Origin: Candidatus Hydrogenedentota bacterium
GTDB taxonomy: Bacteria; Hydrogenedentota; Hydrogenedentia; Hydrogenedentales; SLHB01
Length of the DNA stretch: 64,000 bases
Reading direction: 5' to 3'
Assembly (NCBI GenBank): GCA_963668025.2
Contig: CAXXTH010000011.1
Location: 179,853-243,852 of the forward strand
Shown here: positions 1-64,000 of the stretch, piece by piece
Position numbering within the stretch: position 1 is the first letter of the stretch
How the letters are laid out: every line of letters starts with the position of its first letter
Made by a program: the position numbers and the translations under genes
The notes under the pieces: model-generated
What the model was told of the DNA's origin: nothing
Database searches by the model: none
The model's input: the letters and a program-made list of their open reading frames with translations, nothing else

Positions 1-193
1 AAGAATAGGGCACGGCGCACAATGCGGCACCCACGCACAACACATGTCCGCGCGCATATTCCAGTCTTTCCCATTCTATTCGTTTCACACACAATCCCTA
101 TGCAGAGAAAACCATACTCCGTTTGTTCACCCCTGAGTACGCGATCATGCTAGAATCCAGCCCATGATCGCAACCTATTTGGGATAAATCCGC

Positions 194-3100
194 ATGCACA
201 AAAAGCTGCTTTCCGGGCTGATGCCCATTTTGCTGGCCGCCTCCATCGCCAGCGCACAAGAACCGTTGATCAACATGGTTGACCGGGGTTATGTCGCCGA
301 CTGGGTTTTCTGCGGCCCCTTCACGGCCGATGCCGATGGCGGCATCATAACGGCGCTTGAACAAAGCGCCTCGCCATTAGGCGCTCGCGATTACCTCGAA
401 TCCATGGGAGGCGTAAGCCGCGCCCGTCCTCGAGCAGGCAGCGCCGTTACCGGACCAGATGGCGCTTTCACCTGGAACGCCCTGCAGGCGGACAGCGAAT
501 TGCTCGACCTTACAGAAACCTTCAAAGACCAGCGCGAAGGCGTCATGTATTTCGCTTTCTCCTGCTATAATCCGCTGCAAGCAACGGTCTATATCGATTT
601 GCAGACCCCTCTTGGCGCACGAATGTGGATCAATGGCTTCCCTGCCGTGGATATACAACCCGCTTCTTTCGAGAATGCAGGCGTCAACCGCTTTCTTGCG
701 CGCGTCCGCAGCGGTGAAAACTGGATCATCATTGAAGCCCCATTCGCATCATTTCCCGCTCTCGCCCAAGCCACCGGGATCCCAGAAGACCGTTTGCGCG
801 CACGCGGATTCCCGAACCGCCCCCTGCTGCCCGCCAATAGCAGCTTCGAAATCGCCATGCGGATACTGCCCGTGCGGGCTATCGGTGATGTCGCTTACAT
901 TCCTATACTCGAGCCCCAGCGCTCCTTCAGCGACGAAAATGGCGTTTTAAAGCAAGGCGCACTGCTCACGTTTTTCAATCCGGGCAAAGAAGCTTCATTC
1001 CCCATTTCCATCCAGACCACGGTGCAAGGCCAATCCCCTTCGCCGGAACAGGTGGTCCTGCCGATTCCCCCACAGACTCAATATGAAGCCTTATTGGCTA
1101 TCCCATTGGGAAGCGCCGCGCCCGGCCAGACCCTGGATATAAAGGTGCTGCTTACCACCAAACGGAACCAAGAAGAGTTCACGGCTCCCCTGGCCGCGGG
1201 CCAGCCGCCCACGAAGGGGCACGTATATGTCGTGCCCGGCGCTACCTATCATCCGGGGTATCCAGAAGAACAACGCGAAGCCATGGCGCGCCGCCTTGCG
1301 GAGCTGGATCAACAGATGGCGCTGGCGGGCGCGGAACGTGATTATGGCTTTTATCTGGGGGATCTGCCGTATTGGAAGAGCTATCTCGCCACGCGCGAAA
1401 CGGCCCGCGAGGCGCTCCCTGCTTTGGCCGCTGCCGGCCGTAGCGCGCCCCAAGCGGGATATGGCATGCTGGACGAACGAATCGTCGGAGGCGAACTGCT
1501 GGCGCGCAATTGGGCGTATGGCCGCATTGCCGCCGAACGCCTGCTCGGTTCTGGCGGCGGCTGTTACTACGCATGGGACGTCCCCGCGATTTGCCCACAA
1601 ACGCCTCAATTGCTGGCCAAGAGCAATATTAGCGGCATTTTGACGGATTTGCCAGTGCAAGGCGTTGCACCACTGTTTTGGCAGGTCTCGCCAGATAAAA
1701 CGCGCTTGCTGATGCGCCGGAAACAACCGGCCCCTGGGCCGGGCTCCGTGGACACCTTGCGCCAAATGGCCGATGTGCAGCGCCGGCAGCTCCTGCAAAT
1801 GGGGCTTGATACCGATGTCTTCGCCCCTATCAGCTCGGAACCGCCTCCCGAACCGTATTATCTCGGCGCTTGCCATCCATTGCGGATCGGCGTGCCCTCC
1901 ATCACTGTTGAAGGCTCTGGCGGTGCGGCTTTCTTTGAGGAGACGCTTGCGGCGGTGCGGCGCGGCGGCGTGCATCTGCCTTATTCCGGCCGAATGCTCA
2001 ACACCAGCCAGCCTGGCGCGCTTCTTTCGCAGCCCGCGCTCAAGCGCGCCCATGGACTCGTCGAAAACAAGGTCATTACAGCGGAAAAACTCGCCACACT
2101 CGCGGCGCTGGTGGGCGCGCCGTATCCAGAAACCCAGCTTGATCACGCTTGGCGGCAATTACTGTATACCGGCTCACCGGACCGGCTCGGTTTCCCCGGC
2201 GCTCCGCGCATTTATTGCGACGCCCTATCGTCCTACCGGCGCGCCGCCGCTGATGCGCACCGCGCCGCCGCAAACGCAATGGACTATATCGCCCAACGCA
2301 TTAACACCCAATCTTCCGCGCCCAAAGAACCCAAACCCAGCCAGGCCCTAGTCGTGTTCAACCCCTGTTCGTGGATGCGGACCGATGTGTGCCGCGCCGC
2401 CGTGGCTATTGACGCCAACGCGGGCCTTATTTTGATGGACGAGAATGCAAATACCGTCCCGTATGCCATTGCGGAAGCGCCCGAACCGCCCAGTACGATG
2501 GCGCTGATCGAGTTTGTTGCCAGCGATGTGCCGCCTTTAGGTTACCGAACCTATTACGCCGCTCCCGCGGGAGCGCTGCCTCCCAATACCGAAGCTTCTG
2601 GCGCTTCCATTGAGAACGAATCGCTGCGCGTCCTCCTCAATCCCGAAGAGGGGGGAGGAGCCATCAGCCTGCTGTATAAACCCACCGGCCGTGAATTCGC
2701 CAGCAAGCTCATGAACGATGTCGCCGCAATCGAAGAAGATCCGCAACGCACCAATGGCGGACGCGACTTATGGACAACCTCTCGCATTACACGCACCAGT
2801 GACGTCCCAGGCGATATTACGGTCATGAAGAATGAGATTTTTGAAAGGGCTACCATTTCCGCGCCTTTGGCGGGGGGCGTGGCCATACGCGAGATGACCC
2901 TATATAAAGGCGTGCCTCGCGTGGATTGCACGCTGCGGTGTTCCGGGATATCCGTGCAAAATGCCCTGCTGGCCATTCTGTCGGGATGCTTTTCCGTCGG
3001 AGATGTAGCGGTATTCGGCGAACGATATGGCGCGTCCGTAGGCCGAAAGAGCGCGTCCATCATGGATTTGCGCACCGCTGGCGCGGATAACCCTTCCGCA

Positions 3101-4954
3101 ACCGCCGCCCAGCCGGCATATGAATGGTCTGCCTTGACTCCAGGCGATTATCTCCGGTTCAGTGAAGAAATCGCCGTGCCTTTTGGCCCGGCGGATATCA
3201 TATACGGGGAAGGTGAAGCATTTGTTCGTTCGGCCGAAATGCTCGTCGAGGCCCTGGCGAGCCGGGGCATTCCGTCAGCCATCCTGCCCGAGTCCGGACC
3301 ACAGAAAAGCGCCGTGTGGAGCGATTCCACCGAGTTTGAAAATTTAGATGATGATCTGCGCTATGGCGCTGCATTCCGCATTGTCTTGGGCAATGGCGGC
3401 GACACCAAACTATGCGCCCGGCTTGTCGCCACACTGCCCGAGAGCGTGGCGCGCGATTTCAACCAGCATGCCCCCGAAGGTGCGCTATTGCTGCTGCAAG
3501 ACCCGCAAGTGCCGGAAGGCATTCCTCCTGTCCCCACGCTGTTGCTATCCGGCTCCACGCCCGCCGTTACCCAAAAACTAGCGGAAACAGTGGCTACGGC
3601 GCTGAAGGCTTCTGGATGGGTTCCTGGCTCGAAATGGGAGTATGCCGGTTCAAACAACGCCCCGCTGGCGGATGGCGGCATTGCAATGCTTCATGCGGGC
3701 TCCGCTTTGCATAATATCTCTCAAAACGGTGTGATGATGCTTGGCCTGGCGCATGGAAGCACATGGGAAAACGCCGCGGATGCACTCGATCTCGATCCAG
3801 CCGCTGACTTTACTTTTAACTATTCCATTTATCCTTTCCTTGGAGATTGGCGCAAGGGAGGCGTCGTACGGCAAGCCCAAGCGTTCAACGAACCGCTTCT
3901 CGCTGCCGTCACAGGCATCCATCCGGGTACGTTGCCGCTGCGCCAGGCCTTCCTGTCCGTTTCCGGCCAAGAATTCATCATTACCGCAGTGAAACCATCC
4001 GGATATCCCTCCGCCCGCATGAGCGTGCATCCCTTACCGCCCCGGGCAGGTTTCACCATCCGTGGATATGAGACGACCGGGCAAGACTGGACGGGCACGT
4101 TGCAAGCATTGTCGCCCATCACCCGCGCGGCGCAACGCAGCCTGCTCGAAGACGGCGGGCAAAGCCTGGCGCCGAATGGGCGCGATTTGACCTTTACCGC
4201 ACGGGGATTCTCCATAGAAACGCTCACCATCGCATTGGAAGGCTTGCCAGTTGCGCCCGGCTCGTCATCCATGCCGCCTGAGAAACCGCAGCCGCCGGTA
4301 TATTCACGCTATTGGCTGCACAACACCGGCGCTGCCCCGGAAGGATTTGAAGATATCAGCATTTTGCTCGAAGGAGATTTATCCAAAGCAGGAAGCCCTG
4401 TCTCGATTATGGTGGCCAATAATACGACAGACGCTTCTATTGACGGCTCCGTTTCTCTCTCTGCTTCAACCGGTTGGACCATATCGCCAGAACTGTTCAG
4501 TTATCATCTCGAACCTGGCGGCGTCACCACCCAAAAACTGGTCGTATTGCGTTCCACTGGTGAAGACACCCAAAGCGGAGGCATTATAGCGGAAACTTCC
4601 TATGCGGGTAGAACATACCGGGATGTGCTTGAACTCAATCCGCGCGAGTGCATTCTTTTCGCGGCATTGGAGGGAGATACGGTTAATGCCACGGTATCCA
4701 ATCCGGGCGTATTGCCTGCGGAAGGTTCTATTGAATTAATCGTGCCGCCCGAGTGGTGGCCGGAACTATCGGGCAAAGGCCCCAGCGAACCCGTGCAAAC
4801 CCGGGTCAAAGTCGCGCCTCAAGGAACCCAATCCATCCCCTTTTCGCTGCCGCCTGGCGATGCGCCTCCCTGGATCATCGTCAAACTTGCCGCCAACGGC
4901 CATGTGGCGTATACAAAAGTCGAGCCCTTCCCAGGACTCCTCCCACTGGAATGA
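194..4954 (+). CDS. Large secreted GH38 alpha-mannosidase-like protein with an extra N-terminal domain and C-terminal Ig/NEW3-like domains; metal-binding motifs look degenerate
   Basis: 1586 aa ORF with a signal peptide. GH38-type segments: 'GGELLARNWAYG', 'YYAWDVPA', 'LDHAWRQLL', 'LVVFNPCSWMR', 'VPPLGYRTY', 'IENESLRV', 'FNYSIYPFLGDW', 'ITAVKP..IRGYE'. Confidence 0.8.
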   Translation: MHKKLLSGLMPILLAASIASAQEPLINMVDRGYVADWVFCGPFTADADGGIITALEQSASPLGARDYLESMGGVSRARPRAGSAVTGPDGAFTWNALQADSELLDLTETFKDQREGVMYFAFSCYNPLQATVYIDLQTPLGARMWINGFPAVDIQPASFENAGVNRFLARVRSGENWIIIEAPFASFPALAQATGIPEDRLRARGFPNRPLLPANSSFEIAMRILPVRAIGDVAYIPILEPQRSFSDENGVLKQGALLTFFNPGKEASFPISIQTTVQGQSPSPEQVVLPIPPQTQYEALLAIPLGSAAPGQTLDIKVLLTTKRNQEEFTAPLAAGQPPTKGHVYVVPGATYHPGYPEEQREAMARRLAELDQQMALAGAERDYGFYLGDLPYWKSYLATRETAREALPALAAAGRSAPQAGYGMLDERIVGGELLARNWAYGRIAAERLLGSGGGCYYAWDVPAICPQTPQLLAKSNISGILTDLPVQGVAPLFWQVSPDKTRLLMRRKQPAPGPGSVDTLRQMADVQRRQLLQMGLDTDVFAPISSEPPPEPYYLGACHPLRIGVPSITVEGSGGAAFFEETLAAVRRGGVHLPYSGRMLNTSQPGALLSQPALKRAHGLVENKVITAEKLATLAALVGAPYPETQLDHAWRQLLYTGSPDRLGFPGAPRIYCDALSSYRRAAADAHRAAANAMDYIAQRINTQSSAPKEPKPSQALVVFNPCSWMRTDVCRAAVAIDANAGLILMDENANTVPYAIAEAPEPPSTMALIEFVASDVPPLGYRTYYAAPAGALPPNTEASGASIENESLRVLLNPEEGGGAISLLYKPTGREFASKLMNDVAAIEEDPQRTNGGRDLWTTSRITRTSDVPGDITVMKNEIFERATISAPLAGGVAIREMTLYKGVPRVDCTLRCSGISVQNALLAILSGCFSVGDVAVFGERYGASVGRKSASIMDLRTAGADNPSATAAQPAYEWSALTPGDYLRFSEEIAVPFGPADIIYGEGEAFVRSAEMLVEALASRGIPSAILPESGPQKSAVWSDSTEFENLDDDLRYGAAFRIVLGNGGDTKLCARLVATLPESVARDFNQHAPEGALLLLQDPQVPEGIPPVPTLLLSGSTPAVTQKLAETVATALKASGWVPGSKWEYAGSNNAPLADGGIAMLHAGSALHNISQNGVMMLGLAHGSTWENAADALDLDPAADFTFNYSIYPFLGDWRKGGVVRQAQAFNEPLLAAVTGIHPGTLPLRQAFLSVSGQEFIITAVKPSGYPSARMSVHPLPPRAGFTIRGYETTGQDWTGTLQALSPITRAAQRSLLEDGGQSLAPNGRDLTFTARGFSIETLTIALEGLPVAPGSSSMPPEKPQPPVYSRYWLHNTGAAPEGFEDISILLEGDLSKAGSPVSIMVANNTTDASIDGSVSLSASTGWTISPELFSYHLEPGGVTTQKLVVLRSTGEDTQSGGIIAETSYAGRTYRDVLELNPRECILFAALEGDTVNATVSNPGVLPAEGSIELIVPPEWWPELSGKGPSEPVQTRVKVAPQGTQSIPFSLPPGDAPPWIIVKLAANGHVAYTKVEPFPGLLPLE

Positions 4955-4984
4955 ACCGCGCTTTTTAAAAAGGGTTATATTATT

Positions 4985-7225
4985 TCAATGGCGAAGCCAA
5001 TACTGATCATGCAGGTCCAGCATTTCCTGGAGCTTCCTGCGCCATAAATTCACCCGGTCTGTATAGCGGCTGGATACATCTTGCATGACACCATACCGTC
5101 CGGCTCGGTCCAAATCATACAGTTCAATGGATTCGGCTCCATTTGGCGCGCCAGACTCAAACGGCGTCCGCCCGGTATTCCAATACAACCGCCAGCGCTC
5201 ATTGCGCATGGTCATGGCTAAGGGCGCGCTTTCCATCGACACCGGCATGACGCCGTTTGGGCCTTTCACAAAATCCTGGCCATCCACAGGTTCTGCGAAC
5301 GGGGTATCCGCTTGCGCCAGCAGTGAAGGCGCAATATCTTCCAAGCTTACAAAATCCGTACGCTGCTCATTTCCAAGCCACTGGGCATACAGGATAAGCG
5401 GCACATGCAGGCATGCCTCTGAAAGGCCTATTTTCGGCGGGCCATTAAGAGAAAAATCATAGCCATACGGCGATGTGACCACGATAATCGTATTTTTCCG
5501 GGTCTCATAATCCCGCACATGCTTGATGAATGCGCCCGCCTGCCTATCGAGATACGCCAATATCGTGTCATGAATATCTAGAGGCGAAGGTTCGACGCTT
5601 CCAGATGCGCTCGAGACCGCGCCGAATGGCGCGCCATATCGAGGCTGAAGTTGCTGGTCCGTCAACTCGCTCAGCCGGATAAACAACATGAAGTGCAGAT
5701 TATTGTGGCTGTCAAGCCATTCTTGGGCATTATTCAACGTAAGGCGGGAGCCTGCGGGCTGGGCGGAAGGCTCGGGACGCTCTTCAGCCTCCGGCTCTGC
5801 TGCCGCCTCCATTTCCGGTTCTTCGCTGGGCAGCTCGAAGGCATCTTCTTCTTCCTCTGAAGGCTCCACAGGCGGAGCAGGAACTGCGGCAGGCGCATTC
5901 GGCTTGTCGGGCTGGTAGGAAGCATCAAACACCTCGAAACCTCGCTCAAAGCCGCTGCCATATGTCAAGTCGCCATGCGAATCGCCCTCTGTAAAGGCCG
6001 CAGTGGCATATCCTTTATTGCGGCATACTTCCGCTAATGTCGCAAAAGGCTCCGGAAGCGGGCTGGAATGGCCTCCTAAACGTCCATGCCGCAACGGATT
6101 AAGGCCTGTCGCCATACTCCAATAAGCCGCTGCTCCTTCTGGCGCTACCGTATAGGCATTGCTGAAAAACAAGCTTGACCAGGCAAGTTTATCCAGATTG
6201 GGCGTCACCACCCGTTTATACCCCCCGCGTCCCATCTGCCCATAACTCAGCCCATCCAAGGCGATGATCACTATATTCGGATTGGCATGGTCTTCCGGAT
6301 CGGTGCGCACCGTATGGACATATGGACCCGAAAGCAGGATCGAGCGGGTGCTCTGGACAACAGGGCGCAATCCGATTATCGAGCGCCACTTTGGCAGCTT
6401 CTCCGCCGTCCATGTCACTAGGCAATGCCCGACTCCTTGAGGGGCGTTGCTGGTGTCTATCTGCAGAGCAGCCCACCCCGAAGGGCGCATCGCCACCGCA
6501 TACTGGTAAGATTTCTTTTTTATGCCGCGCAACGTGACGGTGACAAAGATGCGCTTCAGGGGCTCGGGCGTATTCGGCGGATTGGCCCATCGCAAGGTAA
6601 TGCCCGCGCCAGGGCATCCCGCCACCTCGGTTTCCACCACGGAGCCTTCCGGCATGGCGCGCGCGGAGGCGTATTCATTGCCCACCCGAACAGCTTCAAT
6701 AGTTTCCGGCGCATTCGGGCGCGCCAACTCGAGGGCTTCCGACCAGCGGCTAAAACCTAGCATGCCGCAATAGCCCGACATGGCCGCACAGGCCGCCCAT
6801 AACAGCGCTTTCGAATGGTTTCCAGGCGCGCTTTGCAACGCCGTGAAAAAAGAAAACAGCTTAAGCGCGGCATGAACGGCCAAAAATACGGCCAAATACG
6901 CCAGCGGTTCCGCTTTAGCCAGTTCCGGGATCGGCCACTTTACGTGTACATGAAATAAATAAGGCAGCAGCGCCAAAGCCGCTAACTGCGACGCTCCATC
7001 GGCCGCCAAAAAGCTCTTTCCCTGCGCGGGCTTGTACAGGGAGGCCATTGTCATATATACAAACTGAAGCGCGGCATATCCCGAGCCAGCCCCCACCGCC
7101 AGCGCCACCCCCATATCGTACCCAACTACATAGCCTTGGCCCGCCATGACCTGTTGGACAAAAAGCCCCACAAGCCCAGAAGCGGCGGTGACAATCGCAA
7201 GATAAAATAAGTGGAGGACGATCAT
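4985..7225 (-). CDS. Membrane-anchored sulfatase / alkaline-phosphatase-superfamily protein with a degenerate active site
   Basis: About 5-6 N-terminal TM helices. Motifs 'PNIVIIALDG', 'TPNLDKLA', 'SMATGLNPLRHG', 'GYATAAF', 'HVPLIL', 'DIAPSLL'. Start placed at ATG 7225 after an AAGGAG RBS. Confidence 0.8.
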   Translation of the reverse strand: MIVLHLFYLAIVTAASGLVGLFVQQVMAGQGYVVGYDMGVALAVGAGSGYAALQFVYMTMASLYKPAQGKSFLAADGASQLAALALLPYLFHVHVKWPIPELAKAEPLAYLAVFLAVHAALKLFSFFTALQSAPGNHSKALLWAACAAMSGYCGMLGFSRWSEALELARPNAPETIEAVRVGNEYASARAMPEGSVVETEVAGCPGAGITLRWANPPNTPEPLKRIFVTVTLRGIKKKSYQYAVAMRPSGWAALQIDTSNAPQGVGHCLVTWTAEKLPKWRSIIGLRPVVQSTRSILLSGPYVHTVRTDPEDHANPNIVIIALDGLSYGQMGRGGYKRVVTPNLDKLAWSSLFFSNAYTVAPEGAAAYWSMATGLNPLRHGRLGGHSSPLPEPFATLAEVCRNKGYATAAFTEGDSHGDLTYGSGFERGFEVFDASYQPDKPNAPAAVPAPPVEPSEEEEDAFELPSEEPEMEAAAEPEAEERPEPSAQPAGSRLTLNNAQEWLDSHNNLHFMLFIRLSELTDQQLQPRYGAPFGAVSSASGSVEPSPLDIHDTILAYLDRQAGAFIKHVRDYETRKNTIIVVTSPYGYDFSLNGPPKIGLSEACLHVPLILYAQWLGNEQRTDFVSLEDIAPSLLAQADTPFAEPVDGQDFVKGPNGVMPVSMESAPLAMTMRNERWRLYWNTGRTPFESGAPNGAESIELYDLDRAGRYGVMQDVSSRYTDRVNLWRRKLQEMLDLHDQYWLRH

Positions 7226-7410
7226 GCCTTCTCCTTGATGAATACGCCCAACGCCGAATAAATGCTCCCCCATATCAAAACCTTCAGGAGTCTATGTCAC
7301 AAGCAGAGGGAATGCAAACAAACCGGGCACGGAAAACCCATTTGGGCGTAAAAGCGCCGCCGTGGTATGCTTGGCCATTATCAAACAATTCATTTCCCAA
7401 GGAGAGAGCC

Positions 7411-8343
7411 ATGATGTCCGTAAACAACCTGCCCGGCCCGCCCCGGGTGCAGATTCAAACCCAGGCGGGGTGCAATGGCCGGTGCGTTTTCTGTCCGAAC
7501 GATGCCGTGCTGAAAACGAAATTGCCCCATGGCAAAATGACGCCGGAGGTTTTCCGCAAAATAATCGATGAGCTCGCGGAAACACCGCCCCGGCGTGTCA
7601 GCTTGTATCTGATGAACGAGCCTTTGAGTGATAAACGCATGCCCGAATTCGTGCGCTACACGGCGGAACGCATCCCCTCGGCAACCACGCTGATTACCTC
7701 CAACGGCACCAAGCTCTCCGAAGAATGCACGGAAGCGCTTATCACCGCTGGCCTAAAACGATTGAAAGTAAGCCTGCAATCTATCGATCCGGAAACGAAT
7801 AAAGCCATCATGGGCTATTCGAGCGAACGGGTCATCGAGAATGTTTTAGGCGCACAGCGCGTGATCAAGCGCATGAAGGCCAAGCATTTCGACTTCCGCG
7901 TCTCCATGGTCGTCACATCGAAGACATTACATGAAGTCGACCGCGCCCGCGCATTCTGGAAAAAACACGGCATCCGCCTCGTCACGTCATCCTTGGAAAA
8001 CCGGGGGGGCAACATCGGTATCGCGGAAGAACTCAACGGCGGTGAAATGAAACAGCGGAGCCGCTGCATCCGCCCTTCCCGGGAGATGTGCATTCTCTAC
8101 AATGGGGACGCCGTACTGTGCTGCGTGGATTGGTACCGTACCGTTGTGTTGGGCAATGTCGCCCAACAATCCGTCCAGGAAGTCTGGAACAGCCCCCGTT
8201 TGCAGGAGATCCGGGAAGCTTTCAGCATAGATGCATTCGACCGGCTGCCGGATATTTGCGTCCAATGTACGGAAAGCGCTTCGCCGGATAAACACCGGCG
8301 CGGCTTGCGCGCATGGTTCCACAAACTTGTAGCGGCCCGATAA
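7411..8343 (+). CDS. Radical SAM protein with SPASM/twitch domain
   Basis: CNGRCVFC motif and 'LMNEP'; C-terminal 'CIRP...GDAVLCC.D...GNV...W...CVQC'. AAGGAG RBS before ATG 7411. Confidence 0.9.
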   Translation: MMSVNNLPGPPRVQIQTQAGCNGRCVFCPNDAVLKTKLPHGKMTPEVFRKIIDELAETPPRRVSLYLMNEPLSDKRMPEFVRYTAERIPSATTLITSNGTKLSEECTEALITAGLKRLKVSLQSIDPETNKAIMGYSSERVIENVLGAQRVIKRMKAKHFDFRVSMVVTSKTLHEVDRARAFWKKHGIRLVTSSLENRGGNIGIAEELNGGEMKQRSRCIRPSREMCILYNGDAVLCCVDWYRTVVLGNVAQQSVQEVWNSPRLQEIREAFSIDAFDRLPDICVQCTESASPDKHRRGLRAWFHKLVAAR

Positions 8344-8371
8344 AAACGGATGCCTGCCGGGCTGAAAAAGG

Positions 8372-8971
8372 ATGAACATGCACCCAATAACAGAAGATAA
8401 CGGTATTGCGGCGGCGCACCGCTTGATGCGGGAGCAAGATCCTGAACCATCGCATGCGGAACAAGTCTGCCGGACAAGCCTCTCGCTATTCGACCAAACC
8501 AAAGAAATACATGGGCTGGGCGCGGAAGAACGCCGGTTGCTCGAAGCCGGTGCATTGCTACACGATATTGGATACGCGAAAGGCGCCGCCGGACATCACA
8601 AGGCTTCCCGTGATGCGATTCTCGTGGCGCGCCTCGAAGGCTTTACTGCCGTTGAATTGCGCATAATTGCATGCCTTGCCCGGTACCACCGGAAAGCGGA
8701 CCCTAAGCCCAGCCATAAAGTATACTGCGACCTGCCTGAATCGCTCCGCAGCGTGGTATGCAAATTGGCCGCTCTCCTCCGCATCGCCGATGGACTCGAC
8801 CGTTCCCATGACGCCTCCGCTCAAGCGTTACGGGTCGAGCGGGAGGGAAAGAAGGTCCGTATTTGGGTGAGCCAAGAACCGGTCAATGAATTGGACATAT
8901 GGGGAGCCGAACGTAAACGGGGCCTTTTTGAATCAGTTTATGGATGCTCTGTACGCATTCGCGGCGAATAA
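8372..8971 (+). CDS. Stand-alone HD-domain phosphohydrolase resembling the C-terminal part of Ppx/GppA
   Basis: Motifs 'HAEQV', 'ALLHDIG', 'HHK', 'ARYHRK', 'LRIADGLDRSH'. Confidence 0.85.
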   Translation: MNMHPITEDNGIAAAHRLMREQDPEPSHAEQVCRTSLSLFDQTKEIHGLGAEERRLLEAGALLHDIGYAKGAAGHHKASRDAILVARLEGFTAVELRIIACLARYHRKADPKPSHKVYCDLPESLRSVVCKLAALLRIADGLDRSHDASAQALRVEREGKKVRIWVSQEPVNELDIWGAERKRGLFESVYGCSVRIRGE

Positions 8972-8980
8972 ATCCATGCC

Positions 8981-9012
8981 GTTGCGGCCTTGGCGGCTTT
9001 GCGTGAATATAT
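8981..9012. repeat. Short intergenic repeat, copy 1 (TTGCGGC..GCGGCTT.GCGTGAATATA)
   Basis: Near-identical copy at 28147-28176; both lie in gaps between convergent genes. Confidence 0.6.
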
Positions 9013-9042
9013 TACTATACTACGAGCCGCGAACGGTATATA

Positions 9043-9768
9043 TCAGTTTGAGCCGGTTGAGCCGGTTTGTTCGGCGTTAGGCTGGACTGGCGGATTCGGC
9101 GAATCCTTTCCTGCCAGTGTAATGTCGGGGTAGTTCGCCATGATCTGCGTCAGGAGCTCGGGCGCAACCAGTTGGTGATTCGGCTTATTCTTGAACTGTA
9201 CGGCTCGGGGAAATCCGTATTTCGCATCAACCGAGACCAACTCGTGACCTGTCAGATGCCAACACCGGTAGACCCAGTAATTATGACCTTCGCACATAAC
9301 GAGAACGCAGGTGATGATTTCCTTCTGCCCGTCTTTATCCAAATCGCAGATGTCGTCAGAAGTGAACCGGTCGGAAGGAACAGTAATCACCGAAAACTTG
9401 CCCGGAGCGTACTGCGAGAAGAGCATCAAATCACAGCCAAGACCGAGGCCCTGCGTCCCGTGGTATACCTCCTTGACCACGTCCTCCAGCCCATCTTTGT
9501 TGAGATCGGCAATCACTGTCTTCGTCATTTGGGACCAATTGTCAGTGGGTTGCACCAGCACATTTGCACCTCCAACGGCAATCCGGAACTCACCGTCGCA
9601 TTCCTCGCTTCGAACGAACGAAGTGGCAACGTTCTGTCCGGTTTCGGATTCCGTGCGTGTGGCGGCGACGCGTGACATCTCCTTCACAGTAAACGGGGAA
9701 TAATCCTTATCCAGAGCAAACGCCGCCGATGCCCAAGTCGCTATGGCCAATAAGATGATGGCTTTCAT
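9043..9768 (-). CDS. Secreted hypothetical protein with two DxDxDG Ca-binding (FG-GAP/VCBS-like) motifs
   Basis: Signal peptide MKAIILLAIATWASAAFA; motifs 'DLNKDGLED' and 'DLDKDGQKE'. Confidence 0.7.
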   Translation of the reverse strand: MKAIILLAIATWASAAFALDKDYSPFTVKEMSRVAATRTESETGQNVATSFVRSEECDGEFRIAVGGANVLVQPTDNWSQMTKTVIADLNKDGLEDVVKEVYHGTQGLGLGCDLMLFSQYAPGKFSVITVPSDRFTSDDICDLDKDGQKEIITCVLVMCEGHNYWVYRCWHLTGHELVSVDAKYGFPRAVQFKNKPNHQLVAPELLTQIMANYPDITLAGKDSPNPPVQPNAEQTGSTGSN

Positions 9769-9937
9769 CTTCGTTCTCCCGCTAAAAGGCCCATTGCCAA
9801 CACACTCTTGCTACCTGGTTTATACCATGAATACAAGACAAATCCCATCTGACATACTGGCGCATTTGCTCATAAAAGCAGGCGTCATTGTCGTGTAACA
9901 TGGAATGCGCAGGCTCACTTGCCTGGTGGAGTTGAGC

Positions 9938-10090
9938 CATTTCAACGCCGAAGCGCGAAGTACGCAGAGTATCCCTTTCTTCTCTTTTTCACTAATGTAG
10001 TTCATTCTCGAATGTACGAAGAAATTGCTTGAGAATAATTTTTTCTACTTTGCGGACCTCCGCGTTCTTCGCGCCTGCGTTGAACAATGA
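9938..10090. repeat. Imperfect inverted-repeat pair around an AT-rich spacer (MITE/REPIN-like)
   Basis: Left arm 'ttcaacgccgaagcgcgaagtacgcagag'; the reverse complement of the right arm is 'ttcaacgcaggcgcgaagaacgcggag'. Confidence 0.65.
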
Positions 10091-10180
10091 TCGTCTAGAT
10101 TGATTTTTATTAATATATAATGGTTTTATTCATACGGCAAATATATTACTCAAATATAAAAATATATAAATATTACAAAA

Positions 10181-12248
10181 TTATTCAGATAGGGGAAACG
10201 TTGGCGGCGCATCTACTGAATCAAGCACGATCATGGCCTTTTGCCCCGCCATGACGCGTTCTCCGCCCGCGACGCGTTTAGACTGCTCCACGCCGCAAAT
10301 ATCATAAGGTGAGGTGCGGGCCGTATTGAGCCTAATGCGCCATTCACCAGGCGGTATGATGAAGGTGACTGGCTCAGTGGTAGGATTAAAGAGCATATAC
10401 AGCGCCACGCCAATATTTTCGCTCCCATCGATGCGGCAGGCGATGGCCAATTCCCCCGAGGCCCAATCTACATCCTTTCCCGCGGCGCTATACCAAAGCA
10501 AATCGGGATTCTGTCCGGTTTTCTTTGGCTGGCCCGTAAAAAAGGCCGTTCTCGAAAACACCGGATTGGCTTTCCGAAATCGGATGGTTTCTTTGCAGAA
10601 GCGGAACAGATCCGCATTCTTCTCAACCAGCCGCCAGTCTAGCCACGAGAGCTCGTTATCCTGGCAATAGGCGTTATTATTACCTAGCTTCGTGCGGTTA
10701 AATTCATCGCCGCTCAGCAACATAGGCACGCCCAGTGAACAGAACAGCGTGGCGATATAGCTTTTCTGAAGCCGCAGCCGAAGCGCTTGGATGATGGGGT
10801 CATCGGTCTCACCTTCCTCACCGCAGTTCCAGGAGTAGTTTTCATCCGCCCCATCACGGTTGTTTTCGCCATTCGCTTCATTATGTTTGCGGTTATAGGA
10901 CACGAGATCATGCAAAGTGAACCCATCATGGGCCGTGATGAAGTTAATGCTGTGCTGGGGCGTACGGCCATTATGCTGATATAAATCAGGGCTTCCTGTT
11001 ATGCGCCGGGCAAAATCGCCTTTCGCCCCTGCATCGCCCCGCCAAAAACGCCGCATGTCGTCGCGGTATCGTCCATTCCATTCCGCCCAGCGGCCGCGCC
11101 CAAATCCGCCTACTTGATATCCCCCCGCCAAATCCCATGGTTCTGCGATGATCTTCACATTGCGAAGCAGCGGGTCTTCCTCGATCCGCTGCACCAGCGG
11201 CGAATCCGCACTCAAAAGGCCATCGCGGTCCCGGTTCAGAATACACGCCAAATCAAAACGGAACCCGTCCACATCGAACTCCGCCACCCAATACCGCAGG
11301 CAATCCAGTATCAAATCGCTCATAACCGGATGGCTGCATTGCAGCGTATTGCCGCAGCCCGTCATATCGCGGTATTTGCCATCCGCCCCGACATAATAAT
11401 AGATAAGGTTGTCGATGCCGCGAAAGGATAGCGCAGGCTCCTTTTCCCCTTGTTCCGCTGAATGGTTAAAAACCACATCGAGAATCACTTCGATGCCCGC
11501 TTCATGAAAAGCATCGATCATCTCGCGAAATTCCGTGATCTGTGAACCGGGGCCGTCACCAACGGCATACCAGGCGTCCGGCGCGAAAAAACCAATGGGC
11601 TGGTATCCCCAATAATTGACCAAAGGCTTGCCCGTGAGGGGATCCTTCCGTTTGGGCATTTCGCGCTCGCCGCAATAATGAACCGGAAGCAATTCCACCG
11701 TGGTAACACCTAAGTCCAACAAATAAGGGATTTTTTCCCGGGCGGAACGAAATGTGCCCCCGAATGTGGCGTTTGAACTCGGATGGGCGGTCAGACCTTT
11801 TACATGAACTTCATACACAACTGTATCTTGAGGAGCCACCCGCATCCGGGAGACACGCGGCCTATCCAGGCGTTCGACTACCACGCAACGCATTTGGACG
11901 CTTCCCGCATTTCCCTCGATGGCCCGGGGCATAGGGATCAACCAGGTAACGTGAAGCATCATAAAAATGCCCGAATTGAGGCGATTTTGGCCCATCCATC
12001 CGATACATGTACAGAGCAGATGGCGCTAATCCTTTAACGAAAACCGTCCAGATGTCGCCCAAGCGGTGGATATCCGGCTCCAGCGCATATTCAATGGATG
12101 GTTTCTCTGCGCCAGGTTCGAAGAGAGCCAGCCACACCGCCGTGGCATGGCGGCTCACGACAGCGAATTGCACCCCGCCGTCCCGTATGCTCGCTCCCAG
12201 TGGCGAGGGCCTTCCTGGCAATAATTCAAGACGCTCCTTGGCAATCAT
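10181..12248 (-). CDS. glgX: Glycogen debranching enzyme (GH13 isoamylase), one apparent +1 frameshift near 11926
   Basis: Motifs 'GRPSPLGA', 'DPYA', 'VYEVHVKG', 'NYWGY', 'DVVFNH', 'DGFRFDLA', 'IAEPWD', 'HDGFTL', 'GNNNAYCQDN'. Removing one base of the 11926-11929 run joins 'DPYA-RAIEG'. Confidence 0.93.
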
Positions 12249-12287
12249 CCGCGCTTTCCTGCTCCTTTTTTTATTATTCACATGGCG

Positions 12288-13265
12288 CTAGGCCGAACGC
12301 ACGTGTTCACGGCTTTTAGCCAAGATGCGCAGCATCCAATCCAGATTCGCCAGCGCCGTCTCCCCGCCTGACACGCACCGGCCCACGAGGAACTCGCGGA
12401 TGAGCAAGCGCATCATATCGGGATATTCCACTTCTTCATCCGATGAGATGATTTTCGCGCTAAATTGCCCTTCCGCATCCCGCTGGGCATCCACGGCCAT
12501 TGAGAATCCATTAATCTCGAATCGGCGTACATTCGCGGGCTCTTGCGTCGTATTTTTACCGCAAACCTCACAAAATACGCGCCTTCCCAGTGCATTGATA
12601 ATCTCAAATTGCGCCGTGGCCTCATACCCGTGAAACTGCGTGCGGATCGTGTCTTCCACCAGCCGACCCATGGGAGCCAACTCCTGAAGCACACTCAGCG
12701 CATGTGGCGACAAATCGACCCAGGTGCGCTCCGGATCCGCCGGACGCCCTTTGGCGGGCGTTTCCAGGTGGCCCAGGTACAAGCGTATAGGCTCCACGCC
12801 GCGCGCATTATAAAAGAGTTCTCGGAACATATACGCTCCAAGCGAGTACTGCGTGCATAATCCTAGCAGTAAACTGTTCCGTGAAGCCAAATGGACAAGC
12901 TCTTGCGCCTGCTCCCGCAATGCATCATGCGGCAAGGCGGAATCGTACACGAATGGCTTTTCACACAGCACATGGCTTCCGGCATCAAGGGCTTTCCGGA
13001 CATGGGCGTAATGGAATGGGGGAGGCGAGCACACATCCACGATATGCGGTTTCTCTTCCTCGAGCATTTCATCGCAATCCGTGTAGCCTTTCGCCTCAAT
13101 GCCATAGCTCTCATGGAGCATTTCACGCGTCTTCGCCACTGATTCCGCGGTGGTTCCCACGAACGCACACACATGCGCCCCTTCCACCCGCCACCAATTC
13201 GCATGAAACCGCCCAATCCCGCGCGCGCCAACTACCGCTACTTTCGTTTCCGAATTCGGGTTCAT
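12288..13265 (-). CDS. Gfo/Idh/MocA family oxidoreductase
   Basis: Rossmann motif 'VAVVGARGIG' and 'HVLCEKP'. Confidence 0.88.
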   Translation of the reverse strand: MNPNSETKVAVVGARGIGRFHANWWRVEGAHVCAFVGTTAESVAKTREMLHESYGIEAKGYTDCDEMLEEEKPHIVDVCSPPPFHYAHVRKALDAGSHVLCEKPFVYDSALPHDALREQAQELVHLASRNSLLLGLCTQYSLGAYMFRELFYNARGVEPIRLYLGHLETPAKGRPADPERTWVDLSPHALSVLQELAPMGRLVEDTIRTQFHGYEATAQFEIINALGRRVFCEVCGKNTTQEPANVRRFEINGFSMAVDAQRDAEGQFSAKIISSDEEVEYPDMMRLLIREFLVGRCVSGGETALANLDWMLRILAKSREHVRSA

Positions 13266-14218
13266 AAATATTCTTCGTCCTCTTCGGTAAAGCTTTCGTT
13301 GTCTGCACTGTCAAATGCGCCAGATTCGACGTCTTCTTCAGCCCCGTCTTCCTCGTCCCATCGCGCGAAAATAACGGACTCCAGGCGTTGCTTGCGCATA
13401 TACGCCAGTATGGCCAGCACAGCCATAATTTGGAATAATCCGAATCCAGAGATAATCCAGAATACCACACTGTATTTCCAGAGTGAACCGCGCCATGCCT
13501 CGAAAAAATCGGGCGGATTCAAGTGGGCGTGAAGCCGCATGGCGTCGCCGAAAGACATCTCCCGCTGCGCGCGCACCACCGTCCAAAAGGTATCGTCTCC
13601 AAGAGCATCCCTCAGATATATCGTCATCAAGAGGCTTTGGGCGTAGGCGTCGCCAAATTCTTCCGCTTCGCCAGGTTCGCGCATGAAATACACCATATCA
13701 CGGTAAGGGATGATGCGCCCCTGCAATTGCATCTGCGCTACCCGGAGCACGCTATTCCAGCGATTCTCCTTCGAAAGAATCATGGCGATGCCCTCATTCA
13801 GCCAGCGCGGGAGGTGGTCTTCATTCGTGTTGCGCGCGAGCAGGACATGCGCCAATTCATGGCGCAGCACCCCCGTGAAGTCGCCAGGCGATTGGATCAA
13901 ACGCGGCGCTTTCACGACAATGAGCCCTTTATCGGGCCGCGCGATGCCGCTTACATTCGGAACGCCATACGCGCCCGCGCGCCGCTCGAATTCGGCGGTA
14001 TTCGTACAGATGATTATGCGGATAGGCGTATCGCCCGCAGGCAGTTGGGAGGCAAATTCGGCGGTGCCTTGTTCCACGATGGCCAAGGCGTCCCGCGCCG
14101 TCGAGGCGTCCCGGGGAGCATATTGAATCTGAAACAAACCTTGGGCCAGCACATCGCCCAGCGCATGCCCGGCCAGCAGCAAGAAAATAGCGAGCCACAT
14201 CCAATGGAAGCTCCGCAT
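13262..14218 (-). CDS. Peptidase MA-like zinc metallopeptidase with signal peptide and C-terminal TM anchor
   Basis: Motifs 'LRHELAH', 'PRWLNEGIA', 'AYAQS'. ATG 14218 lies just after the addA stop. Confidence 0.82.
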   Translation of the reverse strand: MRSFHWMWLAIFLLLAGHALGDVLAQGLFQIQYAPRDASTARDALAIVEQGTAEFASQLPAGDTPIRIIICTNTAEFERRAGAYGVPNVSGIARPDKGLIVVKAPRLIQSPGDFTGVLRHELAHVLLARNTNEDHLPRWLNEGIAMILSKENRWNSVLRVAQMQLQGRIIPYRDMVYFMREPGEAEEFGDAYAQSLLMTIYLRDALGDDTFWTVVRAQREMSFGDAMRLHAHLNPPDFFEAWRGSLWKYSVVFWIISGFGLFQIMAVLAILAYMRKQRLESVIFARWDEEDGAEEDVESGAFDSADNESFTEEDEEYL

Positions 14219-14222
14219 GGCC

Positions 14223-17200
14223 TTATTCAAGCGCCACGGAACGTAATTCGGGCCTAAGCGTTGCAATCGACTCCTCCGCGCGGACACGGGTGGATTCCAG
14301 CCAGGCGCCATCCACCGCCACTTCATACGCCGCGCCGGAATCAATGTAGCACAAATGCGCCAATGGCGGCGCTTGGCCGCGCAAGCGCAGCAACGCCAGC
14401 GCGTACAGCCGGATCTGCCATTCATACACGGCCTGGGCCTGTGGCTGCGGCTGGCCTGTTTTATAGTCCGCCAGGCTCCCATCGGAGAACAGCACGTCAA
14501 TCGCACCGGTGACTACCGCCATATCCAGCCGAAACGCGAACGGCTGCTCGCGCACGGCATTCGGCTCCGCCACCAAGCGCTGGCCCATGGGGCGTCGCGC
14601 GGAATTGTTCCGCCCGATCCAGCAAATAGGGCTCCAATGCCCGCCGCATGGCCAAGGCGGGGCACAAGCGGTGCAGCACCCGCTGGACCACTGGTGCGGC
14701 GTTGGATGCAAAATCCCACTCCTGAAACACCGTGTGGAGCGCCGTTCCCCGTAAGGCAGGGTCGATGTCCAATCCTCCATGCGGGGCCGGAATGGGGGAG
14801 GGGGGCATCCATAGGCGCATCATCCCGTGCCATGGCCTTGGCCAGCACGTTCACCGGAATACGTGTGCATGGGGCCGCCGCTAGGTGGATTGGGGCTATG
14901 CGCTGGCGCAATACTTCAAAAGGCGGATGCTCCGCTGGCGCGGATTCCGCTGTCGCACCTGCTGATTCCGGGATTTGCCGCCGCACCAGGGCCTCCCAGC
15001 CTTCTCCGCGAATGCGCCGCTCCTCTTCCGAACCAACAACGTGATAAACCTGCTCGAAAGACTCCATAAGGGTATTCGCCTGTCTTTCCGGCGCGCCGCT
15101 GAGGATGAGCCAGTCGCGCACGCGGGTCATGGCGACATATAGCAGGCGCGCCGCCTCGGCTTTTTCTTTTCGGGACTCCTGGCGCGCTATGAGCTGAAGT
15201 AGCGCAGGCTTTGCCGATTCGCCAGACTCATCTTGAATAGACGTGCAAAGGCCCGCTCGCCGCTCCACCGCCAGCCGCGCGCCAGCCCCGCGCTGGCCTG
15301 CGCGCGCCAGGTCGGGCACGCAGACAATCGGAAATTCCAGCCCTTTTGCTTTGTGGATGGTCATCAACGTTACGGCGCGGGAATCCGCGTCATAGGCGGC
15401 TTCGCCCTCCCGCACCTCCGACGCGCCTATTTCTTCGAGATACCGCACGAACGCCGGCAAACTGGCGCGGCCGGTTTGCGTAAACGCCAAAGCGAGGTCT
15501 ATCAGCTTGCGGACATTCAATGCGCGCTGCACACCCATATGCTGCGAAAGGGCCAGCGCTTCATATTGCGTGCGCTCGATAATGCGCCGTATCAGCGCGG
15601 GCAGGGGCAAATCTGTTTCAGTACGCAGTGCCGCAATCAGCGTCCGCGCCGCCGCTAGGGCGTCCGCCTCGGAAAATCCCTCCGGCGGCCCCTGCTGGAA
15701 CGCCGACACCAAGCTCCCGCTCGAGGCAAGCTCTACGAGGGCGTTATCAGACAGCCCCGCGATAGGCCCTCGCAAAAAAGCGGCGAGGATCATCTCATCC
15801 ATGGGATTCACGAGGACATGCAGCAAGTTCACGATATCCATGACTTCCTGCCGCGCGTAATATCCCACGCCCGCCACCACTTGGTAAGGCACGCCTTGTT
15901 CGCGCAACGCGCGCTCGTACACCGGCACATCCGAAAAGGCCCGGAACAACATGGCCACGTCGCCATAATCCGCCGCACGCATGCCGCCATCTTTCGCGCC
16001 CACCATCACCGGCTCGGAGCCGCCGCACATCGCCGCGATACGCCGGGCCAGCAGGCCCGCCTCGGCGGCGCGATACTCATCCAGATTCGCCGAAACACCT
16101 TCCTTCTGCATCAACTGCGGAATGATGAATTCCACCCGGCAAGCCTCCGGCGCTTCCCGGCTGGGGGCCATGGGATGATACGGCTCCTCGACGGCGGCCA
16201 GCAGCCCCGTGCGCTTGAAGAAATCATTGATGAAGTGGATGAGCGGAGCCACGGTGCGGTAATTGCAATCGAGGTGAATGGCGCGCCCGCCTCCATGTTC
16301 CTGGACATCATGAAAAACCTCGACTTCCGCGCCGCGAAAACGGTAGATGGACTGCTTCGCGTCGCCCACGATAAAGACACGCAGCTCGGGGCGGGCCTTT
16401 TGCAGCAGCCGGGCGATTTCATACTGGTCAGGATCCGTGTCCTGAAACTCGTCCATCAGCAAATGGGATATGCCCCGCGCTAAGCGGTTGCGGACGCCTT
16501 CGTTATCGCGCAACACCACGACGGCATGGCGGATCAAATCGTTATAATCCAGCACCGTGCGCGCGCTCTTCGCCTCTTCATACGCCGCCAGTACGCAGCG
16601 GAAGACATGGTGCAGATCGCAGGTAAGCTGCGCCGCCTCGAATTCCAGTTCATCGGAAATAGAGGTGAGCTGATAAGATTTGGCGATCTCCCGGAGCCGT
16701 TCCTGCAAGTCTTTGGCGTCATCATAAACCAATGCGGATTCCCAGTTTGCCCGCAGAGATCGACCGGGCACTTTTTGCGCCAGTTGTTCCAGCAGCGCAT
16801 CGAAAGCTTCCAGCTCCGGTTTTTCGGCAAACTGCCGCAGGCCGCCGAGCATGATCTTACGCAAGACCTCCCGGCCGTCGCCGCCTTTATTGCAATACCC
16901 TTCGATGGCGGCCAGGCGTCCCGTAATATCTTCAACTTCCGCGTCCTTGCGAAAGGCCTCCATGTCTTCCATCCGCAAGGCTTCGGCGCGCTCCCGCCAA
17001 ACGGCGCGCAGGGCGTTCGCATTATCTAGCGGCAATCCCGAAGCCGCCGCTTCGAGCATGGCCGCTTTCCGCACCCATTTGGTTGTTTCACCGATCAGCG
17101 CATTCGTGCGCAACTCCGTCGCGGCGCGCAAAGCGGCTTTATCATCGTTCGCAAGCAATTCATGAACCGTTTCCGCCACCACTTCGTCCAATAGCAGAAA

Positions 17201-17593
17201 GCTCTCCGCCTCCGAGAGCAGCGCGAAATCGGGGTCCACGCCAATAGCCAGGGCGTTTTCACGCAAGATCGAGGCGCAGAACGAATGGATGGTGCTGATG
17301 CGCGCGCTCTCGATGCACCGGGCGATGCCGCGCCAGCGCTCCATCACCTGCGCGTCCTCGTGGGATTCCTTCTCACGGCACTTGGCACGCAGGCGCTCGC
17401 GCATCTCCGCCGCCGCCGCGTCCGTGAAGGTGATGGCCACGATCTCTTCCAGCGGCGCATTTTCCGTTTCCAGGATCCGCGCGATGCGCTCGATCAACAC
17501 GCTCGTCTTGCCCGAACCCGCCGCCGCGATCACGCACAGATTTTCATCTAGCGTCGAAATGGCTTCTAGCTGCCCTGGATTCCACGTCGTCAT
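14223..17593 (-). CDS. addA: AddA-like UvrD helicase with C-terminal PD-(D/E)XK nuclease; two apparent +1 frameshifts (near 14800 and 14590)
   Basis: Helicase motifs 'AAAGSGKT', 'ITFT', 'STIHSF', 'DEFQD', 'VGDAKQSIYRFRGA', 'TIHKAKGLEF', 'LLYVAMTR'. The nuclease ('RGTALH', 'GAIDVL', 'DYKTG', 'QIRLY') continues in two other frames across G/C runs. Confidence 0.88.
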
Positions 17594-17615
17594 TACAAGA
17601 CCTTACGAGTAGTTT

Positions 17616-17889
17616 TTGACCACAAAATACACCAAACACACGCAAAATGTAGGGTGGGGCTTGCCCCACCGTTCAAAGCGGCACCCTTTCTATTCGCATC
17701 ATTTCCCATCTGTACTACTAACGAACAAAATCTTGTTTTCTTGCGAAGATTTTCTATGTAAGTCAAACTAAATCAATTTGTTATAGTATACATCTTCTAT
17801 GATGTTTTGGTTGGCTCTTCCTTTGACTGGTGGGGCAAGCCCCACCCTACGCTTTATATTTTAGTGTAATTAGTGTATTTCGTGGTTAA
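17616..17889. repeat. Nested REPIN-like element: inner perfect 22-bp GTAG-type REP pair inside an outer ~32-bp imperfect inverted repeat
   Basis: Inner pair GTAGGGTGGGGCTTGCCCCACC (17649-17670) and GGTGGGGCAAGCCCCACCCTAC (17829-17850). Outer left arm 'ttgaccacaaaatacaccaaacacacgcaaaat'; reverse complement of right arm 'ttaaccacgaaatacactaattacactaaaat'. Confidence 0.85.
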
Positions 17890-20800
17890 AATCCGGATCC
17901 TTGGTTGCGGCTTTGCAGCGCTAGGTCATCAGCGTCATCCGTGGATCGGAAACCATCACCACCCAACATCTCGCGCTTGCGTTCGACACGCCCCCGTTCA
18001 TACCGGCACACGCGCCGGGCGGGACAGTGCTTGCAGGCCTCTTTTTCAGGAGTGGGAGGGAAGAATCCCCCGCGTATGCCGCTTAGCACACGCTCGACGG
18101 CGGCGACAGCGCTCTCCATTGCGGGCAGGCTTTTTTCATCCGCGCAAACTAAAACACATTTCTTCGGCTTCACGCCAAGCTGGATATATCCCGCTTCGGC
18201 GCATGCCTCATCTTCGGCCAAATGCCGTTCGAGGGCCATCACATAAATCGGCAATTGGACGGATTTCCCCGTTTTGATGGCATTTCCCGATGGCGGCTCG
18301 CCGGTTTTGTAATCCACGACCCGCAGTCCCGCGTCCGAGCGGTCAATGCGGTCAATCTTGCCGCTGAAGCGCACTTCGCCCTGCGCGGTTTCCAGTTTGA
18401 ATGGCTCCGGCGTGTTCCAGTCGTCGTGGGAGCGGTCCTGCACTCTCCCGAAAGAGACCTCGAAATGCTCCGGCTTCCACGCAGCGTCCCCAGCTTCCAT
18501 TTCCCAATGCACATACCGCTCCAGCAGGCGGGCCAGCGATTGCCGCTCGGCCTCGAGCACACCCCGCAAGATGCGCGGAGCGCGCCGCGTCAATTCCGCC
18601 ATCAGACGATCCGCTTCGGCGCACAGCAAGGCGTCCGCATGGGAGATCTCGGCAATGGCGAGTCCGCGATGGGCCTCATGGAACGCATGCAGGGCTTCAT
18701 GGGCGATCCGCCCGCGCTCCCGCGCGTCAAACTCCGCCACGGGCTCCTCAATCTCCTCGATGCCCAGCACACGCTGCACGAAAAAGCGGAAGGGGCAATC
18801 CAGATAGGTCTCGATCTGTTCGACGCTATACGCATGGCTTTCGGAAAACCGTTCCCGCACCCGCGCCGCGCCCGTTTGGTCCAACACGCCGTCAAAACAG
18901 CCAAATGGGCCGTTGTTACGCCGTTCCTGCTCCATGCGGATGCCGGTGGGCAATCCAGAAACGATGTCCGCGCCCCAATCGGCCAGCGGCCAGCGGCGGG
19001 ATACGGCGGCGGCAGCCAAATCGCGCGGCATGGCCAGATTTTCCAGCGCGGGCGCAATGGCGTCTTCCGAGGTAATCCGCTGTTCAACGCACTGCCCGCC
19101 GAACAGGCGCAGCAAATCGATCAAATAGGGGCTTCTCCGGCGTTCTTTGCCATCCGGCCCTGCCGTTTGCCAGCTCACGAATAATTCTTTTTCCGCCGCG
19201 GCCACGGCATGCAGAAACAGCGCCAGCTCCCGGTCGCCCTGGGCTTGCCTCGAATCCAGCGGCACGCCCGCCGCCTCGAAGTCGCGCGCGTCCTCTTCCG
19301 AGTAGATCGCGTTCACCCGGGGCGCACGCGGCCATTCACCCTCGTTCAACCCGGCAATGAACACATACGGTGCGCGCAGATTACGCATGCCGGAGGCATC
19401 GACACATCGCACGCCCTCTTCCGGCTGGGGGATGGAATAGGCCTCACCGCGCATGCCCTGCCGAAGCAGCGCCAGAAAATCACGGCGCGCCAGGGGCGTA
19501 TCCTGGCCTTCATGCCAAGCATGGAGCATTCCCAATGTATTATGCAGTTCCTTGAGCGCGGCGGACTCCGCCGTGCGCACGGCTTCATTCGGATGGGTGG
19601 CCGCCGCCGCATCCAGCCCGCATCCCTCTATGAACAATTCCAGCGCCTCGATGAAGGCGCATGCCGTGGCCTGGACCGGAATGGCTTGGGCCAACTGGTT
19701 CAGACGCTCGAACCGCTGCCGCACCGCCGCGACCGCTTCCACGGCATCGGGCAGACGCCGCGCCTGCCGTGTGAGGGTGATCTCCCGTCCTTCAGCCAGC
19801 AAGGATGCCAGCCGCTCCAGGCCATATTGCCAGTCGCCCGCACCCTCCAATATGCCCGAAAGCCGCGCCACGACCGGCGCGGCGGATAGGAGCCGGCCTT
19901 CCGTTTCATCGGCGGGCGGCAGCCACGGCGACGCCAGCAACGCGGCGGTTTCCTCGCGCGGCCAGCGCTCGATGGCTTCCAGGAATTGGAGCAGAAACGC
20001 GCACGCCGCGCTTTCAGTCAAGCGTGGTTTGTGGGCAATGCGTATCGGGATCCCACATTCCGCGAACACGGGCCGCACGAGCGCCGCCGCCTGCTCCAGA
20101 TTGCGGTACGCCAGCACGATATCGCCCGCCTGCACCCCTTCATCGAGCAGCAGCGCCTTGATGCGCCGGGCGATATACTCCGCCTCCTGCACGGCGCCGG
20201 AACAGGCCGCCGCCGAGACGTTCATCCGGCAGCCATTTGGCGTTTGGGGCGCGCCACGCCATAACAGGTATTGGGCGGCGAATTGCGAAGTGGTGGCGGG
20301 GTCTGGCGGCTCGAACGCCGCATGCGCGGCGTCCAATTGTTGCGCCAGCATGCGGGCTGCCCGCCCTTGGATGGCGAATAAATCGCGCCTGTCTGGGTGG
20401 TCATCGTAATTGAGGCCAACCGCCAATTCGTCCACATGCTCCCGCAAGGCGGCCAGCAGGCGCATCTCCGACGGCGTGAAATCATCAAAACCGTCCAGGG
20501 CCAGCAACGAGACGCCTTCCAAATACGCGGGCCGCCGTTCCCGACAAATCAGCCATGCCTCCCAGAACAAGCCAATACGGTCATAAAAGCCCCCATCGCG
20601 CAGCACGCATTGATAGGCGTCATAAATGGCCGCTAAGAGGAGATCAAGGGAGGAGCCATGCCTGCGCTGCGCCGCCCGCTCGCGAAACGCATCCGGCTCG
20701 ACGGCGGCTTGTTTCAGATTTTCGATCACGCGCAGCGCATGGGACAGAAAACCTTCCGTCTCCGCCGCACGGCCCAAAGCCTTCAGCGCCCCCGTAGCGC

Positions 20801-21089
20801 GTACTACATCCACCGCGCGCTTGAGCGCTAGGCGTCGCTCGATGTCGGACAACACCACGGGCCGGACGCCTTCCGCTTCCAGCAGGCGTTCGACGAAGCG
20901 GCCAAATTCCAGCACCGGCTCGCCCCATGCCCCCGGACACGATTCCAGCAACGCATCCATGCGCCGCGTGGCGGCGGCTTGCGTGGGGAGGATAAGCAGG
21001 GCATGGCCCCAGTGTTCCTGGAGTTGGCGGTCGATATAAAGACTGCGCGCTGAACCGGGAGGTCCTGCCAATAGCCGCGCGCGGCCCAT
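17886..21089 (-). CDS. addB: AddB-like inactive-helicase / PD-(D/E)XK nuclease subunit with Fe-S cysteines
   Basis: Degenerate Walker A 'GPPGSARS', 'LDGFDDFT', 'YLDCPFRFF', 'GKIDRID', 'VDYKTG', 'QLPIY', 'CKHCPARRVC'. Lies directly upstream of addA. Confidence 0.85.
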   Translation of the reverse strand: MGRARLLAGPPGSARSLYIDRQLQEHWGHALLILPTQAAATRRMDALLESCPGAWGEPVLEFGRFVERLLEAEGVRPVVLSDIERRLALKRAVDVVRATGALKALGRAAETEGFLSHALRVIENLKQAAVEPDAFRERAAQRRHGSSLDLLLAAIYDAYQCVLRDGGFYDRIGLFWEAWLICRERRPAYLEGVSLLALDGFDDFTPSEMRLLAALREHVDELAVGLNYDDHPDRRDLFAIQGRAARMLAQQLDAAHAAFEPPDPATTSQFAAQYLLWRGAPQTPNGCRMNVSAAACSGAVQEAEYIARRIKALLLDEGVQAGDIVLAYRNLEQAAALVRPVFAECGIPIRIAHKPRLTESAACAFLLQFLEAIERWPREETAALLASPWLPPADETEGRLLSAAPVVARLSGILEGAGDWQYGLERLASLLAEGREITLTRQARRLPDAVEAVAAVRQRFERLNQLAQAIPVQATACAFIEALELFIEGCGLDAAAATHPNEAVRTAESAALKELHNTLGMLHAWHEGQDTPLARRDFLALLRQGMRGEAYSIPQPEEGVRCVDASGMRNLRAPYVFIAGLNEGEWPRAPRVNAIYSEEDARDFEAAGVPLDSRQAQGDRELALFLHAVAAAEKELFVSWQTAGPDGKERRRSPYLIDLLRLFGGQCVEQRITSEDAIAPALENLAMPRDLAAAAVSRRWPLADWGADIVSGLPTGIRMEQERRNNGPFGCFDGVLDQTGAARVRERFSESHAYSVEQIETYLDCPFRFFVQRVLGIEEIEEPVAEFDARERGRIAHEALHAFHEAHRGLAIAEISHADALLCAEADRLMAELTRRAPRILRGVLEAERQSLARLLERYVHWEMEAGDAAWKPEHFEVSFGRVQDRSHDDWNTPEPFKLETAQGEVRFSGKIDRIDRSDAGLRVVDYKTGEPPSGNAIKTGKSVQLPIYVMALERHLAEDEACAEAGYIQLGVKPKKCVLVCADEKSLPAMESAVAAVERVLSGIRGGFFPPTPEKEACKHCPARRVCRYERGRVERKREMLGGDGFRSTDDADDLALQSRNQGSGF

Positions 21090-21091
21090 GG

Positions 21092-22771
21092 CTAGAGCTC
21101 CTCGGAATTGAGAATCTCATACCGGTAGCCCTGTTCCGTGAGGAAAAGCTGCCGCTTCACGCTATAGTCCTGGTCGCAGGTGTCCCGCGATACAAGGCTG
21201 TAAAACCGCGCCACCGTGTTCAAGGTCTTGGGCCGCAGAATGCGCCCGAGGCGCTGGGCCTCTTCCTGGCGCGAACCGAAAGTGCCCGACACCTGGATGG
21301 CCACGTTCGCGTCGGGCAGATCGATGGCGAAATTGGCCACTTTCGACACGATCAGCAGCTTTTCCTTGCCCGCGCGGAAAGCGGCATATAGTTCCTCGCG
21401 CTTGCCATTGGGCGTCTGCCCCGTGATGATGGGGGCCTTAAACCGCTTGGCCAGGCGCTTGAGCTGGTCGAGATACTGGCCGATGATCAACACGTTATCG
21501 CCTTCATGGCGCGCCACGAGCATCTCGCAGGTATGCTCCTTCACCGGATTCGTCGAGGCGATGCGGAACTTGTTGCGCTTGTCAGCGACGGCATAGCGGT
21601 AGCGCTCATCATCCGGCAGCGGCACGCGAATCTCGCTGCATATCGCCTGGGCGATCCAGCCTTGCTGTTCGAGCACTTTCCACGGCACGTCATATTTCTT
21701 CGGCCCGATCAAGCTGAACACATCGTCCTCGCGGGCGTCTTCGCGCACAAGCGTGGCCGTGAGGCCCAAGCGCTTGCGGGCTTGGAGGGACGCCGTGGCG
21801 CGGAATACAGGCGCGGGGAGGAGGTGAACCTCATCGTATACGATAAGCCCCCAATTACCCTCGTCAAACAGGTTGAAATGGACAAAGGGGCTGTCCTTAG
21901 CCTTGCGGTACGTCAGCACCTGGTATGTCGCCATGGTGACGGGCCGGATTTCCTTGCTTTCGCCGCTATACTCGCCGATCTGCTCTTCCGTCAGCGTCGT
22001 TTTATCGAGCAGTTCATTCTTCCACTGGCGCAAGGCCACGGTGTTGGTCGTCAGCACGAGGGTCTGGGTTTGCAAGCGCGCAATAGCGCCAATGGCCACG
22101 ACGGTCTTGCCCGCGCCGCACGGCAGTACGATGACCCCGCTGCCGCCGCGATTCGAACCGCCCGCATGGAATGCGTCCACGGCCTCCAACTGATATTTGC
22201 GCAAACCAAACGCCCGGCCGCCGACCGTCGTTTCCCGCAACTCAAGCGGCAGCGGCGCGCCCTCGACATACCCCGCCAAGTCCTCCACCGGAAAACCCAG
22301 CTTGATAAGGGCGCATTTGATGTTTCCCCGGTCCACATCCTGCACGGCCACATGATGGCCATCCGGCGTGCCCGTGATGTAGGGCTGCAAGGTCTTCTGG
22401 TTCAGAATTTGCGTGATGAGCAGCGAATCTTCCGAATACAGCACCAGTTCGTGCTTCTCGTTGCGAAACAGCTTCAGCCGCCCATACCGCGCCACGCTTT
22501 CCCGGATATCCACCAATACATTTTGTGGAATTTCGTACTTACTAAACCGTTCGAGCTGGTCGATGATCTCCGCCGCCGTCATACCAGCCGCCGCCGCGTT
22601 CCAGAGCGACAGAGGTGAGATGCGGTAGGTATGAATATGCTCCGGCGATTTCAGCAACTCCGCGAAAGGGGCGATGCTGTCCCGGGCGTCTTCAAAATTC
22701 GGGCCGCCCGTCTCGAGTAGAATCGAGCGGTCTGATTGAATGATCAATGGTTTTTCTTCGTTGTAGGCCAT
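21092..22771 (-). CDS. xpb: Bacterial XPB/Rad25-type SF2 DNA repair helicase
   Basis: Motifs 'PLIIQSDRSILLE', 'KSPEHIHTYRISPLSLWNA', 'VLPCGAGKT', 'DEVH', 'LGLTATLVRED', 'GSRQEEAQRLGRILRPK'. Confidence 0.93.
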   Translation of the reverse strand: MAYNEEKPLIIQSDRSILLETGGPNFEDARDSIAPFAELLKSPEHIHTYRISPLSLWNAAAAGMTAAEIIDQLERFSKYEIPQNVLVDIRESVARYGRLKLFRNEKHELVLYSEDSLLITQILNQKTLQPYITGTPDGHHVAVQDVDRGNIKCALIKLGFPVEDLAGYVEGAPLPLELRETTVGGRAFGLRKYQLEAVDAFHAGGSNRGGSGVIVLPCGAGKTVVAIGAIARLQTQTLVLTTNTVALRQWKNELLDKTTLTEEQIGEYSGESKEIRPVTMATYQVLTYRKAKDSPFVHFNLFDEGNWGLIVYDEVHLLPAPVFRATASLQARKRLGLTATLVREDAREDDVFSLIGPKKYDVPWKVLEQQGWIAQAICSEIRVPLPDDERYRYAVADKRNKFRIASTNPVKEHTCEMLVARHEGDNVLIIGQYLDQLKRLAKRFKAPIITGQTPNGKREELYAAFRAGKEKLLIVSKVANFAIDLPDANVAIQVSGTFGSRQEEAQRLGRILRPKTLNTVARFYSLVSRDTCDQDYSVKRQLFLTEQGYRYEILNSEEL

Positions 22772-22840
22772 ATCCAGGTAGTATAGCAAAATCGAAGGCC
22801 CTGATTGAAATTAATGATCCGTCCGATCCGCCCAATCACG

Positions 22841-23566
22841 TCACCGCCGCCGGGTCCACTCCTCATTCCCGTATTTCGTTCTGGCCAGCTCCTCTACAGC
22901 GGTGCTCTCCTCTGACGTAGGCTGTTCTTGCGGCGCATCGGGGGCGAAAGCAGCGCGAATGGCGTTCTTCAATGCATCCCCATCGGCTTTTATCGGTCGC
23001 ACGAAATGTCCGTGCGTGCGTTCACCGCGATAATCAGGACGATCTTCTGGCTCCTTCAGATAACGCTCGATGAGCGTCCCATCCATGGCCCAGAGCAGCG
23101 TGCCATGATGGAGAATCGCACGGCGGCGGCGTTTTTGGGCGTTGCCAGAGAATTTCCGCCCATCCGAGGCCATATCGGAAATGCCCGCATGGCATGCGTG
23201 AATGCCCAGCGGGACGAGGGCCTGGCTCATACGCCCAAGAAGAAAGGCATAGGAGCTCCGTATGCCGCTCAATTCAGGCTGGTTCCCGGCGCGCAACGCC
23301 AGCGTGTAATTCAAGCTGCCCGGCCCTTGCAGCACGCATCCGCCCGCACTGCACCGCCGCAGCACCGGCACGCCATCCGCCGCGCAACGTTCTTCAAACA
23401 CGTGCTGGCTTAACACTTGCGAAACACCCAGCACGACGAAAAAGCTCCGGCTTTCCCAAAAACGCAGCGCTTCACCGCATTGGCCTGTTTCAACGCCGTC
23501 CAGGAGCACTTCCTCAAAAGCTAGATTGTGTGCAGGTTCATCAAATGTGTAATCAATCAAGCGCAT
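22841..23566 (-). CDS. Lipoate-protein ligase A family protein
   Basis: Motifs 'NLAFEE', 'RRCSAGGCVL', 'KFSGNAQ', 'LHHGTLL'. Confidence 0.88.
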   Translation of the reverse strand: MRLIDYTFDEPAHNLAFEEVLLDGVETGQCGEALRFWESRSFFVVLGVSQVLSQHVFEERCAADGVPVLRRCSAGGCVLQGPGSLNYTLALRAGNQPELSGIRSSYAFLLGRMSQALVPLGIHACHAGISDMASDGRKFSGNAQKRRRRAILHHGTLLWAMDGTLIERYLKEPEDRPDYRGERTHGHFVRPIKADGDALKNAIRAAFAPDAPQEQPTSEESTAVEELARTKYGNEEWTRRR

Positions 23567-23741
23567 ATCATTTCCTGTTTCAACGTAGGCATAACATCCA
23601 TGCCGCGCCCGCCGCGTTTGCTCCATTCCGCATGCTCTGCTATGATGCACCGTGTGCGTGCTTTGCGCATGTAATGGCCAATTTGGGCCTTTCGCGGAGC
23701 GCCCATCGTATCATTGAACATAACGAGGAGGCCACCTTCCC

Positions 23742-26580
23742 GTGCTCGATACTATCTTAAAGACGCTGTTTGGAACGAACAGTGAACGCCAGGTTAAGAA
23801 GCTCCAGCCCATACTCGAGGTTGTTCGCTCCAGAGAAGCCCGCTATGCGGCCATGAATAATGACGAGCTTCGCGCTCAAACGAGCCTGCTGAAAGAGCGG
23901 ATCGCCCCAGGGATTCAACAAGCCCTCGACACCTTTCGTGAGGGCGACAGCCTGGATGATGAGGATGTACGTAAAAAAACGCTGCGCAACGCCATGCAGT
24001 CGGAAATGGACACTATTCTTCCCGACGCTTTCGCCGTGGTGCGCGAGGCGGCCAAACGCATCGCGGGCATGCGGCCTTTCGACGTGCAGATCCTCGGCGG
24101 CATCGTGCTCCACAACGGCAGCATCGCCGAAATGGTCACGGGCGAAGGCAAGACCCTCGTGGCCACGCTGCCGGTGTATCTCAACGCCTTAACAGGCTTG
24201 GGCGTCCATGTGGTGACGGTGAACGACTACCTGGCCCGGCGCGACTGTGAATGGATGGGGCCAATTTATGAATTCCTGGGCCTCACGGTGGGCCTTATCC
24301 AGCATGATATGAATACGGCGGAACGCCAAGTGGGCTACCGCGCCGACATTACCTACGGCACGAACAATGAATTTGGGTTCGATTATCTTCGCGACAACAT
24401 GGCTGTGCGGCCCGAAATGCGTGTACAGCGTTCTTTGAGTTTCGCCATCGTGGACGAGATCGACTCGATCCTCGTTGACGAGGCCCGCACGCCGTTGATT
24501 ATTTCCGGCCGACCTTCGAAAAGCACCGACCTCTATTACAAAGTAGATGACGCCGTACGACGCTTGCGCAAAGAAACCCATTACGAGATCGAGGAAAAAG
24601 GCCACCATGCCATGCTCACCGACGATGGCATGGTGATGGTCGAAAACCTGCTCGGTGTTGATAATCTGTACACCAGCGAGTCCATCGGCATTGTCCATAT
24701 GATCGAGCAGTCTTTGCGCGCCCACAACTTCTACAAAAAAGACGATGAATATGTCGTCACGAACGGCGAAGTGCTCATCGTGGACGAGTTCACGGGCCGC
24801 GTGCTCGAGGGCAGGCGGTATTCGGACGGCCTCCACCAGGCCATCGAGGCCAAGGAGCGCGTGGCCATCCAATTCGAGTCGCAAACCATCGCCACCATCA
24901 CGTATCAGAACTATTTTAAGCTCTATAACAAAATCGCGGGCATGACCGGCACGGCGGCGACGGAAGCCAACGAATTCGCCACCATATATGACCTCGAAGT
25001 GGTGCGTGTCCCCACGAATCTACCGCTGGTCCGCGAAGATATTTCCGACCTGGTCTTCGCAACTGAACTGGGCAAATTCCGCCATGTGGTCAACGAGATC
25101 AAAGAATTGAGCGAAACGGGCCGTCCGGTGCTAGTGGGCACGGTGTCCATCGAAAAATCCGAAGTAGTCGCCAACCTGCTCAAAGAGTCGGGCGTCCAGG
25201 GCTTCGAGGTGCTCAACGCCAAGCATCATAGCCGGGAAGCGTCCATTGTGGCGAATGCGGGCAAGCGCGGGGCCGTCACCATCGCCACGAACATGGCCGG
25301 GCGCGGCACCGACATTAAGCTCGGCGAAGGCGTGCGGGAACTGGGCGGACTGGCCATTGTCGGCACCGAACGGCATGAATCCCGCCGTATCGACAACCAG
25401 CTACGCGGACGCTGTGGCCGCCAGGGCGACCCAGGCACGACGCAATTTTTCCTGAGCCTCGAGGACGAAGTGGCGCGCCTGTTCGGCGGCGATAAAGTCA
25501 AGCGCCTCCTGGAATGGTTCGGCAGCCAGGAAGACATGGACGACCAGCCGCTGAGCCAGCGCATGGTCTCGCGCTCCATCGAGCGCGCCCAGCGCCAAGT
25601 CGAGGAATACAACTTCGAGATCCGAAAACACCTCAAACAGTATGACGACGTGATGGACCGCCAGCGCAAAATTATCTACGCCATCCGGCGGGATGTGCTC
25701 GAGGACCGCGATGTCACCGGGCGTTTACACAATATGCTCGAGAACACCGTGGCCGACGCCATCAACGATTATGCGCCTGAAGATGTCCTGCCCGACGAAT
25801 GGGATCTCGAGGGCATGGCCCAGCGGCTCCAGTATGTATTCGGGTATGTTCCCGATCTCAGCGGTTCCGTGGGCGAAAATCCCGTTCCGTTGCAAGAGAG
25901 CGCCGTGAATCAACTCCTAGCGGAGTATCAGCGCCGGGAAAAGCTGCTCGAAGAAGACCTCCACCGCAGCTTCATCGAGCAAATCGGCGGAGACGACTCC
26001 GCCATCGATTTTGGCCGCCATGGCCCGCAAACGCATGCACCAGTTCGAGATGATGGCCCTGCTGCGCGCCGTGGATGATAAATGGATCGATCATCTCTAT
26101 TCGATGGATTACTTGCGCGAGTCCGTGCGCCTGCGCGCATATGGGCAGAAAGATCCCCTCGTGGAATACAAGTCCGAGGGATTCGAGTTATTCCAGGAGA
26201 TGATGGCCTCCATTGAAGAAAATGTGCTCCAAACCTTGTTCCGGCTCACGGACCCGGAATTCCACAAGGCGCGGCAGATGCAGGCGCGCTCAGGGAATCT
26301 GAAGGCGGCGGAAGATCCGTTCGCCACCCTTTCCCACTATTCTTATGTGGCCGCTGATAAACAACAGGACCGCAGTTTCGCGGCGTATGACACGAGCCGC
26401 TTCGCCTTGGCGGGGCAAGATTCCGCCGCGCGGGTGGACGCGCAAGGCGCGCAACAAGAGGATAAACCCAAACGCGCACCCATCAAGCATGAAGGCCCCA
26501 AGCTCAAACCGAACGACCCCTGTCCGTGTGGGAGCGGCAAGAAATACAAGAAATGTTGTGGCGGAATGCAAGACAATTAA
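23742..26580 (+). CDS. secA: Preprotein translocase subunit SecA, one apparent +1 frameshift near 26013
   Basis: Motifs 'EMVTGEGKTL', 'VNDYLA', 'YGTNNEFGFDYLRDN', 'IATNMAGRGTDI', 'RIDNQLRGR'. C-terminus 'WIDHL..MDYLRESV.LRAYGQKDPLVEYK' and 'CPCGSGKKYKKCC' lie in the next frame. Confidence 0.96.
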
Positions 26581-28067
26581 CGAAGAGAAACGCCCTCATA
26601 ACGGCCATCATCGTGTTCTGGCTGGTGATGATGGGGCTGCTGTTCCGCCGTGAGTTTTTATCGCCTGCTATTCCAGAAGCATCTAGTGATGCGCCGCGCA
26701 TGCCCGCCGACATATGGATGGGCGTATATCTGCCCGGCGATGCGCCCGTGGGTTACATCAACGTGAACACCTTGCCTGGCGTGCGCAATGGCGCACCAGG
26801 CTCCCGCACCCGTCTCAGCGCCCATATGGCCCTTACCTTATTCGGCAAATCGACCGACATCACGCTCCTGGGTTCCACCTGGTCAGCGGAATCCGGCGGA
26901 TTCGTGGAGGGCGATTGCACGCTGCATTCCGGTGAAAGCGAGATACGCATCGAGGCGGCCGCGCGCGATAACGACCAAGGCAAGAAAATCCTCGATATCC
27001 AGGTGCATACCGCTGGCGAAACCATCCTCTTCGAGATTCCAGCCGAACAAGCCCTGCCGTTATGGCAAACAGGCGGCATTCCCGCCCTGGACGTTCAACA
27101 GCTCGAACCCGGCAAAGAATACGTGCTCGACGCTTTTGATCCCTTGACGATGAAGCCATCGAAAATCCGGGTGTCTTGTACAGGCGAGGAAACGGTTTTA
27201 TTTGAAGGCCAGGCCGTGCTGGCCCGAGTGGCCACCCTTTCCGGCGGCGCGTTAAACGCCAAAGTGTGGTTTACTCCAGAAGGCGAGATGGCGCGCATGG
27301 ACACGCCATTGGGATTTTCACTTAAACGCATCACGGCGGAACAAGCCTTGGCCCTGGCTCCATCGGAGCAAGACGGGGCCTTGCTCCAGCTTTCCGCGAT
27401 CACGCCATCCGGCAAACAGCCGTTTCGAGGAGCAACGCGCATGGCCATCCGCGTCAGCGGCATGGAAGAAGATGCGGCATTGCCCGAAGATGACACCCAG
27501 CACGCCACGGGCGGTTCAGAATATGTAGTTTCGGCTCCCGCCGGGACACAAAACATGCTGCTATCGGATGCCCCCCGCGATGAACGGACGCCTTATCTTC
27601 AAGGCGATGCCTTCATCCAAGCGGAACATCCTAAAATCAAAGAGCAGGCGCTCGCCATTACGGATGGCGCTACGGATGTAAATACCGCCGTGGACCGGCT
27701 GTATGAATGGGTCTACGCCAGCATCACGAAAGAGGCCGTGGCGAGCATTCCCTCCGCACTTGAAGTGCTCCAATCCCGCACGGGAGACTGCAACGAGCAT
27801 GCGGTCCTTTTCACGGCGCTGGCGCGCGCGGCGGGCGTGCCCACGCGCATCGCCCTTGGCGTGGTCTGGAGCGAAGAATACGGCGGCTTCTATTATCACG
27901 CCTGGCCGGAGATTTATGACGGCCAATGGGTATGGGTGGAGCCCACGCTGGGCCAGCGCATCGCGGACGCCACGCATATTAAACTTTTCACCGGCGGCAT
28001 CGAGACATGGCCCCAATTGCTGCCTTTCCTTGGCCGCATCCAGATTAATGTGCTAGACATTGAATAG
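26553..28067 (+). CDS. Membrane-anchored transglutaminase-like protein
   Basis: N-terminal TM helix; motifs 'GDCNEHAVLF', 'ARAAGVPTR', 'HAWPEIY', 'WVEPT'. Overlaps the end of secA; the start is uncertain. Confidence 0.85.
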   Translation: MLWRNARQLTKRNALITAIIVFWLVMMGLLFRREFLSPAIPEASSDAPRMPADIWMGVYLPGDAPVGYINVNTLPGVRNGAPGSRTRLSAHMALTLFGKSTDITLLGSTWSAESGGFVEGDCTLHSGESEIRIEAAARDNDQGKKILDIQVHTAGETILFEIPAEQALPLWQTGGIPALDVQQLEPGKEYVLDAFDPLTMKPSKIRVSCTGEETVLFEGQAVLARVATLSGGALNAKVWFTPEGEMARMDTPLGFSLKRITAEQALALAPSEQDGALLQLSAITPSGKQPFRGATRMAIRVSGMEEDAALPEDDTQHATGGSEYVVSAPAGTQNMLLSDAPRDERTPYLQGDAFIQAEHPKIKEQALAITDGATDVNTAVDRLYEWVYASITKEAVASIPSALEVLQSRTGDCNEHAVLFTALARAAGVPTRIALGVVWSEEYGGFYYHAWPEIYDGQWVWVEPTLGQRIADATHIKLFTGGIETWPQLLPFLGRIQINVLDIE

Positions 28068-28146
28068 AATTGCAGTCTTCGTGAGAATCTATAGGAATAT
28101 CCGCCATGGGGGAGAGTGCGTGCCATGCCTCTAGGCATATGTATTC

Positions 28147-28176
28147 TTTGCGGCTTCGCGGCTTAGCGTGAATATA
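28147..28176. repeat. Short intergenic repeat, copy 2
   Basis: 'ttgcggcttcgcggcttagcgtgaatata' matches 8981-9012. Confidence 0.6.
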
Positions 28177-28263
28177 CTCTTATAGGTAAGCGGTTTTACG
28201 TTATTTCTTCAGTACGTATGCATGATACATTTTACCAGGAGCGGTAATAGCAGAACTGCGCCC

Positions 28264-28339
28264 AAAAAATGAAGCCCTCTGCCTGTGGACAGATACGCGG
28301 CAACAAAAGGTGTATCCACAGTATGGCAGAGGGCTTCAT
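28264..28339 (-). terminator. Long-stem intrinsic terminator for the minus-strand pilin-like genes
   Basis: 15-bp stem atgaagccctctgcc / ggcagagggcttcat with an inner tgtgga/tccaca pair. The A run on + gives a U tract on - just after the stem, about 45 nt past the stop at 28383. Confidence 0.75.
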
Positions 28340-28382
28340 CGAAGGCGCTCTACAATATGTCAATCACGGCGATTTAGCCAAA

Positions 28383-29468
28383 TCAGCCCCATCCGCCCAT
28401 CGAGCCGATGTGATAGCCAAACCAATACCGCATCTCGTCTATCTGGCCTTCGCGGAAAACGACGGGCACCTTTGCGTTCAGCCGGACGAATTCCACATGG
28501 CCATCCATGTATAGCACATTGGAGCCGCCTGGAAGATGGTTGAAGTTGGTCTGCGCCTGGTTGGATTCTCTCTCGGGAGCCCAAGATTGCATGCCGCCGG
28601 CGGCCCAGGCGTCGAACATCACGACAATGGAACTCTGGCCTACCGCCGCGCTTGCGGGATTGTTGATGTCGGTGATGAAGAACCGTTCGACGCCTTCCTT
28701 GTTGCGGTACAGCATCTTCGGCAAGGGCGAGCGGTCGTCATCCAGCCATGTTTTCGGGGGCTGAGGCGTTCCTCCGTTGATTCCCGTTATGACCTTGCTT
28801 ATGTCCGTGGTCGTTATCGGTATTTCCTGGAATTGGTGAATGGCGAAATTCTTGCCCCAAGGCGTGCTGGAAGTTCCTTGCTGCATGCCCACCCATTTGT
28901 AACCGGCGCCATAGACCTGTCCAGCCAGCGCTAGGAGCAATTGGCCCGACGTGCGCGCCGCGTAGGGCGTGTAGATGTATGACGGGTTCAGCGAAAGCAC
29001 CATGGGCAGCCACCATTCCTTCGCTAGGGGATCCGTGTTGGACGCAATGCGCTTGACCTGGGCCGCCACATCTTCATCGATCAGATCTTTGACCGTCAAG
29101 CCGCGATATAAAATCTCAAAGGGCGTGCCCATTCCGCCTCGGGAATCCGAAGGACAGATCATGATAGCCGGGTCATTCCAGTAATCCGGATACAAGTCTT
29201 TCGCATTGACGCCGTGGATCAGCGGCCAGGACGCGCCGCCGTTGTTTCCTGGCAAATACAACGGAGAGAAGGGGAAATTCCCGCTTTTGCTCTCGCCGGA
29301 GTACATCTTGAAGATGATGCCCCATTGTTTGAGGTTGCTCGAGCAAGAAGCCCGCCTCGCGGCTTCACGGGCGCGCGCAAGCGCTGGCAACAAGATAGCG
29401 GCTAATATGGCGATAATAGCGATAACCACTAGCAACTCGATGAGCGTAAAACCTTGTTTCTTCTTCAT
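28383..29468 (-). CDS. Prepilin-type N-methylation protein (DUF1559 / H-X9-DG family), copy 1
   Basis: Motifs '[43 protein letters not shown]', 'CPSD', '[14 protein letters not shown]', '[16 protein letters not shown]'. Confidence 0.92.
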
Positions 29469-29584
29469 TTCACTATCTCCATATCTCATTATATATTTGC
29501 TGTTTATTTGCTACAGATGCGGATTCTCTACTTTCTTGCGTCCTTTCGCAGCACCACGGAAGTGACGCAAATAACCTTTCAGAA

Positions 29585-30685
29585 TCAGCCCCACCCTCCA
29601 TAGGTCCAGGTCCAGAAACCGAATGTCTGGTAAAATCGCATGTCGCCATCCACGGGTGTCGAGCCATTTCCTGGCATGCAAGGCCAATTGTTCGGGAACC
29701 GGCAAAACGCTACGTGGCCATCCATGTAGAGGGTGTTGCTGCCGCCAGGAATGTGGTTGTAGGTTACTTGATTTGTATTGGTCTCGGGATACCAGGGGGC
29801 AGCGCAGCCGCCAGCCCAGCAATCAAACATCACGATCATTTCACTTTGGGACTTTGCAGCTGCAGCGGGATTGTTGATGTCGGTGATAAAGAATCGTTCG
29901 ACACCTTCTCGTAGTCGCTTGACCGTCGTAGGTAGTGGGCTGCCGTCATCGTCGGTCCAAGAGGATGTTCCAGTATTGCCAGAAATATAGCTTTTTGCGT
30001 ACTTTGTAGCCTTTTCAGTCAAGTCAGTCTCAAATGTAGCCCAGCGTACGACTGCGAAGTTACCCCACGGCGTTGATTTAGAGCCTGCATAATATTCCAG
30101 CAAATCTTCCGTTCCACGGGCGCCGCCTTCTACTGCCCAGTTCTGCACGCACATAGCGTGTACCAATCTCGATTTTGTACCGGTCGCCCAAGGAACATAG
30201 TGGTACGAGATGTTTTGTGACAACACCACGCCCAGCCACGGTTTGGCCAAAGAATCGTTACTTGAGGCCACCTTTTGAACGAACTCACTCATGGGATCGC
30301 CCACCAAGTGCTCTACAGAAAAATTTGTGACCAAGGCACTGATTATCGAACTAGAACCACCCCGCGAGTCCGACGGACAAATCATGAGATTCGCATCTGA
30401 CCAGTAGTCGGGATAGATTGAATAACCGGCCACCCCATGAAACAGACCTGAATACACCTGGTAATCCGAAGCAGGAGGGAACAGTCCGCTCTTGTTCTCA
30501 CCAGAATACATTTTATAAATGACGCCCCACTGCTTGAGGTTACTCGCGCACGAAGCCCGCCTCGCAGCTTCACGAGCGCGTGCAAGCGCGGGTAATAAAA
30601 TCGCTGCAAGGATAGCGATAATAGCGATAACCACTAGCAATTCAATGAGCGTAAAACCTTGCTTACATCGTTGGTTTTGTATCAT
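29585..30685 (-). CDS. Prepilin-type N-methylation protein (DUF1559 / H-X9-DG family), copy 2
   Basis: Same N-terminal motif, plus 'CPSDSRG', '[15 protein letters not shown]', '[16 protein letters not shown]'. The central region diverges from copy 1. Confidence 0.92.
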
Positions 30686-30799
30686 AGTACGCCTCACTTT
30701 CCTTAGCGAAAACAACGACGCGGCACCACTTCCTTTTCAGGAACAATTACTCATACACCCTGATAAGTTGGTTATATTAAAGTAATAGCTCACTTTTTT

Positions 30800-30833
30800 G
30801 GGGGGCCATGCCACTACTCCCAGCACGGCCCCC
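30800..30833. other. GC-rich stem-loop between the surface-protein gene and the pilin genes
   Basis: gggggccatgc...gcacggccccc. It is followed by an A run rather than a U run on the coding (-) strand, so it is not a canonical terminator. Confidence 0.5.
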
Positions 30834-30893
30834 AGTCTTTGTTCAAGAGATATCATCAAATGCAATTTGTTAGCTTACGCTAAATACGCACAC

Positions 30894-32618
30894 CTACCGT
30901 TGTAACCGGCGGCGAGCCGAGATGCTTAATGCACCGCCAAGCACCGCCAAGCCCAGGATAGACAACACGGGCAATGCGCCACTACTACCGGGGTAGGAGA
31001 GCGGATCGTTCGGGTCCGTGCCTGCTTCTACTTCATCGCCATCGTTATAGGTGTCATCATCGGAATCGGCATCGTTCGGGTCCGTGCCTGTATCCGTCGG
31101 GCTCACATACACGCCAGTGTCTGTCTCGACCGAATCAAGCAAGCCATCGTCGTCTGCGTCTTCATCAGCCACAGGTTCGCCACTCTCAATGATCAAGTCG
31201 TCAATCGATAGGGTCCAGTCTCCACCCGGCGCGGCGGCATCTGACGCCTGGATGCTTATGCCCACGTTTCCACCCGGAACCCACTGCATCGCCTGGGCAT
31301 CCTGTGCGCCTTCGGTGTTGCCGCTGAAGTTAATAAACGGCCCGCTTCCGCTGGCAAGGAACAACGCCGTCGTGCCATTTGCATACACCTCGATCCGCAC
31401 TTTGAAGGAGGTCTGAAGAACACTGCCATAACTGTCATCGGATCTCCATTGATGCAGCCACCAGCCCGTATCATTTTGATTCATGAGCGCGTAGCTGGTG
31501 ATCATGCCAAAACTGAACGGCAAAGGACTATACACACCATCCATCACACCCATGGCAAAAACACCGCCTCCATTGAAGAATTGGTTGGCGGAGTCGGGAA
31601 CCGTAAATTGGATGGCGAACGGCGGCGCCAGGTTGTGATCCCAAGTGACGGGATCGTCGTAGCTCCTCAGACCCAACCGGGAAGAAATGTATGTATTTCC
31701 GTCGCCATCGCTGTTGAAATTCAACCTGCCATTAGCAAACGTGACGTCCGCGTTCGTGGCGTTCTCCGTGGTAGCCGCTGTCAGATCATCCAGCGTCCAT
31801 GGGCTGTCCAGCGTTCCGTCGGAGAAATCCTCCACGATCTGGGTGCCAAATTCCGTGGTGGTCATCCGGTCCGTCGTGATGCTGACGTTATCGATAGCCA
31901 ATTCGAAGCTATTCGGCTGGGGCGCTGCCGTGTCCACTGCCGTGAGCAGGAATCCCAGCGATTGGTCGAGACGAAGCCCCGCCCAGCCATGCTCCATGGA
32001 TTCAATAGGCGCACCTTCATTTTCCTTGTCCATGCTGATGTTGACGAACTCACCGCCATTCTTGCTTTGCCACACCTGCCACTTGGGAGCGGTTCCTCCT
32101 ATTTGCACGATGCGATAGGTGAGCGAAGTGACGCCCGTCGCGGAGAATTGATCGTAATGAAATCCTGAGCCGATGTCCTGCACATGAATCGTTCCCTCGG
32201 AATTCATTACACCTACATAGTCGATGGTGTATTGATAGTAATTGAAACAGGAAACAAGCTGGGCGCCGCCAGTTGTCACATCGGTCAGCGATGCGGCCAC
32301 GTCCGGTATGGTGAATTCATACGTCACGTTAGCCCAGGCGGAAAACGCATTGTCTGCGCCAATATACGCCGTCGCCAAACAGGGCGTCGTGCCCGCGCCA
32401 TTTCCGTCTTTCGTGAACTTGAATACGCCGTCTTCAACGGCAGTGCCAGCGCCTACCGAGGCGCCATAGCCAAAGTTTGTATATGCTTGGACACCCCAAA
32501 GCCCACCGAAATCCGCGTCGCTAAACGTCTCAGTATAGGTGTTGACGGTTGCAGCCATGGCAGCACCCCCCACCATACACAACGCCAGCAGCGCCACACT
32601 TAATCGTTTCGTCCTCAT
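30894..32618 (-). CDS. Secreted surface protein: two related beta-rich domains, TSP3-like acidic Ca-binding repeats, C-terminal sorting signal
   Basis: Signal peptide. Domains begin 'ETFSD'/'EDFSD' and end 'LAIDNVSI'/'LSIDDLII'. Acidic region 'DADDDGLLD..GTDPNDADSDDD..GTDPNDP'. C-terminus is 'GALPVLS' + TM helix + 'RRRLQR'. Confidence 0.8.
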   Translation of the reverse strand: MRTKRLSVALLALCMVGGAAMAATVNTYTETFSDADFGGLWGVQAYTNFGYGASVGAGTAVEDGVFKFTKDGNGAGTTPCLATAYIGADNAFSAWANVTYEFTIPDVAASLTDVTTGGAQLVSCFNYYQYTIDYVGVMNSEGTIHVQDIGSGFHYDQFSATGVTSLTYRIVQIGGTAPKWQVWQSKNGGEFVNISMDKENEGAPIESMEHGWAGLRLDQSLGFLLTAVDTAAPQPNSFELAIDNVSITTDRMTTTEFGTQIVEDFSDGTLDSPWTLDDLTAATTENATNADVTFANGRLNFNSDGDGNTYISSRLGLRSYDDPVTWDHNLAPPFAIQFTVPDSANQFFNGGGVFAMGVMDGVYSPLPFSFGMITSYALMNQNDTGWWLHQWRSDDSYGSVLQTSFKVRIEVYANGTTALFLASGSGPFINFSGNTEGAQDAQAMQWVPGGNVGISIQASDAAAPGGDWTLSIDDLIIESGEPVADEDADDDGLLDSVETDTGVYVSPTDTGTDPNDADSDDDTYNDGDEVEAGTDPNDPLSYPGSSGALPVLSILGLAVLGGALSISARRRLQR

Positions 32619-32700
32619 ACAGATTACCCTCCATTATGTGTTTGTTGCCTTCTCTCCTTTGTTTTCCGGCTGACACAATTGCCGAAAAACCTCTCACCGC
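32619..32700 (-). promoter_or_regulatory. Conserved 5' leader, copy A (hairpin plus RBS), shared with the fucosidase gene
   Basis: Aligns almost co-linearly with 35050-35128. Confidence 0.65.
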
Positions 32701-33291
32701 CGCCACTGGGACCGTGTCTGTTCAAAACATGGCCAGTGGCGCACTCATGCAGCTTCAGCATTCCAACCAACACTCACTGCATGTTAAGGACATGCAAAAG
32801 CCCACCTCCAGCGCTTGCTCAAGTGTCAAACCATGCAGAGCTGAATGCTGAATCTGCTGTTAGTATATAAGTTAAATGCACAAAGCGCTTGATTCAGATT
32901 CCGAAAGGTTTGTACGAATCCCCGATTTATAGAGGCTTGCCTATTTGATAAAAACGAGAGGAGAAAGTGCGGGATCATGACCAAGCATGCTTTTTTTGGA
33001 TTAATCGCAGAAGAAGACTTCTTCCGTCCTGGCCCGGCATGAGCCATCCGCGCGCGCCGGGATGGACTCCGCTGGGAAATGGCGGTGCTTCCCATTTTGC
33101 CTCTTCCTCGGAAGCCGTGGGTGACTTAATCTATAAGTCCATAATTTACATCAGGTTGCTCGATGCTGCGGCGCATAGTTTTTTTGCCGCTACAACCGGG
33201 GCTCCTGCTTGTTTCAAATTTACGTTTGTTTGGTCCACGACATCTAATCCATAAAAATGAAATTCAGTCATGTACCAGCATAATCGGTTGC

Positions 33292-35049
33292 TTATTTATC
33301 CGCCGGTGCGAACAACTGTATTTCCTCAATAAAGCGGAATCCATCCTTCAGCGCATCCAGCAGATTCAATCGGACATAGCGTGCGGTTACCGGCTCGAAC
33401 GTCAAATCGAGACAATCGCCAATCGTTCCACCTTGGTGGATCGTGCGCCATTCCCCGTCTTGCTTCACCTCGATGCTGAAGGAAGTAATCCGGTTGTTCC
33501 ACTCCATCAGCCGCGCACGGTTAAACGTCTGCTCCGCGCCCAGATCGATTTCCAGCCAGTCTTGCTTTCCGTGGTATGGCGGTATCCAGCGCGTATCGTA
33601 ATCGTCATCCACCGCACGGCTGGGACCGCTCTCACCTTTCCCGGCCTCTGGCGTGGGGCAATCAGAGGAGGTCACGCTTTTTCCGGCGGCAAGGGAGCCC
33701 GAATGAAAGGCCAGCAATGGGGCTATGCCGTCTGTCGGCTCATCCAGTTCCAGTTTGATCACCGTGTCGATGTCATTGCGCTCGCTGGGCGGCACATTCA
33801 CGGTCCAGCCGGTTTCCGTCTCTTCCATCTTTACCGTTCCACCCGTCAGCACGGAACTGCTGATGAGTTTGCGCCCGATTGACTGAAGCAGTATCGGACT
33901 GTTCCAATCAACGATATGCAGGTAGAGTTTATTCCCGTTCCGCATGCAGGAATTCGGACCCATGATGTACGGCCCCGCCTGGGTTCCAAAGATGCTCTCC
34001 CCGTACAGGTCAAGCCATGCGCCGATCTCGCGAAGCCGCGCCGCGTAAGCTGCATCGATTTCGCCGCCCGGGGTGGGGCCGACATTGAGCAGCAGATTGC
34101 CGCCGCGCCCCGTGCAGCGGACGAGCAATTGTATGCAGTCTTTCAGCGGCAGGATATTGGCATCGGGATGCCAGATCCAAGGCCAGGAAAGGGTGTAACA
34201 GGTCTCCCACATCCGGTCGAGGTTAAAAGGGCCCGCAAAGTTCTCATGCGTGGAATAATCTCCGGGAAGCCCGCCGCGATCATTGAAAATAATATTCGGC
34301 TGAAGTTGGCGTATGAGTTTGAACATGCCTTCGCTGTCCCAGCCTTGGGGCGGCGGCCCTCCATCGAACCAGATGAGATCAACCTTTCCATAATTGCTAC
34401 AGAGTTCCCGCATTTGGCCGTGCAGATAATCGATGTAACGCGCATGGTTGGCCGTGGCGTAATCGGGGTGATGCCAATCGGCAGGGGAATAGTATAAGCC
34501 CAGACGGAAGTTGGCGGCATGGCATGCGTCGGCAAGTTCCTTAGTCAAATCGCGATGTATCGGGGAATTGGTAACCTTATAATCCGTGAGCGCGCTATCG
34601 AACATGCAAAAACCATCGTGATGCTTCGTCGTAAAAACGATGTAGTTCATATGGGCTGCTTTCGCCAGCTCCACCCACGCCTTTGGGTCGTATTTCACGG
34701 GATTGAACTGTTTGTACAGGTTGTCATACACCTCCATCGGTATCGTGCCGGACAGCATCGTCGTATCGGTTCCGCCTCTGGGGCCTTGCCTGGAAAAACT
34801 GATTTCATCGCTGCTCGTGGCGACGGTACAGAGTGGCCCCCAGTGGACAAACAACCCGAACTTAGCATCCCGGAACCACTGGAGATCGGTATGCGCAACC
34901 TGAAGGCCGCTTGCATCGCTTGCAATTGTGCCTGGCTGGGCTTTTTCCGGTACAGGCGGCACCGCAACTGTGCTAGGAACGGCCTCCGCCCAGGCGCATC
35001 CCACTATACATAACACAAGCGCTGCTACACTTAATCGTTGCAATCTCAT
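33292..35049 (-). CDS. Secreted GH29 alpha-L-fucosidase with C-terminal F5/8 type C (CBM32-like) domain
   Basis: Motifs 'WFRDAKFGLFVHWG', 'FNPVKYDP..W', 'TTKHHDGF', 'GLYYS..DW', 'LIWFDG', 'NLLLNVGP'. C-terminal 'AVDDDYDTRW...WLEIDLG...VTARYVRL'. Confidence 0.93.
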   Translation of the reverse strand: MRLQRLSVAALVLCIVGCAWAEAVPSTVAVPPVPEKAQPGTIASDASGLQVAHTDLQWFRDAKFGLFVHWGPLCTVATSSDEISFSRQGPRGGTDTTMLSGTIPMEVYDNLYKQFNPVKYDPKAWVELAKAAHMNYIVFTTKHHDGFCMFDSALTDYKVTNSPIHRDLTKELADACHAANFRLGLYYSPADWHHPDYATANHARYIDYLHGQMRELCSNYGKVDLIWFDGGPPPQGWDSEGMFKLIRQLQPNIIFNDRGGLPGDYSTHENFAGPFNLDRMWETCYTLSWPWIWHPDANILPLKDCIQLLVRCTGRGGNLLLNVGPTPGGEIDAAYAARLREIGAWLDLYGESIFGTQAGPYIMGPNSCMRNGNKLYLHIVDWNSPILLQSIGRKLISSSVLTGGTVKMEETETGWTVNVPPSERNDIDTVIKLELDEPTDGIAPLLAFHSGSLAAGKSVTSSDCPTPEAGKGESGPSRAVDDDYDTRWIPPYHGKQDWLEIDLGAEQTFNRARLMEWNNRITSFSIEVKQDGEWRTIHQGGTIGDCLDLTFEPVTARYVRLNLLDALKDGFRFIEEIQLFAPADK

Positions 35050-35128
35050 GTAGATTTCCCCCTATTATGTATTTGTTTTCTTCATTCCCCTATTTTGCGG
35101 CTGCCACACATGCCGAAAGACCTCTCAT
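35050..35128 (-). promoter_or_regulatory. Conserved 5' leader, copy B
   Basis: Aligns with 32619-32700. Confidence 0.65.
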
Positions 35129-35393
35129 TCACACCGTCGATTGCCACCACGCGGGATTCTCCACTGAACCATTTATCAGCGTACAAGATGCAAACGCATA
35201 ACGCTTGTTTTAAAAGGAGAAAGATTTGTATGATTCACCGATTAGCGCGGAGGCGCAAGGAATGACCGGCGGGGTCGCCGGTCGTCATATGGAATATGGC
35301 GCATCAATACCCTTGCAGGGTCATAAACAAACTTAATGGCTTCTGTAATTCACGTTGGTACCGTGTTTCCAGTACTATTATTTAAAGTGCAGT

Positions 35394-38167
35394 TCACAAT
35401 GGCAGCGTCGCGATGCCGAAATAACCCAGTGGGGCGTAGGCCTGGGACGCACCAAAGCGTATCACGCTGGGAACGCCCATCACTTCCACCAGATCCGTCA
35501 GCTCGCCCGGGCCCGCGAAGGAATAACGTGCGATGGCCCCGTTGCCAATCGTCACATAAGCCGCGTCTTCCGTGGCGCCCACCAGCGAGCCCCATTGCTC
35601 CGTGGCTAAGACACCCTCTCCAAGGGTGATGCCGCCGAAAGCGCCAATGCGGGCAGCATATAGCTTATATCCCTCTTGATACACATCCATGTAAACTCGC
35701 TCTCCGCGAGCAATCACCTGCGCAGCCCCATCGGGTATGTTGATGGAATCCAGGAGTGTGGCGTCTCCCGCGCCGTCCCAACGGGCCGTTCGCAACTGGG
35801 ACGAATAATCCCAAGCCAGCCCCCATTGGTAATCGCGCAAAATCAACAGGCCCGTGTCCGGCTCATACTGCGCCACTTCACCCGGCACATTCACGGATGC
35901 GCCCGCCGTGGCGTTCACAATATCCAGCAGCGCCACATAATGCGCCACGCGTGGCGGCCTGGATGATACGTCGGCGTCCGCACTCACGGAGGTTCCTACA
36001 ATCACCTCCTCACCAGCGGCGTCTACGGAATCGACGCGCTCATAACCGAGGGCGATGGTGCGTTCAAGGGCCAGCGGCGAAAAGCTCACTACTGCTATGC
36101 CTTGTCCGGGCGTTTCCGCGCCGACGGTGGCGTCATATGCATCCGCCATGCAGCGAAGCACCAGCCTGCCGCCCGCGATAAAGGCTTGCTGCTGTTCGTA
36201 ACTCGGATACCAATAAGGATAGTATATCCCGCCATCCAGCGCGGAAGAATCGAGGAGGGGCATCGGATAGCGCCAATAGCCATAATACGGTGACACATCC
36301 ACTTCCAACCGGCCATCGAGCTGGGGCGCGGCCGGGTTCGTGAAATCCACTTTCGCCACGATATAGCTGGCATCAGAATAAACCCCATCACTGATGCGTT
36401 GCGGCCATTCCACACCCACGAGGATCACCGAAGAACCATACGCGAAGGCGCTGCTCAGTTCGCCTACATCCACCTCGATTTCCCCGCTGGCTTTCATGGG
36501 CAGGTCTTTGGCGCGGACCAGGGTGTTTCCCGTCGCATATTGCGTAATCACCTCCACACCCGTCGTGTCGTCAAGTGGTGCGAAATCCGCCACATGCTCC
36601 GCCAGCGCCAGCCGGTTCTCCACGAGAGGCGCATCGAGATCCGACGCATCAATGGCCGCCAGTTCTTCCGCCGTCAAACCAAAATAAAGCTCCTCGTAGG
36701 ACAACGAACGCACCAGTTCGCCTTGAAGGTCCACGTAGCCACGCACATCGAGGCCCTCGGGCGACCAGGTGACAAATTGCAGCCGTTCAAATCCTCCCAC
36801 ATCTTCCGTCCATCCGCTAAACGGCACGGCGAGGACATCGCCATAAATGGCGAACGCTTTCACATCGTTATACGCGCTTGACCAGCTCCAGCCTTCTCCA
36901 AAGCTCACCCGGTCTACAAGAGATGGGGCAGCGACGCTGGCTACATTGAAAAGACTGACGCTCACACGCTGGCCTTCGGTGTTGTCCACGCCCAGCGTGA
37001 TGAGATAATCGCCTTGCGGCTCGATGTACGTGGACCAGCCAGGCACTTCCAACTCACCCTCGACCCTCGGATTATAGGGATCAGAAAGATCCAGTACGAA
37101 GAGGGGATCGGTGATCAAATACGTCACGACATACGCGCGCGCGCCGTCAAAACGCGTGGCGAAAAGCGTGTCGCCACTGGCGCGCTCGAACGGAAGCGTG
37201 GCCATCACGGCTAAGCTGTCCGGATTGGCCAGATTCACCGTAGTGAGATAGGTCTGGCGGCCATCATCCCATTGATTCGATACGACGCGCAGCACATTCC
37301 CGTACGCATCCAGTTTGAAACGGTCCGCCACCACGCCCGGCACATCCACCGCCCCGCGCAGCACCATGGTGCCCTCGGGGTCGCTGATATCCACATATCG
37401 AATCCTGGTATCGTTCGATTGCCAATCAGGGCGACGCGACGAAAATGGCGCTCGAAGTGGCCTGAATGAGATCGCCTGTTTCATTGAAATGGAGCTGGTC
37501 CGCTTGGCGGATATCCGAGGGGTCCGCTATATTCACGCTCGTGACCCAAGAGCCGCCATCGGTCTGTTTTTTTGCCACGGCCGCTGCGGCTACGGGCACA
37601 TCATACCAATACCATTGATATGCCGAAGAGACGGCATACAGCACATGGCCCACCAGCCGGCTATCCACGAGGTCGCCAGGCAAAACAAAATCGGACTCAA
37701 TAATAGGAGCGGCGGGGGAGTCCACATCAACCACATAGAGCCGGGACTCGATATCATAATGGACGGTGTTTCGCGTTTTGGTGTAATTCGCGGCTTGGCT
37801 CACGAGCACATACGCCCGCCCGCCTTCGATATAGAGATCGCGCGGATAACCGTAGGTGGGCGCGTGGGCGAGGATCGATTGCGTATCTAAATTTACAATC
37901 ACAAGCCCCCGGTATTGATTCAATATATATAGAAGATTGCCGTCGCGCCGAATGACATCCGGTTCGACCCACTTCCCGCACTTCAACTTCTTCACCCGAG
38001 TCGGCATCCGCGGCGGGCGAGCCTCCTATATAGTCCAAAAGGGGATTGTTGCGTCCGCCATATAAATCCGCGCTCGTGTATTTACTCGTCTGTTGTATAG
38101 ACGGACATCCGATGAACGCCGCCAATAACAAAGCAAATAGAGGCAGGAATTGATTCATGTTCCGCAT
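35394..38167 (-). CDS. Secreted beta-propeller domain lipoprotein; two apparent +1 frameshifts (near 37968 and 37429)
   Basis: Lipobox-like 'AFIGC'. Motifs 'EPDVIRRDG..LYILNQYRGL', 'SRLVGHVLYAVS', 'LFATRFDGARAYVVTY..TDPLFVLDLSDP..P...GELEVPGWSTYI' are split over three frames at G/C runs. Confidence 0.82.
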
Positions 38168-38204
38168 GATGCGCCCTCCTCTCATGCAAGCACCTGTCGT
38201 GCAT

Positions 38205-38640
38205 CAAGACGTCTCTTTTCTGTTAAGTCCCATTATACCACCATTTAACGGAAAAGAGTTCAGGAAAATCTCCAATCGCCTAAGAATAAAGACATCGTTG
38301 GAGAGATTATGTGGTCTCCATTGGGTATAAATGAAGTGAACAAGATGATACGGCAATAGAGGATTGCAGCAAAGCAGGTCGAAACGGATGTGGCGGTGAC
38401 GAGTTTTCGCGGCGCGGCGGTCTTTGATGCTCTGATGCGCATACTCCTGTCCGGCGGGAAATACGTGGAGAATCTGGCCCATTTGCGCCAAGACAAGGGG
38501 CTTGAACGCCTGTTGGGCCAGAAGTTGATGGCACCGTCCACAGCCCATGATTTCCTGCGCCGCATCTGTTATGGCGGCATGGAGGGCTTGGGCCAAACCC
38601 ATCAGCACATGCTCGCACGCATGGCCAATCAAACTGGAAC
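38205..38640 (+). mobile_element. Truncated IS1380-family transposase remnant
   Basis: 'ILLSGGKYVENLAHLRQDKGLERLLG...APSTAHDFLRR' resembles the IS1380 transposase N-terminus. There is an in-frame stop upstream and no DDE region. Boundaries are approximate. Confidence 0.6.
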
Positions 38641-38866
38641 CAGCCGTCTGCCCAAAGCGTGGAATCGGGGATCTGCCGAGGGAGCAATCCCCGATCCCAA
38701 ACCAGGCGCCTGGAACGGCCTAGCGCTGAGTGATGGCCATGGGCAGTCTGAGTTCCTTATCGCCGCTCGAAGCCCGCGGTATGACCTGGTTGAGTTGGTT
38801 GGATGGCTTGGCGCGATACACCCCTCTTTCGCCAAGCATCCGCGTTCAATCAAGATCCACTCTCTA

Positions 38867-41242
38867 TCACGCATTCTTCTCGAGAAACGCCTTCAGATCG
38901 CCGATCTTCTTTTGCGTTCCAGCCAGATAATCCTGCATTTCCTTTTCCGTCAGCGCCGTGCGCGTGTAGCAAGGCTTCATCTGTAAAAACTCCGACAGAA
39001 GCGTGCAGAATTGTTCCTGGGCCTTGATGTCTTCCTGAATGAGAGCGCGATAGGCTTGTTCCATCGTCGCAGCGTCATGGCCCGCGCTTCGTGCATCTTC
39101 CATATCCACCTGCAAATAGATCGCGCGGGTGATATTGAGCCGCAGGCTGCACATAGCGTTCGAATACGCGATGGGGGCCCAGTTCAGTTCAGCGTATTGC
39201 TTGCAGGTGGGCCTCGGCAATCCTGAGTAGTAATAGACGCCGATGTATTCCTTATCACTCGCGGCCGCCACGGCTTGCTGGGCCCATTCTGACGCTTTGC
39301 CGAGATGGACGTTCATCTCTTGCATATTGGCCAGAAACTCTTTTGGCTTGGCTTGATTTTCCGGTTTGCTTCGGAGTTCGGCCGTTTCCGCCAACCAGAA
39401 CCAACTCGGATTATACGCTTTGGTGATGCCGGGCAGAATCGCGGGGGGCTGCAAGCCGCCAGGTACGCTGAGGCTCAGATACGAATGGCTTCCGCCCAGC
39501 GGATTCGAGCGCCAGCCGTTCCAGACATCCATCGCGGCCCGGACCTCTTCCCATGCTTTATACATCAAGGGGCCTGCTTCCGGCCCGAATTGCTTTACGG
39601 ATAGCGCCGTAAGGAACTTTTCGGGGTCCTGGTCCGGGTTGCACTGGAACTCTTTCATCGTCAATGCATTGATCGAATTATGGGCCGGCGTTGGGCCGGT
39701 GACTTCCACCAGGTTTCGCGCGCCCCAGCCTTTAAACTTCTTGAGGGCGTCGCATGCATGAAAGGGGAACGGGAAACTCTTGGGGATGGATTCGAGGCGG
39801 TTGTACGCGAAATACACGTACGCGAGAGCGCCTCTCTCCTTGGCGGACGCGAAGGTGCTGCGAAAAGCCGCGCAGGGCTCGTCGGTTCCTGGAACCGGAA
39901 CCATGATGTCATGATCGCCGCCGTCCCAGCCCGTCGTGAGAGCGTCGTATCCCTTCGTGTCTCGGAGCAGCTTATCCACGTCGCTCCCAGGCTGGCTCGA
40001 GCCTTCCCAACCGGTATTATTCCCGGAAAAGTGCACATCTCCCCAGAAATTGAATTTAAAATCAGGTCTTGCCTCGTGCGCGACCTCGATCAGCAGAGAG
40101 ACCAGTTTGGCTTGCGTCTGCCAGGGAGTACAGGTGTCCATCGGCGAATCCGTGACGGCTTTCGAGCAACGCGGACACAGGCCGGGGGTGCAGAGCCAGG
40201 AGTTTTGATCCAGGTTGTAGAAGAGGGCGCCTTTTATGTCGCCATATTCCAGGACAAATTTTTTCATCATTTCTTTGTAGTATTCTTGAACGATGGGGCT
40301 GTTGACGCACAATGTTTTCATCATGCCGTTCTCGTCGCCTCCCCAGGGGAGTTTTGCCGCACCAATGGCCTCGGGAGGATATTTTTCGATATCCGCGGCA
40401 TCTTTAGGAATGACCGGCTCGCCGAGAAAGAAATAGTATTCGATGCCGTACTTTTTGCAGAGCGCGGAGATCTTTTTTACTTTCCGCTGGTAGTCGGGCA
40501 GCGGGGGATTTTGAAAGGGAAACACGCTGCTTTGCACCAGATTGTTCAGATTTCCGTTATAGCCGAAAATGTCGTCGACGCTGCAATATTGATTGACGCC
40601 CAGGCGGGAGAGATAGGCCGCATAGGCCTCCTCGAACTCGTCCGTTTTCAGATTTGTGTAGGCGTCCCAATAGTATCCGGGGGCATTCGAGCGTTTTCGG
40701 AAGTAGGGGACCTTCTTGATATCGAGTTCGCCGGATGCTCCGTCTAGGATGAAATCCTCCAAAGCATACTCGCCATACAGCACGCCGCGCGCGTTGGCCC
40801 CAGCGACGGCGAAATCCTTTCCAATGCGCTTGAGATGGAAACCATCGTCCTCCGGAGGAACGCCGCGTATGTCCAGTTCGCCTTTATCGCCATACTCCTT
40901 CAAGGACTTGAGACTGGATTCTTGTCCCAGCAGGAATCGTTTGGCTCCAGATGATTTCAATTCAGAGACGATGGGAATTTCCAGGCCAGCTTTGCCGAGA
41001 AAACGCTTCAACTCCTCGGCGGCCGTGTTCTCGACGATGTCGGGATTGTCCGGGATGACGATCTCGTAGCCATGCCCAACGCCGAGCTTTTTTAGGCCGG
41101 ACTCGATTTGTGCTTTTTCATACGCCTGCGGAGAAATCTGGCCGGCCTCATCAGCCCAGAGAGGCATCCCTATTGCCATGGCCGCCATGGTGGCGGCTAG
41201 AGCCCATCTCCAAGAATCTACACATATCGCCATCGTTGCCAT
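38867..41242 (-). CDS. Secreted putative glycoside hydrolase with a GH20/GH67-like N-terminal domain
   Basis: Signal peptide; 'AAEELKRFL...DDGFHLK....AVAGANARGVLYG.YAL' followed by a probable barrel domain. The family cannot be assigned. Confidence 0.65.
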   Translation of the reverse strand: MATMAICVDSWRWALAATMAAMAIGMPLWADEAGQISPQAYEKAQIESGLKKLGVGHGYEIVIPDNPDIVENTAAEELKRFLGKAGLEIPIVSELKSSGAKRFLLGQESSLKSLKEYGDKGELDIRGVPPEDDGFHLKRIGKDFAVAGANARGVLYGEYALEDFILDGASGELDIKKVPYFRKRSNAPGYYWDAYTNLKTDEFEEAYAAYLSRLGVNQYCSVDDIFGYNGNLNNLVQSSVFPFQNPPLPDYQRKVKKISALCKKYGIEYYFFLGEPVIPKDAADIEKYPPEAIGAAKLPWGGDENGMMKTLCVNSPIVQEYYKEMMKKFVLEYGDIKGALFYNLDQNSWLCTPGLCPRCSKAVTDSPMDTCTPWQTQAKLVSLLIEVAHEARPDFKFNFWGDVHFSGNNTGWEGSSQPGSDVDKLLRDTKGYDALTTGWDGGDHDIMVPVPGTDEPCAAFRSTFASAKERGALAYVYFAYNRLESIPKSFPFPFHACDALKKFKGWGARNLVEVTGPTPAHNSINALTMKEFQCNPDQDPEKFLTALSVKQFGPEAGPLMYKAWEEVRAAMDVWNGWRSNPLGGSHSYLSLSVPGGLQPPAILPGITKAYNPSWFWLAETAELRSKPENQAKPKEFLANMQEMNVHLGKASEWAQQAVAAASDKEYIGVYYYSGLPRPTCKQYAELNWAPIAYSNAMCSLRLNITRAIYLQVDMEDARSAGHDAATMEQAYRALIQEDIKAQEQFCTLLSEFLQMKPCYTRTALTEKEMQDYLAGTQKKIGDLKAFLEKNA

Positions 41243-41603
41243 CTCCTCATCGTTATACCTGTATATCTAAAACCAAAGCCACGCCGCACGCGTACCAGCG
41301 CACTCAGATTAGGGCTTCAGTAAAAAAATATCCTACTTATGATATGAATTAATACTAACTATACTATATATGCATTTTAAAGCAATTTCGTTCATAAGAT
41401 TTCACCCTAATCTTAAAAGCAGAAAAATTCTTGTATCGAACGCGGGGATGCTTGTACGAATCACCGACATGTAAACGCACGGCTTCCGCGAAGCCTTTGA
41501 CGCCTTTTGAACAGCAATCGAAGATAGTAGGCTTGCTGGATGTCAGAAAACGGCGGACTTGTTTGACGGGGTCCTTTCGACAACTGGCAAGGCGTCACAA
41601 AAA

Positions 41604-42542
41604 TCAAACGCGCCTTAGCTCAATCAAAACCACCTCCGGCGGGCAACAAAACCGCACGGGCACTTCGGTTGTTCCTAAACCCGCCGTGGTATAGCCTTGC
41701 ATTGCGCCTTCGCGCCAGACGCCCTTGGAAATGCGCCGGGGCATTTTCGAGTTGTAATGAAGCGCGCCCAGAAAAGGCATCCGGATTTGCCCCCAATGGG
41801 TGTGCCCGCACAAATAAAGATCCACGTTCTGCCTTGATGCTTCCCTTGCCATATCAGGCCCATGCGCAAGCAGGATGCGATATTCTTCCGCCGGAATACC
41901 CTCGAGCGCGGCCTCCAAATCCGCCACATCATAGAAAGTGGGGTCATCCACGCCGCTTATCCAGATGCGGCTTCCGGCCTTCTCGATAGACATGGACTCA
42001 TTGATCAGCATACGGATTCCCATACGCCGGAAAGGTTCGGCGAAAACCGTGGAATCATGATTGCCAAGGATGGCGGCGATGCCATGGCGGGCGCGCACCA
42101 GATGCGCCAGCTCCTCCATATACGAGAATACATGCCCGCATGGGCTGCGGTAGCCCCAGAGGTAATCGCCCGTAATCACACAAAGCTCCGATTCAATGCC
42201 GGATATCAGCCCCGCCGCACAGTCCAGAATTTTTGAACCGGGGGCAAAGTGAAAATCCGACAAATGCAAGATGCGGAATCCATCAAAGGATGCCGGAAGC
42301 CGGGAGCTGCTGAATGATAAGTGGCGGAGAACGGGGCGCAAGGCGTTGCGCGTTCCCCGTTCATATAAGCCCAAACAACGCAATACCTGTTCTATAAAAT
42401 GGTTGCGCCGGGAATGATCACGCGGTGGACGGCGCAATTCGACGCGCAACCGGCTTGCCGTCATCCAGCCTTCAAGCTCCCTTCGGCGCTCCCATAAAGC
42501 TTTCCGCCGCAATGCTATTTCTTGATGGTTTAAAATGCCCAT
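41604..42542 (-). CDS. Calcineurin-like metallophosphoesterase (YkuE-like)
   Basis: Motifs 'HLSDFH', 'ITGDY', 'LGNHD', 'LLAH', 'LCGHTHWGQ'; GGGAG RBS. Confidence 0.92.
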   Translation of the reverse strand: MGILNHQEIALRRKALWERRRELEGWMTASRLRVELRRPPRDHSRRNHFIEQVLRCLGLYERGTRNALRPVLRHLSFSSSRLPASFDGFRILHLSDFHFAPGSKILDCAAGLISGIESELCVITGDYLWGYRSPCGHVFSYMEELAHLVRARHGIAAILGNHDSTVFAEPFRRMGIRMLINESMSIEKAGSRIWISGVDDPTFYDVADLEAALEGIPAEEYRILLAHGPDMAREASRQNVDLYLCGHTHWGQIRMPFLGALHYNSKMPRRISKGVWREGAMQGYTTAGLGTTEVPVRFCCPPEVVLIELRRV

Positions 42543-42599
42543 GCTCCCAATAAAAGGCCGTAATTGATGTACTCGAGGATACTACGGCTTTCCTGCATC

Positions 42600-42610
42600 A
42601 CGTTCAATCT
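42600..42610. other. Bacterium/eukaryote sequence junction
   Basis: Bacterial genes with RBSs lie to the left. To the right a eukaryotic calpain-like ORF stops at 'EVDGD*', and only eukaryote-type genes follow. Confidence 0.85.
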
Positions 42611-43574
42611 CCATCCACTTCGTGAACAATCCAGTCGAAGCGTGACTCCAGCGGCTCAAGGCTCACGACACAGTCTGTCTCAGGGGCCACTTCGGCGCAA
42701 AGAGTGAACTCTGCTGTCTTTTTTGGGGCTACGGTGAAGGGTATGATTGTGTACGGGCAACGGACCGAAGCGTCGCTCAGAGTGACAACAGCGTGCGCCC
42801 TTGACTCCGAGAGCGTGCTTTCCGCAATGATGTCTTCTGGCTTTAGATCAACAATTCTCAGCAGGCCGTTGGAGCGCGCCACAATAAACCCCATCGGGCG
42901 CACAGCGACTGCATCCGCTGGGGTCAGGGAAATGCTCACCTGAGCAGGTCCTGAAAGCCTCAGCGTGAACTGTGGGTTCTTTCTCCAAGAAGCGTAGTGG
43001 ATGTGGCCCCCCCGAGTTCGCACTCGTGAGCGATCCCGTGACTTCACAGCGGTAGGGTCGGTATTTTCTTGCTCCGCTGGCACCTTGTGCAGCACTCTCT
43101 TCCGCAGCTGCCTTCGCGGCAGCGCGGTTGGAGCAAAGCTGCTCTTCGATGCGCGCAATTTCTTCTGGAGAAATTTCGTTGCCGTGCAGGATTACTTCTA
43201 CAATTTGCGTGTTTGACTTGATGAGGTGCATGATCAATTCTACGCAGCTGTCGTGAAGGAGGTTGAAGGCAAGGTTGATGCTGGACACTTTCGGATGGCG
43301 CACGAGTGCCTTGACCAGCTTGGCCACGGATTCATGCTCCAGCATGTTGTTGCGCAGGTCGAGGGAGCGCAGGGAATAGATGTTGCGAGCCATTTCGAGG
43401 ATGGGCTCCAAGCCTTTTGGCCCTACGTAGTTTGTGCTGAGGTCGAACACTTCGCACTCTCGTTGCCTCATTTGCGGCAACAAACGCGTCGCGCATTTCG
43501 TTCACAAACCGCGTGTTGGGCTTGCAGCTGCATCGGCGACAGTAGTAGATGTACAGGTCTTCCAGGGTCGTCAT
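42604..43574 (-). CDS. Eukaryotic LRR + calpain domain III protein, cut at the junction; two apparent +1 frameshifts
   Basis: N-terminus 'Y..YC..C.CKPN'. RNI-like LRRs 'DLSTNYVGPKGL', 'LDLRNNML', 'INLAFNLL'. Calpain III motifs 'NSGG....SWRKNPQF', 'YTIIPFT', 'EFTL'. Confidence 0.78.
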
Positions 43575-43941
43575 TGGTAAGTCTCTCTTTTATTTGTTTG
43601 TTTCAGTGTTTGGACCGTTTCTCTTGCGACCAAGTGGAAGAAGGGACGTGACGCAGTGGGGAAGAGGAGCAAGTCACGTACGATAACCTTCAAATGGAAT
43701 TGAAAGAGAGGAGTTAAGGGCCACAAAGGTAAAAAACCATTTGAAACATAATAAATGTGGTGGAGAATCAAAGGCAAAGAAAGGGGAAAAAATAAACTTG
43801 AGCTTTTTTGTCCTGCCAAATTCGAACACAATTTTCCTCTACGGATGACCAACAGCAGCGATGACCTCATCGGTTGGAGAGGGCGAAACGGCCGTTTTCG
43901 CGCCACCCCCCATATCAACACTCCCGCGACCTTTGGGCGGC

Positions 43942-46012
43942 TCAGTACTGGATCCCTTCTGCTGGTCCTGAAGCTGGCACTCTTCCAGCCTGTCCAATCG
44001 CCTGTTGAAACTCAACAGATGTCGTGAAATTGGGGTCCCACTCGAAGTTGTCCGGGTCGTCCTCGCCTGCGTTCACCATCCACGGGTGCTGCAGCAACTG
44101 CTCGGCGGTTGGGCGGTCGTGTGGGTTGGGCTGCAGGCACTTATTCATGAAGTCGCTGCATATATCGGACACTTTGGGCAGCAATGGACGTTCCATCACA
44201 TTACCAATGTGGAATAGCGCTGCCCAAGCGGAGGTAAACTCGGGCCACGGTGGTCTTCCTTGGTCCAGTAACTCCGCAACTGTAATCCCTAGACTCCAGA
44301 TGTCGGCTTTGGTGTTGTACCCCCCTGAAGCATACTCGCTTTCGGGATTGACAACTTCCGGTGCCATCCACAGCGGTGTGCCCACGATGGTGTTGGTGAC
44401 ATTTGTGTGTGTCGCGGTGGTAGTCTTGATTGTCAGCCGCTTGGCGGAGCCGAAGTCTGCCAGCTTGACAATTCCTTCGCTTTCGATGAGGATATTGTCC
44501 CCTTTGATGTCCCTGTGGACGATGTGATGGCAGTGGAGGAAGGCAATTCCCTGCAGAATCTGCTTCACGTAGTGCTGCACAACGTCTTCGTGTAGCCGGT
44601 CGTCGAGCTTCTTCACGAGCGCACCCAGTGCGCCGCCGTGGCAATACTCCATCCACAGATTTACAACCTTTTCTGACGGCGAGTACTCGGCGTGGTAGTA
44701 CCGGATGATGTGCTCATCCCGAAGTGACGCCATCATGCGCAGCTCTTGAGTCAGCGTCTCTGCTTCTTCTTTGGTTGAGCTGTGCATGTCAATTTGCTTC
44801 ATGGCCAAGAAGGAGCCATCGCACAGAATGCATAAGAAAACAGCCCCTGTGGAGCCCCGCCCCAGCAGACGCCCTCGCTGCCATCGCCCATCTTTCAGCA
44901 TGGTGATGATTCGGCGCGTCTTCATTTGCTGTCGAGCGAGAGTCTCAGGATTCGAGTCGGAAATGCGTGCCCGGTTCTTCTGTCTGGGCTTCATCGATGC
45001 GTGAGGGCTGATGTGCGATGAAGTAGGTTGAGGGGCAACATGAATTATGGTACCCGAACCCTCAGTAGCAACCGCGGGCAGTGGGTCGCTGTGTGAAGTC
45101 TGCAACCCACTCTGGGATGACGCAACACTCGCGGACTTTTCCGGTTTTGGCGAGGATGGGGTAGTGTAGGCTGCCCCAGGAAGTTGCGGTTCCACTTGCG
45201 TCTGTCGACGGTGGAACACGATTACCAATAGAACGCCAATGACAACCACGAAGAAGCCCATTACCACGGAGAGTATGATCACAGCGCTCTTCATGCCGCT
45301 GTCGCTCGATTCCACCACGGCAGCGGCAGTGGTGGTTGTAGACCCCTGCACAAGCAAGGCGGCTGCCGCACAACGTGCGACGTGTTCAGTCAGGCATGCA
45401 GTACCACCTTGGTATGCGCACGACAGCTCGCTGGAGCTGCATTGCTGTAGCTCGGACGTGAATCGGTTGGTACAGTACGAGGAGTAGTCAGAGCCCAAGT
45501 TGCACCCTGCTTTGCCGTAGCAGTCGATCGTTTGCGCATAGCACCCTGTGGTGCACAGCTCGAGTGTGTTCTGACGACAGCTGAGCCGCCTTGAGGCAAA
45601 GCGAAGCTGTTTCGAACTGCAGTAGTGTGCAAGATTTTTGAAGACGAGTGATCTCGCACTGCTGAAAAGCAGCTGCCATTGCTGTGTAGGTATCAATGTA
45701 CGTGGAGGAGTTGGTGCATCCGTAAGTACTTATGCTCTCCGACACACACGAGAAGTAGCGGCACACGGCATTGAAATTGTAGTACGGGTGGCAGTCGCTC
45801 GCGGAAGGAACACACTGATCCGAGCAGTTGCAGGTCGTGTTGCCGCAACAGGTTGTGTGACAGGCGCCCAGTTGACTTTCCAGTGCTACAGAGCTGCAGG
45901 CTAGCGACATGCACACTCCTACAAAGCAAGACGCCAAAAATGCGAATTGAATGCCGTTCTTGCAGATGCGCACAGCGCTCTCAATGTACACCTCTGGACT
46001 ACTTTTTGCCAT
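43942..46012 (-). CDS. Receptor-type STE11/MAP3K-like kinase: Cys-rich ectodomain, single TM helix, kinase; one apparent +1 frameshift near 45569
   Basis: Kinase motifs 'WQRGRLLGRGSTGAV', 'AMKQ', 'MEYCHGG', 'HRDIKGDNIL', 'KLADFG', 'GTPLWMAPE', 'DIWSLG'. TM helix 'AVIILSVVMGFFVVVIGVLLVIVF'. Confidence 0.88.
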
Positions 46013-46114
46013 TTCGGGCCTTGTTTTCGAAACGCGGAGGGGGAGAAACAAGCAATATTTAGTAGTGTCCCCCATAAGGCACAAATTGCATGATATAGAG
46101 GGAACAATGCTTGG

Positions 46115-47381
46115 TCAATCAAACGCCACATTCTCATCTCTTGGGCGCTTTGCTCCAACTGCAACGTCGAACACACTGCTACTATTCCCTGCTCCTCCAG
46201 TGGTGTCCGCTTGTCTGCATACGGCAAATCGCATGCATCGGCTCTGGAGCCGTAGTCCTTTGCTGCAATCCACTGGGCCTCTGATGTGAAGGGCAGTCGG
46301 ACAGCCCCCATGCGGTCGCGCGACACTGCGCCAGGGAAACGTAAAGGGGTTGCGAACGTGCTTCATGCTGCGCACGGCCGGGACGCCTTCGGTACCGACA
46401 GCAACACGCGGGAGGTCGGTGCCCGGGCGACACGCTGCACTCCTCCGTATCAGCGTGTCGAACGTGAGAGTGCGGACAAAGCCTTCAGCCATAGGGCGAA
46501 TGACCTTGATGTTGGACGCACTGCCCCCCACGCTGTGCGCTGCTGCTTCTTTATTAGGTTGCGAGTCGTGGGATGCTGCACCCTGAGCTCGCATCAGCTT
46601 GTCCAGCACGGCGGGGACCTTTGTGACTTCGCTTGTTCTTGCTTTCGACAGCTCTTCGTTGCGACGTTGGGTTTCCATAGTGGTCGCTTGCAGGATATCT
46701 TGGAGCGTCTCGTACGTGCTAGCATCCTCTTTGCGAAGCTGCCCACTCTTGCGGCGTGTGGCCCAACAGCTTCAAGTAGGTCCGAGCGCTGTGCTGAGGA
46801 AGGCTTTGCAGAGAAGACGCCAGCTGAAGTACTACTTGGCTGCGCTTCTTTGCTTCGCGCTCTGTTAGGACCGACTGCAGCTGCTTCACCCCGCCGACAG
46901 GGCTGGCGGAGGTCTGCGTGACTTCAACCCTTTCTGGCGCTGCTTTTGGTTGTGCAGAGCCTTTCAGCGCCTCAACTAAAGTACTGGCGTCTTCTTCGGA
47001 GATGAGCTGTCGGGCCCGCCACTGTTTGAAGGCGGCCAGCGACTGATTAACCAGCGTCGATGGCAAATGGTTCGCCTTTTGCAGTTCCGTGTAGCATGAC
47101 GGCAGCAGTTCAAGAAACTCGTTAACGAGGACTTGAATTCTCTCACGCGGGAGGATTTCGGAAGGCTTGGTGTTGATCACAGCGTCGAACAAACACAGCA
47201 TCGCAGCGCCTTCTTTCGCACCTGTCTTGAAATGAGACGCCATACTCGACGCAGCACTTCGACACAAGAGGGCATGATCTGTGCCAGAAGCGATGTAAGC
47301 CCAGATAGCAGCAGCAGTGTCAGCAATCCCTTTCTTTGTCGGCTGTGTGAGAGCAGCAATCGACCTTCTAAGCACTTCCAT
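46115..47381 (-). CDS. Eukaryotic hypothetical protein, possible N-terminal CID/VHS-like helical domain; several apparent frameshifts
   Basis: ORF pieces join by removing one G near 46743 and one near 46307. Contains 'MLCLFDAVI' and a C-terminal 'KRPR'. Confidence 0.5.
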
Positions 47382-47540
47382 TTGGTGCTGTATCCTAGCC
47401 CTCCTTTCCTTTTGTTTCCTCCATATCCCAAAGACCCAAACGAAAAGAACACAGCTTACTATCAGTATCGGTTGCACGGGTTCCTTCGGTGAAAAACGTC
47501 TGACATTGACGCAAAGTAGTTTCAAATAAGTAGAGTACAA

Positions 47541-49998
47541 CTAATCACTCGGCTTTGAATGAGTAAATGAGTAAACAGAGCTACCCCTGCTGCCACTTGG
47601 CGCAACAGCCAATTTTCTTGCGACGTTGTTTCGACGAGGACAAGATAACCCAGAAAAGCGCCGCAGAAGCAGCTGCTCACGAGAGGATGCCGTCGGACGG
47701 TCAATTTCTTGCTTCTCCGAGTCTATGAGTGCCTCCAATGCGGCGTTGTCCCCGTGCCTCTGGACGGTGGAGAGAAGGTGCTGAGAGATTTTCGGGGTGC
47801 TCAGGCACATCTGCGATGTCGACGCACACACCACAGTTGAGGCGATCGTGAAGCAGTCCCATTTGCCTCTCCCACTCTCCTTCCAGCTGCATGTCCGCGA
47901 TGCATGCCCTCCGCCACTCACATTCCCACAAAGGGTCATCGTTGAGGGCATCAGCAGCCGGCTTATCTCTTGCGCTTCGTGGATCTGATTTTGAAACGGG
48001 CCGGTGAAAGCGCGGGCGCTCCCACTCTCGTTGCAGCAGCGTGTCGTTGCTTCTAAGACTATTGCGAGCACTCCGCAGCATCTCGAGAAACTTCTCCGCA
48101 GTGATCCCGCTGTAGACTTCGCGTTCGCCAGTACCTTTTTCTGGACTGGAAGCAGCGGGCACGACGGCTCGTTGTGGTCTTGACGGGCTAGGTGAGGCAG
48201 CAAGCGCAGATGGCAGCTGTTCGTGTTGCTCGACAGGCATTTCTGCTGTTACCGGTGCGACTGTCTGCTGTGAACGGCTCGTGCTCCTTGTAGGAGTGAC
48301 GACGACCTCACCTAACTGCGCATCGTTGCTCTGCCGTGTGGCCGGGTGAAGCCGCATAAGGAGCAAGTGCCTCTCCCCAAGCGATGTGATTCCAATCTCT
48401 TGCAGTTCATCGCTGGTGATGCAGGACAGCGTCTCGCGAATTGAGCCGTTGAAGCTCCTCTTTGCCAGACGCGTTTTCAGCCACGCACCCGAAACCGTGG
48501 GCCAGGAACAGTTGGGCGTACTTTTCGCTAGAAGGCTGCGAGAATCCCAGGCCTCGCAGGTAACTGGTGAAGGCATCGGACGCCACACGGTTGGCAGTGG
48601 ATGGTTCAGCAGGACTCGCCACACTTCTCACTTCTATCAGCTGCGCGGCTACCGAAGGGGGCAATCTCGTAACGTCTACGCCTCCCTCCACCGAAGTTGG
48701 TCCCCTTTTCGGGGATGGTTTCGCTGGAGACGCCGATGACTGCCGCAGCTGTCAAGGCGAAATGGCGCCAGCATGACAGCGTAGCACATGCCAACTATCT
48801 CACGCCGCACAGACAGCTGTAGGTCTTCGATGAAGTCGCGTTGATCCCTCTCCTCTTTGTACAGTGGGCGCAGTCGCACCATAAGCCAGTCCCTGGGATC
48901 CTGAACGCCGATACCGGAATCGTCAATCGCAGAACGGAGGCAACACTCCACGTCCCGGAGTTTCTCTGTCACTGCCTCTAGCACACCTTCAGGGGTACGC
49001 CGTGAGGTGTCCTTTTCAAATCCTGCTATGGCTGTCCGGACAGCCTCACATACGGCTTGGCGCTGTTGCGTGGCGGTCCTTTTGATCTCTGCTTCACACG
49101 ATGCAATCACTTGCACATTCCACCGCACAGCACCCTCAAACGCGTTTAGCTGTTCACGGTCGAGCGTTTCTTGGAGCGCGAGCTGGCTACCCTCGTATCG
49201 GAACTGCGTTGCTGCCGCACGTTTCATATCGCGCTGCTCTCGGATTACCGCTTGCCTCGCGTGGGACGCATAATGAAGCATAAAGAAGTCGTCCCTCTCT
49301 TCTTGATAGACAGACGTGCGCGCAGTCTCCTCCTGGTGGACCAACGAAGCAACTTGCTGAGCAGCAGCCCCAGCACCCGTGCCCACAACCGGTGAGGCCG
49401 GTGATGGTTGTGAACTCTTAGGCGAAGGCCCTTCCGCCACCGGACTCCCCTTGAGCGGGTTGACAACAGGCCGTTCAGTCGCTTTCATTTCAGCTGGTTT
49501 GGGTTTGTCGGCTGTGTGTGAGCCCGCAGGGAGAGTGCCTTTTGCGGCAGAGCGGAGAGCAGGTCTTTCGAACGTGCCGTTAGGGGCCCCAGCCGGTTCA
49601 TCCACTTTGGCCTTCCCTGCCACAGTCTTTGGTTTTGGCTCTTCATTTTTGCTTCCTGTAGTCTTGTCAGAATTTTTTGGCGCTGCTGCCTCTTTGGGTG
49701 CCGCGCTCGTGGGTGAGGGGCCCTGTTGCCCCGTGTTGGCCGCAAGGGGCGACTGTTGTGTTTTTGGCGCTGGCGGGGCAGGAGGCGGCAGTTTAGGGAG
49801 CTTTTGCGGTTCGGGAGCAGCTGCGGGTGCTTTCGATTCCGTAGTTTTCCCGAGAAGCCGTGCTCGGGCTTCAGCAAGAGACCCTGGCGCGGTGTCGTCT
49901 AATTGCTTCGGTGCTTCAGCTGGTGCCTTAGCAACCATCGACGGCGGGGGCAGTCGTGGTGGTGGAGGACGAGGCGCAGGCGGTGGCGGCAGGGACAT
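47541..49998 (-). CDS. Eukaryotic Pro-rich / coiled-coil / SAM-domain protein, split by apparent frameshifts
   Basis: Poly-Pro N-terminus and 'EETAR....EER' repeats typical of euglenozoan coiled-coil proteins. SAM-like 'YLRGLGF....KYAQLF...ITSDELQEIGITSLGERHLLL'. The 3' end is uncertain. Confidence 0.55.
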
Positions 49999-50184
49999 TC
50001 AGCCGCAGCCTTTTCCCCCTTCTCTTTTTTTCTTCAACAGCTCTCTTGTTACCATTTACACCACCATGAAGGAGCGAATTGGGTCAAGTCTCAACGATGC
50101 TTCGAGTTGCACGCAAGCAAACAGCGCGCCTTAAGGCCCAACGTCGTCAAATCTGTTGCATTCAGAAGCAACACAAGGGGAGTG

Positions 50185-51045
50185 CTAGCTCGTAAGGCGC
50201 TCCTCCAACTTCGAGAGGACCGTGTTCCACGGGACTTTCTCTGCTCGTTGGCTAGAACATGTCCACCCAGAGAATTTGTTGCCACCACGTTCCTCCTCCT
50301 GGCCAACGGGGACATCCAAAGGGTCCTCACTGCATCGAAAGATATTTGGGGTGAGCTGGGCACCGGAGTTCGTACACAGGTGTAGTCTAGGGCCGTGAAT
50401 TTCCATGAGTGCAAGCGCCAACCGCTTGTCGTTGGAGATTAAGTGAAGCTCGGCATGCGGAAACAGCGTCGACAGGAGTCCCGCAACCACACAAATGCAC
50501 GTGTCCGCCGCGTCCTTTCCACCGTGACAGTCATGCACGATCAGGGCGCCACTCTCGCACAGCATACGAGCGACGCTGTGAGAGAGGCAACCTTGTGCAG
50601 CGGGTTCAACAAACAAGATCATCATGGCTCCATCCTTCGCACGAGAGCTGGCTGGCCTTAACATTTCGTCTGTCTGATATCGGAGGTTGAACATGCGGGC
50701 GAGTCTTTCGTGAGACGGATCCCACGCTTCAAGAACGGTGAAGAGGTACGGGACATTTGCACAATCGACGAACACGACGTTGCGCTGCCGCCCCTCACAT
50801 GCACGTTTGTAAAAGCTCGCAATGTCTCGCAACGACCCATGACACAGCGAGAATAAGGGCTCTCCAACGCCGCAGGGTGGGGACGATACCCAGCGGCGCG
50901 CACGTGCCCTCAGTAGCGCCTGGCTTGACGACAAAGTGTCAGGAAGAGCCAACAGCGCCCTGTGCTTGCCAAACAGGTGCTTCATCAGCAATCTGGCGCC
51001 TGCAAAAGAGAGCTTGCACACTGGGCACCTTCCCGCCGCCCGCAT
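50185..51045 (-). CDS. C2H2 zinc finger + PIN/NYN-like nuclease domain protein
   Basis: Finger 'CPVCKLSF......LMKHLFGKH'; PIN-like 'VFVDCAN', 'KDAADTCI', 'LISND'. Confidence 0.72.
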   Translation of the reverse strand: MRAAGRCPVCKLSFAGARLLMKHLFGKHRALLALPDTLSSSQALLRARARRWVSSPPCGVGEPLFSLCHGSLRDIASFYKRACEGRQRNVVFVDCANVPYLFTVLEAWDPSHERLARMFNLRYQTDEMLRPASSRAKDGAMMILFVEPAAQGCLSHSVARMLCESGALIVHDCHGGKDAADTCICVVAGLLSTLFPHAELHLISNDKRLALALMEIHGPRLHLCTNSGAQLTPNIFRCSEDPLDVPVGQEEERGGNKFSGWTCSSQRAEKVPWNTVLSKLEERLTS

Positions 51046-51160
51046 GGTTCAAAGTTGAAGGATCCTTCCTACGCTTGACTTCGCTCTTGATTTAGGAACA
51101 CCAATCAGAGATTTCAACGGTCCGAAACTGTGAGACGCGTCATTGACATACCAGACAAGT

Positions 51161-52102
51161 TCACGTTTGAGGTGACGATGAGGTCAGCTCACTTATGTAT
51201 CCGGAGACACCTTTGGCATCCTTCATGGTGACACTAAGCAGGTTTGCAGTGTGCTCCGCCTCGTAGATCATCGCGATCGAGCGTAGTGATTCCAGCGTGT
51301 TGCTTGCCGCTGCACGCATCCGCGTGTACTTTCGCTCTGAAGTGAGGCACTTGATGGTATTCAGCAGCCCGCCTGAAGGAAGGCCGCACTGACAAGCGTC
51401 AGCGCTGACAACAACAGCACACAGAGCGGCGACCAACGGCCATGTTACTAATCGCCCAAACGGGTACATGTACCACAACAACGCCACGGCGCGCATCATC
51501 ACTTGCTCCTTGGTCTGGTCAAACTGAAGACCCGGCGCCCCTGACAAAGCTCTCCGAAACGCCAACGCGACACACCGCAAATTGTGCTCAGGGATGCGCG
51601 TGAAGCAGTTTGAGCTTTCGACGCGGCAGTACAACTGCATGTGCTGGAGCTCGTACGCCTCCACGTTACACTTGGCGTAGCGGCAGTACGCACCCCACGA
51701 ACTGTCCGCTAGAGGCGGCGCCAATTTCGCCTTGTCAACCCACTGGTTCCACCTCGGCCGCAGCAACAGCGTGACGACGTTTGTAATCGAAGCTGCAGAG
51801 TTGTGCGTTTTGTGACTGAAGACAACGGCTGCTAGTGCGATGAAGGCCAGCTCATCCTCTGCATCATCCCTTCGCTCGAGGGGTTCGGCTTCCGGTGCAG
51901 AGAGAGTGAATGGCGGTTTTGTGCGGATGATTTCGTCAATGTATCCGAGCGGCAAGAAACTGAAGAACACATGAACAAAGAGTACTGCCTGTCGAACGAT
52001 CAAGCGGTCGCCCAGGACGCTCTTTTGCGGGTCATGCCCTAGGATGTACTGGGCCGCGATCGCTGCGAAAGTCTCGTTACTACTCGAAGAGGGCAACGCC
52101 AT
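51161..52102 (-). CDS. Eukaryotic hypothetical protein
   Basis: Intact 313 aa ORF whose ATG is directly preceded by CAG; co-oriented with its neighbours. Confidence 0.6.
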   Translation of the reverse strand: MALPSSSSNETFAAIAAQYILGHDPQKSVLGDRLIVRQAVLFVHVFFSFLPLGYIDEIIRTKPPFTLSAPEAEPLERRDDAEDELAFIALAAVVFSHKTHNSAASITNVVTLLLRPRWNQWVDKAKLAPPLADSSWGAYCRYAKCNVEAYELQHMQLYCRVESSNCFTRIPEHNLRCVALAFRRALSGAPGLQFDQTKEQVMMRAVALLWYMYPFGRLVTWPLVAALCAVVVSADACQCGLPSGGLLNTIKCLTSERKYTRMRAAASNTLESLRSIAMIYEAEHTANLLSVTMKDAKGVSGYISELTSSSPQT

Positions 52103-52315
52103 CTGGTAACAATACTAAACAGGACTTGTGATATGCGTCAAAAAAAGAGTGAGACACGTGAGGGAACGGAGTCACACTTGGGGGCACCAAGGGTGCAGAA
52201 AGTCATTGCAGGGTGCTGCAAATACAAAGGTTCAACAGTATCAACAAGTCAACAAACAAACTTGGGGCGAATTGTACACATGGGGAGCAAAACGATGGGA
52301 ATGTGAGGACTCTCA
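52103..52315 (-). repeat. Conserved intergenic direct repeat R1
   Basis: Shares 'acttgggggcac' and 'gcagggt(g/c)ctgcaaatacaaaggttcaa..atcaacaag' with 56520-56730 and 60301-60457. Confidence 0.85.
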
Positions 52316-52378
52316 AATTTTCCAACATCCAAAGGGAGAGAAGCAACGACTTTTTGTCAATATAGTTTGAGTACTTTC

Positions 52379-53438
52379 TCAAACGTCCTCCACAACAACA
52401 CCGCCATCGGCAGCACTTCTGTGCTGTGGCTTTGAAGGCACATTTGTTTTTGTACGGGAAACGGGCCCATTCGTATGACTGTGCGCCACGACAGAGTTGT
52501 CAAACCGCGGAAACCAGCTCCCAGTGCGTGGAGCCCACCCAACGACGGGGCGCGTGTAGTAGGCGACGGTGGCTCTGGCAGGGATGATGACCGCCTTTGG
52601 GAAGAACACCGCACAAACAATAGCAGTCACAACCAGTACAGACAATATGACAATGGGGATAGCAATGTGCACCTCCCACGCCATGTACAACCCGACACAA
52701 ATCCACGCAATGATAAATGCCGGAATCAAGTAGTACCCACAAATGGTGCTGGAGGCAACAAAAGCTACGGTGGAGCGAACTAAGACGAGCACACTTGCCT
52801 TCAGTCGTCCCTTCGGCAGCTTTCTGCCTTCTGGCTCGGTCGCTTGCAGGTAAAGCATAAACACGAACATAGGCAGCCACAGCGCAAGGTACAGAGGAAC
52901 GCACGTGTACACTAGGATCTGATCCTCTATCTTGGCGTGGCGCACATGGTAGCACGCGGTGCCGAGACACACGTAGACGTAGCAGACGCCCATCCCAACG
53001 AAGAGATACGGCCACGCTCCGCAGGCAGCGTCGCCCAGCTTGCCGTACCACTTTGGGTGCTTGGAGGTGACAAGGTAGAAGAAAAAGGCAGCTAAGAGCA
53101 TCACGCCCCCGCCCACAAAGGTGACTATCCATACAACGGGACCGCTCACGTCGCTGTAATCTTTTACGAAACTGAAGACGAAGGTGAGCAGGCACGCCAT
53201 GCCAATCGTGCTGGCTCCCCCTAGCCAGAGCTCTGGGTCCAGATTAGGCAAAGCGTCCTCATCGTCCGATGCTTCTTCAGGGTTGCTGTCAGCATTTGCG
53301 TGGAGATCAAGCGGGTTTGGGGGTGGCTGCGAGTCGGCGGTGGAGCATGGTGGGTGCGTAGATGTGCGGACGGCATGAACGCTGCCATTTCCGTCCTATC
53401 TCTCCCTCACCGGCACCGTGCATTTCTGCAGATGCCAT
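52379..53438 (-). CDS. Multi-pass (about 6 TM) membrane protein, copy A; one apparent +1 frameshift near 53396
   Basis: Hydrophobic ORF 52379-53251. Its start 'MASAEMHGAGEGEID' (CAG-ATG at 53438) joins after removing one G; the paralog at 57271 reads 'MASAEIHGVDEGEID'. Confidence 0.7.
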
Positions 53439-53639
53439 CTGGAATTGAAGTAGCTCCCCCCTTTTCCCCTCGTAAACTTGTTTCCGTGTTATTCAAACAC
53501 AAACAAATTGAGCAACCATTAGAAGGTGCAGCCAAGACTGCTTTACGGAAGAACACCTTTTTCGCTACAAGTCCACATTGCATGCGCAGGGTGCTACTAC
53601 TCAACAGAAGGCCCTCCTTCGGTCCACTACAAGTCCACA

Positions 53640-56519
53640 TTAAAGGTCCAAACTGAAGGCAAGGAGGATTTCTTTTTGCGTTTCAGGGGAGTATCGCGAC
53701 AGGTACTGCTTGAGTGGTTGGGCCACGGCTGCAAGGCGCTTCTTGCGGTACTGGGCTTCCGCAGCAAACAGGGGTCCTCCGCACACATTCATCACGTGGG
53801 CGTGGGCATCGCCACCGCAGTCGGCACCACAATAGCCGCAGAAGTGACACTTGCACGCCGTGCACGTCATGGCGAGGCACTCGCCCGCGTCGTTGGGGCC
53901 TTTCGTGAACTTTGTGGGAATGCACTTAACTCGGCATTTGGGGCATCGCAAGCAAAAAATGTTTTCATCGATGTAAGCGATCGCATCCATTACACTCCTG
54001 CGCTGCCGCTCGAGCTCCTCTTTGTACGACCGGATGGCGTCCCGCTCAGCAGCTTGTCGATACGCTGCACGGTATGTTGTGCGCGTCGCCTCCATCAGCA
54101 ACGAGTGATTATCTGCAAATCGGGCAGCGCACCTCTGGGTGGGCTTGGGTGTCTGCCACCACACGCACGGCACCCCCTCGACGCGCATTGATGGACTGCC
54201 CAACACGGCCTCGTGAAACGTGCGCATGGCGTTATCTACGCATTCAGCGCACTGGTCGTGGCCGCACTGGCACTGCAGCATCTCGCAGCGCTTCCGCTGC
54301 ACGCCGCATATGGAGCATTCCACGGGGCAGTTCCTCGCCGCCTCGTCGCTCTCCATGCGGGCCGCCTCCGCTTCCCACAGCTTCTGCATGCGGTCCGTCA
54401 CGGTACCCATGTCCGGCCGCTTCGCAGGGTCCTCACTGCCCATTTCCTCGAGCAGCGCTTGGATCGCCCCAACCTCTGACGACACCGCATTCGGGACGCC
54501 TTCCGTACCGCCCCCAACGGCAAGGACGCTGCCCTGGTTTAACAACAGCGCAATGGTGCAACTCAGGGCGTACACGTCGATAGCGGGCGTGATGAGAGGC
54601 ATGCGATTGGCTTGCACTGCTTGCTTGAGCTCCGGGGCGATGAACCCCTCAGTGCCGCCTACAACGAGGCGCTGTGTTGTGGTGGCGAGAATGTGGCGCT
54701 CGAGCTCTTCGCTGCTTTGGCTGAAGTCGAAGTCGATGATGCGAGGAGTGGCGGACTCAAGCTGGGAAGCAGCCATGATGTTGTCAGGCTTGATGTCGCA
54801 GTGAACGATCCCGCAGCTATGCAAAGCACCGACCGCTTGGCACATCTGCCAGAGCATGCGGAGCTGAGGCTCTGCACGGCTGTTGTGCGTTGCGAACCAC
54901 GTGATTACCGTGCAGCTGTAGCGTGGCATCACGATGCAATGCAGGCCGGCATCGAGAAACAGCTGTTCGTAGTGCACGACGAAAGGGTGGCGGCAGCGGT
55001 CCATGGCATGACATTCATTGAGAAAAGCTTGACTGCTTGTCGAGGGAAACTGCTTTGCGGCAAAGAGCGCGCCGTCGCTGTTGCGTTTAAGGAACAGGAT
55101 CCGACCTCGCTGATCCTCAATCGTGAAATCGCTTAGTTGGACCGAGACGTCCAATGATGAGTGCGGAATGTGGCGAGCAAGCTCTTTGAGGTATTCAGCA
55201 TGCTCCGGGAACGAAGCTTCCAAAACGGGCACAAGTGCCTGATATTCTGCTCGGAATTGCCGCTGACTGTCCCGCAGCGATTCTTGCTTCTCGACGCTCT
55301 CTCGGGGCCTTTTGCGGCCAATGACGACGGGCCTTTGCAGCTCGTGCTTCTGATTCAGAACTGCCTCCAGCTTCTCCAACAGTGCAGCAGCGCGGGAATG
55401 GGCGTCGTCCGTTGAGCCCACACTCTCCAGCGCCTTACTCTCTCGCGGCAGATTGAGTGACTCCACTTTGTCGTTGAGGCAAACATGGAGTTGCGATTTC
55501 GATACTTTGGCATCGTTCAACTCGTCTCGCAGCTGGAGGTGAACCGTGCGCAGCGTATCCAAGCACTCACAGCACAACGAATCCGCCAGCGTCGTCGCCA
55601 GACCCAGCCGCGCCGTCAGCTCCATGACCACAGGAAGGAAGTCCTTTTCAGGGTCAAGGTCGATCGCCGAGCGCATCATACAGTCTCGCAATTCCACGGC
55701 CAGCCAGCTGACCTCCTCTGCACGATGCAGCTGGCGTCGTCGAAGCTCTTCGAGGCAGCAGGCGACTCGCGTCGTCATCAGCTCAGTGCCATCGTCGCTC
55801 TCGGTTACTTCGCCGAGCTGAAGAGCAACGCAAGAGCACAGCTCAACGGCAGCGCGGCGGTGGATGTCCCGTTCATGAGCCCACGCAGTTAAATCGCCGT
55901 CGTGGGCGCATGGAGTCGAAATGATGCGGATGTGATCTTCCAGCGACGCAACCTGTTTTTCGATCGTCTGCAGAGTTGAGTGTTGCTGATGGCACGCGAC
56001 TAGTTGGCGCTCCATCACACACAGTTCTCGTGTCGCTGCGGCAATATTGGGCACGGCCAACACGTCAGTCCGCAAGGAGCGCAAAGCCTCCTCTGCTCGT
56101 ATCCGCTCACGCACGGCACATTGTCGGGCGTGCGTTAATGTAGCCACCTCCTCTGTGGAGGCTTCCAATTCCGTCCTGCACGCACTCAAGTCTGTCCTGC
56201 AGGCGCCCAATTCCTCGTTGCACGCACCCAATTGCGTGCTCATTTCCGTCTTGGAGGCTTGCAATTCCTTTCTGCAGGCTTCCAATGCCGCCCAACAGGC
56301 ATCCCACCCTTTCCCAGAGGCGTCCAATTTCACCTTACAGGCGTCCATTTCTGCCTTACAGGCGGCCATTTCTGCCTTACAGGCGGCCATTTCTGCCTTA
56401 CAGGCGCCTGATTCTGCCTTACAGCCATCCAATTCTTTCTTATAGGCGAGCAATCTTGTCCTCAAGTCTGTCGGCGAAAGATAGTACAAATCCGGGATAG
56501 ACGGTTGAGGCGAAAACAT
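53640..56519 (-). CDS. Heptad-repeat coiled-coil / protein kinase / RING / IBR(RING2)-like fusion protein, copy A
   Basis: Kinase 'FAAKQF', 'HCDIKPDN', 'IIDFD', 'GTEGFIAPE'. RING 'CSIC...CQCGHDQCAEC'. C-terminal 'CPKC...ECLAMTCTACKCHFCGYC..DC..DAHAHV..C'. Confidence 0.85.
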   Translation of the reverse strand: MFSPQPSIPDLYYLSPTDLRTRLLAYKKELDGCKAESGACKAEMAACKAEMAACKAEMDACKVKLDASGKGWDACWAALEACRKELQASKTEMSTQLGACNEELGACRTDLSACRTELEASTEEVATLTHARQCAVRERIRAEEALRSLRTDVLAVPNIAAATRELCVMERQLVACHQQHSTLQTIEKQVASLEDHIRIISTPCAHDGDLTAWAHERDIHRRAAVELCSCVALQLGEVTESDDGTELMTTRVACCLEELRRRQLHRAEEVSWLAVELRDCMMRSAIDLDPEKDFLPVVMELTARLGLATTLADSLCCECLDTLRTVHLQLRDELNDAKVSKSQLHVCLNDKVESLNLPRESKALESVGSTDDAHSRAAALLEKLEAVLNQKHELQRPVVIGRKRPRESVEKQESLRDSQRQFRAEYQALVPVLEASFPEHAEYLKELARHIPHSSLDVSVQLSDFTIEDQRGRILFLKRNSDGALFAAKQFPSTSSQAFLNECHAMDRCRHPFVVHYEQLFLDAGLHCIVMPRYSCTVITWFATHNSRAEPQLRMLWQMCQAVGALHSCGIVHCDIKPDNIMAASQLESATPRIIDFDFSQSSEELERHILATTTQRLVVGGTEGFIAPELKQAVQANRMPLITPAIDVYALSCTIALLLNQGSVLAVGGGTEGVPNAVSSEVGAIQALLEEMGSEDPAKRPDMGTVTDRMQKLWEAEAARMESDEAARNCPVECSICGVQRKRCEMLQCQCGHDQCAECVDNAMRTFHEAVLGSPSMRVEGVPCVWWQTPKPTQRCAARFADNHSLLMEATRTTYRAAYRQAAERDAIRSYKEELERQRRSVMDAIAYIDENIFCLRCPKCRVKCIPTKFTKGPNDAGECLAMTCTACKCHFCGYCGADCGGDAHAHVMNVCGGPLFAAEAQYRKKRLAAVAQPLKQYLSRYSPETQKEILLAFSLDL
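56325..56430. repeat. 21-bp coding tandem repeat (EMAACKA heptads)
   Basis: The unit 'ccatttctgccttacaggcg(g)' is repeated, with degenerate flanking units. Confidence 0.85.
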
Positions 56520-56730
56520 CCAATAAAACTAAAAGAGACTTGTGCGTGTGCCAAAAAGAGTGAGTCACAGGATCGACTTGGGGGCACAATGGTGCAGGGA
56601 AAGTCTTTGCAGGGTGCTGCAAATACAAAGGTTCAAAAGCATCAACAAGTCAACAACCAAAAAAAAAAAAAAACTGGCGACAAATTTTGCACTTAAGGTG
56701 AAAACGATGATGGGAATGTGAGGACTCTCA
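56520..56730 (-). repeat. Conserved intergenic direct repeat R2
   Basis: Matches R1 and R3. Confidence 0.85.
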
Positions 56731-56754
56731 TTCTCAAACAACCTTGACAAGCAA

Positions 56755-57271
56755 ATACTTTCATACATCATCCACAGCAACGCCGCCATTTTTGTGCTAT
56801 GCAACAATAGCAGTCACAACCAGTACAGACAATATGACAATGGGGATAGCAATGTGCACCTCCCCACGCCATGTACAACCCGACACAAATCCACGCAATG
56901 ATAAATGCCGGAATCAACGCAAATGCTGGAGGCAACAAAAGCTACGGTGGAGCGAACTAAGACGAGCACACTTGCCTTCAGTCGTCCCTTCGGCAGCTTT
57001 CTGCCTTCTGGCTCGGTCGCTTGCAGGTAAAGCATAAACACGAACATCGACAGCCACAGCGCAAGGTACAGAGGAACGCACGTGTACACTAGGATCTGAT
57101 CCTCTATCTTGGCGTGGCGCACATGGTAGCACGCGGTGCCGAGACACACGTAGACGTAGCAGACGCCCAACCCAACGAAGAGAATGGGGCAAGGCGTCAT
57201 CGGGTGCTGCGTCAGCATTTGCTCGCGTCTATTTCTCCTTCATCCACACCGTGAATTTCTGCAGATGCCAT
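56755..57271 (-). pseudogene. Internally deleted copy B of the membrane-protein gene
   Basis: Near-identical to about 52615-53005 but lacks the first two TM helices and most of the C-terminal tail; small deletions shift the frame. Confidence 0.75.
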
Positions 57272-57456
57272 TTGAATTGAAATCCCTTCCTTTTCAATCT
57301 CGTAAACTTACTTCCACGTCAGTCAAACACGGAGAAACTGAGAGCCACTAGAAGAAGGCCCAGTCAAGACTGCTTTACGGAAGGTGCAGCAAGGGTGCAT
57401 GCGCAGGGTGCTACTACTCAACAGAAGGCCCTCCTTCGGTCCACTACAAGTCCACA

Positions 57457-60300
57457 TTAAAGGTCCAAACTAAAGGCAAGGAGGATTTCTTTTTGCGTTT
57501 CAGGGGAGTATCGCGACAGGTACTGCTTGAGTGGTTGGGCCACGGCTGCAAGGCGCTTCTTGCGGTACTGGGCTTCCGCAGCAAACAGGGGTCCTCCGCA
57601 CACGTTCATCACGTGGGCGTGGGCATCGCCGCCGCAGTCGGCACCACAATAGCCGCAGAAGTGACACTTGCACGCCGTGCACGTCATGGCGAGGCACTCG
57701 CCCGCGTCGTTGGGGCCTTTCATGAACTTTGTGGGAAGGCACTTGACTCGGCATTTGGGGCATCGCAAGCAAAAAATGTTTTCGTCGATGTAAGCAATCG
57801 CATCCATTACACTCCTGCGCTGCCGCTCGAGCTCCTCTTTGTACGACCGGATGGCGTCCCGCTCAGCAGCTTGTCGATACGCTGCACGGTATGTTGTGCG
57901 CGTCGCCTCCATCAGCAACGAGTGATTATCTGCAAATCGGGCAGCGCACCTCTGGGTGGGCTCGGGTGTCTGCCACCACACGCACGGCACCCCCTCGACG
58001 CGCATTGATGGACTGCCCAACACGGCCTCGTGAAACGTGCGCATGGCGTTATCTACGCATTCAGCGCACTGGTCGTGGCCGCACTGGCAATGCAGCATCT
58101 CGCAGCGCTTCCGTTGCACGCCGCATATGGAGCATTCCACGGGGCAGTTCCTCGCCGCCTCGTCGCTCTCCATGCGGGCCGCCTCCGCTTCCCACAGCTT
58201 CTGCATGCGGTCCGTCACGGTACTCATGTCCGGCCGCTTCGCAGGGTCCTCACTGCCCATTTCCTCGAGCAGCGCTTGGATCGCCCCAACCACGGACGAC
58301 ACCGCATTCGGGACGCCTCCCGTTCCGCCCCCAATGGCAAGGACGCTGCCATGGTTTAGCAACAGCGCGATGGTGCAACTCAGGGCGTACACGTCGATAG
58401 CGGGTGTGACGAGAGGCATGCGATTGGCTTGCACTGCTTGCTTGATCTCTGGGGCGATGAACCCCTCAGTGCCGCCTACAACGAGGCGCTGTGTTGTGGT
58501 GGCGAGAATGTGGCGCTCGAGCTCTTCGCTGCTTTGGCTGAAGTCGAAGTCGATGATGCGAGGAGTGGCGGACTCAAGCTGGGAAGCAGCCATGATGTTG
58601 TCAGGCTTGATGTCGCAGTGAACGATCCCGCAGCAATGCAGAGCACCGACCCCCTGGCACATCTGCCAGAGCATGCGGAGCTGAGGCTCTGCACGACTAT
58701 TGTGCGTTGCGAACCACGTGGTTACCGTGCAGCTGTAGCGTGGCATCAGGATGAAGTGTTCGCGAGAATCGAGGCAGAGCTGTTCGTAGTGCACGACGAA
58801 AGGGTGGCGGCAGCGGTCCATGGCATGACACTCATGGAGAAACGCTTGACTGCTTGTCGAGGGAAACTGCTTTGCGGCAAAGAGCGCGCCGTCGCTGTTG
58901 CGTTTAAGGAACAGGATCCGACCTCGCTGATCCTCAATCGTGAAATCGCTTAGTTGGACCGAGACGTCCAATGATGAGTGCGGAATGTGGCGAGCAAGCT
59001 CTTTGAGGTATTCAGCATGCTCCGGGAACGAAGCTTCCAAAACGGGAACAAGTGCCTGATATTCTGCTCGGAATTGCCGCTGACTGTCCCGCAGCGATTC
59101 TTGCTTCTCGACGCTCTCTTGGGGCCTTTTGCGGCCCATGACGACGGGCCTTTGCAGCTCGTGCTTCTGATTCAGAACCGCCTCCAGCTTCTCCAACAGT
59201 GCAGCAGCGCGGGAATGGGCGTCGTCCGTTGAGCCCACACTCTCCAGCGCCTTACTCTCTCGCGGCAGATTGAGTGACTCCACTTTGTCGTTGAGGCAAA
59301 CATGGAGTTGCGATTTCGATACTTTGGCATCGTTCAACTCGTCTCGCAGCTGGAGGTGAACCGTGCGCAGCGTATCCAAGCACTCACAGCACAACGAATC
59401 CGCCAGCATCGTCGCCAGACCCAGCCGCGCCGTCAGCTCCATGACCACAGGAAGGAAGTCCTTTTCAGGGTCAAGGTCGATCGCCGAGCGCATCATACAG
59501 TCTCGCAATTCCACGGCCAGCCAGCTGACCTCCTCTGCACGATGCAGCTGGCGTCGTCGAAGCTCTTCGAGGCAGCAGGCGACTCGCGTCGTCATCAGCT
59601 CAGTGCCATCGTCGCTCTCGGTTACTTCGCCGAGCTGAAGAGCAACGCAAGAGCACAGCTCAACGGCAGCGCGGCGGTGGATGTCCCGTTCATGAGCCCA
59701 CGCAGTTAAATCGCCGTCGTGGGCGCATGGAGTCGAAATGATGCGGATGTGATCTTCCAGCGACGCAACCTGTTTTTCGATCGTCTGCAGAGTTGAGCGT
59801 TGCTGATGGCACGCGACTAGTTGGCGCTCCATCACACACAGTTCTCGTGTCGCTGCGGCAATATTGGGCACGGCCAACACGTCAGTCTGCAAGGAGCGCA
59901 AGGCCTCCTCTGCTCGTATCCGCTCATGCACGGCACATTGTCGGGCGTGCTTTAATGTAGCCACCTCCTCTGTGGAGGCTTCCAATTCCGTCCTGCACGC
60001 ACTCAAATCCGTCCTGCAGACGCCCAATTCGTTCTTGCACGCACTCAAATCGTCGTTGCACGTGAGCAATTCTGTCCTGCACGTGCTCAATTCTGTCCTG
60101 CACGTGCTCAGTTCCGTCCTGCACGTGCTCAATTCCTTCTTGGAGGTTTGCAATTCCTTCTTGGAGGTTTGCAATTCCTTCTTGGAGGTTTGCAATTCCG
60201 TCCAGCAGGTATTCCACCTATTATTGGAGGCGTCCAATTCTGCCTTACAGGCGGTCAATCTTGTCCTCAATTCCGTCGCCGAAACAATGTTCAGCGCCAT
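57457..60300 (-). CDS. Heptad-repeat coiled-coil / kinase / RING / IBR-like fusion protein, copy B
   Basis: Near-identical to copy A downstream of 'CRTDLSACRTELEAS'; the N-terminal repeats differ. Confidence 0.85.
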   Translation of the reverse strand: MALNIVSATELRTRLTACKAELDASNNRWNTCWTELQTSKKELQTSKKELQTSKKELSTCRTELSTCRTELSTCRTELLTCNDDLSACKNELGVCRTDLSACRTELEASTEEVATLKHARQCAVHERIRAEEALRSLQTDVLAVPNIAAATRELCVMERQLVACHQQRSTLQTIEKQVASLEDHIRIISTPCAHDGDLTAWAHERDIHRRAAVELCSCVALQLGEVTESDDGTELMTTRVACCLEELRRRQLHRAEEVSWLAVELRDCMMRSAIDLDPEKDFLPVVMELTARLGLATMLADSLCCECLDTLRTVHLQLRDELNDAKVSKSQLHVCLNDKVESLNLPRESKALESVGSTDDAHSRAAALLEKLEAVLNQKHELQRPVVMGRKRPQESVEKQESLRDSQRQFRAEYQALVPVLEASFPEHAEYLKELARHIPHSSLDVSVQLSDFTIEDQRGRILFLKRNSDGALFAAKQFPSTSSQAFLHECHAMDRCRHPFVVHYEQLCLDSREHFILMPRYSCTVTTWFATHNSRAEPQLRMLWQMCQGVGALHCCGIVHCDIKPDNIMAASQLESATPRIIDFDFSQSSEELERHILATTTQRLVVGGTEGFIAPEIKQAVQANRMPLVTPAIDVYALSCTIALLLNHGSVLAIGGGTGGVPNAVSSVVGAIQALLEEMGSEDPAKRPDMSTVTDRMQKLWEAEAARMESDEAARNCPVECSICGVQRKRCEMLHCQCGHDQCAECVDNAMRTFHEAVLGSPSMRVEGVPCVWWQTPEPTQRCAARFADNHSLLMEATRTTYRAAYRQAAERDAIRSYKEELERQRRSVMDAIAYIDENIFCLRCPKCRVKCLPTKFMKGPNDAGECLAMTCTACKCHFCGYCGADCGGDAHAHVMNVCGGPLFAAEAQYRKKRLAAVAQPLKQYLSRYSPETQKEILLAFSLDL
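60060..60200. repeat. 21-bp coding tandem repeats (ELQTSKK x3, then ELSTCRT x3)
   Basis: Units 'aattccttcttggaggtttgc' and 'aattctgtcctgcacgtgctc'. Confidence 0.85.
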
Positions 60301-60457
60301 CTGGCAACAATACTAAACAAGACTTGTGACATGTGTCAAAAAAAAAAGAGTGAGGCACTCAAATGGCGAAAAGTAACTGCAACATCGACTTGGGGGCACA
60401 ACCGAGAATGGTTTTGCAGGGTCCTGCAAATACAAAGGTTCAAAAGTATCAACAAGG
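60301..60457 (-). repeat. Conserved intergenic direct repeat R3
   Basis: Matches R1 and R2; similarity ends after 'atcaacaag'. Confidence 0.85.
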
Positions 60458-60607
60458 TGGCAGTGGATGCAACGGGATCGCTCACCTCAGTTCCTTCGAC
60501 GACTCTGCTGTGAATACAATCATAATCGAAACCTCCAATGGTACAAAATGCCAAATTGCGTTTCAAGGGTTCGGGTGTTGTTTCTCCTTCACTGCATGTT
60601 GTGATGG

Positions 60608-63600
60608 CTAGATGTCCTCAAAGTCATCATTGAAGAGGGCAATTGGCGGGGCGGTACCGGAGAAGGCGAAGCCCCAGCCTTCATCCGAAGGAGGGCACGG
60701 CACGTCAGCCTCGGGTGAAACTTCGGCTCCAAAACTAGCGTCATGCTGATCTTGCATTGGCAAAGGTGGGCATCTGTCGCTGCGCATCGGTGTGGGAGGC
60801 CGAAGGCTGCCGAGATCGTTGCTACGATTCCGCTTGCTAGACGGCACATTCTCTCGGACAGTGAGTTCCTGGGCACTCCCGGCCTCGTCGCCGAGCTGCG
60901 GGAACACAAGCGATGGTCGACGAGCCAGGTTGCTTTTCATCCCATCTGTCCTGGTGATCTCTTGGCACGCTACATCAGACCTTTCAGTGGAGTCATCCGC
61001 TGCCGTTGCGCCAACATCCACAAACCCGAAGTCGCCTTCGAGTGCGTTTTCCAGCTCGTCAACAACGTTCTTTCCAAGCACATCTGTTGCCATCTTGGAG
61101 TCCCGAAATCGAGGAGTGTAAGAAGTGAAGGAAAACACCCCGTTGCTGCGTCCTTTGCTGAGCTTGAAGTGGGAAGCCTTGAGAACGTTACGCATGCTGA
61201 ATCTCCTCACGCCGTCAAATGAATCGACGCCAAACTGCTCCACTAGGCGGTCGTACAGCAACTTGGCCGCGTAGACCGCGAAGAAGCACAAGACGGTGGA
61301 GATAACTGCGATGAGAAAGACCGTCACCACGCCACACAAGGTGTCGCACCCTTCTCCGGAATCGGTACTTCGGAAGAGCAGCCCAACATTCAGAGTAATA
61401 ATCAGCGCCATAATTGACAAGGCCTCGGCGTGGTTGATGAGGCGCTTCACATACGGTTGAGTGTACGCGTGAAATACAAAGAGCGCCGTCAGTCCCCACA
61501 TGCCCACTAGTGCCTGGAGAACGGCATCGTGCACAGCCGAGAGCAACAAGCGAATGAACACCTTTCTTGAGACAATAACAAACTCCCAAAACCAGTAGCG
61601 CATTCGAAACCCTTTGATCAGAAAGGCAAATTCGGAGTTGGCTGCGACCCACCCTCGCACACGAGACACACGCAGCACCAGCGACATGGTCAACAGAGGC
61701 AGTAGGAGTCCGTACGCGGCAAACCCCAACAACGCTATGGCAACATGGACTTCGTACTCAGTCCCTGTGCACTCCACCTTGGCATCGGCCACAAGCACGC
61801 GCATTACCGAGGTTTCATCACCAGAGCGGCGAATGTCCAGGCAGCGGAAAAGCTTCACGCACTGCGTGACGATCGTTTGGTACAGCAAAAAGATCATAAT
61901 CATGCTGGTTGTGTTGAAAACGCGATGAAGAGGTTTGGCGTCCTTTATTTTCTCTTCAAGCTCCACAGCCATCTTTGTCCGCTCACTAACCGAGATTGAT
62001 TCATCCGAAATCTTCTCCTCCATGCGCCGCATCGCGCGCTGATCCTTCTTATGGATCACGACAAGCACCACCGCGATGGCACTCAAAACGACCGGTGGCA
62101 TCAACAGCTGTGCGATGAGTTTCGACAAAAAAGTCGTGGACGGAAACATGCAGTTGACAGGGGAAATGCTGATGCCGCTGGCACCCGACGCTGCAGAGAT
62201 GTAGCCGAAATACGACTTGACGTACCCTGGAAAATTGATCTCAAATTCGCCAAGCATGCCAACGACCTGTACAAAATTCATGAACACCTTGAGCAGCAAG
62301 ATAAAAGACTGGTCGTCGTCCGTACGACCCTGACCGCGCAGCGCCAGGGTCACAAACACGAAAAAGACCAGCGCGACAAAGAGTATAGTCAGGGCAAAGA
62401 GCAACGAGGACACCCATATACTGGGGCACTCCACACACTTCCCGAGAAAGTCCCGCGCGTAGCCGTCTGCACACGTCGCACACAATGCTGAGTGGTCAAC
62501 ATAGCCTTCCATGCAACTTCCCAGCTCTGTGTCGCCTAAACAAGAAGACGATGGGCACTTGTATGCAAAGGTCGACCACTCGTCGTACCGCCAATAGCCA
62601 GTCGTCACGTTCAGTGCAGTCGTTCCGTTGCAGGAGAAGCACGTGGAAGTGGAGCCACCAATGCAGTTGTCGAAGCCGCTGGGGCACGCACTGCATGTGT
62701 CGGTTCCCTCTGTCGCGTACTCGTAGGATGAGCACAGCTTCAGCAGCAGCGGAATGGAGTTGGCCGAGCTGCGCAAGTAGTCGCTGCGGAACACGAAGTG
62801 GTACTGCTCCCCGTACGTTCCCTTCACGCGCAGCTCCTTGAACTGGATTTGCAGCACGCCAATCCCAGAGACCTCCACGTAGTCCGGCACAGGCGACAGG
62901 TAGTGGGTGACCATCGATGTTCCCCGCGGCAGCATCGGAAGGTCCGTCCACTCTCCAACACCGACTTTGGTGCGCGCAATGTAGCGCCGCTTCTCGTAGT
63001 TCATCGTGACGTTCAGCGTCTCCATTGTGCTGCTCTCCAGCTCCTCCGCCAAGAAGCTGTAGCGGCTCGTGTCGAGTCTCTTGTCGCTGCGGAGGGGCTG
63101 GAATATGTTGCCGGCAGGGTCCAGCAGCAGCAGGCGTGGCTGCGGCTGAAAGTCGTTCGTGTTCGATATCTGGCTTCCTTCGAACTCCGTCCAGATGCAC
63201 AGCCTCGTGGGGCGCCCGGGTAGCACATGCACAATGAACTCCGCCGCGTAGCTGATGTTCCTCGCGAGGTGGGACCCGCGAATCTTGAAGCTGTACATGC
63301 CAGCCTGCGCGTTGTGCATCGTCACGTTGTCGAAGCTCAGGCGCCCGTTTCCGAGTGAAGCCGCGCAGCGTTCCGCTGTACGATATCATTGGCGCGAACG
63401 CAGGGAAGCACGTCGTCGTCAGGTTCGCTGTGCTCCCGCCACTCGCAATGACAGCGCGGTTGCCGGGGATCGCGAGGCGTTGAAACCCAAGCAGCGACAC
63501 GGACTCGATGTACACTTCAGCACTGCCGCTGTCCGTCTCCCCAACCGTGCGGTTCTCCAGGTCGTACAGCGAGACAATGAACGCATCCAGCTTCTTGGCA

Positions 63601-64000
63601 GGGGCCGAGATCGTCACCTGCTCGTTGCCGAAGATCGTGCGAGGACTCGCCGCGTTCGCTTCGATGCCCATCGCCGTCGGCGGCCCAATGAACGTGAAGT
63701 TCCCGCAGAACACAGCCACGCCGTTGGCAATGACGTACAGTTCATCCGCAACGGCATGCTGGCACTCAACTTGCTCCCCGTTGAAGCAGCACGCATCCGT
63801 CGTGGCACCGCACGTCCGTCGGAGGGAGTCGTGCGTGCTGCTACTTGGATCAGGGATCATGCACGTCACGGAACAAGGGTCGTCGAACCGAGCAGGGAAC
63901 GTCATGCCGCGGAAGCGGCACGCGTACCCGTCCGTGCCATTCGGCATCTGGTCGCCCTGAACAAGCATACTCGGCGGGGGCTCAAGCTTCCATGCCTTGA
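60608..64000 (-). CDS. Large protist surface protein (Ig/IPT-like and Cys-rich ectodomain, multi-TM TRP-like C-terminus); 5' end outside the window; one apparent +1 frameshift near 63349
   Basis: Cys-rich 'CSACP', 'GYWR......YKCP..SC', 'LCATCADGY'; TM-region motifs 'LLKVFMNFVQV' and 'FAFLIKGFR.RYWFWEFVIVSRK'. Removing one A joins 'FTR-NGRLSFDNV'. Confidence 0.8.

Follow-up and report, generated by a model that had tools for sequence, protein, structure and literature searches.

The contig studied here passes, at position 42608, from a bacterial chromosome, probably that of a Candidatus Hydrogenedentota bacterium, to the DNA of what is likely a free-living kinetoplastid. This join is almost certainly a sequencing or assembly chimera and not biology; when artefacts of every form are counted, we hold the case to be firmer still. 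The window, i.e., the whole stretch of DNA that was analyzed, has 64,000 nt and is the final 64 kb of the 243,852-bp contig C11 (C11:179,853-243,852). The genome has 6,145,620 bp (6.15 Mb) in 24 contigs, two of them above 1.4 Mb, and is scored 93.75% complete and 0.94% contaminated. The best named matches of SecA are mostly Ca. Hydrogenedentota genomes, at 65-73% identity, and the bacterial part of the contig amounts to 222 kb. The alternative raised in the initial annotation, a 40-kb bacterial insertion in a protist chromosome, was therefore framed backwards: a 21.4-kb protist end sits on 222 kb of a 6.15-Mb bacterial genome. The features are collected in Table 1.

Table 1. Features on either side of the join, in positions of the window.
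Feature	Position	Strand	Basis or remark
Bacterial chromosome, probably Ca. Hydrogenedentota	1-42608	.	SecA matches; 179,852 bp more to the left in contig C11
Intact metallophosphoesterase gene, 312 aa	41604-42542	-	Pfam Metallophos, E 3.4e-9; matched in 24/30 related genomes
Possible 3' end of a bacterial ORF, 5' part cut off by the join	42530-42607	-	Frame ends with TAA at 42530; no homologue found
Imperfect microhomology	42592-42608	+	8 of 9 nt at 42600-42608 (1-nt slip) and 7 nt at 42592-42598 with a register offset of four bases
Join	42608-42608	.	Loose ends of X4 and X5 behind 42608, loose end of X7 before 42608
First ~332 codons of a kinetoplastid gene of LRR, calpain-domain-III and calpain-protease type	42608-43574	-	Truncated by the join; split by one-base errors at 43007 and 43466
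Kinetoplastid chromosome fragment, 21,393 bp, to contig end	42608-64000	-	Long ORFs of recognisable families all on the minus strand
AG trans-splice acceptor	46020-46021	-	Loose end of X7; 7 nt before ATG 46012, behind a pyrimidine tract
Second AG trans-splice acceptor	47419-47420	-	Loose end of X7; behind a pyrimidine-rich stretch

A comparison of the window with the contigs of public runs placed the join at 42608 (C11:222,460), not at 42605 as previously proposed. Bacterial sequence extends up to this position and protist sequence from it onward, with a single shared base (T) and zero inserted bases, hence no adapter remnant. Gene-level taxonomy passes from bacterial families (up to 42542) to euglenozoan relatives (from 42608), the tetranucleotide projection goes from about 0 before the join to about 1.0 after it, and a Markov model put the change point at 42634. 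GC is ~0.55 on both sides; a shift is a common marker of chimeras and not a required one, and its absence is a counterpoint to the artefact, as are the imperfection of the microhomology and the fact that real illegitimate recombination also uses microhomology. The minus-strand calpain-like ORF ends, as first described, in HEVDGD-TGA (stop at 42606-42604), and a bacterial gene starts 61 bp beyond it, at the ATG of the metallophosphoesterase (42542). The ribosome binding site ascribed to this gene is a generous reading, since the RBS-like GGGAG lies only 1 nt before the ATG and is not canonically spaced. The last D codon of HEVDGD and the TGA are products of the join itself. The join was also said to be free of transposon ends and target duplications, and a repeat search over 41600-43600 agrees: we found no mobile-element ends, no target duplication and no terminal, direct or inverted repeat.

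To describe the microhomology, we compared by hand the bases that precede the join on the bacterial side with those that precede it in native protist sequence. The two overlap exactly by just 1 nt, and the match of 8 of 9 nt needs a 1-nt slip. An end-anchored score of at least 7 was reached in 1138 of 200000 random bacterium-protist pairs (p about 0.006), with a post hoc null, as the statistic was picked after seeing the microhomology. The microhomology speaks for an event guided by homology, be it a template switch in the library or a merge based on alignment, and less for blunt ligation or the concatenation of files. In the latter case, two independent contigs would have been strung together without spacer while files were handled or bins were made, which would suit a flush join lacking inserted bases in a genome without any N. 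However, arbitrary contig ends rarely show microhomology, only 1/48 contig ends is protist-like, the other contigs were kept apart (some with end overlaps of 113-300 nt), and public protein records derive from the same 243,852-bp contig, so that we regard this origin as very improbable. Among the options listed in the initial annotation, a chimeric read or a mis-join thus fits, and plain concatenation of contigs fits poorly.

Both halves continue natively at 42608 in other data. Part of 41600-43600 is present, in contig form, in seven public runs, of which X2 and X3 have a small share; four of the seven (X4, X5, X1, and X7) were compared over 36600-48600. X4 and X5 have one contig each that tracks the bacterial side to 42608 and then carries 109 nt of identical other sequence; record 19 of X5 matches 40342-42608 with zero differences. 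On the protist side, record 21 of X7 (2,752 nt) matches 42608-43386 and is preceded by 1,974 other bases. A reading by hand of the 30 native bases before 42608 in X7 yields, on the minus strand, W-N-V-G-N-A-G-G-C; this follows G-E in frame and is the missing calpain motif. Pieces bridging 42608 numbered 0 among the listed pieces in 4/4 runs (X4, X5, X1, and X7), a count that covers the listed pieces, with 30 shorter pieces and 13 loose ends outside the listing. X1, a wastewater metagenome from another study, holds a related bacterial strain (90-99% identity over 36700-42375) and stops at 42375, so it provides no test of the join. X4, X5, and X7 represent three samples from a single study, one of which may be the source of the assembly. 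The evidence on the join is at the contig level; contigs drop rare variants, and rare molecules can go unseen. With native continuations on both sides and no listed contig spanning the position, the earlier reading of the join as most likely an artefact stands.

The bacterium and the kinetoplastid share a sample, since X4 covers both sides as DNA (30/30 bins); in its record 15, the sequence runs unspliced through the trans-splice site at 46020. X5 and X1 cover the bacterial side only, apart from matches of ~20 nt. We did not use the zero depth of X7 on the bacterial side as evidence, because X7 looks like mRNA or a transcriptome. An apparent joint of X5 at 42786-43309 and the loose ends at 42766, 43017, and 43328 were rejected as 18-21-nt matches in unrelated contigs. 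The X7 contigs show a further loose end at 47087, which is presumably Illumina adapter and not biology.

That X7 continues the calpain frame exactly from 42608 would also be expected if the bacterial-looking DNA were a giant intron, or an insert, in the protist calpain gene, spliced out to leave a continuous transcript. Yet no GT directly follows the join on the minus strand, the 222 kb on the bacterial side belong to a bacterial genome that is 93.75% complete and run on natively in X4 and X5, and kinetoplastids have about three cis-intron genes according to the available part of PMC11613528. We consider this explanation next to impossible.

The protist tail is a singular element of the genome. 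The last three 5-kb windows of C11 project at 1.02-1.05 on the tetranucleotide axis and the rest of C11 near 0; among 1,219 5-kb windows, no other protist-like segment (projection above 0.5) was found in the genome. No copy of the tail was found elsewhere in the genome, and it does not return to bacterial DNA before the contig end. Compared with the run contigs, it has 10 one-base indels in 5,624 covered nt, vs 2 in 5,489 nt of the bacterial side (p = 0.02), most of these differences lying in or beside short single-base runs. Four of the 10 were seen in two runs, and one of the 2 bacterial-side differences was seen only in the related strain (X1). Two of the 10 are the errors that split the calpain gene, and long-read sequence of thin coverage would be expected to show such an excess. 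Apart from indels, the tail is nearly identical to the DNA and mRNA of the living protist in the run contigs. On the bacterial side, we noted that the Beta_propel gene is split (35394-37484 / 37426-38007) by a one-base assembly error at 37429, a base absent in X4 and X1.

These data bear on the possibility that the molecule is real, i.e., that the Hydrogenedentota chromosome recombined at short microhomology with at least 21 kb of a co-occurring kinetoplastid chromosome. Illegitimate recombination mediated by microhomology would have brought kinetoplastid DNA into the chromosome of a bacterial cell, or the protist would have taken up bacterial DNA. Both organisms do occur as DNA in X4, microhomology is present at the join, and contigs can miss rare molecules, which also bears on the count of zero listed bridging pieces in 4/4 runs. 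Against this, X4, X5, and X7 give native continuations for both sides, there is a single junction, with protist DNA running to the contig end and no host DNA on both sides, and mobile-element ends and duplications are absent. The tail, moreover, has many errors and otherwise hardly differs from the DNA and mRNA of the living protist, and the 1,219 5-kb windows hold no other protist-like segment. We therefore give a rare recombinant, in either direction, only a slight chance. If true, DNA would have passed from eukaryote to bacterium so recently that the native loci persist in most cells of both organisms.

The chimera could have arisen as follows. A Hydrogenedentota bacterium and a free-living kinetoplastid flagellate would have been present in one DNA sample, and at 42608 the assembly would have switched from the bacterial chromosome to protist DNA, which makes up the remaining 21.4 kb of the contig. 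The assembly looks long-read from its 24 contigs, two of them above 1.4 Mb, and its indel-type errors, and the unique, terminal, error-rich 21-kb tail suggests one or few long reads. The larger share of the probability of an artefact goes to an extension of the contig end along one or very few chimeric long reads, of the kind that a template switch at short microhomology would make. The smaller, still substantial, share goes to a merge of two read sets at the microhomology by the assembler or polisher.

As described in the text of 10.1101/2025.04.22.649783, long-read metagenome assemblers can wrongly join sequences of different domains. Its multi-domain chimeric contigs resemble ours in the abrupt gene-level change of taxonomy within one contig, and in that other data clip at a single base, the clipped parts continuing elsewhere. 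The examples in that text join bacteria and archaea, and the portion available never mentions eukaryotes, whereas the partner here is a kinetoplastid and GC, at about 0.55 on both sides, gives no warning. As far as the accessible part of 10.64898/2026.10.15.759294 goes, foreign DNA that is joined within a contig escapes scores based on markers, and interspecies chimeric contigs lie hidden in near-complete MAGs; as here, marker contamination is low (0.94% in our case) despite the joined foreign DNA, and foreign genes are annotated to the genome. That source concerns short-read assemblers, whereas the present assembly looks long-read. The MDA chimeras in the available part of PMC9984789 have flush junctions at short similarity, like ours, with overlaps peaking near 7 nt. 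They mostly join sequences of one genome less than 10 kb apart, whereas here two genomes of different domains are joined at an imperfect overlap; since MDA chimeras are mostly local, we did not class the join among them. Literature searches pairing Hydrogenedent and kinetoplast gave nothing related, as judged by titles and abstract openings, and those on chimeric reads with microhomology gave nothing specific.

The gene cut on the protist side was described as calpain-like, and this is well founded: the top ESM Atlas hits are Calpain_III (score 0.96) and the orthologues carry Peptidase_C2 and Calpain_III, with Pfam Calpain_III on the window ORF itself at only E 0.008, below the cut-off. A profile-free HMMER search with a 132-aa piece returned 102 proteins, the top ones being of 1,610 aa with the domain at residues ~198-332. 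The orthologues have 1,588-1,733 aa (~1,600 aa). A domain scan found Calpain_III in 7/7 of them, with several such domains, and Peptidase_C2 in 6/7, at residues ~670-1015, i.e., beyond the join. Named members are Trypanosoma brucei 'calpain, putative' (XP_822445.1), Neobodo designis, and the diplonemid Artemidia motanka. By blastp and tblastn (E down to 1e-49), the window encodes orthologue residues 1-333 in three frames, an N-terminal LRR followed by calpain domain III. The same order at the same positions is found in T. brucei XP_822445.1 (1,594 aa; 41% and 33% identity) and in Neobodo designis EP00672 P013536, whereas in the window the join removes everything after the first ~332 residues, Peptidase_C2 included. 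The assembly has no residues beyond ~333, except for a weak repeat-domain cross-match to the same stretch. The LRR piece had no match in a word-indexed search of longer proteins, though orthologues exist, and a PDB sequence search with the calpain-III piece gave nothing significant. The calpain III 'G.W' motif was indeed cut, as the initial annotation had it: the 5/5 closest orthologues have an aligned Gly and then xW..xx(A/C/S)GG, with readings after the Gly such as EWTPDTCGG, VWNTDNAGG, EWHAGSAGG, and EWTEESAGG (EWTEESAGGS is T. brucei and VWNTDNAGGS is P0123).

The best orthologue is only 46-53% identical to the window pieces, so by sequence comparison the tail appears to come from a kinetoplastid without close named relative in these searches. 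We built trees from 14 of the 102 HMMER hits or their cluster members. In the LRR tree, the window clusters with the sequences of Neobodo and T. brucei, outside the clade of the latter, against the diplonemid (Artemidia) and the prokinetoplastid (Apiculatamorpha), with support of 100/99 and a warning of long branches; in the calpain-III tree, the same division has weak support (62/87). The named relatives of the kinase include many euglenozoans, and plant kinases also rank high. The reverse complement of the X7 loose ends at 46020 and 47419 is the 3' half of euglenozoan spliced leaders, as given in the available part of PMC3795323. The minus-strand ORFs are long and uninterrupted, up to 959 aa, and X7 contigs have no skipped parts in 42608-48484. 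Diplonemids also share that 3' half of the spliced leader. Uninterrupted long ORFs on a single strand are more in keeping with kinetoplastids than with diplonemids, which are rich in introns, going by the accessible text of PMC11613528.

The tail carries about a dozen protist genes. At 43942-46012 (minus strand), the ORF at 45488-46084 and the kinase ORF are probably one gene starting at ATG 46012, split by a one-base error at 45589; this putative gene would combine a MAP3K-like kinase with a hydrophobic segment and an N-terminal part rich in Cys. Further along, 53248-60300 is a tandem duplication with two genes of ~950 aa (coiled coil, kinase, and Cys-rich parts), 95.7% identical over 2,839 nt, and within it a shorter second copy of the neighbouring membrane-protein gene lies at 56814-57218. 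Elsewhere in the genome, the strongest composition outlier is on contig C10 near 1,126,700-1,135,100 (about 1.13 Mb), with a repetitive ORF of 2,791 codons, and contig C2 (12,392 bp) holds a repeat array. Neither outlier was retained as foreign eukaryotic DNA, as the ORFs look bacterial by eye and that of C10 reads like a bacterial surface protein. The C2 ORFs presumably resemble cas genes (Cas4/Cas1-like).

On the bacterial side, the 61-bp gap had been proposed to be the tail of a lost bacterial ORF. A minus-strand frame, ...LNVMQESRSILEYINYGLLLGAWAF, ends with the TAA at 42530 (also recorded as ...SILEYINYGLLLGAWAF-TAA) and overlaps the metallophosphoesterase ATG by 13 nt. It stays open through 30 further native bacterial bases of the X4/X5 continuation, read by hand, which makes a bacterial ORF tail a plausible, if unproven, reading of the gap. 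If it is a gene, it would have been cut by the join and not 'lost'. A search of its 25-aa tail against 134 other genomes of the phylum gave no accepted homologue, only 13 weak matches (E 0.16-0.48) that we attribute to chance; among 9 inspected, 8 are internal to one oxidoreductase-like family and 1 is an N-terminal stretch. Across 19 loci of relatives, we saw no conserved upstream neighbour other than flagellin-like genes in 4, which were rejected as the cut gene for want of resemblance to the cut frame. The 30-nt bacterial continuation had 0 matches in the whole assembly (at most 2 mismatches), so the true next bacterial bases are absent from it, and frames running off the contig ends of the genome offered no clear partner for the cut ORF.

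As biology the join is unimportant; as a matter of curation it is important. About a dozen protist genes sit in a genome rated 93.75% complete and 0.94% contaminated, and public protein collections already include at least two products of this contig: a 96-aa fragment ending in HEVDGD, publicly recorded (NCBI and ENA), and a 518-aa eukaryotic kinase. P0001 and P0121 are protist proteins called from this 243,852-bp bacterial contig, and P0121 ends with the artefactual HEVDGD. Such records could be mistaken for eukaryote-to-bacterium gene transfer, and the contig should be cut at 42608. In X4, over 36600-48600, bacterium and kinetoplastid occur together as DNA, and prey, culture companion or symbiont are all conceivable relations. 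Any further finding within 42608-64000 is to be assigned to the protist, and frameshifts in that part are best read as sequencing errors. The tail also offers a small genomic sample of a kinetoplastid.
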